Both the position numbers and the translations under genes were made by a program. A DNA stretch of 64,000 nucleotides. Origin: Eledone cirrhosa (taxonomy: Eukaryota). Shown one piece after another: positions 1 to 64,000 of the stretch (position 1 is the stretch's first letter; the number at the start of each line of letters is the position of its first letter). Below the pieces are notes generated by a model. The model was not told where the DNA came from. It saw only the letters and a program-made list of their open reading frames with translations, and did not search any database. The stretch is taken from the NCBI GenBank assembly GCA_964016885.1, contig OZ024740.1, positions 294,624,001 through 294,688,000 on the forward strand, in the 5' to 3' direction.

Positions 1-300
1 CTACCTCCTTATCAGCGTCAGTGATGGCAAGTACACCATCATCATTAAGGACACACTTCTCCCCGACAATATCACGGTTTTCCTTGACACATTGCCTAGC
101 AATCCTGAACACCTCACGTTTTTGGTCTTCGCGTTGTAGAACATGCTTGAACTACTTTCCTCTGCTTCCCTTCTTGCGAAATATATATGATGGGTTTCTT
201 CAACCAAATTCCACTCACAAGGCATTGGTCAACCCGAAACTCCAGCCAGTAGCAGACACTGAAGCCAGAACTTCCTGGTTGCAAAACAAACTCCTTAGCC
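1..300 (-). mobile_element. Degenerate RTE-clade LINE fragment (ORF2 region between endonuclease and RT)
   Basis: Aligns by eye to the RTE copy at ~56650-56900 (GCAATCCTGAACACCTC vs GCAATCTTGAACACCTC; ACACTTCTC); frameshifted. Confidence 0.7.
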
Positions 301-337
301 ATACAGTTATATATATATAATGTATATATATATATAG

Positions 338-567
338 TTTACTCCAGTTTACTCAGCTGTAGAAATGAGATGATAGGGACTGGGGTCCCTATCATTCCAC
401 TGCAAAGTGGTCGTGGAGGTGCCACGGCAAAAAAGCACCCAGCACTCACTGTAAATGAGGTTGGTGTGAGGAAGGGCATCCAGCTGTAGAAATCAAGCCA
501 GAATCAGTTCCCGTCCCACCATTGCAAGCAGCGAAAGGTGGACGTAAAATGAGATGATGATGATGAT
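338..567 (+). mobile_element. 5'-truncated SINE with RTE-derived 3' tail
   Basis: Nearly identical to the 3' part of the full copy at 8173-8515; ends in (GAT)n. Confidence 0.8.
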
Positions 568-719
568 ATTCCTATGATACAAAATTGTTTATTTTAAAGT
601 ATTTATATTTATCTAAAAAACATCCTTGTCTTTTATTAGAAATATAATAGAGAAAGAGTGAAAATGGTAAATATGTAAAAAAAACTACAAAAATCTAATG
701 TTTTTTTTTTTATAAACAG

Positions 720-783
720 TTGGAAAAGAGAAAAGAAAAACGGGAAGAAGCTCAAAAGGCTCTGGAGAAAGCTGAAGAAATTG
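720..783 (+). CDS. FEN1: Flap endonuclease 1, internal exon (LEKRKEKREEAQKALEKAEEIG; helical arch)
   Basis: Poly-T + CAG acceptor ending 719, GT donor at 784; matches the FEN1 'LAKRSERRAEAEKQL' segment; phase 1 joins the exon at 3628. Upstream exons are outside the window. Confidence 0.85.
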
Positions 784-894
784 GTGAAGATTTATTTCAT
801 TCTTGACATCTTTTCATAATCCTTTACTTGTTGCTTCATCCCAACAAATGAAATGACCAAAACCCACTTGATAAACATGTTTCTCTTCTAATTT

Positions 895-2700
895 CTTCCT
901 GTTGTGGTTCACCACCCAATCCTCACAATATTGTGGTTCACCACCCAGTCCTCACTGTAGTGTAGTTCACCACCCAGTCCTCACTGAAGTGTAGTTCACC
1001 ACCCAGTCCTCACTGTAGTGTAGTTCACCACCCAGTCCTCACTGTAGTGTAGTTCACCACCCAGTCCTCACTGTAGTGTAGTTCACCACCCAGTCCTCAC
1101 TGTAGTGTAGTTCACCACCCAGTCCTCACTGTAGTGTAGTTCACCACCCAGTCCTCACTGTAGTGTAGTTCACCACCCAGTCCCCACAGTAGTGTAGTTC
1201 ACCACCCAGTCCTCACTGTAGTGTAGTTCACCACCCAGTCCTCACTGTAGTGTAGTTCACCACCCAGTCCCCACAGTAGTGTAGTTCACCACCCAGTCCC
1301 CACAGTAGTGTAGTTCACCACCCAGTCCTCACTGTAGTGTAGTTCACCACCCAGTCCTCACAGTAGTGTAGTTCACCACCCAGTCCTCACTGTAGTGTAG
1401 TTCACCACCCAGTCCTCACAGTAGTGTAGTTCACCACCCAGTCCTCACAGTAGTGTAGTTCACCACCCAGTCCTCACTGTAGTGTAGTTCACCACCCAGT
1501 CCCCACAGTAGTGTAGTTCACCACCCAGTCCCCACAGTAGTGTAGTTCACCACCCAGTCCCCACAGTAGTGTAGTTCACCACCCAGTCCCCACAGTAGTG
1601 TAGTTCACCACCCAGTCCCCACAGTAGTGTAGTTCACCACCCAGTCCTCACAATAGTGTAGTTCACCACCCAGTCCTCACTGTAGTGTAGTTCACCACCC
1701 AGTCCTCACTGTAGTGTAGTTCACCACCCAATCCCCACAGTAGTGTAGTTCACCACCCAGTCCCCACAGTAGTGTAGTTCACCACCCAGTCCTCACAATA
1801 GTGTAGTTCACCACCCAGTCCTCACTGTAGTGTAGTTCACCACCCAGTCCTCACAGTAGTGTAGTTCACCACCCTGTCCTCACAGTAGTGTAGTTCACCA
1901 CCCAGTCCTCACAGTAGTGTAGTTCACCACCCAGTCCTCACAGTAGTGTAGTTCACCACCCAGTCCTCACTGTAGTGTAGTTCACCACCCAGTCCTCACT
2001 GAAGTGTAGTTCACCACCCTGTCCCCACAGTAGTGTAGTTCACCACCCAGTCCTCACAATAGTGTAGTTCACCACCCAGTCCTCACTGTAGTGTAGTTCA
2101 CCACCCAGTCCTCACTGTAGTGTAGTTCACCACCCAGTCCTCACTGTAGTGTAGTTCACCACCCAGTCCTCACTGAAGTGTAGTTCACCACCCTGTCCCC
2201 ACAGTAGTGTAGTTCACCACCCAATCCTCACAATAGTGTAGTTCACCACCCAGTCCCCACAGTAGTGTAGTTCACCACCCAGTCCTCACTGTAGTGTAGT
2301 TCACCACCCAGTCCTCACTGTAGTGTAGTTCACCACCCAGTCCTCACAGTAGTGTAGTTCACCACCCAGTCCCCACAGTAGTGTAGTTCACCACCCAGTC
2401 CTCACTGTAGTGTAGTTCACCACCCAGTCCTCACTGTAGTGTAGTTCACCACCCAGTCCTCACTGTAGTGTAGTTCACCACCCAGTCCCCACAGTAGTGT
2501 AGTTCACCACCCAGTCCCCACAGTAGTGTAGTTCACCACCCAGACCTCACAGTAGTGTAGTTCACCACCCAGTCCTCACAGTAGTGTAGTTCACCACCCA
2601 GTCCCCACAGTAGTGTAATTCACCACCCAGTCCTCACATTATTGTGGACCACCATCTACTCCTCGCGGTAGTGTGGTTCACCACCCAGTCCTCACAGTAT
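895..2700. repeat. 29-bp minisatellite, about 60 copies (GTAGTTCACCACCCAGTCCTCACTGTAGT)
   Basis: Head-to-tail units with 29-nt period (e.g. 962, 991, 1020); a few recurrent variants (CT/CC, CTG/CAG); no spacers. Confidence 0.97.
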
Positions 2701-3470
2701 TCAAATGTAAGTTCGATTCCCTGTGGCACAGTGTGTCCTTCAGCAAGACACTTTATTTCACATTACCGAAGTTCACTCTGCTGCAATATATGAGTTGTGA
2801 TATCACTGCTCCCACGCTGTATTGACCTATGTCTTTCTCTTGGATATCTGTCTGCCAAGCTGTATTGACCTATGTCCTTCCCTTGGATATCTGTCTGCCA
2901 AGCTGTATTGACCTATGTCCTTCCCTTGGATATCTGTCTGCCAAGCTGTATTGACCTAGGTCCTTCCCTTGGATATCTGTCTGCCAAGCTGTATTGACCT
3001 ATGTCCTTCCCTTGGATATCTGTCTGCCAAGCTGTATTGACCTACGTCCTTCCCTTGGATATCTGTCTGCCAAGCTGTATTGACCTATGTCCTTCCCTTG
3101 GATATCTGTCTGCCAAGCTGTATTGACCTATGTCCTTCCCTTGGATATCTGTCTGCCAAGCTGTATTGACCTATGTCCTTCCCTTGGATATCTGTCTGCC
3201 AAGCTGTATTGACCTAGGTCCTTCCCTTGGATATCTGTCTGCCAAGCTGTATTGACCTATGTCCTTCCCTTGGATATCTGTCTGCCAAGCTGTATTGACC
3301 TATGTCCTTCCCTTGGATATCTGTCTGCCAAGCTGTATTGACCTAGGTCCTTCCCTTGGATATCTGTGGCATGGAGAAAGGAGATGGATATGCACGGATG
3401 ACTGCTGGTTTTTCACAATAAGACTTTGTCTGGGTTTGTGTCTAGGAAAGGAACTTTCTAGGTTGAATCT
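2700..3470 (+). repeat. SINE with an internal 43-bp tandem expansion (about 13 copies, ~2815-3367)
   Basis: B-box-like GTTCGATTCC at 2710, the CAAGACACTTTATTTCAC domain seen in other SINE copies, then unit TGCCAAGCTGTATTGACCTATGTCCTTCCCTTGGATATCTGTC (period 43: 2853, 2896). Confidence 0.85.
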
Positions 3471-3627
3471 GAAGTTATCTAGTTGTAAAGCAAACTTCTT
3501 AACAATAGTAACCTTCCTGATAAACCTCTCTATCATCAGTCGCACAATATTAGAGGAAATATATCTTCTAATGTCATTTATTTTCTTTTGTAAATATCTG
3601 AATCAATCAAAATATCCAATTTTTCAG

Positions 3628-3737
3628 GGGATGTGGAAAACGTTGAGAAATTTAATCGGCGCCTTGTTAAAGTCACAAAAGAACACAATGCGGAATGCAA
3701 AAATCTACTAGCTCTAATGGGAGTACCATATGTAGAT
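3628..3737 (+). CDS. FEN1: FEN1 exon ([37 protein letters not shown])
   Basis: TTTTCAG acceptor, GTAGGT donor; matches FEN1 '[31 protein letters not shown]'. Confidence 0.95.
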
Positions 3738-5041
3738 GTAGGTTATTGTTTGCTATAATCTTTTAAAAATATTTTGGTGAATATGTTTTGAAGAATTGTT
3801 AATTGCTGCATTTCTTTACTCCAATATATATTGTTCACGAAGCTGAAGCATATAGGCAATATGCCCCACACCCTCCCACTGCAAAGTGGTCGTGGAGGTG
3901 TCATGACAAAAAAGCACCCAGCCCACACTGTAAAGTGGTTGTGTAAGCGTCACGGTAAAAAAAGTACTCAGCACTCACTGTAAATGAGATTGGTGTTAGG
4001 AAGGGCATACAACTGTAGAAATCAAGCCCAAATCAGTTCCCGTATGAGCAAGACAAGGTCACCCAACCTGGCACTGCCCACAACAGGACTACCCATCCAA
4101 CCCTTTTATTTTATCCATAAGATGTTATGGGTGTTATTCAAACATCTACCTCTGGGTATCCTGCTGCTTGGTTTTGCCCATAAAATCTATCCTGCAATTC
4201 TTTCCTTAGACATTCTAACCACATATCTATAGTAATTAGAGCTGTGATTTCTCATTATGGAGAAATAGTGGCTCTAATTGGAATGACACCCTGATCTCTG
4301 AACTACACACCCTAACTTCAGTGATTGTGTAGGTGTCACAACAAAAAGCACCCAGTCCACACTGTAAAGTGGTTGTGTAGGTGTCACAACAAAAAGCACC
4401 CAGTACACATTGTAAAATGTAGGTGTCACTTACATATGCTCTCACACTCAACCAAATGCATTCTATTGTGGCACCAGCACTCTGGGAATTGTCATATCTT
4501 TGATACAACTAAAGGGTCCTCCTGACCCTTTGTTTAGCAGGTTTTCTACAGCTAGATGACCTTCCTATCATTAACCACTTTACAGTGTACCGGGTGTGTT
4601 TATTATATATATTACAAACACTAAGGAGGTTGTCATGTCTTTGACACAATTCAAGAATCTTCCGAAATAGATTTTGATCAAGGCTGACTTAGGATTAAAC
4701 AACAACACTATTGCTCTCATTGTTATACAAATACCATGATCAGCAGCTTAATGTTAGCTGCTTCACTATAGGTTTTTAGATTATAAAAATTGTCAAACAA
4801 ATTCCCTTTTTCCATTTGAAGGGGCTTACATGCCCAATTTGTTCAGCTATTTTCATAGACAAAAGATCTACATTGAAGCAAATTACATTAAGTTAACATA
4901 GTCTCAATATTCCAAATTGCTGTCCACTTGTTAAATACAGATGATTGTTTGTTCACTGTCTTTTGTTAAATACTGTTGATAGTTCATTGTGTCTCTTGTT
5001 AAATACGGTTGATTGTTCACTGTGTCTCTTGTTATTTTCAG

Positions 5042-5178
5042 GCCCCTGGAGAAGCTGAAGCTCAATGTGCTGCTCTAGTTAAATCAGGAAAGGTGTTTGC
5101 TACAGGAACAGAAGATATGGATGCTCTTACTTTTGGTTCTTCAGTTTTACTTCGACATCTGACTTTTAGTGAAGCTAG
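5042..5178 (+). CDS. FEN1: FEN1 exon ([46 protein letters not shown]); catalytic EAE and EDMD motifs
   Basis: XPG-I domain signature; TTTTCAG acceptor, GTTAGC donor, phase 2 consistent with the next exon. Confidence 0.97.
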
Positions 5179-5412
5179 GTTAGCAATATTCTAGATTTAT
5201 TGATTTATTGCAGCATATGATCATCACATTGGCTATAGTCATCTATTAATTCTTTTGATAACAAACTGTGTGAAACCACCCTGGATTTATGGAAAAAAAC
5301 AGCTAATTTTAAAATGTTTATCTTTATATTAAAACCTTCCATCATAATTTTATTTTAGAAAGTTTTGTTAAGTAATGTTCTAAATATCAGCTTACTAATG
5401 AAAAACTGGGTT

Positions 5413-5450
<38 letters not shown>

Positions 5451-6611
5451 AATTATTGTGTAAAGTGCTTATTGAATTCCTCCAAATTTTAGTTTTTTTC
5501 TAATTGATGTACATAGGCAGTATATTTTATTTGAAATATGGTAACAAGCATGTTAAGTGGTTGGTGTTAGGAAGGACATCCAGCCAGGGAAACCATGCCA
5601 AAATTGGAACATATATTGTCTGTCATAAAATACATATAGATATAATGATAATAGCTATTTTTGACTCTGTAGTAAGAAACTCTAGGGAGTGCTGGACAGC
5701 AGAAGGTTTTCAGAAAAAAAGATCCTCACTTTTCATACACGGGGCCGGGCTGCATCAAGTTTATGACTCCTGGTTGCCTTTAACCACTTGGATATTAGAG
5801 AATTATGTATAGGGTACTTAAGTTGTATGGGGATTGCTTCTATTCCTCCTCGACCAGATTCAGCTAGAGCTATTTTCTAGCTAGTTTACTGCAAAGTTTC
5901 ACAATGATCTGTCTTCTAGTAAAGATACTATGAACATTTGAATTAACAAGCATGTTTTTAGATATTTTCTACTAAATCATTAATGACTGTTAAGAGTCAA
6001 ATATTTGAGATGTAGAATTATATTAATTTTGCCCTTCATTTTGTTTAAGTGTTTAAACAGTTGAATTACTAGAAGGAAGAAAATTTGTTCTCTTGAATTA
6101 TGTGACTTTATTATATTTCAATTATAAAAGATCGCTTTAAAGAGAAATTTACTTTTGAAATGAACTTTAGTTACTTCTTGAAGGAGCCTTTATGTGGTTG
6201 CTCAACCGAGAAAAGAAAAGTATTTAACAAGGTGTATATTATATTTTTTATAAAATAATTTCTTTGGAATTGATATCTTCATAAGTGCTTAATAATGCTT
6301 CTTGTTTAACCCTAGGTCATTCCTGATTAGGCAAACCTATTATCTCAAAAGAGTTCTAGCATTAATCATCCCATCTTTTGTATATCTAGAACTGTATATA
6401 AGGTGTCAGTAGAGGCAATTTAGTTACTATTTCTAGTAGATCGTGCTACCATGTAGTGGCTTCCACATTGGCTCGTTGCTCAAGAACCAAGTGTATTAGT
6501 AATATAAATAAGGATGTGTTGATTAATAAACTATTATCTAAACTGTCTGAAATGAGAAGATTTGTTGTGCTGTCTATAAGTTTATGCAAACATACGTTGA
6601 TTCTTTTACAG

Positions 6612-6678
6612 GAAAATGCCAATAAAAGAAATAAATTTGAATAAGGCTTTAGAAGAATTGGGTTTTTCACAGGACGAA
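6612..6678 (+). CDS. FEN1: FEN1 exon (KMPIKEINLNKALEELGFSQDE)
   Basis: TTTTACAG / GTAAGT; matches '[22 protein letters not shown]'. Confidence 0.93.
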
Positions 6679-7365
6679 GTAAGTTAGAATATAGAATTGT
6701 TTATTTATTCTATTTACTTGTTCAGTTTTTCTGTCTGTATAAGTGGCAACTAAAAGAGTTGGCATCAGGAATGGCATCTACATGTAAAACACTGCCTCAA
6801 AGTCTTTCTATCTGCATAAGTGGCAGCTAAAAGGGTTGGCATCAGGAATGGCATCCATCTGTAAAACACTGCCTCAAAAAGTTTGATACAACCCACGCTA
6901 ACATGGAAAAGCAGATGTTGACGATGTTTTTGTAAAATATCTTAACCCTTTTGATACGAACCCAGCCAAAACAGGCTCTGGTTCTATGAATCAAAACATT
7001 TTAAGGGATTCTTATTTAAATTAAAATCTTCAATCAAAATTTTCTAAAAGAATATGTTAACAGTATTTTTATGTTAATTTTTCATATAAATGTTTGTAAT
7101 GTTGTAAAATGCCCTTTAGCATATCCGGCCAGAATTCTCTTGCCTCTTTCTGTTCAAACCAGCTGTTGCTTATGCTGATGTTTAGGTATTGTTAAATAAA
7201 TAATAATATCAAAATCTCATAAATTCAATATTGTGTGAGGTGATGCCTTTACCGCGAAAATACAATAGTTAATATAAAGTAATGCTAAAGGGTTATAGTC
7301 TTACTTTGTCAGAACATACAATTTACTTTCAGCTATAATTTGAATTTTTTTTTTTTTTTTTTCAG

Positions 7366-7497
7366 TTCATTGACTTGTGCATCCTTCTTGGCTGTGACTA
7401 TTGTGATTCAATTCGTGGTATTGGTCCAAAACGTGCTATAGAACTTATCAAACAACATAAAAGTATTGAAACTGTTCTCGATTCTTTAGATAAAAAG
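7366..7497 (+). CDS. FEN1: FEN1 exon ([44 protein letters not shown]); helix-hairpin DNA-binding motif
   Basis: Poly-T CAG / GTAAGA; near-identical to FEN1 '[24 protein letters not shown]'. Confidence 0.97.
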
Positions 7498-8172
7498 GTA
7501 AGAGAAAGAATGTGTTATTAATTATTTACATAATGTATCGCGTGGCACCTTCTATCAGCTTATTCAGAAATTAATGCAGGTTTTTAAAACAACATATCTC
7601 AGTCCAAAATAAACTTTATTGAACTGAATAAAAACCATTGAATCTACAAGATGCCCGTTTATTCCAATAGCATAGAATTCTGGAGTTTTGGAGGTGATGA
7701 ATTATTCAAAGGTATTTTTTGTGGCTGTTTGGTTGTTGAAAACTTTTCCTTGCAAGAGGTTGTTGGAAAGAATGAAAATGTGGCAGTCGGTTATAATGTT
7801 AAGTTTTTCAGAAATTAAGTAGGTTTTATGTTTTGATTTGTTTTGACATTTTTTTAGAGATAAAATCTCACTTCAGGACCATGTAAGTGAATTTGACTGA
7901 CAGGAGCTGTAAGGAAGCCCATAACATATAATAGGTGTATGTCTTTGCTTTATCTCTTTTCTTCACATTTGATATTGCAGAGTGTGATATATGTTTATGT
8001 TCTGCATAAAGATCCCACTGCTCAGCAATGACACAAGCGAAAACCTGTACCTTGCTTAAAACGTGATGGTTGGCATCAGGAAGAGCAACCAGCTGTGAAG
8101 TTCTGCCTCAAAAAGCCTAATTTAACTCGTGGAAAAATATACATAATAAAAAAAAAATATATATATATATAT

Positions 8173-8515
8173 GGAGGCACATGGCTTAGTGGTTAGAGCA
8201 TTGGTTTTGCAATCGAAAGGTTGTGAGTTCAATTCTCAGACCGGGTGATGTGTTGTTTCCTTGAGCAAGACACTTTATTTCACATTGCTCCAGTTTACTC
8301 AGCTGTAGAAATGAGATGATAGGGACTGGGGTCCCTATCATTCCACTGCAAAGTGGTCGTGGAGGTGCCACAGCAAAAAAAGCACCCAGCACTCACTGTA
8401 AATGAGGTTGGTGTTAGGAAGGGCATCCAGCTGTAGAAATCAAGCCAGAATCAGTTCCCGTCCCACCCTTGCAAGCAGGGAAAAAGCGGACATAAAATGA
8501 AATGATGATGATGAT
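8173..8515 (+). mobile_element. Full-length tRNA-derived SINE with RTE-like 3' tail
   Basis: A-box TGGCTTAGTGG (8182), B-box GTTCAATTC (8227), central CCTTGAGCAAGACACTTTATTTCAC, tail shared with the RTE 3' UTR (54660-54930, - strand), (GAT)n end. Confidence 0.88.
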
Positions 8516-9064
8516 ATATATTAGAAAGAGTCAGGAGCTCGATGGCTGAGATCTTGCTGTTTTCACAGCTAATTCCAGTCTGAAATTAGCTGTCAAAATG
8601 GCAATAGTTCAGCTGTCAGGCTCCAACCCTTTCTAATGTAGTCACACTTTACTACCCCAAGTATCGAGTACTCTGTTGGATAATGGCCTTACTAGTTTAA
8701 TATTGGTTTGACCCTGATATATATACATATATACATGCATATGCGCACACATACATACAGTTTTCTTCACAACCATGAAATTTTAGGTTTAATAAAATTG
8801 GGACAGTTAGGTATCACAAGTGTCTCAATATAAAACTGGTTCTATTAAATAAAGCCACCCATAAAGGTTTCCAATTTATATTAAAATTTACTAACATAAT
8901 TTTATAAAAGAACCTTACATTAAGTTACTATCTTTGTAATGAAATAATTAATAATTTTAGTAAATCCCTTCATTAATTAATTCAAATAGAGTTTTTGTTA
9001 GAAATACGTTCATGAAAGGATTAAAAGCTTGTGTGTGTGTGTATATGTATACACATATACACAG

Positions 9065-9099
<35 letters not shown>

Positions 9100-9106
<7 letters not shown>

Positions 9107-9696
9107 ATGAAATATTGTGTACAGTGCTCAGGTGCACTACAACTCATCAAAAAGTGTATGTATAGTACATAGGGTAATGTACAAACATCAGGAAAATGAA
9201 CAGTGCATGAGTCATGATACACACGTGTGCATGTGTATGGAAGGGGTACATCAGGTGTAATTTTGGCCTATTTCGGGAAGCATGAGTGTCTTAAAGGATG
9301 CAGTGTCTTGGCAGCTAACAACTGACGCAGGCAGTTTGTTCCGTGCTTCAGCAACTCTGAGCGTGAAAAAATGTCTACGAAAGTCATGGGAGCTGTGCTG
9401 TTTTCTGATTTTGTAGGCATGTCCACGTGTGTTAGACACATGAAGATCAAAAAGGTGCTCAGGGTTGCAATTGGCGAGATGGTTAATAACTTTGTGGGTA
9501 TTTACCAAGTCCATTGCCAGACGTCGGAGCTTCAATGAATCCATGCCCAGGGAAGCAAGGCGTTCAGAGTATGGTAGGTGTCTGATGGAGGGTATGCGCT
9601 TGGTTGCACGTCTCTGAACAGTTTCCAGGAGGTCAATGTTCTGAGCAAGATAGGGGTTCCAGACTGATGATGCGAATTCCAAGTGTGGTCGTACCA
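9100..9696 (-). mobile_element. 5'-truncated CR1/L2-group LINE (RT C-terminus + 3' UTR)
   Basis: ORF VRPHLEFASSVWNPY...LETVQRRATK...TRGH; same family as 47709-49128. Confidence 0.92.
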
Positions 9697-9967
9697 TAGA
9701 TGGACTCATCACTCAGTTTAACGATATATATATATACATTCATTTCATTTTCTTAGTTTGAATCTGCTTTTCTATTTCTAAATACAGAGAGGTGACTTTT
9801 AACAATACTTTTAATTCACTTTTGAATAAGCTTTTTTCTTTATAAAATGAAGTGTGAAGATATAAATCATTTTATTTTCATTAATGTCTTGTAAATGTGA
9901 TGTATAGAATATAAAATGGTTTGTCTGTTATTAGTTTTATTTATATTTATTTGATTTTTCTCTACAG

Positions 9968-10000
9968 AAATATGAAATCCCTGATAACTGGATGTTTAAA
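9968..10000 (+). CDS. FEN1: FEN1 33-nt exon (KYEIPDNWMFK)
   Basis: CTACAG / GTAAGT; matches 'KYPVPENWLHK'. Confidence 0.92.
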
Positions 10001-10689
10001 GTAAGTTATTCACTTTGTACATATTTCAAAAACCATTATTTGAGTGGTGAGTGGCTAAATCAATAAATTCTTGGACAATGTACTCTGAAGTATTTAATCT
10101 GTTTATATTCTGGACCTTCAAGACTTGTCGAAGAAAGGGAGGAAGCTATCTTCAAACTGGAAAACCTGACCTGGATGTTTGCAACAAAGTGAACTTTGCT
10201 AAATGCTAAAGCTCCCCAAGAACCAGGTGGTAGTGTTAAACTGGGTAACAGGTTAAATCTGTCACCAAAGAAGTTAGTGTTGAGAACCAGAACAAATATT
10301 GAATGATGTTTATCCAAAAATTAAAGATTAAAATTAAGGAGTTAAAGATGGGGTGCCTCTATCTGGAATGTTTGTGGTACAGTTTAGTGAACTTGTTAAA
10401 GTAATGGACAAGATGCTTTGTGATATTAGTTCTGGCTCTTGGCACTCTCAGTTCTTGTTAGAACCCATCACTCAGTTTAACGATATCACCTGGCCCTTCA
10501 TTCTATTGCAAGTATTCAGGCTAGATTTCTAGTTTAAGGATAGCTGCCTCACTTTCTCACACCAAAGGTCTGGAAAAAATAAACGGTTATGGACATTATT
10601 CTTCTCTCTGTGACTTAACTGTAAAGATTGATTTAATGACATTTATCATTCAGGTTAACTAACTGATATTTTTAGCTCATGACATCCTA

Positions 10690-11062
10690 AATATTGTCCC
10701 TTTTTCATGAATGTAAGTCTATCTTCACATTACAATGTCCCCCTTTCTATGTATGTAAGTCTATCTTCACATTATATTGTCCCCTTTCTATGTATGTAGA
10801 TCTATCTTCACACCACATTATCTCCTTACTATGGATGTAGATCTATCTTCACACCACATTATCCCCTTACTATGGATGTAGATCTATCTTCACATTACAA
10901 TGTCCCCTTTCTATGTATGTAGGTTTATATTCACACCACATTGTACCCTTACCATGTATGTAGATCTATTTTCACACATTGTCTCCTTTCCATGTATGTA
11001 GATCTATCTTCACATTACAATGTCCTCTCTGCATGTATGTCGATATATCTCCACATTATATT
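10690..11062. repeat. Degenerate ~40-bp minisatellite (TATGTATGTAGATCTATCTTCACA... units)
   Basis: About 9 imperfect tandem units. Confidence 0.85.
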
Positions 11063-11379
11063 AAGCAAATGGTTGAAATGTTTATCATCTTGAATATTTA
11101 ATGTCCGTTTTCCATTAGCAAGGGTTGAACAGGACATCACAGACCATCAGTCACTAATCGGAGCTACTGACCTCCCAGATGGCTTTCATTGTCACACTTA
11201 ATAGAATGTATTGTGTGTGTTTTATCATGGCACTAGCACAAGGGAGATTACGATGTCTTTGACATAACTGTAAAGTTCTCTTGACCCTTTATTTGCTAAG
11301 TTTTCCATGTTACTAAAATGCTTACTTATTGTTACCGATTCCTATGGATTTCATGTATTTGGTTTTGTCATTTTTTAAG

Positions 11380-11433
11380 GAAGCAAGACGACTATTTCAG
11401 GAGCCAGAAATTGCTGATCCTGTTTCTCTTGAT
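11380..11433 (+). CDS. FEN1: FEN1 exon (EARRLFQEPEIADPVSLD)
   Basis: TTTTTTAAG / GTGAGT; matches 'EAHQLFLEPEVLDPESVE'. Confidence 0.92.
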
Positions 11434-12482
11434 GTGAGTAAATTGTTATCTATATGGTTAGAGATATGAAATGTGTTGGAAAGTGGTGGTCACTAACTGG
11501 AGTGGTTGTGGGGTCAAGAAAGGAAAGCCAAGTAAAGTTATATTGGAGTTATGATGAGGATCGTGGCTGTAAAAAAAAGGAAAGTCGTTAATGTTGCTCT
11601 AATAGAATTTTGAGGCAGTGAATTTGAGAACCTCTGCTGTAGAACATCAGATAGAATACATTGTGATACTTGTTCTGGCTCTCTGTGCTCTGTTTAAATC
11701 TCGCTGGGGTTAATTTTACCTTACCTCCTTTCAAGGTCAATAAAAAAAGTACCAGTCCAGTTTGGGGGTTGATTCTTTCTCGGAAAAAAAATTTACCTGT
11801 GTTCAGACCTGGAGAAGGATGGGCTCCACCAAGTTTTAAAAATATGTCCCTGCATGACTCTGTTAGGAATTTAATATTGCAATTTAAGTTTAAACCATTC
11901 TCTCATTTTCCTAGGGTTGTTCTCATAAGTCCAGTATAATTAAATTTCTTATGGATATGTTATTCTGAATGAAATGCCAATTGTTCTACCAAACTTGCTT
12001 AAGACACATGGCTGTGTTAAGATCTGGAGAGGGGATAGGCTCTGCCATGATTTAGAAAATGCCTAAAGAAACACTGCACTCCTACAAGTTTTCCCCAGAG
12101 TTCTCAAGAAGGAAATATGGAGATATTTCTCTTGGATGTTTGATGAGAACTGGTTGATCAATTACTAATGGTTTGGTGAGTTTGAAAAATAATGAAAGCA
12201 ACAGCAGCAGGTTTAGCAGAATTTAAAGAAATTAGAAATGTCTTTTAACCAGAGTAGTCATTGATATTAATATGGGTATTGGTGTAGAAAAGAAGACCAG
12301 AATTCCAGTATCGTAGCTTATTGTGTACTAATCATTGTGTGGGACTTATGAACCATTTTAATACTAACCTATCCAAAACTGGCTCTGATTCTATGAAATA
12401 CCCTCTCTCTCTCTCCCCCTCCCTCCCATTTTAAAGGATTCCTACTTAAGTTAAAATGTTCCTACATTATTTTATATAACAA

Positions 12483-12702
12483 CAGTGGATTGGCTGTATC
12501 GATAGAGCATTGGGCACTATGCTTTGCGGCGCAGAATTATGGCCCTTTACGTTCTGAGTTCAAATCCTGCCAAGCTTAGCTTTGCCTTTCATCCTTATGC
12601 GGTTGATAAAATAAAGTACCAGCCGCGCACTGGGGTCGATTTAATCAACTTTCCCTCTCCCAAAATTGCTGGTCTTGTGCCTAAATCTGAAACCATTATT
12701 AT
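12483..12702 (+). mobile_element. tRNA-derived SINE, second family (GCCTTTCATCC...GATAAAATAAAGTACCAG core)
   Basis: B-box GAGTTCAAATCC, conserved core, (ATT)n tail; further copies at ~14200, 16430, 25715(-), 27205(-), 37670(-), 42026, 42640, 46140, 52136, 53930, 54068, 59770, 60270. Confidence 0.85.
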
Positions 12703-13009
12703 AAGAACCTTTTATTAAATTATGTTAGAAATACTATCTTAATATCTTAGTAAATCCATCCAAATGTTTCATTGATTAATTCAAATACATTAGAAATATG
12801 GTAAGTAAAGGATTAAACGGTTTGATCATAGGGGCACATTTTTAAACCTGTATTTGCTGGAGAGGGGCATTAAACACAGAATAGAAGCTTTGAAATATGC
12901 CAACTAATGAGTAGTCTCCCAAAGAGATTATCATTGGTATCAAACCATATCTTGTGTTGAATTTCTGTCATACCAAAAATTCTCTGATAGTCAGTGGTGC
13001 AACAGAAAC

Positions 13010-13255
13010 TGGCTGTAGTTTCCTGTCATTGAATGTAAGGTTAAAATATACATGATAGTAGATACTAGCAAAGACACAAGCTATGGTTTCCTGTCATTGA
13101 GTATATAGTTAAAATATACATGATAGTAGATACTAGCAAAGACACAAGCTATGGTTTCCTGTCATTGAGTATATAGTTAAAATATACATGATAGTAGATA
13201 CTAGCAAAGACACAGGCTATAGTTTCTTGTCATTGAGTGTAGGGTTAAAATATAC
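13010..13255. repeat. 68-bp tandem repeat, about 3.5 copies
   Basis: GGTTTCCTGTCATTGAG recurs at 13085 and 13153, with variants at ~13017 and ~13221. Confidence 0.9.
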
Positions 13256-13329
13256 GGCACAACAGATTCTAGCAAAAAAATTCTGCAGACATTAGTTGTT
13301 TTGTTGGGTATAACAGACCTCGTGTCATA

Positions 13330-13800
13330 AATGGAAACACATTTTTTGGAGAATTTTCAATTCTTAATATGGTCATGAATCTTGGGTAATGACCAAAAGA
13401 AAACCATTGCGAATACAAGCGGCTGAAATGAGGTTTCCTCCAAAGGGTCTTTGGAGTAACATTACTCAATAGAGCGTGTGGCTTGAAGATAAGAGAGTCA
13501 CTCCAGGTAGAGCCGCTACTTCTCCAAATTGAGAGATCATAGCTCCAATACTAACAGACATATGGTTAGAATGTCTCAGGAAAGAATTGCTGGACAGATT
13601 TTACGGGCAAAACTAACCAGCAGGAGACCCAGAGTTTAACCCCGAGCAAGATGTTTGGATAACATTCATGAGCTTGGCTGGTCTCGCTTGGGGGTCCAGC
13701 CAGATCAGTGGAAATGGTTGTTTCTGACAGGGCCTGCTGGAAGAAGTGTTTCAGGAATCTGCCCCCACAACCCTTCCATGAATAAGTGGGCAAAGAAGAA
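13330..13800 (+). mobile_element. RTE-type LINE 3' fragment (second family, GAAGAA tail)
   Basis: Degenerate YGHESWVMT...IQAAEMRFL; homologous pieces at 17625-17755, 21105-21240(-), 42850-43110, 58880-59560. Confidence 0.75.
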
Positions 13801-14082
13801 AACTGTTGTACTCCAGAAAAGTCAGAGTTGACCTGTTCAAGAATTTATTAACTTTTAACATTCTGAAGTGGTTTAATAGAAAATATCTTAAAATGGGTTT
13901 GTTAATTCAAATATTTATAGTATCTTTACTAGTGGACAGATTGTTGTGAAAATTTACAATATTAGAAATAAAGACTTTAATTTTTAATGTAATGCAGTCA
14001 TAGTTCTGTTTTATACTTTTCAAGAATGTCTTTTCTAATACAATTTGATGAAATTAATATTTTCTTTGTTTTTATTTGATAG

Positions 14083-14147
14083 TTAAAATGGACAGAACCC
14101 AAAGAAGAAGAATTAGTTCAATTTATGGTTGAAGAAAAACAATTCAA
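14083..14147 (+). CDS. FEN1: FEN1 exon (LKWTEPKEEELVQFMVEEKQFN)
   Basis: TAG acceptor / GTAAAT; matches '[22 protein letters not shown]'; phase 2. Confidence 0.93.
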
Positions 14148-16189
14148 GTAAATATGTTTGTGTTTCTAGTATCTGCTTTCATAAAATACAGTATTAAATT
14201 TGGCATGGGTTGGCAGAATCGGTAGGACCCCAGAAAAATGCTTTGCAGTGTTTCTTCTGTTTCTTTACATTCTGAATTCAAATGCCTTTTATCCTTCCAG
14301 GGTTGATAAAACAAAGTACTAGTCAAATACTTGGGCCAATGCAATCGACTTTCCCTTTCTCACAGAATTGTTGGCCTAAATTAGAAATTATCAACCTTTT
14401 AGTTGGATCTTTTAAGAAAACACCACCAAAACTGTAGACTTATAGATGATGTGGGTTTTCATTTAATCCTTTGAACCCTACAATTTAAATATCCTTGCAG
14501 ACCCATAAGCTCAAATATCAGAATAAACTATGTTTTTGTGCCAATACAACTGCCTTATCAACATTTCTATACAATTTTTAACAGCGTAGTTGTTACTTAA
14601 TGCCATATTTCTAGTGAAAGACATTATCTATGGTTTTCAAATGATTTAATAATTTTTTAAATAATCAAGAATTTGGAGAGATTTAGTAATCTGATTAACT
14701 TTCTCATATACTAAAATTGCAGTCTGAAAGTCACTAATAAGAATTGGAAGATATTTTTCAGTTGGTCATTATAAAGTTTTATAAGGAAACAAACAGTCTC
14801 AAGATATCCTTTGGTTGTCTGTCGAGACATCATCATCATTTAATGTCTGCTTTCCTTGCTACCAAGGGTTGTATGGGTAGGTCTACACAGACTAAGTCAG
14901 TACAGAAGAGGAGCCACTGATCTCCCTGGAAGGCCAGTGATCTATGTCTTATTTTATGTACAGTCGATGCTCTACCGAGTGCACTGAGGTTGTCATGTCT
15001 TTGACTCAGCTGACAGTCCTCACAATCCTTTTGTTTGGCAAGCTTTCTACAACTAGATGCCCTTCCTATCACCAACCACTTTACAGCATGTACTGATTGC
15101 GATTATCGTGTAGGTCACCAAACACTAAGGAGACTCATGTCCTTGACATGACTGAAGGGTCCTCCTAACCCCTTGTTTGTTTAGCCCTCCACAGCTGAAT
15201 GCCCTTCCCATCACCAACCACTTCACAGAGTGGGGTGCATGTGTGGTGGAGTTGAAGTAGTGACGTTGGGGAGTGCTAGTGGAGGCAGAGGGTCATAGGG
15301 GTAGGTCAGGTTACATTGTATGCTGCAGGTTGGGTCTTCCTCAGCACTGCATAGCACCAGCCCCTGCGATCTTTTGTCATTTCTGTTGTGAGGTTTAGTA
15401 TTTTATTTTCGAGATTTGTTATTGGGGTACATTAGACGAAAACTAATTATAAACTGTGGAGATATTATAACCCCCCTCCACTCCCATCAATGCTGGTGTC
15501 GCAATATATATGCATCCAAGCCACTCTGTAAAGTGGAAATGTTGGTAGCATGCCAAAAAGTACCCAATACACTCTGTAAAGTGGTAGTGCTGGAGTCACG
15601 TTAAAATATTTCCAGTACACGCTATAAAATAGAAACCAAGCCCAAAACAGAGCCTATGAACCAGACATGCTCACCTGACTGATCTACCCTCTGTATATGA
15701 CAACCCATCGATGGAAAATAGATGTTAAACAGCAATGATGATGTTTTGTGATTTTAATACAACATATTAAGCTATGAAGTTATATTTAACTCTTAACCCT
15801 TTAGCATTTAAACCAGCCATATCCGACCAGAATTCTCTCACCTCTTTCTGGTCAAACCGGCCGCTCATACTGATATTAAAGTATTGTTCTCAAAATAAAT
15901 ATCAAAATCTCTTAGATTCAATATTTTGTGAGATAAAGCCTTTGCCACAAAAATACAATAGTAAATATAGAGTAATGTAAATGCTAAATGAAATCACATT
16001 AGCAAAATGGTCTTGAAGCAAAATACAAAACAACACTATCTTCACATTAAAAAATTAGTCTTTATTCAAATATTGCAATTTTTTACAAAAGATACTATAA
16101 ATATTTGAATTAACTTATTTTTAGATATTTTTTACTAAATTTTTACATGATGTTTAGAGTTAAATATTTTTTGTTTTTTTCTCATTTAG

Positions 16190-16304
16190 TGAGGAAAGAA
16201 TCAGAAATGGCATAAAAAAACTGAAGAAGGCTCGCCAAGGTTCAACACAGGGAAGATTAGATAATTTCTTTCAAGTGACGTCAGTAACTTCAACAAAACG
16301 AAAG
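16190..16304 (+). CDS. FEN1: FEN1 exon with PCNA-interacting PIP box ([38 protein letters not shown])
   Basis: TTTAG / GTATCT; QGRLDNFF at 16248-16271 is the canonical FEN1 PIP box. Confidence 0.96.
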
Positions 16305-18040
16305 GTATCTATTGTTCACTGCATTGAACCATTTTTTACCTAACTCTTTCATTTCTAATGAAAAACACTGCCCTTAATTTTCAAATAATTTTGAAAAAGT
16401 CTAGAATTTGTAGATGTTTAATATCATAATAGGCGAATTGGTAGATTTGTTAGAATGTCAGATAGAATGCTTTGCGGTATTTGTTCTGGCTCTCACCACT
16501 CTGAGTTCCCGCTGAAGTCAACTTTGCTTTTTTTCCTTTCGATGTTGATAATAAAAAAAGTACTAGTCTAGTACTGGGGTCAATTCTTCCTCTATATTTT
16601 TCTCACTTCCTCTTTCCTTCAATACTGGAGTTGTTTCTTCTTCTCTATCTTTCTCACTTCCTCTCTCCTACAATTTCCTTCAATACTGGGGTTTTTTCTT
16701 CCTCTATATCTCTTTCTCATTCCCTCTCTCTCTCCTTACTGGGGTTGTTTTTTCCTCTCCTTTTCATTCTCTGGAAGAAATCTGCTATGTTCAAACCTGG
16801 AGAGGGGATGGACTCTGCTAGACATTAAAAAATGCCCAATAAGTGCTGTATGATACTATGGCATCCTTACAACTCCACCAGGAGTTAGGGTTCATACAAT
16901 AACATAAATTTATTATTAAGCTGGAGTTTAGAACAAAAGTTCTTAGAATTATGGTGGAAGGTTTTTAAATAAATATATATATAAACAATTTTGTATCATA
17001 GAACAAGGGTGGTTTGGTATCAAAAGATTTTACCTTTTTGTGACCTTATTTCTATATGTTACAATAGATTTTGAAAATAATTAAGAATTAGGAACAATTT
17101 AACTAGAATTTTTTTTTTATTATTATACTAATTATATTAATTCTGATATAAAGTATAATATATCTTAAAATGTTCTTACATAGAATTATAGTGGAAGGTT
17201 TTTAATTTAAACATGAACACTTTAAAATAGAGGGTTTTGTATATTAGAACCAAAGCCGGCTTCAGATGGGTCGGTGTCGGAATGGTTAAAGATTACATTT
17301 CAAGAAAATTCCCATTTGGAGTAAATAGATTCCTACAGCTAAATAAAGACAGCATAATTGAAGTATGAAACCATAAACCTTGAGGTTTCTGTACAAGATC
17401 CACTTGAATTCTTAACATACTGGACTTCGTAGTTGTAGATTGCAAAGTTTATATAACAATCTTTATTCTGTGTCTTTCAAATCTAATGTATAATTTACAA
17501 TTTTCTCTAACTCTTTTAAAACCAATCCACCCAAAACAGTTATGTGAAATAAAACAACACATTTTAAAGAATTCCTATTTAAATTAAAACCTTCCAACAT
17601 AATTTGATATTAGAAACTTTTGAGCTTGGCTGGTCTCACTTGGAGACCCAGCCAGATCAGTTGGAGACAGTTGCTTATGACTGGACCCACTGGAAGGAGT
17701 GTTTGAGGACTCTGCTCCAACGACCCTATGAGGAATAAGTGGGCAAAGAAGAAACCTTCGTTATGTTACAAATACCATCTTATTAATGAAATAATTTTAG
17801 TGAATTCCTCCAAATGTTTCATTTAATTAATTGAGAAATAGTGTATTTCATAAGAAATGTTGTAATGAAACAGTTAGTGCATTTAGAATGTTAGAAATGT
17901 TATTTAACCCCTAAGTTAATTCTGATATAAAGTATAATATATCAGGAAACAATGTAAGGCAGTAGGGATTTGGTTGATATTTTTAGTGGGTTGGGTGACA
18001 GGTAGAGTTTACTTTGTTGTGATACTGTATAGTAAGAATA

Positions 18041-18653
18041 TCTATATATATATATATAACTGAGGATGTCTGTCTGTCTGAGTTTGAATCCCTAAAACTT
18101 GAGAAGTACCCAACCGACTTTTTTCAAACTTTACATGTGTATTATGTTTCAGGGAGTGTTATGCACATAAAAAAATTCAACTTTTTGATCCCCTAGGGCC
18201 CGCATTAGGTGAAAAACTGCATTTTTTCAGCTTTTTAGGTTTTTTTTAAGGCATTACGTCAGACCAATTTCCTTGAAATTGTAACTATGTATTAGTCAGT
18301 CTCTTCTTCATACCGTGAGCAAAGAAAATCCAACTTTTTTTATGGCCTAGGGTCCACATTAGGTGAAAAACTTCATTTTTGAGGCATTACGTCTAGCCGA
18401 TTTTCCCGAAATTTCAAGGTATATTATGCACATAAAGAAATTCATTTTCTTGATCCCCTAGGGCTCACATTAGGTGAAAACCTGCATTTTTCCTGCTTCA
18501 TCGAGGAAAATCTTAAAGATTATCCAGCCATCAGAGTATTCGGTTTATTTTCTTTACATATTGTCCAGGCATGCAGTTTTTCCACGATTAGGTCTGTTGG
18601 CAGCCCGCGTTCCAAAATACTTTATCCCGTGCAACGCTGGGTACCACTGCTAG
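18041..18653 (+). mobile_element. Non-autonomous Helitron-type element
   Basis: 5' TC, (TA)n/(GTCT)n near the start, 3' hairpin CCCGTGCAACGCTGGG then CTAG; inserted between A|T of a minisatellite unit (TATAGTAAGAATA|TAGGTAATAAAA) with no TSD; about three internal subrepeats. Confidence 0.85.
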
Positions 18654-19660
18654 TAGGTAATAAAACAGGACTATATCTTTACATACAATATAGTAGGAAT
18701 ATAGACAATAAAATTGAAGTATCTTTACATACTATATAGTATGAATATAGGTAATAAAATTGTAGTATCTTTACATATATAGTAGGAATATGGGTAATAA
18801 AACAGGACTATATCTTTACATACTATATAGTAGGAATATAGACAATAAAATTGAAGTATCTTTACATAGGTAATAAAATTGGACTATACAGTAGGAATAT
18901 AGGCAATAAAATTTGAGTATCTTGACATACAATGTAGTACAGGGGTCGACAACCTTTTGGGGTGTCTGGACCACATTGCTATGCAATGTCTCGTCAGCAG
19001 GCCACACAGCTATGCAGTTTCCCGCCAGCAGGCCACACAGCTATGCAGTTTCTCGCCAGCAGGCCACACAGCTATGCAGTTTCTTGCCAGCAGGCCTTGA
19101 TATCAAAATTCAATAAATTTACTCAACCTCAGACTGCTCTGTCCAGAAGGCTCAAATGAAATAACTATGCCAGACATGCTGACCTTTTTAGGTAAGTCTG
19201 GGTCATTCCACATCCCTGCCATACACATACTATGTATGCACATATATACACAAGTACACACACAGTCCTGTTGACCTCAATGTCTGAGTTTGATTGTTAT
19301 TGTCACGCAAAAAAATTATGTTCAGCTAAGTGAATCTTGTGGCTAGACATGTTCTCTAGTCGGTATTCTAATCCCAAATAATTCAGAGCACTTTTTCAGG
19401 GATCACTTAGCCTAAGATTGAAACCTTTTGGCAGGTCAGACAAAAGTTGCTGGATGTGACCCACAGGCCAGGGGTTGCTGACTCCTGATATAGTAGGAAT
19501 ATAGGCCATAAAATTGGAGTACCTTTACATACTATATAGTAGGAATATAGGTAATAAAATTGGAGTACCTTTACATACTATATAGTAGGAATATAGGCCA
19601 TAAAATTGGAGTACCTTTACATACTATATAGTAGGAATATAGGTAATAAAATTGGAGTAT
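18654..19660. repeat. ~46-bp minisatellite (ATACTATATAGTAGGAATATAGGTAATAAAATTGGAGTATCTTTAC) interrupted by a hAT MITE
   Basis: Units at 18654-18939 and 19488-19660. Confidence 0.88.
18940..19487. mobile_element. hAT-type non-autonomous element
   Basis: TIRs CAGGGGTCGACAACC / GGTTGCTGACTCCTG; 8-bp TSD ATGTAGTA (18932) / ATATAGTA (19488); internal 31-bp tandem. Confidence 0.85.
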
Positions 19661-20375
19661 CTGCAGCTGTTGCAGAGGTCAAAATTTGGTCGAATTCTTC
19701 TGATGAACTTGGGGAACAGATTCTTACAAATGAAGTGAAACAAAAAGAGGCAGTTGTTTGGGACTTTCAGTGCTTATGGAGAATGCTTGATTGTGTATGT
19801 ATGTGCCTGTAACTCCTGATGGAGCCATAGAGGGACTGTGATGACATGCTGTATGTTTTGGGCATGGCAGAACCCTTCCCTCTCCAGGTCTGAACATAGT
19901 AAATATTTTTCAGAGAAAAAATATATAAGAAAAATTGACTTCAATACTGAACTGATACTTTTTTATCCACCTTGAAAGGATGAAAGGCAAAGTTGACTGT
20001 AGCAGGATTTTTAACTCAGAGCGTAGCAAGCCAGAATGAATGCTCAAAGTATTCCATCTGACGTTCTAACGTCTGCCAATTTGTTACCCACCTTGTAGTA
20101 GTAATAAAACAAAAGCTTGGAGTAAAATAATTAGACAAGACCTAGTATTAGATCTAATAGAAGACAGTTGATTAGATGTAATGTGTAAAGCCATTCCACT
20201 TGATCTAGACTACAGTTCAATGATAATGTTTTGAATTTATATTGCTCCTCCAAGATTCCTATTGTCATCATGTAATATCTTTTTGAATTTAATTTCATCA
20301 AAATATTTATTATTTATTTCGTTTCTGAATTTGTTTAGCAAGATTCTTTATCTGAAATCGTGTGTTGAAACCGAT

Positions 20376-20896
20376 ATTGTTATACTTTGGGAGGGTCATG
20401 TTGCCAATAAGAAACACACGCACCAGTTGCTTTCACTTCAATTTAATTTAATATATATTTATAAATTTACAAATTTATAAATTTCTGGTTGGTTGGTTGG
20501 TTGGTTCCACAACCAGATAGTTGTTTATATATATATAGTCATAGTTCTTTCGTCACACACTCTGTGACCTCTTCAGTGACTGGGGATTTCTTTCTTCGTT
20601 TCTGTGCCTTTCCTTTCTTCTATCCTACGCCATTTTTCAAAAATGGCGTAGGATAGAAGAAAGGAAAGGCACAGAAACGAAGAAAGAAATCCCCAGTCAC
20701 TGAAGAGGTCACAGAGTGTGTGACGAAAGAACTATGACTATATATATATAAACAACTATCTGGTTGTGGAACCAACCAACCAACCAGAAATTTATAAATT
20801 TGTAAATTTATAAATATATATTAAATTAAATTGAAGTGAAAGCAACTGGTGCGTGTGTTTCTTATTGGCAACATGACCCTCCCAAAGTATAACAAT
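20376..20896. mobile_element. 521-bp foldback palindrome carrying a hammerhead motif in each arm; probable Penelope-like inverted pLTR insertion
   Basis: Arms are reverse complements around C20638 (GCCATTTTT-C-AAAAATGGC); the only difference seen is one GGTT unit. Confidence 0.85.
20695..20739 (+). ncRNA. Minimal type I hammerhead ribozyme motif (mirror copy on - strand at 20537-20581)
   Basis: AGUCA-CUGAAGA-G-GUCACA(GAGUG)UGUGAC-GAA-AGAACU-A/UGACU: 5-bp stem I, intact core, 6-bp stem II, rudimentary stem III, CUA cleavage triplet. Confidence 0.8.
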
Positions 20897-20940
20897 TTAT
20901 TATTTAATTTCCTTTAATATCTTTATAATTCAATTTTCAG

Positions 20941-21003
20941 TCTGATGACATGAAGGGTGATAAAAAGAAAGCCAAAAACAAAAGTTTAAAAAAACGAAAA
21001 TAA
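20941..21003 (+). CDS. FEN1: FEN1 terminal exon (SDDMKGDKKKAKNKSLKKRK*), basic NLS tail
   Basis: TTTTCAG acceptor, phase 0, lysine-rich tail like FEN1 'KGSTKKKAK...KFKRGK', TAA stop. Confidence 0.88.
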   Translation, partial: SDDMKGDKKKAKNKSLKKRK

Positions 21004-21040
21004 ATGAAATTTGAAAGAATCAAAATTTTTTAACACTTCT

Positions 21041-21050
21041 AATAAATAAA
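21041..21050 (+). promoter_or_regulatory. Candidate FEN1 polyadenylation signal (overlapping AATAAA x2)
   Basis: AATAAATAAA 38 nt after the stop, followed by a T/GT-rich tract. Confidence 0.6.
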
Positions 21051-23214
21051 ATACCAGTTTTTACGAATTTTTTGTTGTCATTATTTGATTTCAACTTTCT
21101 GAGAAGGTCATGGGGGAAGAGTCTCAAACACTGTTTCCAGCAGGTCCTGTCAGAAGCAACCTTTGGATCCCCAAGTGTGACCAGCTGAGCTCATGGATGT
21201 AATCCAACAATCTTGCTCAGAGTCTACCTGCCAGTTTTGTATCAAAATGTTGGTGATATTTATTTTTCTTGAATTGCAGCAAATATTGTTGTTTAGCTAC
21301 AGATCAGCACTGATTTCCCAAGACTGTTATCTAATCTGACCATTTAAACTGGCCAGAATTCTGTCACCTCATTCTGTTCAAATAGACTATAACCGTCCAC
21401 TCATACCAACATTAAGGTATTGTTCTCAAAATAAATGTCAAAATCTCAGATTCGATATTATGTGAGATAAAGCTTTTACCATGAACGCACAATAGTAAAC
21501 CAATGCTAGTGTGGAAGGTAGACGTTAAATGATTAGAGTAATGTAAATGCTAAAGACAATTAGGTTTAATTTGAGGGGGATTTACTATTGTTTCTGGCAG
21601 GTTGAATGACCAGGTACATCCAACATTGACTGATATATTTCTATTTCTTAAGTTAAACCCCAATCAGTCTTATATGGATATAAATTAACAATCATTTTCA
21701 GGCCATTTCCTTTGCTAAAGCAAGGGTTAGCTTTGTGGAGCCCATGACAAGCTTCTACATTTTTTCTTGACTACCCTGTCTTTCATTCACTCCTTCTTGC
21801 ATGTCTTTCTTAGTTTCCCCCTTCCTCTAATTCCTTCTATATTCATTTCTATCATTCCTTTCATCTTTCCTCAACCATCTTATTCCATTTCTCTTCACAG
21901 TATTCATCATCTGCAATTCTGTCTCAGCAACACACACTTCCACTCGACCATTCTCATTTTGGTTCTTTCCTGAGATAATGTTCACCAATAACTTTCCAAT
22001 CATCAGTTTGACTATTGTCAACCATTCAATCACTGTAGTTACACCCATCACACTGTACAAACTTTACAGAAATCAAGACACTCTTGTATTTCTGTCCTTG
22101 TCTTTCTCTTACTATTCTTAAACCATTTCCTTTCCATCTTGTCTCCTACACACAACATATGTCCACTCTTCTATTCGGTGCCTCCACCACTTCTGATCTC
22201 CATGAATGTAATTTAACAAACATTAACATTATCAATAATCGTACAGTACAACACAAAAGAACATACAAAATGTTCCTTCAACAAGTTATATTGTTACTCG
22301 AAGTCCATTTATAATAATCCACTAATAGGAGAACACAAGAGCACTGCAATCATATGGCGAACAATACAATCTAACTTCAAGTGGTTGTTTATATGAGCAA
22401 TGAACAGATCCCATCTTGGGATTCTCATATTTTGTCTGGCATTGTCAGAGTTTTTAGGTCATCTCTTTTATCAATTTTGTGATCTTTCAGTGTTGGTGAG
22501 TATCCTGAGGTCACTTCTTAATTTTACTGATAAAGTTGTTCTTGGTCTTACCTTTATCTGATTTATATCCAAAAAGAAAATGTTATTTCCTTCAAAGAAC
22601 TATTTCAATGTTAATGACCATACTCAAAAGTATAGAGTAAACTGGAGCAATGTGAAATAAAGTGTGTTGTTTCCTTTCACATTGCTCCAGTTTACTCAGC
22701 TGTAGAAATGAGATGATAGGGACTGGGGTCCATATCATTCCACTGCAAAGTGGTCGTGGAGGTGCCACGGTAAAAAAGCACCCAACACACACTGTAAATG
22801 AAGTTGGTGTTAGGAAGGGCATCCAGCTGTAGAAATCAAGCCAAAATCAGTTCCCGTCCCACCCTTGCAAGCAGACGTAAAATGATAGAAAATACGAAAA
22901 TATTCCTTGTTTGTAGGGATATTTATATCTTATCTAGTTACTCCTATTTAACCTGTTTATTTTTTATCGGGTAGCGTATGTTGAAATACTCAAAATCCTA
23001 TATCACCCACCATTTTCTGTACAGTTGAAATCAACCAGGCTGAGAAACGCTGATTTAAATTAAAATCTTCCAGTGCAATTTTAATACAAGAACCATTTAA
23101 GTTAATTTACAAATATTAGTCTTAATAACTTTAGTAAATACCTCCAATTCTATATTAATTCAAATATAATATATTTCATTAGAAATATTGTAATGAAAAG
23201 GTTAATCCTTCATC

Positions 23215-23495
23215 TACACAGTCAATGTTACCTCACTACTTTAACTGTATGTCACTTTTGCAATATATTTTATATAAGCAAGATTGGCCACAATCTGAGT
23301 GATCGTTTCTGAGAACACTTCACTGTCTGAAACAAAGCAACAGGAATCTTCCAACCAGTAGCCTTTCACTTCAACTCACTTAGCCATCCCTTATTCTGTG
23401 GAATACTCCAGAACCAGTGTTGTGGAGACCTGCCATCTCAAGGAGCAATGACTCATTCCAACTTGGGACTTTCTGTACTCTATGCTATGAACTTC
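23215..23495 (+). pseudogene. Decayed GIY-YIG endonuclease of a Penelope-like retroelement
   Basis: Translates to ...CHFCNIFYISKIGHNLSDRF*EHF...QPVAFHFNSLSH, matching the PLE pattern CxxC-xx-YIGETGRxLxxRFxEH...PVAxHFN; contains stops. Confidence 0.72.
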
Positions 23496-24060
23496 CTTTC
23501 ATTCTGCAAACAACAACATAGATGGGGAATTTGGTGAATAATCAATAGAAAAACAAAACAAAGATTGCGTGAATTGAGATATTTTTAATTCTCGTTGTTT
23601 GACAATTCCGAAGTATTTACATTTTTACACAATTTCCATTAATAGAGCAGTAATGTTTGTATGAAATAATATTTCTATTTTTTTTAATAAACGTTTATAA
23701 AAATAAAAATAATTACAATTCCAAAAATTCTAATAAAAATTCACCAGGTTTTTTTTTTTTGTCGGAATGAAAATCACATTAAAAAAATTGCTTTCAGACT
23801 AAGAAAATTTATCCAATTTGTAGAAAGCATAGGAAAATATTTTTTAATTGCCCCAGGTTTAAAAATTAACCATTTTCAGTCTTTCTATAGCTAAATTATG
23901 AACATTGAACATATGAAAAAAAAAAAAGATTTTTTTTATGGAAAGGGGCATCAAATATGGATGTGATTAATATATCTTATTGCAAATATCAACTCATTAG
24001 TCTTAAATTTTCAACAGATGATGGATTTTAAGTTGTAAATGCATTTAATAATCGTATGAT

Positions 24061-24407
24061 TTACAGAATTTTTCTATCTAGCATGGCCTGAAGTTGTTCT
24101 GGAATTGGAGCACCTTTCTGAAGAAATAAACTTCTACACAATTTAAGTTCTTGAACTAAGGTTTTAATATGTTCTTCTAGCTGTTTGTTTTCTTCTTTGA
24201 GCTGAGAGACACGTTTTTGAGTTGTGTCTCGCAATGATTTAGCTTTGATTCTACTTTTACGTACAGCAATATTGTTTCGTTCACGTTTACTTTTATATTC
24301 ATGATTATTGGGTGTGGTATTATCATCTCCTAAATCTTGTAGACTTTCAGTCTCTGAACTTTTTAAATTACACACATCTCCTTCATTTATAGTTAATAAA
24401 GCGTTAT
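24061..24407 (-). CDS. CEBPG: C/EBP-gamma-like bZIP transcription factor, exon 2 (basic region + leucine zipper)
   Basis: EYKSKRERNNIAVRKSRIKAK...RVSQLKEENKQLEEHIKTLVQEL...LFL closely follows C/EBP-gamma; polypyrimidine + CAG acceptor at 24410-24408; TAA stop at 24063-24061. Confidence 0.88.
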
Positions 24408-25094
24408 CTGAAAAGAAAAAAAAAATTAGATTTAGTTATAATCGCCTAAATATGAGATTAACATGAGTATTGTTTCATAATGTAATTAAGAATAAGTATT
24501 GTTTATAATTAATCACCCGCGGTAATGCTGCGAACGTGTTGGTTTGCCTCAAAATTACCGTTGACTCTTGTGATATGGTGTATGACCGATTGTCGCACTT
24601 GGTGGTGAATTGATGGTTTTGGTGTTTTTTTTCTTTCTCTCTCGCTTTGATCATATATTTTGTGCGTTCCATGTGTAAGGTCCCAAGCAATAATTAATTG
24701 TATTTATAATAAGTGTTTATATTTTCATTCTGTAAGAACTCTAAACAATGAGTAATCTGATTTATACAACTGTGAACTTCAAAATTCCTAAACATAATTC
24801 GACTTTTTTTTATCATTTGTTGATAGAGGAACAAAATTCTCGCTACTGAGTTAGTTGACAGGGAGGGTAATAAGAGACTCAAAAGATATTCGACATTATA
24901 AACAGGATCTTAATAATCCGAAAAATTATAATCTGCGACGAAAAAAAACAAAACAATAATTACGTTTGTTTTTTCTAGCTATTGGTATAAAAACCGATAA
25001 TTTTTTTTTTTTAATTATTATACCTTCAAAACCTTAAACTAATCTCTTTTTGTTGAATGTGAAGAGAAGTGGAACATGTTGAAAACTTTCAGCA

Positions 25095-25365
25095 AAATTG
25101 CATCATTTGTGTGGAGAAGGGAGCTGTGAAATGTTAGTCGTGTGTTGACAATCAGCAATTTTCCAGTGTAACTTTATATAACTTTATGCTTTACAGCTAA
25201 AAACCTATTAGAAATATATTATTCCTTTTACTTTACACCCGTTAAACTGATACATTTTTAGTTGTAAAAATAAAGTTATATAAAATTACTCTGGAAAATT
25301 GCTGGTTTGTCAACACACGACTAACAGTTCATCCCCACCCTTTTCTCACACAAATGATGCAATTT
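25095..25365. mobile_element. Inverted-repeat (MITE-like) element in the CEBPG intron, ~100-bp imperfect arms
   Basis: AAATTGCATCATTTGTG...GTTAGTCGTGTGTTGACAA...CAGCAATTTTCCAG is mirrored by CTGGAAAATTGCTG...TTGTCAACACACGACTAAC...CACAAATGATGCAATTT. Confidence 0.85.
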
Positions 25366-26279
25366 ATTATTTCTCTTACTTAACATTAGTTAAAATTTGT
25401 AATTACTTTTGAATTATTAAAGAGAGAGCTAGTAAAGTACACACTAATGTATTTAATTTAGTGAATTTTCTTAGTAAATTATCAAAATCTAAGAATTGGA
25501 TAGGAAGTATTTATTCACTTAATGAGTGTAAAGAAAGAGAAACGAAAGATTTTAGGGAGCTATTCTGGAAAAATCGCCAATCGTTTTAATGTTCATTGAT
25601 AAATAGATCAAGTGTCAATAAGTTAAACTTGAAATTTTAAAATAAACGAAGTAAATAAACAAATAGAATAGTGGAATAAATAGCAAGTACTTTTCAAATG
25701 AAATAGTAATAATTGTTTCTACTTTTGGCACAAGGCCAGGAATTATCCCAGTGTATTACTGGTACTTTATTTTATCGACCCCGTAAGGATGAAAGGCAAA
25801 GTTAACCTCGGCAGGATAATAATCTGATTTTAGTATTTGCTAATTTTCTTTATATCGCTGGATCTCAGTCGTTGTCGACGATGAGTATTCTAGTTATTCG
25901 ATCAAGGTTGACCGAGGGCTAAACAACAGTTGCATTAGGTAAGTATATGATGGTGTATTAAATAACAATGTATACAATAATTAATAACAATATATCAGAA
26001 TCATATTGTGAAAAGTGAAAAAAAAAATTGAACCATTCTAACTAAAAGTTAGGAGGGCCATAGCCTTATAGGGGCTCAGTAAGAAGGTTTCAAAAGAAGG
26101 CCCCGGGTTGAAGATTTCTTTGGGGAGAAGGCGTCAAATGTGTCTATTTTCATGAGAACACTTGCTACGCTACTGCATCCACTATCAACATAGAAAACCT
26201 AACCAAGCAACATCGATGAAGTTTATGTTCAATTTGGAATAAAGATTTCGATAAAAAAAAAAAGAACAGATATACCAAC

Positions 26280-26514
26280 CTTCGTAAAGAGTAGTAGTAT
26301 TCAATATACTGTCGGCAATGTTAGGGATTGAAATGTCTGGCTTTTGATCGACAGACGATTGAATAGTTTCAGTGTTTTCGCGTTGTTGTACTGAATGAAG
26401 GAAGTCTGATATCTCTGAAAATCTTGCGGGGTCTGTAAGTGAATTAAACGACGGTTCTCGTGCACCTAAGCTACAAAAATCCAGATCGTTGTCAGACATT
26501 TCCATTGTGTTCAT
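26280..26514 (-). CDS. CEBPG: C/EBP-gamma-like gene, exon 1 (MNTMEMSDNDLDF...TTTLYE)
   Basis: Open frame from ATG 26514; donor GTTGGT after 26280; phase 1 G+AT gives Asp in frame with exon 2 (193-aa product). The N-terminus is not recognisable by homology. Confidence 0.7.
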
Positions 26515-26957
26515 TGCAAACAAGTTTGAAGAAAATAATATAAAAGAGACAATATTAGCAAGGTACCCTATTAAGCGAGATGAACAGTACCTTATGAATA
26601 ACAAGTGGTGAACAGGCGTTTCTTGCGCATGTAGCACTAAATCTGTATCAATACACGTTGCCTCGTTATTTAGAAATAAAATAAAATAAATATACTTCCT
26701 AATATTTACGTATTATTGTTATTTTGTAAATATAATCAACATTAAAGATTTGTCTTTTTCATCAGAAATAATACATGAATTAAAGAGAGTAAAATTTATA
26801 GAGAACTATTTTTTTAATGCGTATGTATTGCAAATCTCAGGCTTCTAAAAATAGTTACTACGCAATACACAGAACAAAGCTATATATATATAGCACTTTG
26901 TTCCGTGTATGAACATAAATATATGTATATTTATTTATATGTATATATTTATTCTTC

Positions 26958-27200
26958 TTGGCACTCCGTCGGTTTCGACGACGAGTGTTCCAGTTGATAC
27001 GATCAAAGGATCAGCCCCCTCGTGAAATTAACGTGCAAGTGGCCGAGCATTCTAAAGACACGCATACCCATAACGTAGTTCTCGGGGAGATTCAGTGTGA
27101 CACAGGCACAACTCATTGTTACCTGCTGGGTGGACTGGAGCAACGTGAAATAAAGTATCTTGCTCAAGGACACAATACGCTGCCAGGAATTGAACTCGTG
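26958..27200 (-). mobile_element. tRNA-derived SINE (second copy at 27877-28140)
   Basis: Reverse strand has B-box GAGTTCAATTCC and CCTTGAGCAAGAYACTTTATTTCA; two similar copies 0.9 kb apart. Confidence 0.82.
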
Positions 27201-27429
27201 AAATAACTGTTTCTACTTTAGGCACAAGGCCAGCAATTACCCAGTGCATTACTGGTACTTTATTTTATCGACCCCGTAAGGATGAAAGGCAAAGTCAACC
27301 TCGGCGGGATTTGAACTCAGATCGTAAAGGGACGTAACTATGCCAGGAATTGAACTCGTGAAATAACGATTGTGAACCATGTACCAGTACGTTTTCCTAC
27401 TAACGTGTCATAACATGTTCTAACATGAA

Positions 27430-27838
27430 CCCATAAATGCATGTTGCAACGCGGCGACGCTTGTCGGAAATCAGCACCCACTCAAGCAGCATGGCCTCTA
27501 TCAAAACATCAAATTCGGAGAAGCTACATTGGAAGAGCAGCCAGATCAGTGACGGTCCGGGGCAAGTTTATGGAGACAATGCCCCAAAGAAACCAACAAC
27601 CTATAAAGGGATAAGGTATAAGTCGTTTTAGAAGTGGAAGCTGAAGATGTAAAAAAAAAAGCTGCTTTGACATGGTTTAAATCGCATGGCTTTCAGTTTT
27701 ACACAGATGAACTTAAAGGCTGGTATCGATGCTTGCAGAAGTGTATTGACCTTCATGGGGCATATATTGAAAAATAAACATAATTTAAACCGTTTTCCAA
27801 CTATCCCTTTTCCACGAACTTTTCGAAGCACCCACGTA
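27430..27838 (+). mobile_element. Internally deleted mariner relic
   Basis: QVYGDNAPKK...RF.SG resembles the mariner N-terminal HTH; ends in TIR-like CGAACTTTTCGAAGCACCCACG|TA. Confidence 0.6.
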
Positions 27839-28164
27839 TATATATAAATTTGTTTATGTATATATCTCTTCATCTTGGTACTCCGTCGGTTACGACAACG
27901 AGTATTCCAGATGATACGATCAACGGAACAACCTCCTCGTGAAATTAACGTGCAAGTGGCTGAGCATTCCACAGATACGCGTACCCATAACGTAGTTCTC
28001 AGGGAGATTCAGTGTGACACAGGCACAACACATTTTTGCCTGTTGGGTGGACTGGAGCAACTTGAAATAAAGCATCTTGCTCAAGGACACAATGCGCTGC
28101 CAGGAATCGAACTTCTGAACCTACAATTGTGATTGAAAGTCTCGAGCATTCACATGTGTATATA

Positions 28165-28850
28165 TACAGAGTGGGTAACCGACACTGCGCCAAGTTATAT
28201 ATAAATATACAAATTTTTAATATATAGACATGTAAATATGTCAGAAATACGAATTCTCTTGTAAACTGAAAATTTGATGAACACCTTTCATAGCGAAATC
28301 TATGCTACCAGATTTGAACTATTGTTCCTGCAGTTAGTGAAATAAATTATACGACCATGACACTCACCTCTGACCTCATAGATAAGCAATTGCCTTTGTA
28401 GATATCCGGCGTGATTTACTCCCCTTCTTTCGGGGACTCATGTTGCCAAACTGTCTGGAAGAATAGTTTTTTGGGGCCAACTGAAAATTGTCAACTAAAA
28501 CAGGATTCTCATAAATAGTCTGCTCCCTGCTGTCCAGCAGGGAGTCCAGTTCAGTTTGTTCCAACAACCAGAGCAATCTAGTTGCCAACAGATACTCACT
28601 CCAACCCGTTGGGTTAGCCCTTTTGGTCAGCAACGCTATCAGTGATACTCCCATCCGATTACAATAGATGTTAGTTCCATGCATCTTTTCAAACAACTAA
28701 CAGTATTTATGCAAAATCAATCACACAAATATAACACAATTTCACTTTGACTTTGTTGTTTTCCTGTGTTGTCAAAATAACTATCATTCTTGTTGAGTTT
28801 ACAGGAAAATTCGTATTTCTCACATATTTACATATCTAGATATTAAATAT
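28165..28850. mobile_element. TIR DNA-transposon relic (Tc1/mariner-like)
   Basis: ~50-bp imperfect inverted repeats at 28216-28268 and 28796-28848; left end begins TA|CAGAGTG. Confidence 0.6.
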
Positions 28851-29872
28851 GTATATATATTCATATACACATTGTTGCAAGTTGATGATTTTCCCCAATC
28901 ACATTGATATCAAGTGTACAAATGCCCAAGACACCACTAATTTTATATATTTTTATTGAACATGACATGATTTACTTCAAAATCATGTGTAGTAAATAAA
29001 CAATGGAAAGGTTTTTTAATATGGTACCATGTATAATTATGGTGTGTTGGTTGAATTTGTGTGATTGAATGTAGAATCTAAAATCGTGAGATAACTAACC
29101 TTGATTAAATGTTTGTATGCCTGGTCAGTTTGGAAGTGAATGAGAGTCTTTCTGTGGCAGAGTGAAGAGGCTGTCTGAACTAGCTGGGGTTAAGATTTCT
29201 CATGTTTATAATAGCTAGGTCCCCAGGAACATTAAACAGATGGCCTTTCCTTTTTCTGTTTTAATAAAGGCAGTAAATATAAATGGTGACGAAGCGCCTA
29301 AACAAAGGAATTTGTAATTAAGTTAGGCTGACTGAGGTTAAAGGTCAGTGTGTGTTGATATGTCACTATTTGAAAAAATGGAAACGTTCTCATTGTTAGA
29401 TTTTATTACAGTAGGCTGGTGATACAGTAAAAAAACAGCTAGTCCACCCTGAAAGGTGGAAATGCTGGTGCCACAATAAAATGTTCCACAACATGCTGTA
29501 AAGTGATTGGCATTAGGAAAAGCATCCAGCCATAGAAACCAAGCTCAAAATGAAACATGTTCAAGATGTGGACATTTGATTGATCTAGCTTCACCTGTCT
29601 AACATGCAAATATAGATAATAGATATTAAATAGTGATGATGATGTATTGTAACATCATTAGGTGTTTGTAAGGCTGTAGTTTACATATGATTAAGTTTAA
29701 TGTGATATGTTAAAATGTTAATGATTCTTATGTTATTGTGTAGTCCTCTGATCAAGCAATCCTATGGTACAGAGGTAGTCAGTCAAACAAGATCGACAGT
29801 CCAATTTTTATAGTTACAGTATTTCTATGCCTAGTTGAGAACCATACTGCACAATCTGACATGTAGTGGTCA

Positions 29873-29950
29873 ATGATGATGATGGTGATGATGATGATGA
29901 TGATGAGGATGATGGTGGTGGTGATGATGATGATGATGATGGTGAGGATA
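29873..29950. repeat. (GAT/GGT)n microsatellite
   Basis: Trinucleotide run visible directly. Confidence 0.95.
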
Positions 29951-31169
29951 GTATTTCGAGAATGTTGTGGTAATGTTTTCATGTGTAAATGTCTGGATGT
30001 TTGGAGGAGATTGTACCATGTAGTGGCAAGTACAGTGAGGATTGAAAACTTGCTGTGGCAACAAACTGTACATGTTGAGGAGGAGAGAGGGTGGATGGGG
30101 GTGGTGGGCTCATTTTAATTTTTTTTTTTCTTTATTGTGTAGCTGGTCTGTTTACAACCTGTAGTACACTTACTCTAGGAAAAGAAAACTTCAGTATTTT
30201 GGTCATGTCATCAGGGCCCAAAATGTGACTACCCCCATCCTTGAGGGATGAATTCCAGGGAAACGAGCCAGAAAATGACAGAAAAGGAATTACACAGATG
30301 ATATTAAGGAATGGACAGGAAGGAGTTTGGTGAAATATACAGCAATGGCAAGAGAGAGGAAAAGATAGAGAGTGTTGGTCCATAAGTCCATGACCCCCAA
30401 GCCTCAGATATGAGGATGGGATGAGAGCTAGTGACACTTACACCATTTTGTGTAATTTGCAGTTTATTGTGGCAAGATCTAAGATACTGTTTGTATTACC
30501 ATTATTCATATTTCTTTCTGTTGGCCAGATGTGCTTTCTCTAATTATGTTTGTACATTGTTTTGATTTCTTTTCAATGTCTTCTATAAATGATCTGAATA
30601 TTCTGGATCTGTTTTATGTGACTTGTACGTTTTTATCTTGTGTGTCAATTGTCATAGTTGTATTTGAGATTCCCTGGAGTTGTAAGGAAGAAGAGGGATA
30701 GTGGATTTGGTAGGGGCTATTTCAAATTGTGGAGTCAGGTTTCTAGGCGATTTATGTATGGGTGTAGTAGTTAGTTGTGCATCAGTGTTTGGTGAATAGT
30801 GGAAGGATGTGTGATGTCATCTGCATCGAGGTTGTATGTATGTTTTGAGGACTTGTGAAAAGATCGAGTGAGTGGATAGATCCTTGTGGTACTCCACATG
30901 GAAGTACTTCAATGGTGTTGAATATTTTTGTATAAGTGAATAGCAAGGAATGGAGTCAAAACTTTGTTGATAGTATGTAAATGGCCAGATTAAGTCCTTT
31001 TGAGATCCTAACTTTGCTGACGGTGTGTACATGGCCAGATGAGGTCCTAAGCCCCTAAAAGATTATGGTGCCCCCACCCTCACTATATAGTCAGCAGAAT
31101 TTTTTTTTGTGTGTGTGTGGGGGAGGGGGGGGGGACTAACAAATATAATTAGTTTGAATAAAATGGTGC

Positions 31170-31506
31170 AAGCATAGACGAGTTGAGAAAGAAACTGGGT
31201 ATAAGGGAGATAAGTTGTGGTGTGCAGGAGAGAAGGCTGAGATGGTATAGACATGTGATGCGCATGGTGGATGGCAGCAGGGTAAAGAAGTGCCAAGAAA
31301 TCCCAGTAGAAGGAAGACGCAGTAGAGGCAGATCACGAAAAATATGGGCGGAGGTGGTGAGAGCAGATCTCAGATCGCTGAAATTCACCGCGAAGATGAC
31401 GAAGGACCGTGACAAGTGGAGAGATGCTGTGCTGAATAGGACCCATCCAACCCTTGCAAGGAGGGAAAAGCGGACGTAAAATTATGATGATGACGATGAT
31501 GATGAT
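31170..31506 (+). mobile_element. RTE LINE 3' end
   Basis: ERRLRWYRHVMR...GRRSRGRSRKIW...DRDKWR; (GAT)n tail. Confidence 0.88.
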
Positions 31507-32703
31507 TAACTTTTCTAGAACTTTTGGAGTGTGAAAAGGAGGGTGATGGGTTTGTATGATATGACTTCACTGTAGTGTCTATGGTGGTGGTTGTGATGTT
31601 GTATGTTCTGTAGTGTCTATGTTGGTGGTTGTGGTGGTGTTGTATGTACTGTAGTGCCTATGTTGGTGGTTGTGGTGGTGTTGTATGTACTGTAGTGTCT
31701 ACTTTGGTTTTTAAGCTATTACCTATGTTGTGACAATAATTTTAATGAAATTTACAGTCCAAGAGTTTCAACAAATTTTGAAAATAATCAATAATTGGAG
31801 TAATTTAGTTAAATAACTCATTAGTTTATAGCATTTCTATATATTTTAATAAATTTTGAAAATAATCAAGATCTGAGAGGGATTTAGTAACATAACCTAT
31901 ATTTTTCATTATTAAATTGATATTTAGAACATAACAAAAGTATTTTACATGAAATTATGGCAGGTTTTAATTTAAATAATATGGGAGATTTTTGTGTTAT
32001 AAAATGGGTTAGTATGAAAAGAGTTAGACCACTTGATAATGGTGCTACAGCAATATTATCATGCTAAATTCATTTCAAATGATGATGATCTTCAAGTTAA
32101 TTGAGTCGAAGATGTGCTTGCTAAACGCACCCAATTTGTTTTGGGAGGGGGTTTTATAAAAGGTTGCTTTTATGGATTTTCAAGTGAAGTACAGCTTGCA
32201 CACAGTAGTGTTCTCCATGGGCTTCTATTTAGAATATATAATATTATAGTTGTATTTTTGTAGGCATTGGTAATGTTATCGGAAAGAAGTTTGATATGTT
32301 TTTGGTTTCATTTGCAAATCTGTGGTTATAAAGGGAATGCCTGTTTTTGAAAATGTTGCTGTGGTGTCATAATCTTACCTTTTTTTTATCAGAATGATAA
32401 GATCAGATTCAAAGTTTTCAAAGTCCTTATTCTGAGGGAGAAATTTACATGGCCTAAAGCCAAACTTATTGTTTGCTAGTGTATTGGCAGAGTGTATAAA
32501 CAGAGAAAATATAAATATAACACAATCAATAATGTAGTAAAATTTGGTTATTTATTTGATGTTGAGTCTTCACTCTATTGCTGCTATGAATTTTGCCATT
32601 GTAATTACATTTGTCAGGAATGTTTGCAACAAATGAGATGGCAAAAGGAATTTTAGACTAGCAATTCAATGAAGTCTCATCTTCAAATAAATGAATATAT
32701 ATA

Positions 32704-33561
32704 CGAGGGCAATCCCAAAAGTAAGGTCTCCAAAGCGATGGGGACGCAGAGAAACTGTTCGTATGGCTGTTGTGATTGGTGCTTCCTTCACTGGGATGCT
32801 CAATCTTGGCTTGGCAGCTGTTGAGAATGGAGCTCCCGTTGAACGCTACCGCCAAGTGCGAAGTTCGCGCAGTTATTCGGTTTTTGAACGCAAAAGGCGT
32901 TGAACCGATTGAAATTCATCGGCAATTGACTGAAATGTATGGACAGTCGTGCATGGATGTCAAAAACGTTCGCAAGTGGTGTAGAGAGTTTACAGCCGGT
33001 CGTACTGAAATTCACGACGAACAAAAGAGCGGGAGACCGTCAATTTCCGACGAGACAGTCGCAAAGGTTGAGGAAAACATGCGCACACCTTTCGGTTAAA
33101 ATCCTGTGGATGGTGCTTCGGGAAACCTCAGGAACCAAAATGCAGAGAGAATCCATAGTGATCTCCCGATCTTTACGTATGTTTTCCTCAACCTTTGCGA
33201 TTGTCTCGTCGGAAATTGACGGTCTCAAGCTGTAAACTCTTTACACCACTTGTGAACGTTTTTGACATCCATGCATGACTGTCCATACACTTCCGTCAAT
33301 TGGGGATGAATTTCAATCGGTTCAATGCCTTTTGCGTTAAAAAAACGAATAACTGCGCGAACTTCGCACTTAGTGGTAGCGTTCAACGGGAGCTCCATTC
33401 TCAACGGCTGCCAAGCCAAGATTGAGCATCCCAGCGAAGCGCGTGCATGCTTGTTTGGGAGTGAAGGAAGCACCAATCACAACAGTGCTGCCAACAGCCG
33501 TACAAACATTTTCTTTTGTGTCCCCATCGCTTTGGAGACCTTACTTTTAGGATTGCCCTCG
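32704..33561. mobile_element. Foldback mariner derivative made of two inverted left-end fragments
   Basis: TIRs CGAGGGCAATCCYAAAAGTAAGGTCTCC flanked by TA; both arms encode the mariner N-terminal HTH (EVRAVIRF...EIH.QLTE.YGQSCM...KWC...GRPS); no catalytic domain. Confidence 0.9.
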
Positions 33562-33611
33562 TATATACATACACATATATATTCATACACACACACATAT
33601 ATATATATCAT

Positions 33612-35315
33612 TATCACCATTTTACGTCCATTCTTCCATGCTAGCATGGGTTAGACGAGTTGCCCTGTTGTGGGCAATGCTAGGTCAGGTGACCAAGCCT
33701 TGCTTATACAGAACTGATTTTGGCTTGGTTTCTACAGCTGGATGCCCTTCCTAACACTAACCTCATTTACAGTGAGTACACGATCATTTTACAGTGCGGA
33801 CTGGGAGCTTTTTGTCATGACCTCTTTACAGTGTGGGCTGGATGCTTTTTGTTGTGACACTTACAAGACCACTTTACAGTGGGAGAGTGGGGTGGTGCAT
33901 ACTGTATATATGCTTCAGGTTCAGCCTGTATTACTGCATAATGCCAGAGATCACGGTCCTGTGTCATTCGCTTTGAGAGGTGCAATTGGGCAAGGTTAGC
34001 TTTTATCACCTCATCCCAAGTCTTCCAACGACTTTGAGCGTTCTGCACCTTTTTATGCAGCTGTCATTCTTCATATGCATCACATGTCCATACCAACATA
34101 ATCTCCTCTCTTGCACAAATTTGATTCCTCTTATTTTGTTTATGCTTTGCCATTCACGTATATTACTATTACACATCCATCAGAGCATGCAAGCTTTCTT
34201 TCCAACCTACACAAGTCTTCTGCACACAGCGCCCATGTCTCACTACCATGCAACATTGCTGTTCATATGCACGCCTCATGCAGTCTGCCTTTCATTTTGA
34301 GGGAAAAGCTTTTGCAGCTAGCAGTGGTAGTAGCTCCCTGAACTTCTTCCCTTCCATTCTTACTCTGGCTACTGTACTTTCAGAACAACCAAGGTAGCAG
34401 AAGCTGTCTATTGTTTCTACAGATCCCTCCCTGAATTTGGTAGCGCTTGTTTCCTGTGGCTGTTTGATGCTTACTGTCCCGGTGCAACTGCTACATGTAA
34501 AGCCTACATTCTTCTCTAAACTTCCTGAGATCCTACTACATCTCTTGTGTACCTATAGTTTGCATATGGAGTAGAGGAGGATGGAGTTTCTACTTACACC
34601 TTTCCTACATACTGAGCAAGGCTATTTCCCCGAGGGGATCTGGGTTCTGTTTTCTCTTCTACGTTCTAGGACCTTAGTGTTTGTCAAGTTGACTTTAAGA
34701 GCCCTTCTTTCTAGGCCCAGCTTCGATGTTTGGAATTTCTTCTCTAGTTCCACCATAGATTTAGCTATGAGTGTGAGATCATCCGCATACAGAAATTCCC
34801 ATGGGTAGCCATTCTTAAACTCCTCTGTATAGCCTGCAAAACGATAATAAACAGGAAAGGGCTAAGAACAGAGCCCTGGCAGATGCCAACTTGTACACTA
34901 AATTCCTCGCTATAGTCATTGTTAATTCTAACTTTGCTGACTGCTCCTCTATACATGGCTTGTACAGCCTTCAGAAGCCATTCATCTACTTCTTGTTTTC
35001 TAAGAGCCCACCAGATTATGGCCCAAGGCACTCTGTCGAAAGTTTTCTGCAGAGCAACAAAATCCAGGCAGAGTGGCTTGCTTTCATGACTTGGTCCATC
35101 AGTTTTATACCTCTATCTAGTACATCTCCTTTACCCTTGTAACAGTTGACAATGATGTTCCTGCGCGAATCATTTGGTATGATGCTATCTAGTATTACTT
35201 GGTTTACAATATGTGTGGTTATGGTTTGCCCTACCGACCCAGATGATTTCAGCATCTTGGCAACTATTCCTGATGGACCAGTTGCTTTCCCAGCCTTCAT
35301 ATCCTTAATTGCCTT
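33612..35315 (-). mobile_element. Degenerate 5'-truncated RTE LINE (same family as 54656-58290)
   Basis: RT fragments KATGPSGI, QGSVLSP, LYADD-like; 3' UTR and tail; many frameshifts. Confidence 0.9.
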
Positions 35316-35998
35316 GTAAGGTGGTGAGCGTGAGGAAGGTCATCAAGCAATAGAAAACATTGCAAATATAGACCATATGAGCAAGATGAGGTCACTTTAA
35401 CTTATCTGGTCATTTTTCCAATCCATGCCAATGTGGAAAGCAGATGTAAGCTGATGATGATGATAAATACATTATAAGAAACTATTTTATATCAGAGAAC
35501 CAAGAGCAGTTTCAGTTGGGTTGGGGTATCAAGAGTTATAACACTTGTGTTGATATGTGAGAGACACACTGTGTATTAAATCCATACCATGGATTCATGT
35601 ATTCCTTTAAATAAATATCAACCATCCTTACTGGACATGAAGAACAGAATGACATGATGGCTAAATACTTAGCCATTTCATTTAACTCTACTTAAAGTTG
35701 AGAGAGAGGGAGAGAAAGAGAGAATGAATAAAAAGACAAAAAATTGATTAAAAATTTACAATTAAATTATTCTTAAACAAAAAATATAAAAATGTTGTGT
35801 ATCAAGATGTGTGTTTGTATGTGAGAGCATACATGTAATAGTTCTTTATTGGTAGCCAAGTATATAGTAATTTTATTATCTTAGTGGTCATATCACATGC
35901 CATATATAATATGACATGTCATATGATATGACATATTTTAAGTTTATTAGAAACTGTTTTCACTACCTATTTGGTATACAATGTAATTAATTGATAAA

Positions 35999-37231
35999 TT
36001 ACTGTCTATGTTCATTAATAAAATGTGAAGTAAAACTATAAACATCATGATAAATGTCACCACATAAATTGCACTGCCAAGGGTTTTCAGGGTCATGAAG
36101 TCCCATATGCATCACATAAAGTGCATTGTCAAAATAAAGAATATTACAATGTGGGCAAGTAAAACTTCGACTGTTGCCAATACATTTGTCTGTAACGTTT
36201 GAACTAGAAACTGTTGCTGCTGAAGAATGAGAGCTTGTTTCTGCAATAGTACTTGTTACTCCAATATCTTTGATAAAAGGTGGAGTTCTTGGAGTTGGTG
36301 ACTGACCACTTTCAAGGGATTGTGGAGGTGTTTGACGAATAGGGAGATGATCTTTAGAAAGCAAAACAGATGGTTGCAAAGAAAAATATGTATAAGAAGA
36401 TTTGGCGAGCCCTGTAACTGAGATGTGCTCTGGAACTGTACTACTCTGTGGAGCAGCAGATACAAGGGACCTATTTGCTTGCTCCTGAAAATCAGAAACA
36501 GACTGTTTATTTAATGTTACATTAGAAAGATTTAACATGCTTGTGTTATGAAAAGAATCCTGAACTGATAAACTTTCATCAATAATATAGCAATCATCTT
36601 CATTGGTCTCAGATTCCATTTTTACAGAAGGAACATTTTTAGAATATTGGACAGCTTCATTAGAATAATTTGTATTTGTGGCAGTCAATCGAGTGTCGGG
36701 TTCATTAACTCCATATTGATTAGTTGCAAATCGTAAAGAGGAATTATCAGCTGATGGTTGGTTAGGGAGTGGTATGAATCCAGACTGGAAAACTTTATGC
36801 TTAAAATGCATATGCTTTTTTAGGTCATATTTTCTTTTTGCGGCATACTCACAAAGATCACAGATGAAAGGACGGACATCGGAATGAACTACGCAATGAC
36901 TTACAATTTTGCTACGGAATGGAGAAGAAAAAGAACAGCTCTCACAGTGAAACAACCTACGTTTGTCATCGTCCAATCCACTTCCCTGAGTACTGTTGTT
37001 TCCTTTATCAATAGTTGTGTCGTCACTTATATCTGATACATTTCCAAGAAATGTTTGTGGTTCATTATGTACTTGATTGTGATGTATCAAATCTGAGTGA
37101 AACTCAGTAGTGAATGAACACTGATCACATTGGAAATGTTTCTCAACATGTGAGTTTTCCATAGAACTAGCAGAATCGTTCATGATGATAGAATCAACAT
37201 ATGAGATGGATATCAAACCTGCTCCAACAAC
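35999..37231 (-). CDS. Ikaros/Hunchback/Pegasus-like C2H2 zinc-finger protein, terminal coding exon (probable start ATG 37183, 394 aa)
   Basis: Three N-terminal C2H2 fingers and a C-terminal pair FTCPHCNILYFDNALYVMHMGLH-DPENPWQCNLCG...FTSHFINEH, typical of the Ikaros/Hunchback dimerisation fingers; acceptor TTTATTTCCACAG ending at 37232. Confidence 0.9.
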   Translation of the reverse strand, partial: VVGAGLISISYVDSIIMNDSASSMENSHVEKHFQCDQCSFTTEFHSDLIHHNQVHNEPQTFLGNVSDISDDTTIDKGNNSTQGSGLDDDKRRLFHCESCSFSSPFRSKIVSHCVVHSDVRPFICDLCEYAAKRKYDLKKHMHFKHKVFQSGFIPLPNQPSADNSSLRFATNQYGVNEPDTRLTATNTNYSNEAVQYSKNVPSVKMESETNEDDCYIIDESLSVQDSFHNTSMLNLSNVTLNKQSVSDFQEQANRSLVSAAPQSSTVPEHISVTGLAKSSYTYFSLQPSVLLSKDHLPIRQTPPQSLESGQSPTPRTPPFIKDIGVTSTIAETSSHSSAATVSSSNVTDKCIGNSRSFTCPHCNILYFDNALYVMHMGLHDPENPWQCNLCGDIYHDVYSFTSHFINEHRQ

Positions 37232-38141
37232 CTGTGGAAATAAAATAGCATAAAAATAAATAAAATACCATTTAAAATGGTTTTACATATTTTAATCATT
37301 TAATATAGTAGAAATATGATAATGAAAGAGCTAAACTGTTGTGAAACCTAACTCTTGACTACCTTTAGTGGAATTTAGCTGTTGCAAGCATATGGGCCAG
37401 GTCCCTGGTCTGAGGATATGCTTCTTCTTCCTTCCACCAGTCCTGGAGACCCTAAACAAGAATCACAAGCACTTCCCTTCCTCCTTTCATTAAATTTTGG
37501 TTAGAACAGATTTTTTGATGTCTCTCTTCCATTGATTGATTGATTCAAACAAGTCATCAGAATAGTTGACAGTATGGAACATTAACCCAGAAAGCGATAC
37601 AAGTTAAATGGCAATAACTAACAAGAATACATTGGGAACATTAAAGTTGATTAAATCAATGTTAGTACTAGACTGGTACTTTATTTTATCAACCCAGGAA
37701 GGATGAAAAGCAAAGTTGACCATGGCGGGATTAGAACACAGAATATAAAGAGCTAGAACAAATATCTTAATGGCATTTTATCCGACGCTCTACCAATTCT
37801 ACCAATAACACTAATTAAAACCATAACAACAATATTTCAGATTTGAAAAAGAAGTTATAATTAGTATATGACAGAGAAGCAATAAATACTTCACAATTGA
37901 TTAGTGTTTTTTGTTTTGTTTTTAGGGTGTTATTGTTTCTTATTCAGTTGAGAGTAGGCAACTTGGGTCTGCCTCACATGTCCTTCATTGATTTTACCTA
38001 GCAAGATAATAAAGTCACTGTCAATTGTTAAGGTCAGCTACATGAGGTCCTCAGATATAGTTAGCTCTTTGTTGTGCATAAGTGGAGATAACTGTTTCCG
38101 TTCTATTGCCTATCTCTATTCTGTCACTCAACTACCTCTAT

Positions 38142-38307
38142 TACTCTTGAGTCCCAAATAATAGGGAGGGGTGTTGGGTTGGAAAATCGTTAAAATGTTG
38201 CTGGAGATAGATTAGCAAAATTTAATAAGTGGGAGAGTTGGAATAAAAGTAGAAGATCTGAAAAATTAATAAGCTGGATGGGGGCGATTATTCAAGACCT
38301 GAGAGTA
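38142..38307. mobile_element. Small degenerate MITE
   Basis: Imperfect TIRs TACTCTTGAGTCCCAAATAAT / ATTATTCAAGACCTGAGAGTA. Confidence 0.5.
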
Positions 38308-39601
38308 CTTTATCTATCCACTTCTCAGTTAACAGAATACCTTTTGCTCCTACACAGAAGAGCTTACTTATATGCTGTGTGAAATCAAGTTGAGGCTCTC
38401 CTCTATCTCACCTCTTGCACTCAGCTAGTCAACTCCACAATTTCACCCGACATACCTCTCATTATGCCAACATTGACAGTGGAAGCTCTGAAATGCATTC
38501 ATTACCTTATGGGAAAAGAGTATCCTGTGTTTTGGAGTCCACTTTCTGTAAAGACACATACACTAACATCAGAGTAACATTAAGGCTTAGCTATACATCC
38601 CATGTTCTCTAAATTAATACTTACTTAATACATCTGAATCTGAAAATGAGTTCTAACTTCAAAAACGTTTGTCTTACCTGTAATTAGCACATGTTAAATG
38701 CTATATGTTAAGGCAGCCTCCTTCATACTATAACTGTGGACTGAAATCTGACTTGTATTAAACACTCTGCTTGCAATAATGCACTTCATATAATTGATGT
38801 CATAGAATAACGAGAGCTTTCTCTGATATAGTAAAAAGGCAATGTGTCATCATCAACTTTGCTGATATTCTTGTTAGATTGCTGTGACAGGTTTTTCATG
38901 AACGAAGTGAATTCTGATTGGTTAAAAATAACACTGGCAAAGTTGTTTCATAGCATTAATGATTGAGGAATTTGAGTTGATCTGGAAAGGACTTTCCAAT
39001 TCCTTAGCCACATTGCTGCAACATCAAATCATTCTTATACTTTTGTATAGTTTGATTCCACTCAAAGAATCATCATGATTAAATTAATTGTGCCATGGAA
39101 GAGTGATAGTAAGTAAGTATGTGAATGAAAGCTGATTAACTACAAGAAGTTGAAGGAGGTATGCAAAATCTGAAGGCAGAAATTGATTGTACTTCTTTCA
39201 GAAGTGGGCTGCTGTAGTTTTGTTGCATCATCAATATCACTGCTCACTCTTGTGGTCCTCACCTGAAAGTAATGGAAGAATATTAACTACTTACTGCAAC
39301 TGGAAGAAAAGCTTACTTTATATAATATGTAATATAATATACATATATATGTGGTTGGCATTAGGAAGGGCATTCAGCCATAAAAACCAATCCAGAAATG
39401 GTTCTGTGTGAGCAAGACACGGTCATCTGATCTGACTTTTCTCATAATGGGACAATCCATCTAATCCATGCTAGCATGGAAAATGGATGTTAAATGGTAA
39501 TGATATATATATATATATATATATAATTGGTGTTGGATGCTTAAAGTGTTCGTATGTGGTAGGCCGTATGAGCACTCGATGCCCTCGTAGAGCAGAGTAT
39601 G

Positions 39602-39849
39602 ATACCACAGAAAAAAGAGAATTAGTGTTGTGACGAAAGGAATTTATTGGACATATTACAATTGTTTCTCGGGCACATTTTAGGAAAATCTGCTTCGTAG
39701 AATCGAGACCTATCCGAGGACCGCATGTTTTCAGAGTCAGGTTTGATCACCACATCGATCGTGCCTCGAGCTGGTCGCCCAAGAAACAATTGTAATATGG
39801 CCAATACATTTCTTTTGTTGCAACACTGATTCACTTTTTTCTGTGATAC
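39602..39849. mobile_element. MITE-like element with ~73-bp imperfect inverted arms
   Basis: CACAGAAAAAAG...CATATTACAATTGTTTCT is mirrored by AGAAACAATTGTAATATG...CTTTTTTCTGTG. Confidence 0.8.
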
Positions 39850-39927
39850 CTATTATTTTTATCTAAAGACATTTTCTTTCCAATTCCATCCCGCCCGTCC
39901 CCTTAATCTATTTTATTTCTCATTCTT

Positions 39928-39963
39928 TCTTCTGATGAAGGACTAACATCCGAAACGTTAAGA
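39928..39963 (+). ncRNA. Minimal type I hammerhead ribozyme motif in a Penelope-like pLTR relic
   Basis: UCUU-CUGAUGA-A-GGA(CUAACA)UCC-GAA-ACGU-U/AAGA: intact core, palindromic stem III, GUU triplet. Confidence 0.82.
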
Positions 39964-42900
39964 TCCTCTTCCTGCTATATCAAGCGTTAACCTAATATAT
40001 ACCTTCCATATACTGTACCGATTGTGTTGTTATTTCTGTTTACCTTTTACATACATATATATATATATAGTAGTAGTTTTATTGGTAGCTCAGTCTTATT
40101 TATCTACAACATCCAATGCTGCTCAAAGGAAACCATGTTTGAATTTTACGTCTAAGTGTCCTAGCTGCATATTTAGGAGAGTCAAAGAAGTTGAAAGAAA
40201 GAGATAATAGATTTAGTGAGTGTAGAGTGGGATGAAGAATAGTTGAGATAGGAGTGGGAATCAATGGGCTTACTGTTGTTGTTTAGCCTTAGGTGAGCAC
40301 TGATCAAGATCTATGGTTAAAGGTATTCCAGGCATGACTATCACATCTTTTTGTATATCTAGGACTAAACTATTCAATATAACTGGCATTTTTAAAGACA
40401 TTAGAGTGTGATCTGAGGGATCAAATTTTGCTATTTGTAGCACATCGAGCAACTGTATAGATGTTCTCTGGACAGGTAAAGGGCACAGTTTCTTACCACA
40501 ACAAATTCCAACTCACAGTTTTTGCAACTATATGTAAAAACCCTCCCACATATCTAAATACTTCTACAACACCAAGTCTAGGAAAACTTTCAAAAATAGA
40601 ACATGTAACACAAAAATAGTAGTAGCACCAACAGCATTATTAGCCGTAAACACTATACTGAGATGCTCAGTATCAGTAAGTACAGTGGAGCACCAGTTAT
40701 CATGTTTGAATAGAGTTCACCTTCTTCACCATATTTGAGGCTACCACCAGACTGTAACACACACATGTAGAATCAATAGCTGCATGCCACAATGTGCAGA
40801 GAGAACTATACATCACATCTAGATGTTTGGTTGACAGCCAATATGTCATAGGTCAGTGCAATCAGGGCTGACCTGTGGCTAGCATGGCCCTGATCTCTGT
40901 GTGATGGAAGATGTGGGACATCTTATATATATATATGTGTGTTCATGTCAAGTAACCAATAGTAAAACAACCTCTTTGTCATTTTTCAGCTTGTCCATTC
41001 CAGTATGTTGGCTTAACAGAGAAATCTGATGGTTTGATGGTTGAAAGCATCATATCAGTTTATTGTGGAGCACAAAGAATGTGTTAGTGCACCTAAAATA
41101 TTCTTGTCCAATGCAGCCAAAGAGGTTCATCAATTAATGTCTATTTTCTATACTTGCACGAGTTAGACAGGATGTCATGTTAGGCTTGACAGGTCAGGTG
41201 ATCACGACTTGCTCATAGGATTCATTTTTGATTTGGTTTTCTATGGTTGGAAACTTTTCCTAATGCCAATCTCTTTACAGTATGTACAGGGAGCTTATTT
41301 TGTGGCACCGACCACTACCATGTTATAGAGTGGACTGGGTGCTTTTTGTCATGGCACACACATATCATCATCATCACCGTTTAATGTTTATTTTCCATGC
41401 TTCCATATGTTAGATGGGCTGTCACATTACAAGGCAATACAAATCTATAAATGTTTTCACATACAGTCCCATTCATTTAACTTCTGTATTTTGGATATTA
41501 ATGGCTTCACAGATTCAGTCCCACTCATTCAGCCTCAAAATTTGGATATCAATGGCCTCAAGTTATATTTTTACATATTACTCAAAGACTGAGTGAGTTC
41601 CAACATTATTTTTACTTGGTTTAAAGATATAAGTTCCTTATATCTAAGAGTAAAACAAAGTCTCATTAATATTTATAGAAAGCAAGTCATCTCTCTCTGT
41701 TTGAATTTTAACCCTACATTGCTCTATATATAATATGTATTTTTGTGGTAAAGGCTTTATCTCACATAATATAAAATCTATGAGATTTTGATATTATTTA
41801 TTCTGAGAACAATATTTTAACATCAGTATGAGCAGCTAGTTACGGCTGGTTTGAACAGAAAGAGTTGAGAGAATTATGGCCGGATTTGGCTGGTTTAAAT
41901 GTTAAACAGTTAAACCACTAAAATCTGATAAAAAAAATAATGATCAGCTTAGTTAGTCAATTACGCCAAGTATATCTCTCCTTCAATTTTCAAGCCTTGT
42001 TCCCTTCCATTATAAATTTATAGAGGGCAGTGGATTGGCAGTATCGGTAGAGGGTCGGACGCCATGCTTTCCAGCATAGTTATGTCCCTTTACGGTCTGA
42101 GTTCAAATCCCACCGAGGTTAACTTTGCCTTTCATCTTTACGGGGTCGATAAAATAAAGTACCAGTAATGCAGTGGGTAATTGCTGGCCTTGTGTCAAAA
42201 GTAGAAACAATTATAAATTTATAGTCTTGTAAGAAAACAATATTCAAAGTAAATGATCATAACCCAGTATCAAATCTAGGCTACAATCATTTCATGTCAG
42301 TTAGCTACCAATTTAGGAAAATCATGAAAGTCACAATACTATTTCTGCAGCCTTAAAACATGTCATTGTACTTGGTCAATTGAAATAAATATTTATTTCA
42401 ATTTTAATCTTTAGTGAGGGGACTTGAAAAGCAAAAGAATTCTAGAGATGCAGTTTTTTTAAGTGAATGTTTGGAAGACAACTGTTAATTAATGATTGTG
42501 AAAGTCTCAGAAGCCGGTGTGAAGCTTAAAGTTTGCTGGTTACATAGAATTTGGTTTCACTGTCAGCATACAAGTCAGAAGTATCGCATCAGCCTGTTAT
42601 ATCTAGCTCAACATTTCAATTTATAAAAAGAAAAAAGGGTGGTGGATTGGCAGAATTATTAGAGTGTCAGACAAAATGCTTTGGGCTACCTGTTCTGGCT
42701 CTTTACATTCTAAATTCAAATCTTACCAAGGTCAACTATGCCTTTTGTCCTTCCAGAGGTGATAAAATAAAGTAGCAGTAAAGTACTGAAGTTGACTTAA
42801 TTTGAGGACTTTGTGCTTAAATTAGAAATCAATTCATAACATGAGAAGTTATGACATACTATGGGCATGTAGTTAGAATGTCTCAGGAAAGAAGCGCATG

Positions 42901-45257
42901 GACAGATTTTATAGGTAAAAACCAACCGACAGGAGAGCCAGGGGTAACCCCAAGCAAGATGGCTAGATAACATCCATGAACTTGGCTGGTCACGCTTGGG
43001 GATCCAGCCAGATCAGTTAGATATGGTTGCTTTTGACAGGACACGATGGAAGGGGTGTTTAAGGACTCTGCTTTCTCAACCCTCTCAGGAATAAGTGGAC
43101 GAAGAAGTTATGACAAAGTTTATGGTATGAATGATGAGAATGAAATAACAGTCAAAGCAAACTTTAACTAGTCTATTTAGAAACGAGTGTCTATTTAGAT
43201 ACGAGTGTCTGTAATTAGAATAATGAGAATGGTGAATGAACGACACTTTATATTAGTTGAAGCATTATAAGAGCTATAAAGGAATTTATAAAGAGCAATA
43301 GAAAAGGAATTACTATAAAATATCAATATTTTAATAATTTACAGAAATAAATATTAACTCTTAACATCCTGTAATGATTTAGCAGAAAATATTCTAAAAC
43401 AGGTAATTTAAATGTTTAGAGTATCTTTACTAGTGGACAAATCGTTGTGAAAATTTGTAGTAATTGAGTAAAGACTTCAATTTTTAATGTGATGCAGTCA
43501 CATTGCTGTTTTGTCGTACTTTTTAAAGAATGTTTTTCTAATGCGGTACATGATGTTAAGAGTTAAATACAGTTTAATATTTTTCATATTCGACTGTCCT
43601 TTTTTTGCTGACCTATGGTATAAACGTTCCATCCATACCACCCATTCTATTTTCAGACAATGTATCCTTCTTTTTTAAAGGTGTTTTGAAGGGAATTCAG
43701 CTATTTCCAGCTGGCTAGGAAACCTAGAGGGTGGCTTGTTTTGTTAATTCGCCCTATTTCTGCTTTCACTAACTCACACCTCGTATCAAAAAACATCCTG
43801 AATGCGATCTTTCTATCTTTTTTGTTTTTCAAACACATTATATCTAGGATCACATTATCTAATGTGCTTCTTTTCTTTCTTTCTTTTAAAAAAAAAAAAG
43901 ACGGTATGGTGTAATGTAACTGCTATTTCTAGCCGGTCGAGTGGTCATGTAGAGACTTTCTCGTCGGTTTGTTTTGTTTAGTCTCAGATCGGTCTAGGGC
44001 CGGATTAAATCATTTTGAAGCTCTTAACACTTAAAAGATTATGATGCCCCTCGCCCATATATAAAGTCTGTAAAGAATTGTTTCAGGAGCGACAAATACA
44101 TTTCTTTTCAATAAAATGGTGCGTCTCTTCCCTTCATACACCAAACATGTGTTTATTTTGTTTAATGGTTAATACAGTCATGCTTGATTATGCAAGTCTA
44201 TGATCAAAGACATTCCAGTCGTGACCACCACGTCTTTATTCTCCAAGTAGTGGATTACATTATCCAATGTATCCCTTATAAAGTGTTTACGGTGTGGTTT
44301 GAAGGAGATTTGTCAACTATTTCTTACGGATCGAGTCACCACATAGTTTCCCTCAGAAGCTCGTGTTGTTTTGTGCAGCAACAAGAGTAATTATTAAAGA
44401 TGCTCGAGTTATAAATTTATTTTGACTATACTGAAAGTTGCAACACCCTTTAATTTGCCTTATATTACCAAATTAATTTACAACACCTGAATAAACCATT
44501 AATATTTAACTAAAATTATTTATATATAAAGGGGCTGTTGTCAGCGTGAAATCACTTTCATGAAAATGTTTGGTGAAATATATCAAAACATAATCAACTA
44601 AAAGTTTAAAATACTTTACCTGCAGTGTGGAAAACTAAGGAAAATCTAGATAATAAAATATTATGATATAAATAGATAATAAAATGATGAGAAATAATTA
44701 AGTTTGGTAAATGGATCAAGGAACCGGAACTTGTAAATATTGAGGTGTCGCTGTTGTCAACGGTTTTACAGGAAAATGTGACTCGAAATAAAAACAATCA
44801 AAAACAAGCAAGACATGGAAATTGTACATTTTTGGAAAACAGAAAGTTTTATATAATCAATTCATATATTTTTCAGGATTTTTTGTCTACAGATACATAA
44901 CTTAAAAAACTAAAAACTAATACGATTAAATTTTCTAAATATACCAAAAAAAATTCTCGTCATTGAAAACATCCGCACAAGAGTTTCCTCCCCTGAATTG
45001 CTAAAACAAAATAAATCTAGTTTCACTTTATGTAATCTTTTTCTATTGTACTATATAATTTTCTCTACTGTAATGTGTAATCTTTCTCTACTATACCATG
45101 TAATCTTTTTCTACTATACTATAACATCTTTCTCTACTATACTATGTAATCTTTCTCTACTGTACTATGAACAAATTATTTAGGATAAAAATCATATCAA
45201 GTCAAATATAAAACACACAAAAGTTACATTTTTAAAAAAGTGGTTTCTTGAATAAAG

Positions 45258-45320
<63 letters not shown>

Positions 45321-45453
45321 CAATGAGTTATTTAATTTGTTGGTTATTCAACAAAATTAGTTTATAACAGATTAGAAGCACTCTACAATTTTCTTCTTGA
45401 TTATAATATCAAAAGTATTGATAAATGGAAACTATCTTTATAAAACCATATTT

Positions 45454-45513
45454 ATTTTATTATATATATTTCAAGGGTACCAACATTTTTGGTACGTTCT
45501 CATCAGATAAAAT
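45454..45513 (-). ncRNA. Hammerhead motif, same family as 62761-62822, decayed stem II
   Basis: AUUUUAU-CUGAUGA-GAACGUACC(...)GGUACCCUU-GAA-AUAUAUAU-A/AUAAAAU. Confidence 0.7.
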
Positions 45514-45655
45514 ATAAAGTTGTTTTACAGATAGTGACATATCCAAAACAAAAACTTATCGTTTTAAGTTCTGTTTGAATAGTTTGAATATATATATATA
45601 TATATATATATACAAAAAATATAAAGCAATCAAATTTTTGTTTAATGCATTTAAT

Positions 45656-45703
45656 TGCTGACGATCGTTTCTTCCAGACAACTGGTCTGGAATCGTCGGA
45701 GCA
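45656..45703 (-). ncRNA. Hammerhead-like motif with U4C core variant
   Basis: UGCU-CCGACGA-UUCCAGAC(CAGUU)GUCUGGAA-GAA-ACGAUCGU-C/AGCA: perfect stems, palindromic stem III, GUC triplet. Confidence 0.72.
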
Positions 45704-45821
45704 TACACAATGTTTAAACAAGTAATTACATTCTTAGTCTTTAGAACAGTCATTAAGATACATTATTATTAACAGTGTCAGTGACATCATATTGAAAAGC
45801 AAGAATAAAAAAATGATACTA

Positions 45822-45957
45822 CAGTGAAAAGATAGCAAAATATTGAAAGGTGTTATGCATGCTATTATTAATTTTCTTTGTGTAATAAGCTTGATATACT
45901 CACTTTTAGTAACACCCTCTTTATAACACGTTTCAATATTTTGCTATCTTTTCACTG
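45822..45957. mobile_element. 136-bp Tc1-type MITE
   Basis: TA|CAGTGAAAAGATAGCAAAATATTGAAA...TTTCAATATTTTGCTATCTTTTCACTG|TA. Confidence 0.8.
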
Positions 45958-46275
45958 TAATTAAATGCAATAAACAGAAATTTGATTGTTTAATATTTTG
46001 TATTTCTGCTCTGTAATACATTTGATAATCTACATTGAGCTAATTTTCTTACTGGTAATTAGGTAATACAAAATATTACCCTTTCTTATTTATAATTGTA
46101 TACAGATTATATATATAAGTATAAATACTATTATTATGAGGTTAACTTTGCCTTTCATCCTTACGGGGTCGATAAAATAAAGTACTGGGATGATTGCTGG
46201 CCTTGTGCCAAAAGTAGAAACAATTATTATTATTATTATTATTATTAAATATATATATATATGGCAGGAAGGTAT

Positions 46276-46318
46276 ACGTTGCTGACGATAGCTAATAAGC
46301 TTGAAACTAGTACAGCGT
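46276..46318 (+). ncRNA. Minimal type I hammerhead motif
   Basis: ACGUUG-CUGACGA-U-AGCU(AAUA)AGCU-U-GAA-ACUAGU-A/CAGCGU: 6-bp stem I, palindromic stem III, GUA triplet, U-U mismatch at the base of stem II. Confidence 0.7.
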
Positions 46319-46937
46319 TCCTTTGTCCGTGTTGAACAAATGAGCAACAATGGCTTAATTCGGGATGTTTGTTTACAAACACACCGAGCATTATAATAAA
46401 TGTTCGGTGAATCCATACGTACATATATGTATGTGTGCATGTATGTATATATATATACATACTACTGTACGTCTGTATACATGTATGTATGTACGTATAC
46501 ATACTTATATTTAAGTAACAGCCGTACTAAGAGTGAGAAATGAAATTTTGTTTCATTTTTTTATAAATATATATATATATAACAAAGAAGGTGTGGTAAG
46601 ATACCAGGTGGACCATAACGCACCAGAGTACTTCTTTCATACATGTATGTGTGTGTGTGTAATCTGAGTTTTTCGATTTGTTGGCATTTATGCAAACAAG
46701 CCTCTTTTCAAGCTATGTCAGGACCCCGTCATTCTTGCTCTTGTATTGGCATGTAAACAGAACTGCAGACACTAATGTTTCTGGGTGATTATCCTTCATC
46801 AGTACAGTATACTGCTTACCTGCCAACTGTCAGAGCTAGTGAAAATATATGATATTTTCTGAAATATACAGTGACTGACTGGCCTGATCAGATCTGCATA
46901 TTAGCAGACCCACTGATCAGCCAGATTTGTTAGTTAT

Positions 46938-46978
<41 letters not shown>

Positions 46979-47708
46979 TAAAACAACAACAGAAGACCGG
47001 ACTGGAAAATTTCCTAATCTGGCCTTCTGTTATTTTAATGGATACTCCAATCCTGCACTAGCCACAGGATACCACATCTACAATGGATGATTTGCATAAT
47101 GTTGAGTGCTTTAATTAATTTATTGCATCATTGTTTACCAACCTGAACCACCAGTTCTACTCATTAGTAAACAGCCTAACATAAATGGTATAAATATATA
47201 TATCTAGGGCAGGTAAAATTCCTGAGATCCATGGACGAGTTCTCTCCAGCAGTCTCTGTCCTTCGTCATTGCTGCTATGTCCTACAGCTTCCAGAGATCA
47301 GTGTCTGTCCTTAGGGCATCAACATGTCATCCTTGGTCTCACTCTTCCAGTGTGTCCGTGTAGGGACTCCCACAGGACCGCTGAGTGCAGTGTCAACTCT
47401 GAATGTTGGTGAGCATGTCCAGCTAACCTCAATCTCTCCAGTGTCACTTTCAGGCCTTTTCTCGTTTTAATTTTTTCATTGTCCATATATTTTGTTGAAT
47501 GTATGTGTGTCTTTCAAACTGATATGTATTAAACACTTATCAAACTGTCATGTATTAAACCTTTCTAAGAATGATATGTTCTAACTCCTTATAAAACTGT
47601 TATGTATTAAACTCTTATAAAACTGATATGCATTAAACCCTTATAAAACTGATATCTATCAAACCCTTATGTATTAAACCTTTATAAAACTTATATGTAT
47701 TAAACCCT

Positions 47709-49128
47709 GTGAACTATTGTCCAGTCAGTCTTACTAGTTGCATTGCCAAACTGATGGAATCCTGTGTCAGAGAAACACTTTGGAACTCTCATAGTCTTAT
47801 CCGGCCCTCGCAATTTGGATTTATCCCCAACTCCAGCTGCTGTGATCAACTTATCGAGTTTCTTGAAGACATCACCCGGATCACTGATGGCGGTTCATGG
47901 GTGGATGTTGTTTACCTTGACTTTGCGAAAGCTTTCAATTCTGTGCCACACAAAAGGCTTATGGCAAAACTCTCTACAATGGGTGTGAAGGATGATCTTT
48001 TTAACTGGTTGAAGTCCTTCATTCTCAGTCGAAGAGAGGTAGTCACGGTTCTGGGACAACATTCTTCACCATATGAGATGTCATCTGGTGTACCACAGGG
48101 ATCTGTTCTTGGCCCCCTTTTGTTTGTGGCATATATTAATGACATAGATGCCAACTTAAAGAATGCCACAGTACTAAAGTATGCAGATGACATCAAGCTG
48201 TACCTTGAGATAAAAAGGACAGATCCTGAACACTATAGATCTTGCTTGCAGTCTGACCTGGACACAATGCAACAATGGATCACAGACTGGCAACTCAAGC
48301 TAGCTGTGGACAAGTGCACCACCATGCATTTTGGGAGTAAAAACCCAGCGTCCACATACTCCCTCCACAGCACTAATATCAAGAAGTCTTTTTGCGAACG
48401 TGACCTGGGCATTATGGTCAGCAGCGATTTGCGTTGGACGAAGCACGTCTCTAAAATTGTCAAGAGGGCCGAGGGTGTCTTAGCATCACTCAGCAAGACC
48501 TTTGTTATCTGCTCTCCAGCTATCTATTTAAGGCTGTACATGGCTATGGTGCGGCCACACTTAGAATTTGCATCACCAGTCTGGAACCCCTATCTTGCTC
48601 AGAACATTGACCGCCTGGAAACTGTTCAGAGACATGCAACCAAGCGAATACCCTCCATCAGGCATCTACCATACTCTGAACACCTTGCTTCCCTGGGCAT
48701 GGATACATTGAAGCTCCAACGCCTGGCAACTGACTTGGTAAACACCCACAAAATTGTTAACCATCTTGCCAACAACAACCCTGAGTACCTTTTTGATTTC
48801 CATGTGTCTAACACACGTGGGCATGCCCACAAAGTCAGAAAACAGCACAGTTCCCATGACTTTTGGAAACATTTTTTCACGCTCAGAGTTGCTAAAGGAT
48901 GGAACAAACTACCTGCATCAGTTGTTAGCTGTTGAGACACTGCATCCTTTAAAACCTCCATTCTTCCCGAGATTCACCAACATTACACCTAATGTTCCCC
49001 CTCTATACACATACACACATGTATATCATGACTCATACACTATTCACTTCCCTGACATTTGTATATTATTCTATGTACTATACCTTTGAGCACTTTAAAC
49101 AATAATTTCATTATATTATTATTATTAT
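47709..49128 (+). mobile_element. 5'-truncated CR1/L2-group LINE; 408-aa RT reading frame, 3' UTR, (ATT)n tail
   Basis: PVSLTS, QFGF, YLDFAKAF, GVPQGSVLGP, YADD, ERDLG motifs. Confidence 0.95.
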
Positions 49129-49429
49129 TTAAACTGTTATATAATAAAACAAAATTTACCTTATAAATCATTAAAATGTTTCAGTTCTACTGTTTCAAAT
49201 ATATATTTCATTTCTAAAAAAAAGCCCGCTATATGCTTGTGTAAATCATTTTTATCAATAAAAATGAGAAATGTGCATTTACATAACTGAAGAAATATAC
49301 AATTAAGCCATTAATAACTTTGTACATCGTTTATATCGATAAAATAAATTTTGAAGAAATATCATAGTTGCATGCCATGTGCACAGACTAATATAATTAA
49401 CGAGTGAAAAATGTTGAGCCCCAATTACA

Positions 49430-50602
49430 GACCTTGCATTCGAGTCGATCTTCCAATCGAAGATGGTTGGCCTTGAGCAGTTGCTGAAGAATATTGAAGT
49501 AATCGAACCCCATCAAGGTTTTTTCATACTCAGAAACTATCTTTCAATTCCTAAGCTTCTATATATTCTCAGGGTCAGTTTTTCTCACAGACTTCTATCC
49601 TGCTTCCAATGCTTCAACGACCTATCTTCGAGAGACTCGAGTGCTTGGTCAATGTCAGACTTTCTCCAGAGTCCCGCGATCAGACTGTGTTGCCCAAGCG
49701 ATTTGGGGCTCTTGGTCTTCGTAAATGTGCATCCCTCTCTCTTGCTTCCTTTCTTGCACCCACGCTTGCTCCACCCTTTCTTCTCCAACATAGACTAGTT
49801 CCAACAGGGAGTTGGATGAAGCTCTCCTGCAATGGAGTGAGTTGGGCTTGTCTGTTCCTGACAGTCGAAGTCAGAGAGCTTGGGACGGCATAAGTTCAAA
49901 GGCTACCTTCGACCAATCGGATCAGTTTTTAAGGTGCCGCTTACTATGCCAGCATCAAGCACTCAGGTGATTGGGTTGATGCCCTACCCGTGGCTAATGT
50001 TGGTGGCCTACTCAGCTTGGACGAACTTCATGTCTCCATTGCCCTCAGAGTTGGAGCTGACTCTGTACAGGTCTGAAATGCCGATGTGGAAAACTCTTCG
50101 ACTCCAGTCTTTCTTGCCGCCTGAAAGCCGGTCGCTTTGTGTTACACGGCACTAAACTTTATTCTCAAGAGAGCTTTTGCCCGAGCAAACATCCCTTCAA
50201 TCTTAGAACCATCTGAGCTATCCAGAAGTGATGGGAAAAGCCCTGACGGCTTTACCCTGTGCCCCTGGTCGAGAGGCAGATGCTTTGTCTGGGACGTCAC
50301 AGTTAGTGACTCTTTTTGCTTCTTTCCACATTGTGGATGCTGTGGTTAGGGCGAGAGCCACAGCTTCCGCAGTCGAACGGAACAGAATCCTAAAACACCA
50401 CGATCTGTCGGCCAGCTACATTTTCCAGCTTGTGGCGCTTGAGACCTTTGTGGGAGTTGGGCTACTGACTGCGAGATTCCTATCTTTACTGGCAACTCGC
50501 CTAACAGAGGTAACTGGTGAAGCTTGCGACGGTGCTTGGTTGTTCCAGCGCATCAGCCGAGGTAACACTGCAAGCATGCTGGCTTGCCTTAAAAATCATT
50601 AG
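49430..50602 (+). mobile_element. Frameshifted CRE-clade-like non-LTR element (RT thumb + restriction-like endonuclease)
   Basis: IPKLLYILR, LPKRFGALG, RH.ALN, LEP..LSRSDGKSPDG..L.PW..G...VWDVTV, F..VALETF..G, WLFQRIS.RGN: PD-(D/E)xK-type REL domain pattern. Confidence 0.8.
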
Positions 50603-51494
50603 AGATTTCTCAGTGCTCCTCACGATACTGTTATTTTTTACTCTGTTAGCGGCTCGGTTGTCCACCCCTTTCATCTGCCTTTTGTTGTATGTGGTCCCAG
50701 ATGTGTGTGCTAACCGTTTGTTTTTTTATCTCTTCTATTTCTTTTCTTTTTTTTTTGTTTTCTCTTTCCCTTTCCTTTATATTATATTTGTTTGTGCTTT
50801 CGTTCTGTTAGCATTGTATTATATTTCTTTTTATACACCAATGAATAAAACTTGTAATAAATATGATAGAAGGGAGATAAGTACATATATACAAATACAT
50901 ATACATGTATGTGTGTGTTTTATGTTGGTGTATCTCATGCAAGAGGTTTATACTATGTAAGTAATAGGTTCATGCAGTAATGTGGAATCTAACCAATAAA
51001 TGAATGAGTAAATGATAAAATAAATTAAGTATATCTGTTGATGTGAAACATGTAGTTGAGATAAGTTTTATTGCATGTTCTCATGACCATTTCAGTGTTA
51101 AATAGAACTCATAATCACACACACTGACTTGTGTTCTCTTCTATAAACTATGAGTAAGTAATATAAACAAGGCTGCATTAATTGTTAAGCAAAATAAGTA
51201 CATGTTTAGGGAATCAAATGAAGAAGGTCACCATTTTATTTAAATTAAATGCATTTGTCATTAAAAATCTTTTTTGCAGATTTCATATATGGAGAGCAAC
51301 ATAATATTTTTTAGTGCTTAAAAAAAAGTTAATTTGGCCCTGAAGATAGTGGGGTTACATACTGTTTAGTGACATTGAATATATATCTCCATATATCATA
51401 TATCCATCTCTTCCTTACGATTTAAAGTTGTGTGTGGTCCCAGATGTGTACTTTTTTCTTTTCTCTTTCTGTTTTCCCTTTCCTTTATATTATA

Positions 51495-52092
51495 CTAGCT
51501 GGGGTACCTGGCTTCGCCCGGTAGAAAATGACTGTATTGGATGTATTGTCTGGTATGAGGTGAGACCCTAATGTGTGTGTGAGAGAGAGACATAAAAAAA
51601 ACAACAATAATAAAACTTCCTTAATAGGCTGATTAAATGGTAGCACTGGCCTTGGATTTAACCATAGTCAGTATGATCTTTTTCAGCTCCAAAGGACGTC
51701 ATCTGAAATGCAGCAATATACCGCATAACATTATTTCTGAAGTGTTTAGCTTCGTTAGTATGGACTGTAAATAGTATATGGATAAAAGCTGAAGGGTAAT
51801 TAATTTCAAATAGTATCAATTTTTCTTTGTTCTGTAAAATGAATTTATAAAATCTAACGCAATATTGTTAAACCTTCCTATAGATCAAAGGACCTATAGT
51901 TTAAGCCGTTTCTAGACTTTCGTGGGACGTTACTCTGTGTGAATATCTAACACTTTAATTGTTTCTCTCTCTTTCTGCCTCTCCCTCTGTGTTTCTCTCT
52001 TTAGATGTGTGTGTAGTTTTCGTGTGATCCAACCAACCAACCAGCCGACCAACCAATAAATATCTTTCTTTTATATTATATATAGATATAGA
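51495..52092 (-). mobile_element. Non-autonomous Helitron-type element
   Basis: On the - strand starts TC(TA)n, has (GGTT)n, ends with hairpin CCGGGCGAAGCCAGG + CTAG; excising it restores CCTTTATATTATA|TTTGTTTGTGCTTTCG, identical to the paralogous empty site near 50775-50800. Confidence 0.88.
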
Positions 52093-52737
52093 TTTGTTTG
52101 TGCTTTCGTTCTGTAATCATTGTATTATTATATCTGCAGTATCGGTAGAGGGTCGGACGCCATGCTTTGCAGCATAGAGTTACGGTTCTTTATGATCTGA
52201 GTTCAAATCCCGCCGACGAGGTTAACTTTGCCTTTCATCCTTATGGGGTCGATAAAATAAAGTACCAGTCACGCACTGGGTCGATTTAATCGACTTTCCC
52301 CTCCCCCCAAATCACTGGCCTTGTGCCTATATAAGAAACCATTATTATATCTCTTTTTATACAACGGTGAATAAAATCCATATATTTAATTTTATTAGAA
52401 TGTTTTCGTAAATAATTAATCATTAATGTTCTAGTTCCCCTAGAAATAAACATTTTACGGAAAATAAAAGTATCATTAGCGATTTAGGAGACAAATAATT
52501 CCGATTATTATGGGAACTGACGAGAAAATAACGATGATAGTCACCGGAAAACTTTCCATGTCTTAAAGTTGCTATTCAGTTGATCCCTATGGAGTGATGT
52601 GACCCCGATTGTCGTACCTGGTGGTGAATTGATGGTCGTATTTTGTTTTCCTTTTTTTCTTTCTCTCGCTTTGATCATATATATCTTGGTGCGTTGTATT
52701 TGTGAGGTTCCTAGCAATAGTTAATTGTATTTATTAG

Positions 52738-53107
52738 TTCTTAATTCTTCAGTTCTTCCGCGCATCGAGCAGTAAGTAGTCGCCAACGATCACAATCAGC
52801 AGCTTTTTCGCGTCCGTGCCAAGTGATGTTGTCTGCCATCAGGTCTTTTTGGAACGTTCGTCGCCAGGTAATCCTGGGGCAACCCCACTTCCGTTTGCCG
52901 CCAGGTGGAGTCAAGTTCATCACTGTTTTCGAGTATCGTTCGTGGGGCAAACGCAGAATATAGTCAACCAAGCGACACCAGCGATCCGTGACGATCCTTT
53001 GCAGCGTCCACGACTTAGTTTACCGCTAGTAGAATGCGTTCAGCCGTCTCTCTATCTTTGCCGTGATTTTCCAGGTTTCGATCGCCTAAGGTAGCACGAT
53101 GCTCTTT
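52738..53107 (-). mobile_element. RTE-type LINE 3' fragment with apparent TSD TATTTATTA
   Basis: GKRKWGCPRITWRR...DRWR motif; flanks rejoin to match the paralogous sequence near 24700. Confidence 0.78.
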
Positions 53108-53454
53108 TATTTATTATATGTGTTTATATTTTCATTCTGAAAGAAATGTGAACAATTTGTAATGTTATTTATACAACTGTGAATAAGATTTTATAGTTTA
53201 AAACTATTTATGAAATATAGGTAAACAATCGGAGCTGAAGATTGCACTCACCAGAATTGTTGCAAAATTTAATGTCTTAATGTATTATTACATTCCACCA
53301 TCTAGCTTTAATTATTTGAGTAATTAAAAAAAGATTTGTTTTTACTCGTGTTTTACTGTGTACAAGGAATCGTTCAGTAGAAGCTACTAAATCTAACTTT
53401 TCATTATTCCAAATGTTGTGAAGATAAGACGTTAAGATTTACGGTAGCTGCAAC

Positions 53455-53647
53455 CACGTGGCCTGTTTGTAAACAATACTTAATATAAACAAACACACGT
53501 GGCTGGTCTGTTGCAAACGATGAGCGCAAGTTGAGGTTTGCCTTTTGATTTGAAGAGACCCTACTATATTTTATTGATGAAGGTCGAACAAAAAAGAAAT
53601 TATTCGACTGTCAACAATGGCGACATTTACTAAAGTTCAGCCACGTG
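53455..53647. promoter_or_regulatory. Candidate cis-regulatory cluster: three CACGTG E-boxes and forkhead RTAAACA sites
   Basis: CACGTG at 53455, 53496, 53642; GTAAACA at 53469, ATAAACA at 53485; non-repetitive context. Confidence 0.4.
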
Positions 53648-54329
53648 TTTTTGTTTATGCAGCAACATGCTTGGTTTAGTTTAAAGTAAATATGAAGATT
53701 AAAAAAAATGTAACTGAAAAACAGATGATGGTACATTTCATACAGAATATTGCAATTTTTATAAACTGAATTGTTGCACATCTTGTCTACCGTTATGGGG
53801 AATGCTATCAATTTCAAATATTACCATGATCAATGAACAACATTCTCCATCCACTGACAAGCAATAAGAACAGCTTGTAATGAAAAACACGCACATCTTT
53901 ACCTCTAGAGCTTAGAATTCATTATTTAATCCCTTTACGGACTGAGTTCAAATCCCGCCGAGGTTAACCTTGCCTTTCATCCTTACGGGGTCGATAAAAT
54001 AAAGTACCAGTAATACACTGAGATAATTGCTGGTCTTGTGCCAAAAGTAGAAACAATTAAATTGAATTGGCAGTATCGGTAGAGGGTCGGACATGCTTTC
54101 CAGCGTAGTTACGTCCCTTTACGATCTGAGTTCAAATCCAGCCGAGGTTAACTTTCCCTTTCATCCTTACGGGGTCGATAAAATAAAGTACCAGTAATTA
54201 TACTAGGTAATTGCTGGCCTTGTGCCAAAAAGTAGAAACAATTATTTAATCATTAGCGTGTATGGCAAAGAGATGCAGGGAGATTGTTGAGTCCAAGCTA
54301 GCTGCTGGAAAGTGCAGTTTTCACCGACC

Positions 54330-54635
54330 AAATATTCACACTGAGACATGTATTTGACAAATCGTGCGAGTATTGTATTGCCAAGAGGCATATTCTTGTT
54401 TTGTAGACCTTGAAAAGGCATATGACCATGTTCCTCGGGACCTACTGTAGAAGGTTCTGCAGGAGTATGGGATACATGGTCAGCTTCTTACTGCCCTGAT
54501 GTCTCTATACGAATGCCTGAGTATTTGTGTTTGGATAAATGGTGCTAAATCGAACCTATTCAATGTGGGAGTCGGACTGTCAAGGGTGTGTACTGTCACC
54601 TCTCTTGTTCATTATTTACATGAACAAGATTGATA
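54330..54635 (+). mobile_element. RTE-type RT fragment
   Basis: CFVDLEKAYDHVPR...QGCVLSPLLFIIYM. Confidence 0.8.
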
Positions 54636-54655
54636 TTATTTATATGAACAGGGTT

Positions 54656-57600
54656 CATCATCATCATCACCGTTTTACGTCCGTTCTTCCACGCTAGCAT
54701 GGGTTAGATGGGTTGTCTTGTGGGCAGTGTCCGGTCGGCTGACCTTGTCTTGCTCATACGGGAGCTGATTCTGGCTTGATTTCTACAGCTGGATGCCCTT
54801 CCTAACACCAACCTCATTTACAGTGAGTGCTGGGTGCTTTTTTCCGTGGCGCCTACACGTCCACTTTACAGTGTGGGCTGGGTGCTTTTTTGCCGTGGCA
54901 CCTCCACGACCACTTTGCAGTGGGAGGGTGTGGGGGCATATTGTCTATATGCTTCAGCTTCGGCTTGTACCCGTGGGGGTCGGGTCTTCTGTATTACTGC
55001 GAGGTGTAATTGGGTAAGGTCGGCTTTTATCACCTCATCCCAGGTCTTCTTGGGTCTCCTCACTCCGCGGTTTCCATCGACTTATAGTGCTCTGCACCTT
55101 TTTATGCAGCTGTCATCCTTCATACACATCACATGTCCATACCAACGTAACCGCCTCTCCTGCACACAGCATTTGCTTCCTCTTATGCTCAGTCTCTCTC
55201 TCAATTCATTTATGCTTTGCTGTTCGCGTATATTACTATTACACATCCATTGGAGCATGCAGGCTTCGTTTCTTTCTAATCTACGCAAGTCTTCCACAGA
55301 CAGCACCCAGGTCTCACTACCATGTAACATTGCTGTTCGTGTACGCGCATCATACAGTCTGCCTTTCATTTTGAGGGAAAAACCTTTTGCAGCTAGCAGT
55401 GGCAGTAGGTCCCTGAACTTCTTCCACCCCGTTCTTACCCTGGTTATTGTACTTTCTGAACACCCACCTCCGCTGTTAATTCAGTCACCTAGGTAACAGA
55501 AGCTGTCTACTGTTTCTACAGAGCCCTCCCAGAGTTTAGTGGTACTTGTTTCCTGTGGCTGTTTGCTGTCCCAGCACAGCTGCTAAATGTGAAGCCTACC
55601 TGAGATCCCGCTACATCTCTTGTGTACCCATTGTTTGCATTCGGGGCAGAAAATGGAGTTCCTACCTACACCTTTCCTACATACTGAGCAAGGCCATTTC
55701 CCTGAGGGGAACTGGGTTCTGTTTTCTCGTCTACTTACAAGGACCTTAGTCTTTGTCAGGTTGACTTTGAGACCCTTTCTTTCTAGTCCCTGCTTCCAAG
55801 TTTGGAATTTCTTCTCTAGTTCTACCATAGATTCAGCTATAAGTGCGAGGTCATCTGCATACAGGAGTTCCCATGGGCATCTGGTCTTAAACTCCTCCGT
55901 TATTGCCTGCAGGACTATGATGAACAGGAGAGGGCTAAGAACAGAGCCCTGGTGGACACCGACCTGTATGCTAAATTCCTCCCTATGTTCATTGCTAATC
56001 CTAACTTTGCTGACTGCTCCCCTATACATGGCTTGTACAGCTTTCACAAGCCATTCATCTACTCCTAGTTTTCTAAGAGCCCACCAGATTATAGCACGGA
56101 GAACTCTGTCGAAGGCTTTCTCGAGATCGACGAATGCCAGGTAGAGTGGCTTACTTTTAGCTAGGTACTTTTCCTGTAACTGCCTCACAAGGAAGAGGGC
56201 ATCAGTGGTGCCTCTTCCTGGTACCAACCCAAATTGCATCTCATCTAGTTTCACCCAGACCCTAATCAACTGTGTTATAACTCTTTCTGTTACTTTTATG
56301 ACCTGGTCCATCAGCTTTATACCTCTATAGTTTCCTCTATCTAGTGCATCACCTTTACCTTTGTAGCAGTTGACAATGATGCTACTGCACCAATCCTTTG
56401 GTATGACACCTTCTAGTATTACCTGGTTAACAATACGTGTGGTTATGGTGTGGCCTACCGACCCAGATGCCTTCAGCATCTCAGCAGCTATACCCGATGG
56501 ACTGGTTGCTTTCCCAGTCTTCATATATTTGATTGCCTTACTTACTACACTGCTGGCCCCTCTGTAGGGTCTACTTGGGGTGGGGGTCTCTTCTTCCCAT
56601 GCATTCTCCTCATTTAGTAATCTATCATAATGGCTCTTCCACGCATCTTTCTTCTCAGCACTTGTGAGGGCAAGCTCAAGCCCACCTTTATTATTCTGGA
56701 TACACTTCTCTCCAATGACATCACAATTCTTTGCCACACTGCCTCGCAATCTTGAACACCTCCTGTTTCTCGTCCTCACGTTGCAAAACATGCTTGAATT
56801 TTCTATCCTCTGCTTCCCTCCTAGCTAAGTATACTTGCCGCCTAGCTTCGCTCCTGGTCTCTATGTAATGTACCCTGCTTCCCCCGTTCTTCCATTCTTT
56901 CCATGCCTGTCTCTTGGCCTTAACTGCCTCATCTACCTTATTGTTCCACCACCAAGTCACTCACCTCCTGCCTGTGGTCTTACTCCAGCCACAGATGTCA
57001 TCCGTCGCCTTTCTACATTGATGCATTGAATGCCTCTATCTGTTCTTCTTTACTGTTATCGGCGTTGAGTAAAATATCTTTAAATCTGTAACTGGCTGAG
57101 GGGTCTTTCAGCTTCCAGATCTTTCTTCTCCAGGCTGGCTTCCGTTTCCAGGTTCGTCTAGTTCTGACCGTGAGGTCGCTGACAACTAAGCTATGTTGGG
57201 AGGTACATTCCTCATTAGGGAAGGCTTTTGTGTTTACGACCATCCATCTGTCACGTCCTCTGATGAGGATAAAATCTATCTGACTAGATTGTTCCCCTGA
57301 TCTATAGGTGATCAGGTGGTTATTGGGTTTTTTTAAGTTTGTGTTACATATCGACATGTCATTGGCGTCGCAGAATTCTAGAAGCCTGAATCCTTCTTCA
57401 TTTCTTGTGCCAACTCCATGGACTCTATAGAAGCCGTCACGGTGTTTACCTATGTGTCCGTTAAAATCTCCTGCAATGATTAGGAAGTCATTGTCGTTTG
57501 TTAGAGCAGTAGTGCGCATTAGGGACTCGTAAAACCTATCCTTAAGTTCGTCTGGCAACCCCGATTGGGGTGTGTAAGCTGGTATTATTGTGGTAATTGT

Positions 57601-58290
57601 TTTATTCAGGACTAGTCTGAGTTTAACGATTCTTGCATTCATCCTGTTCACTGAGATTACCTTATCTACCCACACCACCCATCCCATCGTCATTTCCTAC
57701 CCAGAAAAATTTGTAGCACTGACTTTTTCCTACAAGGACTCTAGCAGACTCTCCTCTCCATCTAGTCTCTTGCACACAGCATACATCAATTTCCTTCCGC
57801 TCTAGCATCTCTACGATTTCTCCTGCTCTTCCTTTCATTGTGCTTACATTGATGGTACCAACTCGGAGTTTTGGGCATTTGTCAACATTCGTGGGAAAGG
57901 GTCGATTTTTGCAGGGGTGTGTGTATGCTTCTTGTCTCTGAATTGAAGCTTCACATGGGTGCTTGGTAGCTAGCGGATTCATATTCATTTTCATTTATTA
58001 ATTTGGGGTTGCTCCATTTATTCTCAGCTCATCCATACATAATGGTAGAATTCAGGGCTAGAAGAACAGTGGTGGTGGTAATAATGGCAGGGTGTGTTGG
58101 GGCTGGGATGGGTGAGGAGAGAGGTAGGTAGTAATGGCAGAGTTTGTTGGGGTTGGTAATGAGTTGGGGTTGGTAATGAGTAGGGGGGGGGGCATGCTGA
58201 GGTTTGATTGGTTGAATAGGCTATGGTGGTATGAGGGGGTGGGCAGGAGGGAAATTGTGAGATAGGTAGCCATCATGGCCTATAGCATCA
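54656..58290 (-). mobile_element. Near full-length RTE-clade LINE (APE endonuclease, RT, PHD-like Cys/His finger), frameshifted
   Basis: VCCVQETRW, GDFNGHIG, QIDFIL (APE); QFG, FVDLEKAFD, QGSVLSP, LLYADD (RT); RRLRWYGHV; 3' UTR and (GAT)n tail. The 5' limit is approximate. Confidence 0.93.
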
Positions 58291-58879
58291 TCATCATCTT
58301 CGTTTAACGTCCATTTTCCACGCTAGCATGGGTTAGACGGGAGTTGTCCCACTTGAGGCAAGGCTAGTCGAGTTACCGTCTCTCACTCATATAGGACTAT
58401 CTGGCAGGTTTTCTACGGCTGGATGCCCTTCCTAACACCAACCACATTTACAGTGTGGAACTGGGAACTTTTTACCGTGTTACCTACACGGCCACATTAC
58501 AGCGTGGACTGTGTGTCTTTTTTGTTGCGACACCTACACGATCTCAGGGCAAAATAAACCGATACGTGTACCTATATTGGACAAAGCGAAATGTTAGGAT
58601 TTCGAAGGGAGTAGATGACTTCGTAGAGAGACAACGAGGGTAAAAAATAAATGTGTTGTGGAGGCTAGTGAAATGATAAATACAACAATAATACTAATAA
58701 TAGTGTGAGCGGACACATTTGCAATTGGGAAATGGAGGGATACCTGGAATATATATATATGGATGGCTGGAACATGGTTTAGCAGCTCTAGTGATTCCTT
58801 TTAGCCTTTCAGAATCAAGTGTGTCTTATCTCTTGAAGAACTTCAAGATGAGTGAGGAATGAATGAATGAATGAAAGGG

Positions 58880-59560
58880 AGGTAATAGGTGGCTTAGAGA
58901 GAGTTGGAAGTGGTATCATGACTGGTAGGTGTAAAATCAGTCGGCTGGAATTTGCAGAAGACATGGTGTTACTTAACTTGACAGAAGATGATCTCCGATT
59001 TGCTCTCGATAGGTTTGATGCAGAGTGTTGTATGGCTGGAATGAAAATCAGTGTTGCAAAAACTGAGACACTCATCCACTCAAGGAAGCCTGCGCAGTGT
59101 ACTCTACATGTGAATGGAGTTCCACTGAAGCAGATAGAGAAGTTCAAGTATCTCTGGGCCATGTTCATGAGTGATGAAAGGCAGGAGGGTGAATTAAATG
59201 CACAAATTGCAGGAGCTGGTGCATTACTGCACCAGCTCCAGCATTCAGAAATCAGAAGGAAGGAAGGTAGATGTAAAAGCCAAACTCGCTATCTTCAATT
59301 CGGTATTTGTGCCAACACTTACCTATGGTTATGAATCTTGGGTAATGACCGAAAGAATATGAAGGGCCTTTGGTGTAACATGACTCGATAGAGTGCATGC
59401 TCAGAGATCAAAGAGTTGTTCCAGGTAGAGCCACCACTCTGAATTGAGAGATCACAGCTCTGATACTATGGGCATGTGGTTAGAATGTCTCAGGAAAGAA
59501 TAACTGGACAGATTTTATGGGAAAATCAACTGGCAGGAGACCCAGAAGTAGACCTCAATC
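58880..59560 (+). mobile_element. RTE-type LINE RT/C-terminal fragment
   Basis: LEFAEDMVLL...GMKISVAKTE...EKFKYL. Confidence 0.85.
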
Positions 59561-62261
59561 TCGCTCCCATTCTGAATTGTCATTTAGGAATTTTTTCATC
59601 ATTATACCTTTACAGCGGTAATTATTAATAAAAGTTATTAAAGTAAATTACTTTATTTTCTTTTTGTGAAATGTTAATTCAAGGTGTTCTTATATATTGG
59701 TATAAGTATAATGGTATTTCATATGATATATATAGTTAGGTATATTGGTTTTTATATATATAGAGATTGTAAATTGGCAGAGTTATTTGAACATTGGATC
59801 GAATGCTTTGTGGTATTCATTCTGGTTGTTTGTGTTCTCTGAGTTTAAAACCCGCCTAGGTTAACTCTGCCTTTCATCATTTCGAGGCCGATGAAAAAAA
59901 GTACCAGTAGAGTATTGACATCAATTTTTCCTCTATATCTTTTTCTCACTTCCTCTCTCCTGCTCTGAAAGAAATTGGCTGTGTTCAGACTTGGAGAGGA
60001 GATGGACTCCACCAAGTTTAAATGCCTAAGACATTGTATGTCACTACAGTACCCCTAAAATTCAATCAGGACTTAAGGGTCCATACATACATATATATAT
60101 ACACAAGGTACATTATTTCTTTTCTCAGTTTAGATTCCTTCCCTGACTAACATTCCTCGACTGGGAGCCAAGTTTGCAAATCATTGTTGTAGAATGTCTA
60201 ATGTACATTTTATTGTCAATCTAACAAACCTATCTAAGAAATGATAGTGCTCAATACATTGTATACCACTAGGGTGGTGAATTGGTAGAGCATTGGATAA
60301 AATGCCATTGTGGTATTTGTTCTGGCTTTTTACATTCTTAGTTCAAATCCTTTTAAGGTCAACTTTGCTTTTCATCCTTCTGTGGTTGATAAAATAAAGT
60401 ACCAGTTAAATACTGGGGAAGATTTAATCAACTTTGCCCTTCCTCCAATTTTGCAGCCCTTATGCCTAAATTAGAAATGAATATGTTGTTTACAACTTAG
60501 TAATGGTGCACATGACTTAAGTAACATAGAGCCCGATGAAGACTGATTCACAATCCTCTCTAGCAGAACACATGCTCTGCTCTTAACGTCTTGTAAAGTA
60601 AACCTAACAATTAAATAACGAAAGTATGGTGCAGTGAGGAGGGAGTGGCAGATACTACACCCCAGTCAAAGTGGTATATCTCAGCTGCACCCTGTGGATA
60701 AAATGCTGAAGGCAATGACATGGAGCACTAGGGAGATTATTATGTCTTTGACAAAGATGAAGAGTCCTCTCATGGCACCAGAACTAGGGAGGTTATCATG
60801 TCTTTGACAAAGCTAAAAAGTCCCCTCATGCACCAGGTATACTTTATCGTGGCACCAGCACCAGGTATACTTTATCGTGGCACCAGCACTAGGGAAGTTA
60901 TGTCTTTGTCAAAGCTGAAAAGTCATCCTGACTACCCAAAATAAAAGAACATATTTTCCTCAGTTTCAGATGAAATAATAAACATCAACCGATTTTATTT
61001 CATGTTAACATATTTATTGACATTATTAACACATGTATTTAGAATTGTTTTTGATGGAAACAAACAAAATCTCAGTTCCCCATTGAGAGAAAAACAAACA
61101 AACAATAGAACAAATAAAATTTTAAACAGTAATTTAACATGTTTCATTAAAGATGTAGACAAACACATTCAATGGAAAATACTTAAGATTTTAGAAATAT
61201 CACAGTTGGTTCAGGTTGCTAAAACAATAAAGATCTAAAGTATTAGGAAAGAAATAATGATGATAGTAACCTGGGATAAGAATAATTAAAATTGATATAT
61301 ATATATCTATTTTTATATATGTATGTGTGTGTACATGCGTGTATGTGTGTACATATATATATATGTATGTGTGTATATGTGTATATATATATATATGTGT
61401 GTGTGTATGTAAAAGAGAGAAGGAGCAGAGGTACATAGCTATTTCAGTAGTAAAATGATATTCACAACATGGAATGACTATTACATATCTATGAAAGAAT
61501 AATTAAGGTTGTTTATAGCTTTAACCAAATTTTTTCTTACACTACGATATGGAATGAAACAATTTTTTTTTTTAACAACTGTTGATTTATGAAGTATTGG
61601 GAATGTTTGAAATTTAAAATGTGAGTATCCCAACACAGGAATGGCTGTAATATGGTCAATCACTATAAATAATAGTTTAGAAAATCGAGTAAAGTAACCC
61701 TGGCAACAGAAAAGAGTGGACAGTAGAACCTGTGAGGTATCGAACCATGTATTGGAGAGACACGGTGCTGCATTCCTCAGAGGCACCTCTATCCATTTTT
61801 TCCATCTCCAGGGGTATTTTCTCAACTATTATTTATAGCGAGCAACTATATTAAAGTAATTTCTGCATTGGGATGCCCACATTTCAAATATCAATGTATG
61901 CTTTTTCTTTTTATTACTAAAACAGGATCTGCCAAAAGCAATTTTAAAACATTTTTGTAATAGTCGCAATTTAAACCTTGGAAGTTCACAAATAAGTAGG
62001 TAAATGTAGATAATATTAATCTATTGCAATTAATTAACTATTAATATAGATATAAAACGAAAACTTTAATGCTTACATTCTAAACTGTATTGCCAAAAAT
62101 ATTTAAAAATATTTTCCTATAAGAATTGAAAAAAACATTTGTAAAATAACATTATTATCAAATATTTTCTGATTAAACAATTTGTCATGACAATATGAGT
62201 CTTTAAAAAAAACGAACTTAATTATAACGTGTGTGTGTGTGCATGCATATATTATATATAT

Positions 62262-62870
62262 ATATTATTCAAAATATGAAGACGTTGACATAATCAAATT
62301 ATATATATTTCAGAGGTACTGTGCTGTTTTTTCAGTACGTCCTCATCAGATAAAATATATGAATTGATGTATGACATACTTCAACTGTCTTGATGGTTCA
62401 ATTCCAGTATTGGCAGTGATTTATTACAACAAATCTCAATATTTATATACACAAATAATAACATGATAAACTTAAATATGATGAAGAAGAAGATGTGGAG
62501 CGAGATATAAGTATAAGGAGAGGGTGAGTATGAGAAAATGTAAGAAGAAATAAATAAATAAATTTATTTATTTCTTCTTACATTTTCTCATACTCACCCC
62601 CTCCTTATATCTCGCTCCACATCCTCTTCTTCATCATATTTAAGTTTATCATGTTATTATTTGTGATATATAAATATTGAGATTTGTTGTAATAAATCAC
62701 TGCCAATACTGGAATTGAACCATCAAGACAGTTGAAGTATGTCATACATCAATTCATATATTTTATCTGATGAGGACGTACTGAAAAAACAGCACAGTAC
62801 CTCTGAAATATATATAATAAAACATTTTGATTATGTGAACGTCTTCATTTATTAATATTTTGAATAATAT
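62262..62870. mobile_element. ~610-bp foldback palindrome with hammerhead motif; probable Penelope-like inverted pLTR insertion
   Basis: Arms mirror around AA at 62560-62561 with a few small indels. Confidence 0.85.
62761..62822 (+). ncRNA. Type I hammerhead motif (damaged mirror copy at ~62296-62356, - strand)
   Basis: UUUUAU-CUGAUGA-GGACGUACUG(11 nt)CAGUACCUCU-GAA-AUAUAUAU-A/AUAAAA. Confidence 0.75.
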
Positions 62871-63039
62871 TAATAACTCCAGAAAACTTCTTTGTAGAGT
62901 GATTTTAATCTATTGTAAAACTATATTCATTGAGTAATCAATGAACCATATTAATCTTTGGTTATATATTATATATATATATATATATACAAACATGTAC
63001 TTCATCATTAGAGAAAAGCAGATGTATGATGATGATGAC

Positions 63040-63105
<66 letters not shown>

Positions 63106-63109
63106 ACAA

Positions 63110-64000
63110 GTACAATTTCTCCTGGACAAGTAAGAATAGTGGAGTGAAGTAGGCATACCATTGGTAGAGAAATGGATAAAGTAATTGAGGTAGTGAGAGT
63201 AAGTGACAGAGTTAGCTTAGACTTGTCATAGGAAATGCAACAACTGTTATCTCTATATGCCACACTTCAGAGACAAATGAGTAACAAGACCCTTTCTATA
63301 AGGTCCTCTTGTGTATCACTGGGCAGCACCATGATGGCTACTCTGGAGTATATGGTGGCTATGAATATGATATGAATAAGGATTATAGATCCTGGAGTTC
63401 TCTGATGCAAATGACTTAATAATCTGCAACACTAATTTCAGAAAAGTGATGATGAATACTATGTCTTACTCTGGAGAAGGATGCACCACACAACACAGTT
63501 TAGTGATTAGTGACTTTAGATTAAGATGTACTCATAGATGGACTTATACACAAGACAATCGGGAAAAAGATGGTGTGGAAACTGAAAGATTTGTCTATAA
63601 ACCTATAGATATAGGTCCTCTAGATAAAGTGTATGATGAAAAGGAGGAGGAAACAGACTTATTATACAGAGGACAACTAGGAATTTCTACAATAACACCA
63701 GCTGCTGGCCATGACTGAGATCTGTAGTTGAAGCAAGGTAGCAACTAGATGAAAGGCGACATGATGGAGAAATAGTATTAAAGCCATAAAAAGTAAAAGC
63801 AGGCCTATAAAGGATTAAAGAAAAAGGCCAGCAAAAGACTATAATGTAGCTAGGGAAAAAAATAGACATCAGGCTTTCATAGTATGCTGTGAGGTTGAAA
63901 GCAAGAGGCTTGCCAATGTTCAGCAGCAAGAGAATCTGAAACATGAGGTGTTTTAGATTGCATGTTAGTGTGATGGTAGTGGAAAATTGTGTTTGGGATG
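63110..64000 (+). mobile_element. Highly decayed RTE endonuclease region, runs off the window
   Basis: Resembles 56700-57740 (ILEFSDANDLIICNTNFRK, CTTQHSLVISDF). Confidence 0.75.

Follow-up and report, generated by a model that had tools for sequence, protein, structure and literature searches.

The last intron of the FEN1 gene in the 64,000-nucleotide stretch of Eledone cirrhosa DNA analyzed here (the window) very probably contains a 5′-truncated, head-to-head insertion of an abundant Penelope-like retrotransposon. The insertion is likely to be recent and polymorphic, its hammerhead motif is predicted to be locked, and it likely has no role in FEN1. It adds 590 bp at an AT-rich site, and its layout is of a known and published kind, since the inverted-pLTR arrangement of endonuclease-bearing Penelope-like elements is described in passages of PMC3846280 and PMC8557442. 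The features of the insertion and of the adjoining gene are as follows.

16190-16304, + strand: penultimate FEN1 exon, with the PIP box QGRLDNFF and donor GT at 16305; corresponds to FEN1 residues 317-355 (E 1.1e-10)
20305-20316, + strand: left copy of the target-site duplication, ATTTATTATTTA; 10-12 bp, with two bases ambiguous; recurs at 20895-20906
20317-20375, − strand: 59-nt Penelope tail on the left arm, equal to codons 9-28 of the element ORF; family copies, too, carry this sequence after the pLTR end
20376-20896: inverted repeat of 521 nt, centered on the single base C20638, from palindrome and arm alignment
20376-20637, − strand: 262-nt left arm, a pLTR copy with five AACC units, antisense to FEN1
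20537-20581, − strand: hammerhead in the left arm, the exact antisense of the right-arm motif
20638, no strand: head-to-head junction with a TCA/TGA center, immediately 5′ of AAAATGGCG; the family junction hot spot
20639-20896, + strand: right arm, a tail-less pLTR copy in the FEN1 sense; 258 nt, four AACC units
20695-20739, + strand: minimal type I hammerhead motif, predicted cleavage site after A20734 (CUA); from pattern, fold and match to passages on published min-HHR (PMC4209133)
20895-20906, + strand: right copy of the target-site duplication, ATTTATTATTTA; the public contig X1 ceases to match at 20895
20897-20940, + strand: 3′ remainder of the last intron; yUnAy motifs at 20904, 20914 and 20922 as branch-point candidates, a pyrimidine tract, and the only AG at 20939
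20941 to about 21067, + strand: last FEN1 exon, SDDMKGDKKKAKNKSLKKRK; the stop codon is 21001-21003, AATAAA occurs at 21041 and again at 21045, and polyadenylation is probable near 21067

Within the inverted repeat the two arms align with no mismatch and a single indel of one 4-nt AACC unit. An earlier note on this DNA had described a 521-nt inverted repeat with a 1-nt center that ends 44 nt ahead of the acceptor, and these coordinates are borne out, with the acceptor AG at 20939-20940. The same note called it a perfect 260-bp hairpin. The absence of mismatches stands, but the arms are of unequal length (262 and 258 nt) because of the 4-nt indel. The palindrome likewise runs from 20376 to 20896 as described, but it is not the complete inserted unit. 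The apparent left flank at 20317-20375 is part of the element, so the unit begins at 20317 with the 59-nt tail, and it is flanked by the 10-12-bp duplication. The right arm shows no mismatch to arms at many other family loci. The hairpin is far above chance expectation, yet it is not rare, for 321 loci have the same center.

The host gene is FEN1. The model TIGR03674 matches exons ahead of and inside the window, and two of the exons match solved FEN1 chains with E values of 4.5e-17 and 1.1e-10. The reading phase carries over from the exon that ends at 16304 to the one that begins at 20941. Branch-point candidates were named by yUnAy, which we take to be the branch-point consensus. They, the pyrimidine tract and the AG all lie outside the duplex, the first candidate being 7 nt from its end. 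The insertion contributes no AATAAA on the sense strand, and there is one ATTAAA inside the duplex. By rough arithmetic about one such hairpin would be expected by chance this near to an acceptor, taking 321 loci, 50 nt, 3 Gb and about 200,000 introns. Past the FEN1 poly(A) site, 21096-21560 is occupied by other high-copy repeats. On the − strand, 24064-26712 and 36002-37282 contain an exon with RERNNIAVRKSR, presumably a C/EBP-like bZIP motif, together with a C2H2 zinc-finger frame of 427 aa; the bZIP exon lies 3 kb downstream of FEN1 and is convergent with it.

Public reads and contigs were compared over 20835-21700, a range that has the left junction and the hairpin center outside it. Contig X1 (623 nt) matches 20895-21193 without difference, while its other 324 letters do not fit the arm. 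The edge of the match at 20895 is the left edge of the right duplication copy, which is where an empty allele would diverge, and the contig has a depth of 15.6 compared with 16 and 14.7 in neighboring contigs. Judged by the coordinates of this contig alone, an allele without the insertion most likely exists, and the insertion is likely absent from some chromosomes. Among the records listed over 20835-21700 no read or contig crosses a junction of the occupied allele, which rests on the assembly. Contig X4 (3,517 nt) matches 20939-21067 only. It diverges on the left as spliced mRNA would, its match ends about 20 nt past AATAAA, and no X4 contig lies over the unique intron bases 20922-20938. It is taken as RNA solely from this placement, and speaks to FEN1 mRNA rather than to splicing of the hairpin allele. 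The length of this contig far exceeds that of the FEN1 coding sequence, suggesting either a long leader or a join to a neighboring transcript. The RAD run X20 has no depth over 20922-21037, and the public set X5 has one 145-nt piece of the Penelope family, which was set aside. Letter differences across the arm in reads come from pooled family copies, and are uninformative on editing.

The right arm contains a complete hammerhead core. Helix I has 5 bp (AGTCA/TGACT); after it come CTGAAGA, a single additional G, the 6-bp helix II and GAAA, while helix III is rudimentary, with two pairs and a 2-nt loop. The motif features of the min-HHR are present, namely the C3-A9 core, the extra base, helix II, GAAA, NUH and helix I. 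A motif scan of the whole window placed the core at 20700 on the + strand, mirrored at 20576 on the − strand, in agreement with the earlier description of a complete minimal hammerhead in the FEN1 sense at 20695-20739 with its exact antisense in the left arm, and gave weaker candidates at 46282 and 62767. The Rfam scan that had been proposed as a check returned no hammerhead family over 15000-26000 and the right arm at E values up to 10. Rfam miRNA matches on the hairpin fell below their own thresholds and were dismissed as generic long-hairpin matches. Among 85 sampled copies (loci L001-L030 and L138-L187) the stretch with the cleavage triplet and helix III reads GAACTTTGACA in 40, GGACTATGACT in 16, GAACTATGACT in 12 and GAACTATGACA in 8. 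The subfamilies in this sample differ in the cleavage triplet and helix III, with core and helix I intact.

Folding calculations give a predicted −256 kcal/mol for the inner hairpin (20500-20776), within which the predicted probability of the hammerhead helices is below 1e-20. For the 45-mer the predicted values are −85.9 kcal/mol as duplex versus −10.9 kcal/mol as monomer. In the arm alone helix II is predicted to form, helix I to form about a quarter of the time, and helix III with a probability below 0.001. The hammerhead is therefore predicted to be locked shut by its built-in antisense arm, as had been proposed; locking is a by-product common to hundreds of copies. Since the FEN1 pre-mRNA carries only one sense hammerhead, no intramolecular dimer is possible. 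Passages of PMC4209133 report that min-HHR motifs show no cleavage as monomers and weak cleavage as dimers, and those of PMC11167929 that the Penelope hammerhead of Anolis requires the element's own protein for cleavage, while insertion works without the hammerhead.

Further fold-back structures lie elsewhere in the window. At about 62261-62840 lies a second head-to-head palindrome with a hammerhead-like core near each outer end (CTGATGA at 62767). It belongs to another family, in which a 23-mer has 5,883 exact genome matches, and no RT-like frame was found in 20 of its loci. Two inverted transposase-start fragments, their arms 93% complementary, form a fold-back at 32720-33560; we take this to be a Tc1/mariner-like family.

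The FEN1 insertion is one copy of a very large family. Exact pattern searches, on which all family copy counts are based, gave 16,932 matches to the hammerhead pattern in the 3.0-Gb genome (8,451 + 8,481) and none to a control. The pattern adjoins an ORF with reverse transcriptase and GIY-YIG domains. In the 863-aa frame at L044 the match to PF00078 is weak (E 0.00097), with an RT score below the Pfam cut-off; YVDD and DKSG motifs are present, and PF01541 is above its cut-off in the final 126 aa. The protein has 238 homologues at E ≤ 1e-20, the nearest named relative being from Octopus vulgaris (69%). A linker, CIDKKCITC, precedes the endonuclease (VVYSIRC...YIGET), which has two core Cys and HAKIEH. 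Passages of PMC8557442 define Neptune and Nematis by a CX2-5CxxC linker and a CCHH endonuclease, both found here, and these motif definitions put the element among the canonical Penelope-like elements, as one of the Neptune or Nematis type. Like other endonuclease-bearing Penelope elements it has a short duplication at an AT-rich or microsatellite target, here ATTTATTATTTA on both sides, and pLTRs in tandem or partial tandem, with a tandem array unit of 4,046 nt. In 4 of the 7 loci parsed, from 20 fetched, the frame opened by an ATG at +241 of the pLTR runs on across the tail and joins the ORF. Family copies end either at the last base of the arm or 59 nt beyond it, and there are 11,645 exact tailed ends. 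The copy in the window belongs to a young subfamily. Our literature search found nothing on this family in octopus, and the supplements of PMC4209133 and PMC8557442 may list it.

Tandem arrays of the 4.05-kb unit lie at G000:C4:94730000-94810000 and on C1616 and C1704, and are possible source loci of the family. L043 and L044 (G000:C1:13322600-13335800) are both nearly full length, share the 863-aa frame and are 99.8% alike. They stand head to head over about 12 kb with a tail on only one of them, which is the same layout on a giant scale.

Head-to-head pairing is a property of the family. At 321 loci both arms start within about 15 nt of AAAATGGCG. The first 50 of these, including the window, were scored, and 47 were scoreable and 3 not. 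Exactly one arm is tailed in all 47, and the tail-less end adjoins (TA)n in 46, the FEN1 copy being the exception; in the sister loci the duplications are unreadable within (TA)n. The same junction as in the window is found at L069. Where two full arms could be compared (n = 44), there are on average 0.84 mismatches within a pair versus 3.7 between pairs, 26 pairs are free of mismatches, and the two arms of a pair carry common private variants. Because arms match more closely within pairs than between pairs, the homogenization that had been offered to explain the near-identical arms is unnecessary; arm identity is built in at insertion. The alternative in the earlier note, a recent insertion, is likely correct. 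Its proposal that the hairpin derives from two inverted pLTRs of a Penelope-like element whose hammerhead is of the minimal type I is supported as well.

Among the first 100 hammerhead matches listed, 10 of 13 neighbors within 5 kb are head to head (p 1.3e-4). A head-to-head pair is present in 23 of 50 further regions, drawn from matches 31-100 after removal of regions already taken as pairs. Altogether 65 regions yielded 36 pairs: 31 were scored by script as one-tailed and two more have a tail-only partner, two have two tails, and one is unscoreable. The tailed arm is the longer in 16 of the 33 one-tail pairs, the shorter in 10 and about equal in 7. We dropped the notion of a tail-less arm that is invariably a short 5′ pLTR copy, as either arm can extend into the ORF. 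Short inverted partners do not lie hidden beside all solo copies either: by eye only 5 or 6 of 23 had one. A check of duplication length at 20 loci outside (TA)n gave 17 without an inverted tail in range and 3 that were still microsatellites.

The position of the junction is sharply defined. The 321 loci compare with 19, 5 and 12 for controls at about +20, −62 and +55, an excess of 17- to 64-fold by a test pattern that is confined to the younger subfamily. Many junctions in the family are tiny palindromes. Of 22 arms whose first bases are AAAATGG (24 rows, from which 2 unrelated were dropped), 16 have a G in front of them in place of the family's C, and by eye 11 arms in 7 loci cannot derive this G from the opposite arm. 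AAAATGGCG resembles what we take to be a YY1 site, and GCGCATGCGC, 45 nt upstream of it, presumably an NRF1 site. The pile-up of junctions probably marks the capped 5′ end at which transcription of the RNA begins. With a capped start at AAAATGGCG, the FEN1 copy would be without the upstream motif GCGCATGCGC. An unrelated sequence at L059 and on the minus strand of L035 likewise opens with AAAATGGCGTAGG after TTTCCTAATTAAAT or similar, and is possibly another repeat using the same start motif.

We tentatively propose two priming events on a single RNA, one from each of the nicked strands and at two fixed internal sites, with cDNAs that run off a capped 5′ end before AAAATGGCG and leave the hot spot and a non-templated G. 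The GIY-YIG endonuclease of the element would nick the two strands of an AT-rich site at positions about 12 bp from one another, and each nick would prime reverse transcription at one of two internal starts 59 nt apart, the tail end and the pLTR end. Both cDNAs would extend to the RNA 5′ end just upstream of AAAATGGCG and would then be joined head to head. Two priming sites on one RNA would give exactly one tail per pair, independently truncated arms, and shared private variants. We judge it rather unlikely that the second arm arose instead by fold-back, that is self-priming of a single cDNA, as proposed in passages of PMC3846280. Common private variants in the two arms, the near symmetry of 7 of 33 one-tail pairs, and the many junctions that are tiny palindromes would all be expected from a fold-back, but with a simple fold-back the first strand should always be the longer arm, which the 16, 10 and 7 pairs with a longer, shorter and equal tailed arm contradict. 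The pair data are thus explained better by separate priming of two cDNAs on a single RNA than by a simple fold-back, in keeping with the two starts and the extension of both strands in passages of PMC11167929. A fold-back followed by trimming may nonetheless account for them, and the extra G at the junction has other readings too. We found no paper on twin priming in Penelope-like elements. The choice between the two concerns mechanism only, and leaves the verdict on FEN1 unchanged.

A fold-back read or assembly artefact would accord with the lack of an occupied-allele junction among the public records listed, but a chimeric read would not yield unmirrored flanks, a 4-nt difference between the arms, a one-sided tail and a 12-bp duplication, and we consider an artefact very improbable. 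In the FEN1 pre-mRNA the antisense arm is the earlier of the two to be transcribed, and it would capture the emerging sense arm. The resulting 258-bp duplex would be a likely ADAR substrate, removed with the intron. Editing is plausible because octopus and lizard Penelope copies are hyper-edited; passages of PMC5625713 report heavy hyper-editing in octopus, and editing of Penelope copies and palindromic repeats in lizard. It is this editing, together with the closeness of the duplex end to the acceptor (44 nt) and to the first candidate branch motif (7 nt), that lends some weight to the improbable reading in which an insertion of the same origin measurably alters FEN1 output. The hairpin allele would then be a mildly harmful or modifying polymorphism rather than an evolved switch, acting through delay or failure of last-intron splicing, through hyper-editing, or through retention in the nucleus or silencing by small RNAs. 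Against this, the branch-point candidates, pyrimidine tract and AG are outside the duplex, and no sense-strand AATAAA is added. A self-cleaving switch, gated by editing or a helicase and governing inclusion of the last FEN1 exon, would draw on the complete core motif in sense orientation, and a related Penelope hammerhead does cleave with its own protein present (passages of PMC11167929). Yet hundreds of identical hairpins exist elsewhere, an empty allele is likely, the predicted fold probability is negligible, there is no partner hammerhead on the same strand, and editing would presumably strike the A-rich core too. The chance of such a switch is minute. A conserved intronic regulatory ribozyme would be a single, fixed locus with conservation at the orthologous position, whereas this pattern has 16,932 matches and a likely empty allele. 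The FEN1-specific role envisaged in the earlier note is not supported: locking is common to hundreds of copies, the empty allele is likely, and candidate branch points and the AG are retained downstream.

For FEN1, then, the insertion is most likely of no consequence, one passenger among hundreds. As a probable presence/absence polymorphism in an essential repair gene, with its 258-bp duplex 44 nt from a splice acceptor, it offers a clean natural test of hairpin editing and splicing disturbance in a heavily editing animal. Twin priming with capped run-off, if true, would imply a sense capped template, contrary to the antisense self-priming model. It would also supply thousands of ready-made ADAR hairpins, with the likely polymorphic FEN1 copy as a natural test allele. 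The regular junction pattern yields countable predictions on the formation of the inverted arm and tail, described as unexplained in passages of the papers on Penelope-like elements.

The insertion has much in common with published systems. It shares with endonuclease-bearing Penelope-like elements, as described in passages of PMC3846280 and PMC8557442, the head-to-head pLTRs, the tail at one end, the first ORF codons within the pLTR, AT-rich or (TA)n targets and a GIY-YIG domain at the C terminus; the published duplication is 8-10 bp. The CX4CxxC linker seen here is that described for Neptune and Nematis (PMC8557442, in part). It differs in that the tail is 59 nt rather than the published 30-40, in that the FEN1 copy is without an ORF between the arms, and in the sharp junction hot spot with an extra G, which is absent from the published passages. 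The hammerhead agrees with passages on the min-HHR (PMC4209133) in its helix I of 5 bp, helix II of 6 bp, G10.1-C11.1 pair, rudimentary helix III and one extra base between positions 9 and 10.1, and min-HHR pairs 100-700 bp apart on opposite strands are reported there. Loop 3 differs, being GAAC here and not strictly palindromic, with GGAC in 16 of 85 sampled copies.

PAc, a Poseidon element of Anolis, resembles the present family, according to passages of PMC11167929, in having two adjacent internal reverse-transcription starts that define the tail, in the cutting and extension of both target strands, and in its AT-rich target; its hammerhead is protein-assisted and dispensable for insertion. 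PAc is of another clade, Penelope/Poseidon being without the CX2-5CxxC linker, and its ORF begins inside the hammerhead rather than about 145 nt after it as here. Non-LTR retrozymes, in passages of bioRxiv 10.64898/2026.07.22.740005, are similarly short, protein-less, derived from pLTRs and equipped with a type I hammerhead. They are head-to-tail tandems with two sense hammerheads (at least two by definition), whereas the FEN1 insertion is arranged head to head with one hammerhead on each strand.

Follow-up and report, generated by a model that had tools for sequence, protein, structure and literature searches.

Four type I hammerhead motifs in (TA)n-bordered, multi-copy repeat pieces of the octopus Eledone cirrhosa

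The locus and its hammerhead motifs

The window analyzed here is a stretch of 64,000 nucleotides of the Eledone cirrhosa genome (assembly GCA_964016885.1, contig OZ024740.1, positions 294,624,001 to 294,688,000), and all coordinates are counted from its first letter. It carries a zinc-finger gene whose protein is 89% identical to a Pegasus-like protein of Octopus vulgaris, together with two other host genes and several kinds of repeats. The bZIP gene is presumably C/EBP-like, and we take the LINE remnants to be CR1-like and RTE-like.

903-2699, minisatellite (29 bp x62)
2812-3367, minisatellite (43 bp x13)
5003-7518 (+), XPG/5'-3' exonuclease exons
8517-8640, 25095-25365, 28196-28867 and 61607-61894, terminal-inverted-repeat elements, probably MITEs, without a hammerhead
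9160-9699, 33607-35315, 47688-49083 (+) and 54660-57696 (-), LINE remnants with reverse transcriptase (RT) and endonuclease domains
24064-26712 (-), bZIP gene
32692-33573, palindrome in which the 5' half of a mariner-type transposon (Mos1 HTH) occurs twice in inverted orientation
36002-37183 (-), Pegasus/Ikaros-like zinc-finger gene, single exon, 394 aa

The cluster of hammerhead motifs lies in an AT-rich part of the window (GC of 27% in 44-46 kb) and consists of four elements, named A to D, with the 3' piece of a SINE among them. A B-box-like motif among the loose read ends suggests that this SINE is tRNA-derived.

45263-45318, (TA)28 tract at the 3' end of element A
45319-45588 (-), element A, non-coding repeat piece of ~270 bp, homologous to a pair at 62 kb
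45453-45514 (-), hammerhead A, stem I of 8 bp, long stem II with an internal loop, predicted cut after 45461
45589-45612, (TA)12 tract between elements A and B
45616-45856 (-), element B, minus arm of a head-to-head pair, ending ~45 nt past the predicted cut site
45656-45703 (-), hammerhead B, stem I of 4 bp, stem II of 8 bp, predicted cut after 45660
45857-46107 (+), element B, plus arm, running to (TA)5 at 46108
46138-46247 (+), SINE 3' piece, very abundant, with an (ATT)n tail
46262-46415 (+), element C, 5'-truncated exactly at the (TA)6 tract 46250-46261, 3' limit approximate
46276-46318 (+), hammerhead C, helix I of 6 bp with internal loop and distal stem, predicted cut after 46312
46662-46930 (-), element D, ~270 bp, between (TA)9(TG)n and (TG)n tracts, homologous to C
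46762-46808 (-), hammerhead D, helix I of 6 bp with a long distal stem, predicted cut after 46768

A descriptor scan found all four type I hammerhead motifs within 1.4 kb, each matching, to within a few bases, the position given by an earlier, sequence-only reading of this DNA. The exact type I core (CUGANGA ... GAAA ... UH, helix I open) is present in A, C and D, and B has the variant CCGACGA, with C at core position 4. Helix III is palindromic in 4/4 motifs: AUAUAUAU in A, with the predicted cut after an A, ACGAUCGU in B, ACUAGU in C, and in D the 10-nt ACAUUAGUGU, with one G-U pair and the cut triplet GUC. The pairs at positions 10.1/11.1 are G.U in A, U-A in B, U.U in C (below a stem II of 4 bp) and A.A in D. 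An extra base after position 9 and a G10.1-C11.1 pair occur in none of the four, and both are present in two further elements of the window, E and F (see below). Motif D, previously regarded as degenerate, turned out to be more complete than that, since its stem I has 6 bp and its palindrome 10 nt; the sole damaged part is stem II, which is broken by two private lesions.

These are real type I hammerhead motifs beyond chance, and their ability to cleave is predicted. A descriptor fitting all four, defined post hoc with the motifs already in view, gave 4 matches in the region against 0 in 3000 dinucleotide shuffles, and 5 matches over the whole window, compared with 0 in 100 block shuffles. The motif count is therefore far above that of dinucleotide-shuffled sequence, the comparison that the earlier reading had proposed. 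Even when the palindrome requirement was dropped, the shuffled region gave a mean of 0.0017 matches (maximum of 1), while two of the four motifs pass a stricter descriptor with a stem II of at least 4 bp close to the core. The Rfam search returned no hammerhead at gathering score; below threshold it matched B to Hammerhead_1 (18.5 bits, threshold of 34) and C to HH9 (16.8 bits, threshold of 52), with nothing for A or D. Rfam miRNA matches at 46411-46516 were rejected as microsatellite artefacts.

A relaxed scan, for which shuffles give ~2 matches per window and 0.11 at a score of at least 12, produced 12 real matches, 7 of which reach that score. Those at 35451, 49258, 25485 and 22021 were dropped as chance, and one at 33043, inside a mariner transposase remnant and devoid of a palindrome, was set aside. 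The motifs do cluster locally, but they are not restricted to the cluster, since copies of family A and the elements E and F lie elsewhere in the window. The motifs do not open an ORF.

20376-20896, element E, head-to-head pair with hammerheads starting at 20700 (+) and 20576 (-)
39526-40055 (+), probable element F, between (TA)11 and (TA)7
39928-39963 (+), minimal hammerhead of F, its score alone within the shuffle range
62262-62965, head-to-head pair of family A, with (TA)n on both sides
62298-62359 (-) and 62761-62822 (+), family A hammerheads in this pair, the minus copy with a damaged stem I 3' arm

Repeat families and covariation

Four public sequencing runs, three from organism A and one from organism B, were aligned to the window at 80% likeness. 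Each motif sits in a multi-copy repeat piece of 150 to 500 bp that is bordered by microsatellite. Organism A had divergent contigs or reads over all four elements, whereas in organism B coverage was deep over elements C and D and slight over A and B. The summed depth over A and C reaches ~10^6, which is not a copy number. The short, unique-looking stretch 46481-46541, between C and D, also has very deep coverage and is taken as the tail of family C or else as a repeat of high abundance.

Family A offers the closest set of copies for comparison. The two arms of the 62 kb pair are identical at 284/287 positions, and between the 45 kb and the 62.8 kb copies 34/35 positions of the core, stem I and stem III are identical, compared with 114/154 in the flank (Fisher P=0.0013). 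Stem II of the 45 kb copy differs from that of the 62 kb pair by two double compensatory changes, and a group of loose read ends behind 45482 (10,383 reads) looks like a third stem II version of the family. The arms of E are identical at all 257 aligned bases and share a central A.A mismatch in stem III; this insertion looks recent. The hammerhead of F has the extra base after position 9, a G-C closing pair and an ACGU palindrome, and the element contains an internal inverted repeat at 39600-39850.

Element B is a damaged pair. An internal deletion of 164 nt in its plus arm takes out the whole hammerhead; GT-AG splicing was rejected as its cause, as the boundaries do not fit, and a 3-nt microhomology is present. 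Over the minus arm, six of the eight contig pieces listed stop at 45843-45856. In both the B pair (45616-46108) and the 62 kb pair, one arm ends ~40 nt and the other ~150 nt past the cut site.

Elements C and D had been listed as unrelated along with the others, yet they are, by their alignment and fold, diverged homologues. Their flanks align in register around the motif, and only 4/20000 random anchors score equally in the anchored two-flank test. The downstream flanks on their own show no significant alignment (785/3000), so the homology is based on this test together with the fold in common, i.e., a 6-bp helix I, a 3x1 internal loop and a distal stem in both. Of the six stem I pairs, three show double changes, one a compatible change and two are unchanged, and the palindrome has grown symmetrically from 6 to 10 nt. 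Relative to D, element C is truncated, with the homology extending to the (TA)6 tract and stopping there. The cluster thus contains three lineages, and C and D are two families within one of them; the claim that the motifs are unrelated fails for this pair. A comparison of A and D for a possible common 3' end gave divided results, with 1/3000 shuffles scoring as high for the 45 kb copy but 786/3000 for the 62 kb copy. Core conservation and stem covariation, which the earlier reading had named as a check, are thus seen among the copies of A and between C and D, in few sequences.

Variants within the read data were evaluated from 40 of the 392 variant rows. Taken singly, the 14 common variants listed comprise 5 that stabilise the fold, 5 that are neutral and 4 that destabilise it, so that a general repair of the folds by majority variants was not upheld (P=0.075). 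Both majority substitutions listed inside stem II restore pairing, at 45497 in A (-3.6 kcal/mol) and at 46792 in D (-4.1 kcal/mol). The extra base of D at 46787 is absent from 13263/17101 reads in one run. In C, a stem I pair would be lost through the variant 46315 G>T unless a second change compensates, and this variant stays below half in one run.

(TA)n borders and the origin of the cluster

The motifs are separated by (TA)n tracts, as first noticed from the letters alone, and 7 of the 32 tracts of (TA)>=5 (at least five repeats) in the window fall in 45200-47000. Such a tract lies within 200 nt downstream of all 9/9 cut sites, compared with 9.5% of positions in this window. The (TA) tract of E is internal and has to be discounted; outside the cluster, both independent events (A at 62 kb and F) have a downstream tract. 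Four of the seven insertion events fall inside 1362 nt (P of about 0.001 under uniform placement, a post hoc value for a window chosen for its cluster). The element boundaries are themselves partly set by the (TA)n tracts.

The anatomy of the insertions resembles that published for Penelope-like elements (PLEs): B, E and the 62 kb copies of A are head-to-head inverted pairs, 5' truncation occurs, and the 3' ends lie 40 to 150 nt past the cut. Head-to-head inverted, 5'-truncated copies and a bias toward microsatellites are described for PLEs by Craig et al. (2021, PMC8557442), and the work of Frangieh et al. (2024, PMC11167929) describes reverse transcription starting 111 to 118 nt into the ORF, a cut 26 nt into the ORF and AT-rich targets. 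As far as these two accounts go, the inverted copies, truncations, (TA)n or AT-rich targets and 3' ends shortly past the hammerhead are the same here. PLEs are also described as inserting adjacent to existing copies (PMC6765202). The clade involved could be Neptune or another; the Naiads, the named (TA)n-biased clade of PMC8557442, are described there without canonical hammerheads, unlike these motifs.

The most probable explanation, to which we give a probability of roughly 0.8, is that A to D are dead 3' end-pieces of several Penelope-type families, inserted independently in (TA)n, where by end-pieces we mean either pseudo-LTR remnants or solo retrozyme-like units. The PLE reverse transcriptase/GIY-YIG protein would nick AT-rich or (TA)n DNA, cDNA synthesis would start 40 to 150 nt downstream of the hammerhead, and early termination would leave no more than the end with the hammerhead, frequently joined by a second, inverted copy. 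Each insertion would leave (TA)n on both sides as targets for later ones, and a pile-up would result from these regenerated targets. Two like ribozymes of an active parent would be able to pair through the palindromic helix III and cleave as a dimer. The copies A to D are probably inert, given their lesions and the lack of a same-strand cognate partner. Membership in the PLEs is a matter of inference here, as none of the 300/300 stop-free frames of at least 55 aa in the window matched a PLE reverse transcriptase or GIY-YIG domain; the RT matches found are full LINE-type frames elsewhere. The hotspot for PLE or retrozyme insertion in (TA)n proposed by the sequence-only reading is thus supported as a pile-up, whereas the idea of four unrelated families is not.

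We consider it unlikely that the (TA)n tracts are instead element tails or decay products and the cluster simply a repeat-tolerant, AT-rich stretch. Tails would fit the two-sided (TA)n of the head-to-head pairs, whose outer ends are both 3' ends, and the SINE piece within the cluster and the low GC content are in keeping with such a stretch. However, the unpaired copies A, C, D and F also have (TA)n directly at the 5' junction, which favours (TA)n as target over tail, and the C/D homology reaches the (TA)6 tract and ends there.

The cluster does lie upstream of the zinc-finger gene, as had been pointed out (8.3 to 9.6 kb from the start codon), but we saw no evidence of a link between them. That it was selected as a multi-ribozyme regulatory unit for this gene is highly improbable: A, B and D are on the strand of the gene, yet stem II of D is broken, the second copy of B has no ribozyme, none of the motifs has a same-strand cognate partner, similar motifs occur elsewhere in the window and, as a weak point given their shortness, no listed contig spans the cluster in organism B.

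Retrozymes, dimers and known hammerhead systems

Palindromic, dimer-type hammerheads are described in the pseudo-LTRs of PLEs, with many families per genome that are mostly solo (Cervera & De la Pena 2014, PMC4209133). In the aspects covered by the available text of that paper, those motifs resemble ours in their type I fold, palindromic helix III, divergent and mostly solo families and opposite-strand pairs, some of them 100 to 700 bp apart; their long helix II and short helix I are matched by B. The motifs of the cluster differ in their longer palindromes (6 to 10 nt), in having neither the G10.1-C11.1 pair nor the single extra base after position 9, and in that no ORF is attached in this window. 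The missing pair, which is termed highly conserved in PLE minimal hammerheads (PMC4209133), argues against the PLE reading, as do the canonical helix sizes of C and D (see below).

Some or all of the families, C and D above all, might be true non-LTR retrozymes, a possible reading but not the one we favour. Tandem arrays located elsewhere would then produce circular RNAs, and the copies found here would be solo monomers and not pieces cut from coding elements. Canonical hammerheads have been tied to tandem retrozymes, in a mollusc among other animals, and it is retrozymes, not PLEs, with which their helix sizes are associated (Cervera & de la Pena 2020, PMC7229834). The animal non-LTR retrozymes described so far are non-coding units of 170 to 400 nt; like C and D, they have canonical type I hammerheads and pair strongly with themselves, and solo monomers are common among them, as here. 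No tandem array is present in our window.

Folding separates the elements in this respect. The ~270-nt unit of D is strongly self-paired (z of -4.9, 0/200 shuffles as stable), A and C fold moderately well (3/200 and 4/200), and B does not fold better than its shuffles (34/200). The combination of canonical helices and a self-paired unit of 170 to 400 nt is hence found in D, more weakly in C and A, and not in B. The 6-bp helix I of C and D with their common 3x1 internal loop and distal stem, together with a 4-bp helix II, points in the same direction, and so do the U.U at the helix II base of C, described for an axolotl retrozyme (PMC7229834), the great summed depth over A and C and a read group that joins 46496 back to 46295 (83 reads, 1 start). 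This joint, however, has a single start and one side in low-complexity DNA, there is no tandem copy in the window, the helix sizes of B are of the PLE type, and head-to-head pairs are a hallmark of PLEs. The retrozyme reading also overlaps with the preferred one of Penelope-type end-pieces, since retrozymes have been proposed to be mobilised by PLEs and are considered derivatives of PLE pseudo-LTRs (Li et al. 2026, bioRxiv 10.64898/2026.07.22.740005).

It had also been suggested that the different palindromes act as family-specific dimerisation codes. In the double-hammerhead dimer model, which comes from established work on hammerheads and is described in PMC4209133, stems I and III both form between the partners. 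Cognate registers of our motifs have 4 to 8 stem I and 6 to 10 stem III pairs, whereas the cross-family registers among A to D reach at most 2 and 4. These counts predict dimers specific to each family, but the palindrome by itself does not account for that specificity, which need not be a product of selection. Because dimers across families fail in stem I as well as in stem III, the supposed code reduces to the ordinary complementarity of homodimers, and a palindromic helix III had already been published. Long palindromes and family specificity may also have been described already (Lunse et al. 2017, and paper supplements). It is doubtful that C and D are very high-copy cephalopod retrozymes in which the palindrome was lengthened from 6 to 10 nt along with compensatory rewiring of stem I. 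If so, they would be sister families insulated from trans cleavage of each other, and octopus A to F would form a natural series for family-specific ribozyme dimerisation.

Data from other cephalopods provide some context. The giant squid genome has 235 Hammerhead_1 matches (PMC6962438), and 31 recently active PLE families are reported from O. vulgaris (PMC13282606), with no mention of ribozymes in the available text of the latter. A literature search, largely of open papers, on hammerheads, retrozymes and heterodimers in octopus and other cephalopods returned nothing on these families. Metagenome scans with families A and D as targets gave 0 loci; a viral scan with a C-type pattern gave 2 loci, and the one inspected was taken as a chance match without stem II or stem I.

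The cluster is an octopod addition to an already described class and is explained by known biology. Retroelements that seek microsatellites build local pile-ups, which would account for an apparent "ribozyme cluster" without any function. The motifs nevertheless make up a natural set of hammerhead variants, with long palindromes, a non-canonical helix II base and a C4 core, and the homologous C/D pair is suited to a direct comparison of homodimer and heterodimer cleavage. As to the C4 of motif B (window 45696-45699), no majority variant appears there among the rows listed, and it may be a feature of the family.

What the first reader, a model, noticed from the sequence alone, without database searches (positions are those of the whole stretch)
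62262..62870. Second hammerhead foldback element of a different family with the same architecture
Seen: ~300-bp arms, a 2-nt loop, and a hammerhead in the outer third reading outward from the centre, as in the 20.4-kb element, but with unrelated sequence. Its hammerhead matches the solo copy at 45454-45513 (TTTTAT-CTGATGA-GRACGTAC...GAAATATATATAATAAAA). Both arms share the same stem II mismatches, so the inversion postdates or homogenised them. Inference: a repeatable fold-back/self-priming integration mechanism produces non-coding ribozyme hairpins in this genome, possibly a non-autonomous element class.
Basis: partly seen in the sequence, partly recalled or inferred. Interest (0 to 1): 0.72.

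Follow-up and report, generated by a model that had tools for sequence, protein, structure and literature searches.

The report
Fold-back stump of Penelope-like retrotransposon
The mirror-image repeat with a hammerhead ribozyme motif is real, but it is most likely the ordinary, already described stump left when a Penelope-like jumping gene inserts into an octopus (TA)n repeat, not a new kind of ribozyme hairpin element.

Summary
The palindrome is real: arms of 298 and 309 nt, a 2-nt loop, outward-reading hammerhead cores. The right arm runs 92 nt past the palindrome (a one-sided 'tail' shared with the solo copy). The whole unit is bounded by a 15-19-nt target-site duplication in a (TA)n tract. 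The left hammerhead has lost a strand of stem I. Reads show a very abundant family with one common end exactly at the left arm's tip, depth falling several hundredfold towards the centre, and 8 strand-switch joints at other positions. So the fold point is not fixed and the palindrome does not appear to move as a unit. Inverted 5'-truncated copy, tail, duplication, AT-rich target and minimal hammerheads on opposite strands are published Penelope-like element features. The stem II mismatch argument fails (the solo copy has it too), but rare letters shared by both arms support one template. No Penelope ORF was found in the window, no genome was available, and reads across the centre were not tested. 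The scan reported the same architecture before in two other genomes. Verdict: new member of a known kind, low interest.

The parts
62247..62265 (+). Left copy of the target-site duplication, (TA)n with an internal TT; its last 4 nt overlap the left arm tip, so 15-19 nt
   Evidence: 19-nt exact match to 62964-62982; the 13-mer with the TT break occurs only at these two places on either strand, among 55 TA tracts
62262..62559 (-). Inverted arm: 5'-truncated copy without tail, ending at the family's proximal end
   Evidence: arm alignment; (AT)n loose ends behind the equivalent position 62870 in 251 reads of X5, 284 of X6 and 20 contigs of X1
62298..62355 (-). Left hammerhead, core at 62349; 8-nt deletion removes most of the 3' strand of stem I, likely inactive
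62548..62573 (.). Fold centre: (AAAT)3, 2-nt loop AA at 62560-62561, (ATTT)3
   Evidence: 38-nt exact arms around the loop
62562..62870 (+). Direct arm: pLTR-like segment, pyrimidine-rich 5' part, TATA-like TATATAAA near 62668, no ORF
   Evidence: sequence; three-frame translation full of stops; TATA role is inference
62761..62822 (+). Minimal type I hammerhead: stem I 6 bp, core 62767-62773, stem II 8 positions with one C.C, GAAA 62805-62808, self-complementary 8-nt helix III, predicted cut after 62816
   Evidence: one compensatory pair against the solo copy; not matched by Rfam
62871..62962 (+). One-sided tail, 92 nt, ending at the family's distal end
   Evidence: aligns with the solo copy up to its (TA)n; family depth continues through it
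62964..62982 (+). Right copy of the target-site duplication
45319..45575 (-). Solo, non-inverted copy of the same family, with tail, inside its own duplicated TTGAA(TA)n target (45258 and 45584)

Best explanation
This is a single insertion, bounded by a duplicated (TA)n target, of the hammerhead-bearing end of an abundant octopus repeat family plus an inverted, tail-less copy of it, most likely made by a Penelope-like retrotransposon enzyme whose new DNA strand likely folded back on itself. Steps. (1) Inferred: a GIY-YIG endonuclease cut the (TA)n tract with a 15-19-nt stagger; the duplication itself is shown. (2) Inferred: reverse transcription began at the distal end (62962) and ran back through tail and hammerhead; that the family has two ends, 62870 and about 62962, is shown. 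(3) Inferred: synthesis stopped in the (ATTT)n tract, the AT-rich 3' end snapped back over a 2-nt loop and copied itself out to the proximal end 62870, where it was joined to the second cut. (4) Shown: the arms began from one template type and then drifted apart (3 substitutions, 4 indels, derived changes on both arms). The product has no ORF and is likely a dead end; a read-through RNA is predicted to form a 300-bp duplex that buries both ribozymes, so any effect would be as double-stranded RNA. Confidence is for the Penelope-type origin; snap-back against twin priming is about 60:40.
For: Target duplication around the whole unit, tail included. Tail on one arm only, shared with the solo copy, which has its own duplicated target. 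Left arm tip coincides with a common family end followed by (AT)n: 251 and 284 reads in two samples of a second study, 20 contigs in X1; 277 of 652 and 267 of 537 molecules end at 62865. Depth peaks on the hammerhead and falls from 322,542 to 328 (X1) and from about 1,500 to under 3 reads (X5, X6) towards the centre. 8 of 10 listed joints change strand, at other positions. Both arms share rare letters: at 62736 the other letter is in 292 of 315 (X5) and 248 of 265 (X6) reads; at 62840 in 1058 of 1174 and 1024 of 1088. Minimal hammerhead with self-complementary helix III that pairs in a dimer fold. Literature: inverted 5'-truncated copy, one-sided tail, duplication and junction palindromes (PMC3846280; PMC8557442 Fig. 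2 legend); dual minimal hammerheads 100-700 bp apart on opposite strands (PMC4209133; here 418 bp); two reverse-transcription starts delimit the tail, AT-rich cleavage on both strands (PMC11167929).
Against: No Penelope ORF was found: none among 46 ORFs of 100 aa or more by inspection, 14 of them scanned in Pfam gave only LINE-type RT/endonuclease, mariner, bZIP and zinc-finger hits, and a six-frame grep for recalled motifs gave 5 isolated hits that look like chance. The tail is 92 nt, not the published 30-40 nt. Rfam does not recognise the motif and the active fold is not the predicted minimum (stem I probabilities 0.0, stem II up to 0.10). Covariation on 3 rows is not above shuffles (161 of 500). 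The depth gradient mixes truncation with subfamily divergence below the 80% cut-off. Joint orientation is not given, and 4 of the 8 joints have sides short enough to be small local inversions. The centre (62520-62581) was masked.
Confidence: 0.82

Rival explanations
1. Same Penelope-type origin, but by twin priming: an enzyme dimer primes both target strands, one from the proximal start (62870) and one from the distal start (62962), and the two new strands are joined head to head.
For: The left tip sits exactly at a common family end. The anole enzyme nicks and extends both strands and starts at two sites (PMC11167929). 5 of 8 strand-switch joints have offsets of 34-40 nt, as unequal arms would give.
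Against: Here both strands would have to stop within 2 nt of each other, and the 20.4-kb element has a 1-nt loop too; this needs a shared RNA 5' end, while family depth near 62580 is about 0.1% of the peak.
Confidence: 0.3
2. A non-autonomous element class whose mobile unit is the palindrome itself, with a fixed fold point.
For: Two spacer-less palindromes in one window; no ORF; other family contigs reach at least 62575 (6 contigs with loose ends before 62604); the centre was masked, so a small subfamily folded at 62560 is not excluded.
Against: Depth falls about 1000-fold from hammerhead to centre in X1 and several hundredfold in X5 and X6; joints lie elsewhere and vary; the solo copy is not palindromic; a palindromic RNA is predicted to bury its own ribozymes.
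Confidence: 0.06
3. A solo copy inserted first and was later mirrored by a repair fold-back, or the arms were homogenised by gene conversion.
For: Shared rare letters could also come from conversion; AT-rich centre.
Against: The mirrored part stops at a family end, holds no host DNA, and lies inside one target duplication; arms differ by several independent changes.
Confidence: 0.04
4. A miniature inverted-repeat DNA transposon (fold-back MITE) that happens to hold a hammerhead-like motif.
For: Palindromic shape, TA-rich target; mariner remnants exist in the window.
Against: Ends are asymmetric (92-nt tail), the duplication is 15-19 nt rather than TA, single-armed copies exist, and conservation peaks on the ribozyme rather than on the ends.
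Confidence: 0.02
5. Assembly or library artefact (fold-back chimera).
For: Reads across the centre were not tested (masked); the best holder may be the assembly's own source.
Against: Arms differ by 3 substitutions and indels of 6-8 nt; the left-arm 6-nt form is seen in 2 contigs at depth 154 of 396; target duplication and family-specific ends are not produced by chimeras; flanks on both sides are different.
Confidence: 0.03

Closest known systems
Insertion units of canonical endonuclease-positive Penelope-like elements: pLTR, adjacent inverted 5'-truncated copy, one-sided tail, target duplication (PMC3846280; PMC8557442 Fig. 2; PMC8969392)
   Same: Head-to-head inverted copy, palindrome at the junction, tail on one arm, duplication around the unit, AT-rich or microsatellite target, hammerhead near the 3' end.
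   Different: No ORF in this unit or nearby; tail 92 nt against 30-40 nt; duplication 15-19 nt against the 8-10 nt cited for Adineta; loop only 2 nt.
Minimal type I hammerheads of metazoan Penelope-like elements (PMC4209133)
   Same: Long helix II, tiny palindromic helix III suited to a dimer, dispersed solo copies, pairs on opposite strands 100-700 bp apart.
   Different: G.U at 10.1-11.1 in these copies (G-C form in about 40-45% of family reads), a C.C inside helix II, no clear extra nucleotide after position 9, stem I of 6 bp.
Non-LTR retrozymes (bioRxiv 10.64898/2026.07.22.740005, part 1 of 5 read)
   Same: ORF-less, a few hundred nt, type I hammerhead, proposed to derive from Penelope pLTRs.
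   Different: Retrozymes are head-to-tail tandems; this unit is head-to-head, which gives no two same-strand ribozymes. A short same-strand tandem of the hammerhead does occur elsewhere in this family (table 5c).
Naiad clade (PMC8557442)
   Same: (TA)n target preference, inverted copies and tail; remnants reported in cephalopods.
   Different: Naiads lack canonical hammerheads; this family has one, which points to a canonical clade (inference; clade not determined).

Membership tests
Penelope-like element insertion unit (ORF-less stump) | [quoted passage not shown] | tested here: met
   orientation set by the hammerhead
Penelope-like element insertion unit (ORF-less stump) | Tail at one end only | tested here: met
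   62871-62962, two family ends; longer than the published 30-40 nt
Penelope-like element insertion unit (ORF-less stump) | Target duplication in AT-rich DNA around the whole unit | tested here: met
   for this copy and for the solo copy
Penelope-like element insertion unit (ORF-less stump) | Variable 5' truncation among dispersed copies | tested here: met
   depth gradient and scattered joints; partly confounded by subfamily divergence
Penelope-like element insertion unit (ORF-less stump) | Hammerhead motif in the terminal repeat | tested here: met
   descriptor and structure count
Autonomous Penelope-like element | Single ORF with telomerase-like RT and GIY-YIG endonuclease | tested here: not met
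   none at this locus or seen in the window; this copy is not an autonomous element
Autonomous Penelope-like element | The family's ends are attached to such an ORF somewhere in the genome | not testable with these tools
   no genome held; no match in metagenome or viral contigs
Rfam hammerhead families | Match to a hammerhead covariance model | tested here: not met
   none among 53 matches at E up to 1
Minimal type I hammerhead | Conserved core, helices I and II, palindromic helix III | tested here: met
   right arm and solo copy; left arm fails on stem I
Minimal type I hammerhead | Self-cleavage | not testable with these tools
   needs an assay; predicted fold in isolation is not the active one
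Non-LTR retrozyme | At least two same-strand hammerhead units in tandem | tested here: not met
   cores are on opposite strands
MITE / fold-back DNA transposon | Symmetric fixed ends with a short superfamily-typical duplication | tested here: not met
   asymmetric tail, 15-19-nt duplication, solo copy

The most novel reading that the evidence does not exclude
The parent is a short, wholly non-coding hammerhead family of octopus, mobilised in trans and present in very many copies, with an unusually long 92-nt tail, and its inverted junctions fall into two classes (loops of 1-2 nt and offsets of 34-40 nt). That would record two routes of second-strand priming and let genome data alone separate snap-back from twin priming in Penelope-like integration. 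A bolder form, in which the palindrome moves as a unit, is about 0.06.
Probability: 0.2. Interest if true: 0.45.

Novelty: new member of a known kind. Interest (0 to 1): 0.2.

Why it matters
As a single locus it matters little: it is a clean example of a described by-product. Its use is as data. How Penelope-like elements make inverted copies and tails is still open in the papers read here (PMC8557442, PMC11167929), and an abundant family with a readable target duplication, two fixed ends and many fold points could test the models by counting. Such palindromes would also be ready sources of long double-stranded RNA in an animal group known for heavy RNA editing (recalled, not tested).

Tried and rejected
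Whole-genome count of palindromes: no genome held. Exact 21-nt hammerhead motif in metagenome and viral contigs: 0 loci each. Sequencing-run search: no RNA holder listed, so expression and small RNAs are untested. Reads across the centre: the stretch 62520-62581 was skipped as a repeat and no listed piece spans the stretch. Rfam microRNA matches at the centre are all far below gathering scores and reflect any long hairpin. My descriptor missed the solo, 20.4-kb and 39.9-kb hammerheads and gave one unexplained hit at 46282, so it is no census. Covariation on 3 rows was uninformative. CTGANGA matches at 57260, 9664 and 46802 were looked at and not accepted as intact hammerheads. Earlier-finding look-ups by sequence and by place gave nothing. 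The stem II mismatch argument was rejected. A paper search for octopus + Penelope + hammerhead gave 5 papers, 4 listed, none about this family by title and abstract start; Repbase and Dfam could not be searched, so the family may be catalogued there.

Full report
Observation. The palindrome is in the sequence. The left arm spans 62262-62559, the loop is AA at 62560-62561, and the right arm spans 62562-62870; the arms have 289 matches, 3 substitutions (62600, 62624, 62837) and 4 indels of 6, 1, 8 and 8 nt. A scan of the window for palindromes with exact arms of 20 nt or more and loops up to 40 nt found three: this one, the 20.4-kb one and a 23-nt hairpin. Hammerhead cores lie at +62767 and -62349, reading outward. 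A type I descriptor gave 3 hits in the window against a mean of 0.1 in 30 shuffles, but it missed three other motifs, so it shows only that the right-arm motif is unlikely by chance. Rfam listed no hammerhead family among 53 matches. There is no BLAST match to the 20.4-kb element, and a 72% match over 189 columns to the solo copy. Corrections: only the right arm keeps stem I, the left has lost 8 nt there; in the 20.4-kb element the core lies in the inner quarter of the arm.

Host. A zinc-finger ORF at 35999-37282 is 89% identical to an Octopus vulgaris Pegasus-like protein and 72% to one from Argonauta, so the host is an octopod (inference). Neighbours are LINE remnants, a mariner remnant and a bZIP gene. 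No genome is held.

Missed anatomy. Alignment with the solo copy runs past the palindrome to 62962, where both copies meet (TA)n: a 92-nt tail on the right arm only. A 19-nt string, (TA)n with an internal TT, stands at 62247 and 62964; its 13-nt core occurs nowhere else in the window on either strand, among 55 TA tracts. Four of its letters overlap the left tip, so the duplication is 15-19 nt. The solo copy sits between two copies of TTGAA(TA)n. The unit, tail included, therefore went in as one event (inference from the duplication).

Family. One arm plus tail (62520-62955) was laid against 4 of the 7 listed runs at 80% likeness. Laid: 3185 of 16.5 million contigs (X1), 151 of 0.76 million (X4), 2673 of 12.5 million reads (X5), 2456 of 12.8 million (X6). 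X1 may be the assembly's source and is not independent; X5 and X6 are other samples of another study. Depth peaks on the hammerhead and falls towards the centre: 322,542 to 328 in X1, about 1,500 to under 3 in X5 and X6. Summed depth is no copy number, and the fall mixes truncation with subfamily divergence (428 and 413 reads carry a different upstream sequence before 62759). (AT)n loose ends stand behind 62870 in 251 and 284 reads and 20 contigs, exactly where the left arm ends. Of 10 listed joints 8 change strand, at 62694/62881, 62699/62733, 62712/62848, 62721/62759 (60 and 30 reads, both samples, 2 starts each), 62737/62775, 62757/62797, 62757/62865 and 62759/62797. Their orientation is not given, and four have sides short enough to be local inversions. 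The centre, 62520-62581, was skipped as a repeat, so neither spanning reads nor other folds at 62560 were tested. None of the 40 variant rows shown falls in the catalytic core; 122 rows were not shown. 62804 T>C (G.U to G-C at the base of stem II) is in 710 of 1583 and 578 of 1462 reads; 62812 A>G with a loose end in X4 gives another self-complementary helix III.

Timing of the inversion. The C.C mismatch and G.U pair are in all three window copies, so they say nothing about timing. But both arms have A at 62736, where 292 of 315 and 248 of 265 reads have G, and C at 62840, where 1058 of 1174 and 1024 of 1088 have T. Both arms thus come from one template type. Since then each arm has changed on its own: the two 8-nt losses are in the left arm (right arm and solo copy keep them), while the 6-nt loss is likely in the right arm (family contigs carry the longer form). 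This pattern also argues against an assembly chimera.

Ribozyme. The right motif has a 6-bp stem I, an 8-position stem II and a self-complementary 8-nt helix III that pairs between two copies in a dimer fold; alone, its predicted minimum fold is not the active one. One compensatory pair separates it from the solo copy, not above shuffles (161 of 500). The whole palindrome folds at -450 to -455 kcal/mol, 95% paired, with the core fully paired. Only an RNA begun inside an arm could present a ribozyme (inference).

Mechanism. Most likely a Penelope-type enzyme cut the (TA)n tract, copied the RNA from the distal end, stalled in (ATTT)n, and the new strand snapped back and copied itself to the proximal end. 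The 1-2-nt loops of both palindromes in the window favour snap-back. The exact stop at a family end, and the 34-40-nt offsets in 5 of 8 joints, favour twin priming from two starts. I put these at about 60:40. All enzymatic steps are inferred; no Penelope ORF was found (14 of 46 long ORFs were scanned in Pfam).

Prior knowledge. PMC3846280 (passages and Discussion read) describes direct plus adjacent inverted pLTR, a 31-bp tail, 8-10-bp duplications and palindromes at head-to-head junctions, and proposes self-priming, there on an antisense template. PMC8557442 (passages) draws the same arrangement as typical and reports non-autonomous members. PMC4209133 (parts 1-2 of 4) reports dual minimal hammerheads 100-700 bp apart on opposite strands, attributed to truncated elements. 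PMC11167929 (parts 1-2 of 4) ties the tail to two reverse-transcription starts and shows cutting and extension of both strands at AT-rich sites. PMC8969392 (passages) lists inverted pLTRs and short 3' extensions as known. The retrozyme preprint (part 1 of 5) defines retrozymes as same-strand tandems. Figures and supplements were not seen; they may hold longer tails or cephalopod families. Four paper searches were run; none listed this octopus family by title or abstract start. Two earlier scan notes on other genomes reach the same reading; I held it before seeing them, and they are unchecked leads, not support.

Verdict. Real, well explained as an ORF-less Penelope-type insertion stump (0.82); not an autonomous element, not a retrozyme, not a MITE. 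What departs from print is modest: a 92-nt tail and a possible two-class junction geometry. New member of a known kind; interest 0.2.

Noticed in passing
window 20305-20915: The 20.4-kb palindrome (arms 20376-20637 and 20639-20896, 1-nt loop) has an imperfect 20-nt direct repeat in its flanks (20305-20324, 20895-20915) and about 50 nt between that repeat and the left arm: a likely duplication and one-sided tail.
   Followed up: partly
window 39505-40068: A third, unrelated minimal hammerhead at +39932 with a short older inverted segment upstream (39603-39674 against 39777-39848, 102-nt spacer) and (TA)n on both sides.
   Followed up: partly
window 62699-62797 (family reads): 5 of 8 strand-switch joints have offsets of 34-40 nt; real junction geometry or a detection bias, unexplained.
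   Followed up: no
window 62758-62819 (family contigs, table 5c): Contigs of X1 and X4 go back from 62819 to 62758 over 18 other letters: a same-strand tandem of the hammerhead, which could form the active dimer.
   Followed up: no
window 32786-33439: 211-nt inverted arms, 93% complementary, around a Mos1-type HTH fragment: an internally deleted mariner-like element.
   Followed up: partly
window 35999-37282 and 24061-26712: Pegasus/Ikaros-like zinc-finger ORF and exons of a C/EBP-like bZIP gene on the minus strand (C/EBP label recalled).
   Followed up: partly
window 758-2600: 29-nt minisatellite of about 60 copies.
   Followed up: no
window 46282-46330: A descriptor hit for a hammerhead-like motif with a 6-bp stem I, not related to the three families; may be chance.
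   Followed up: no
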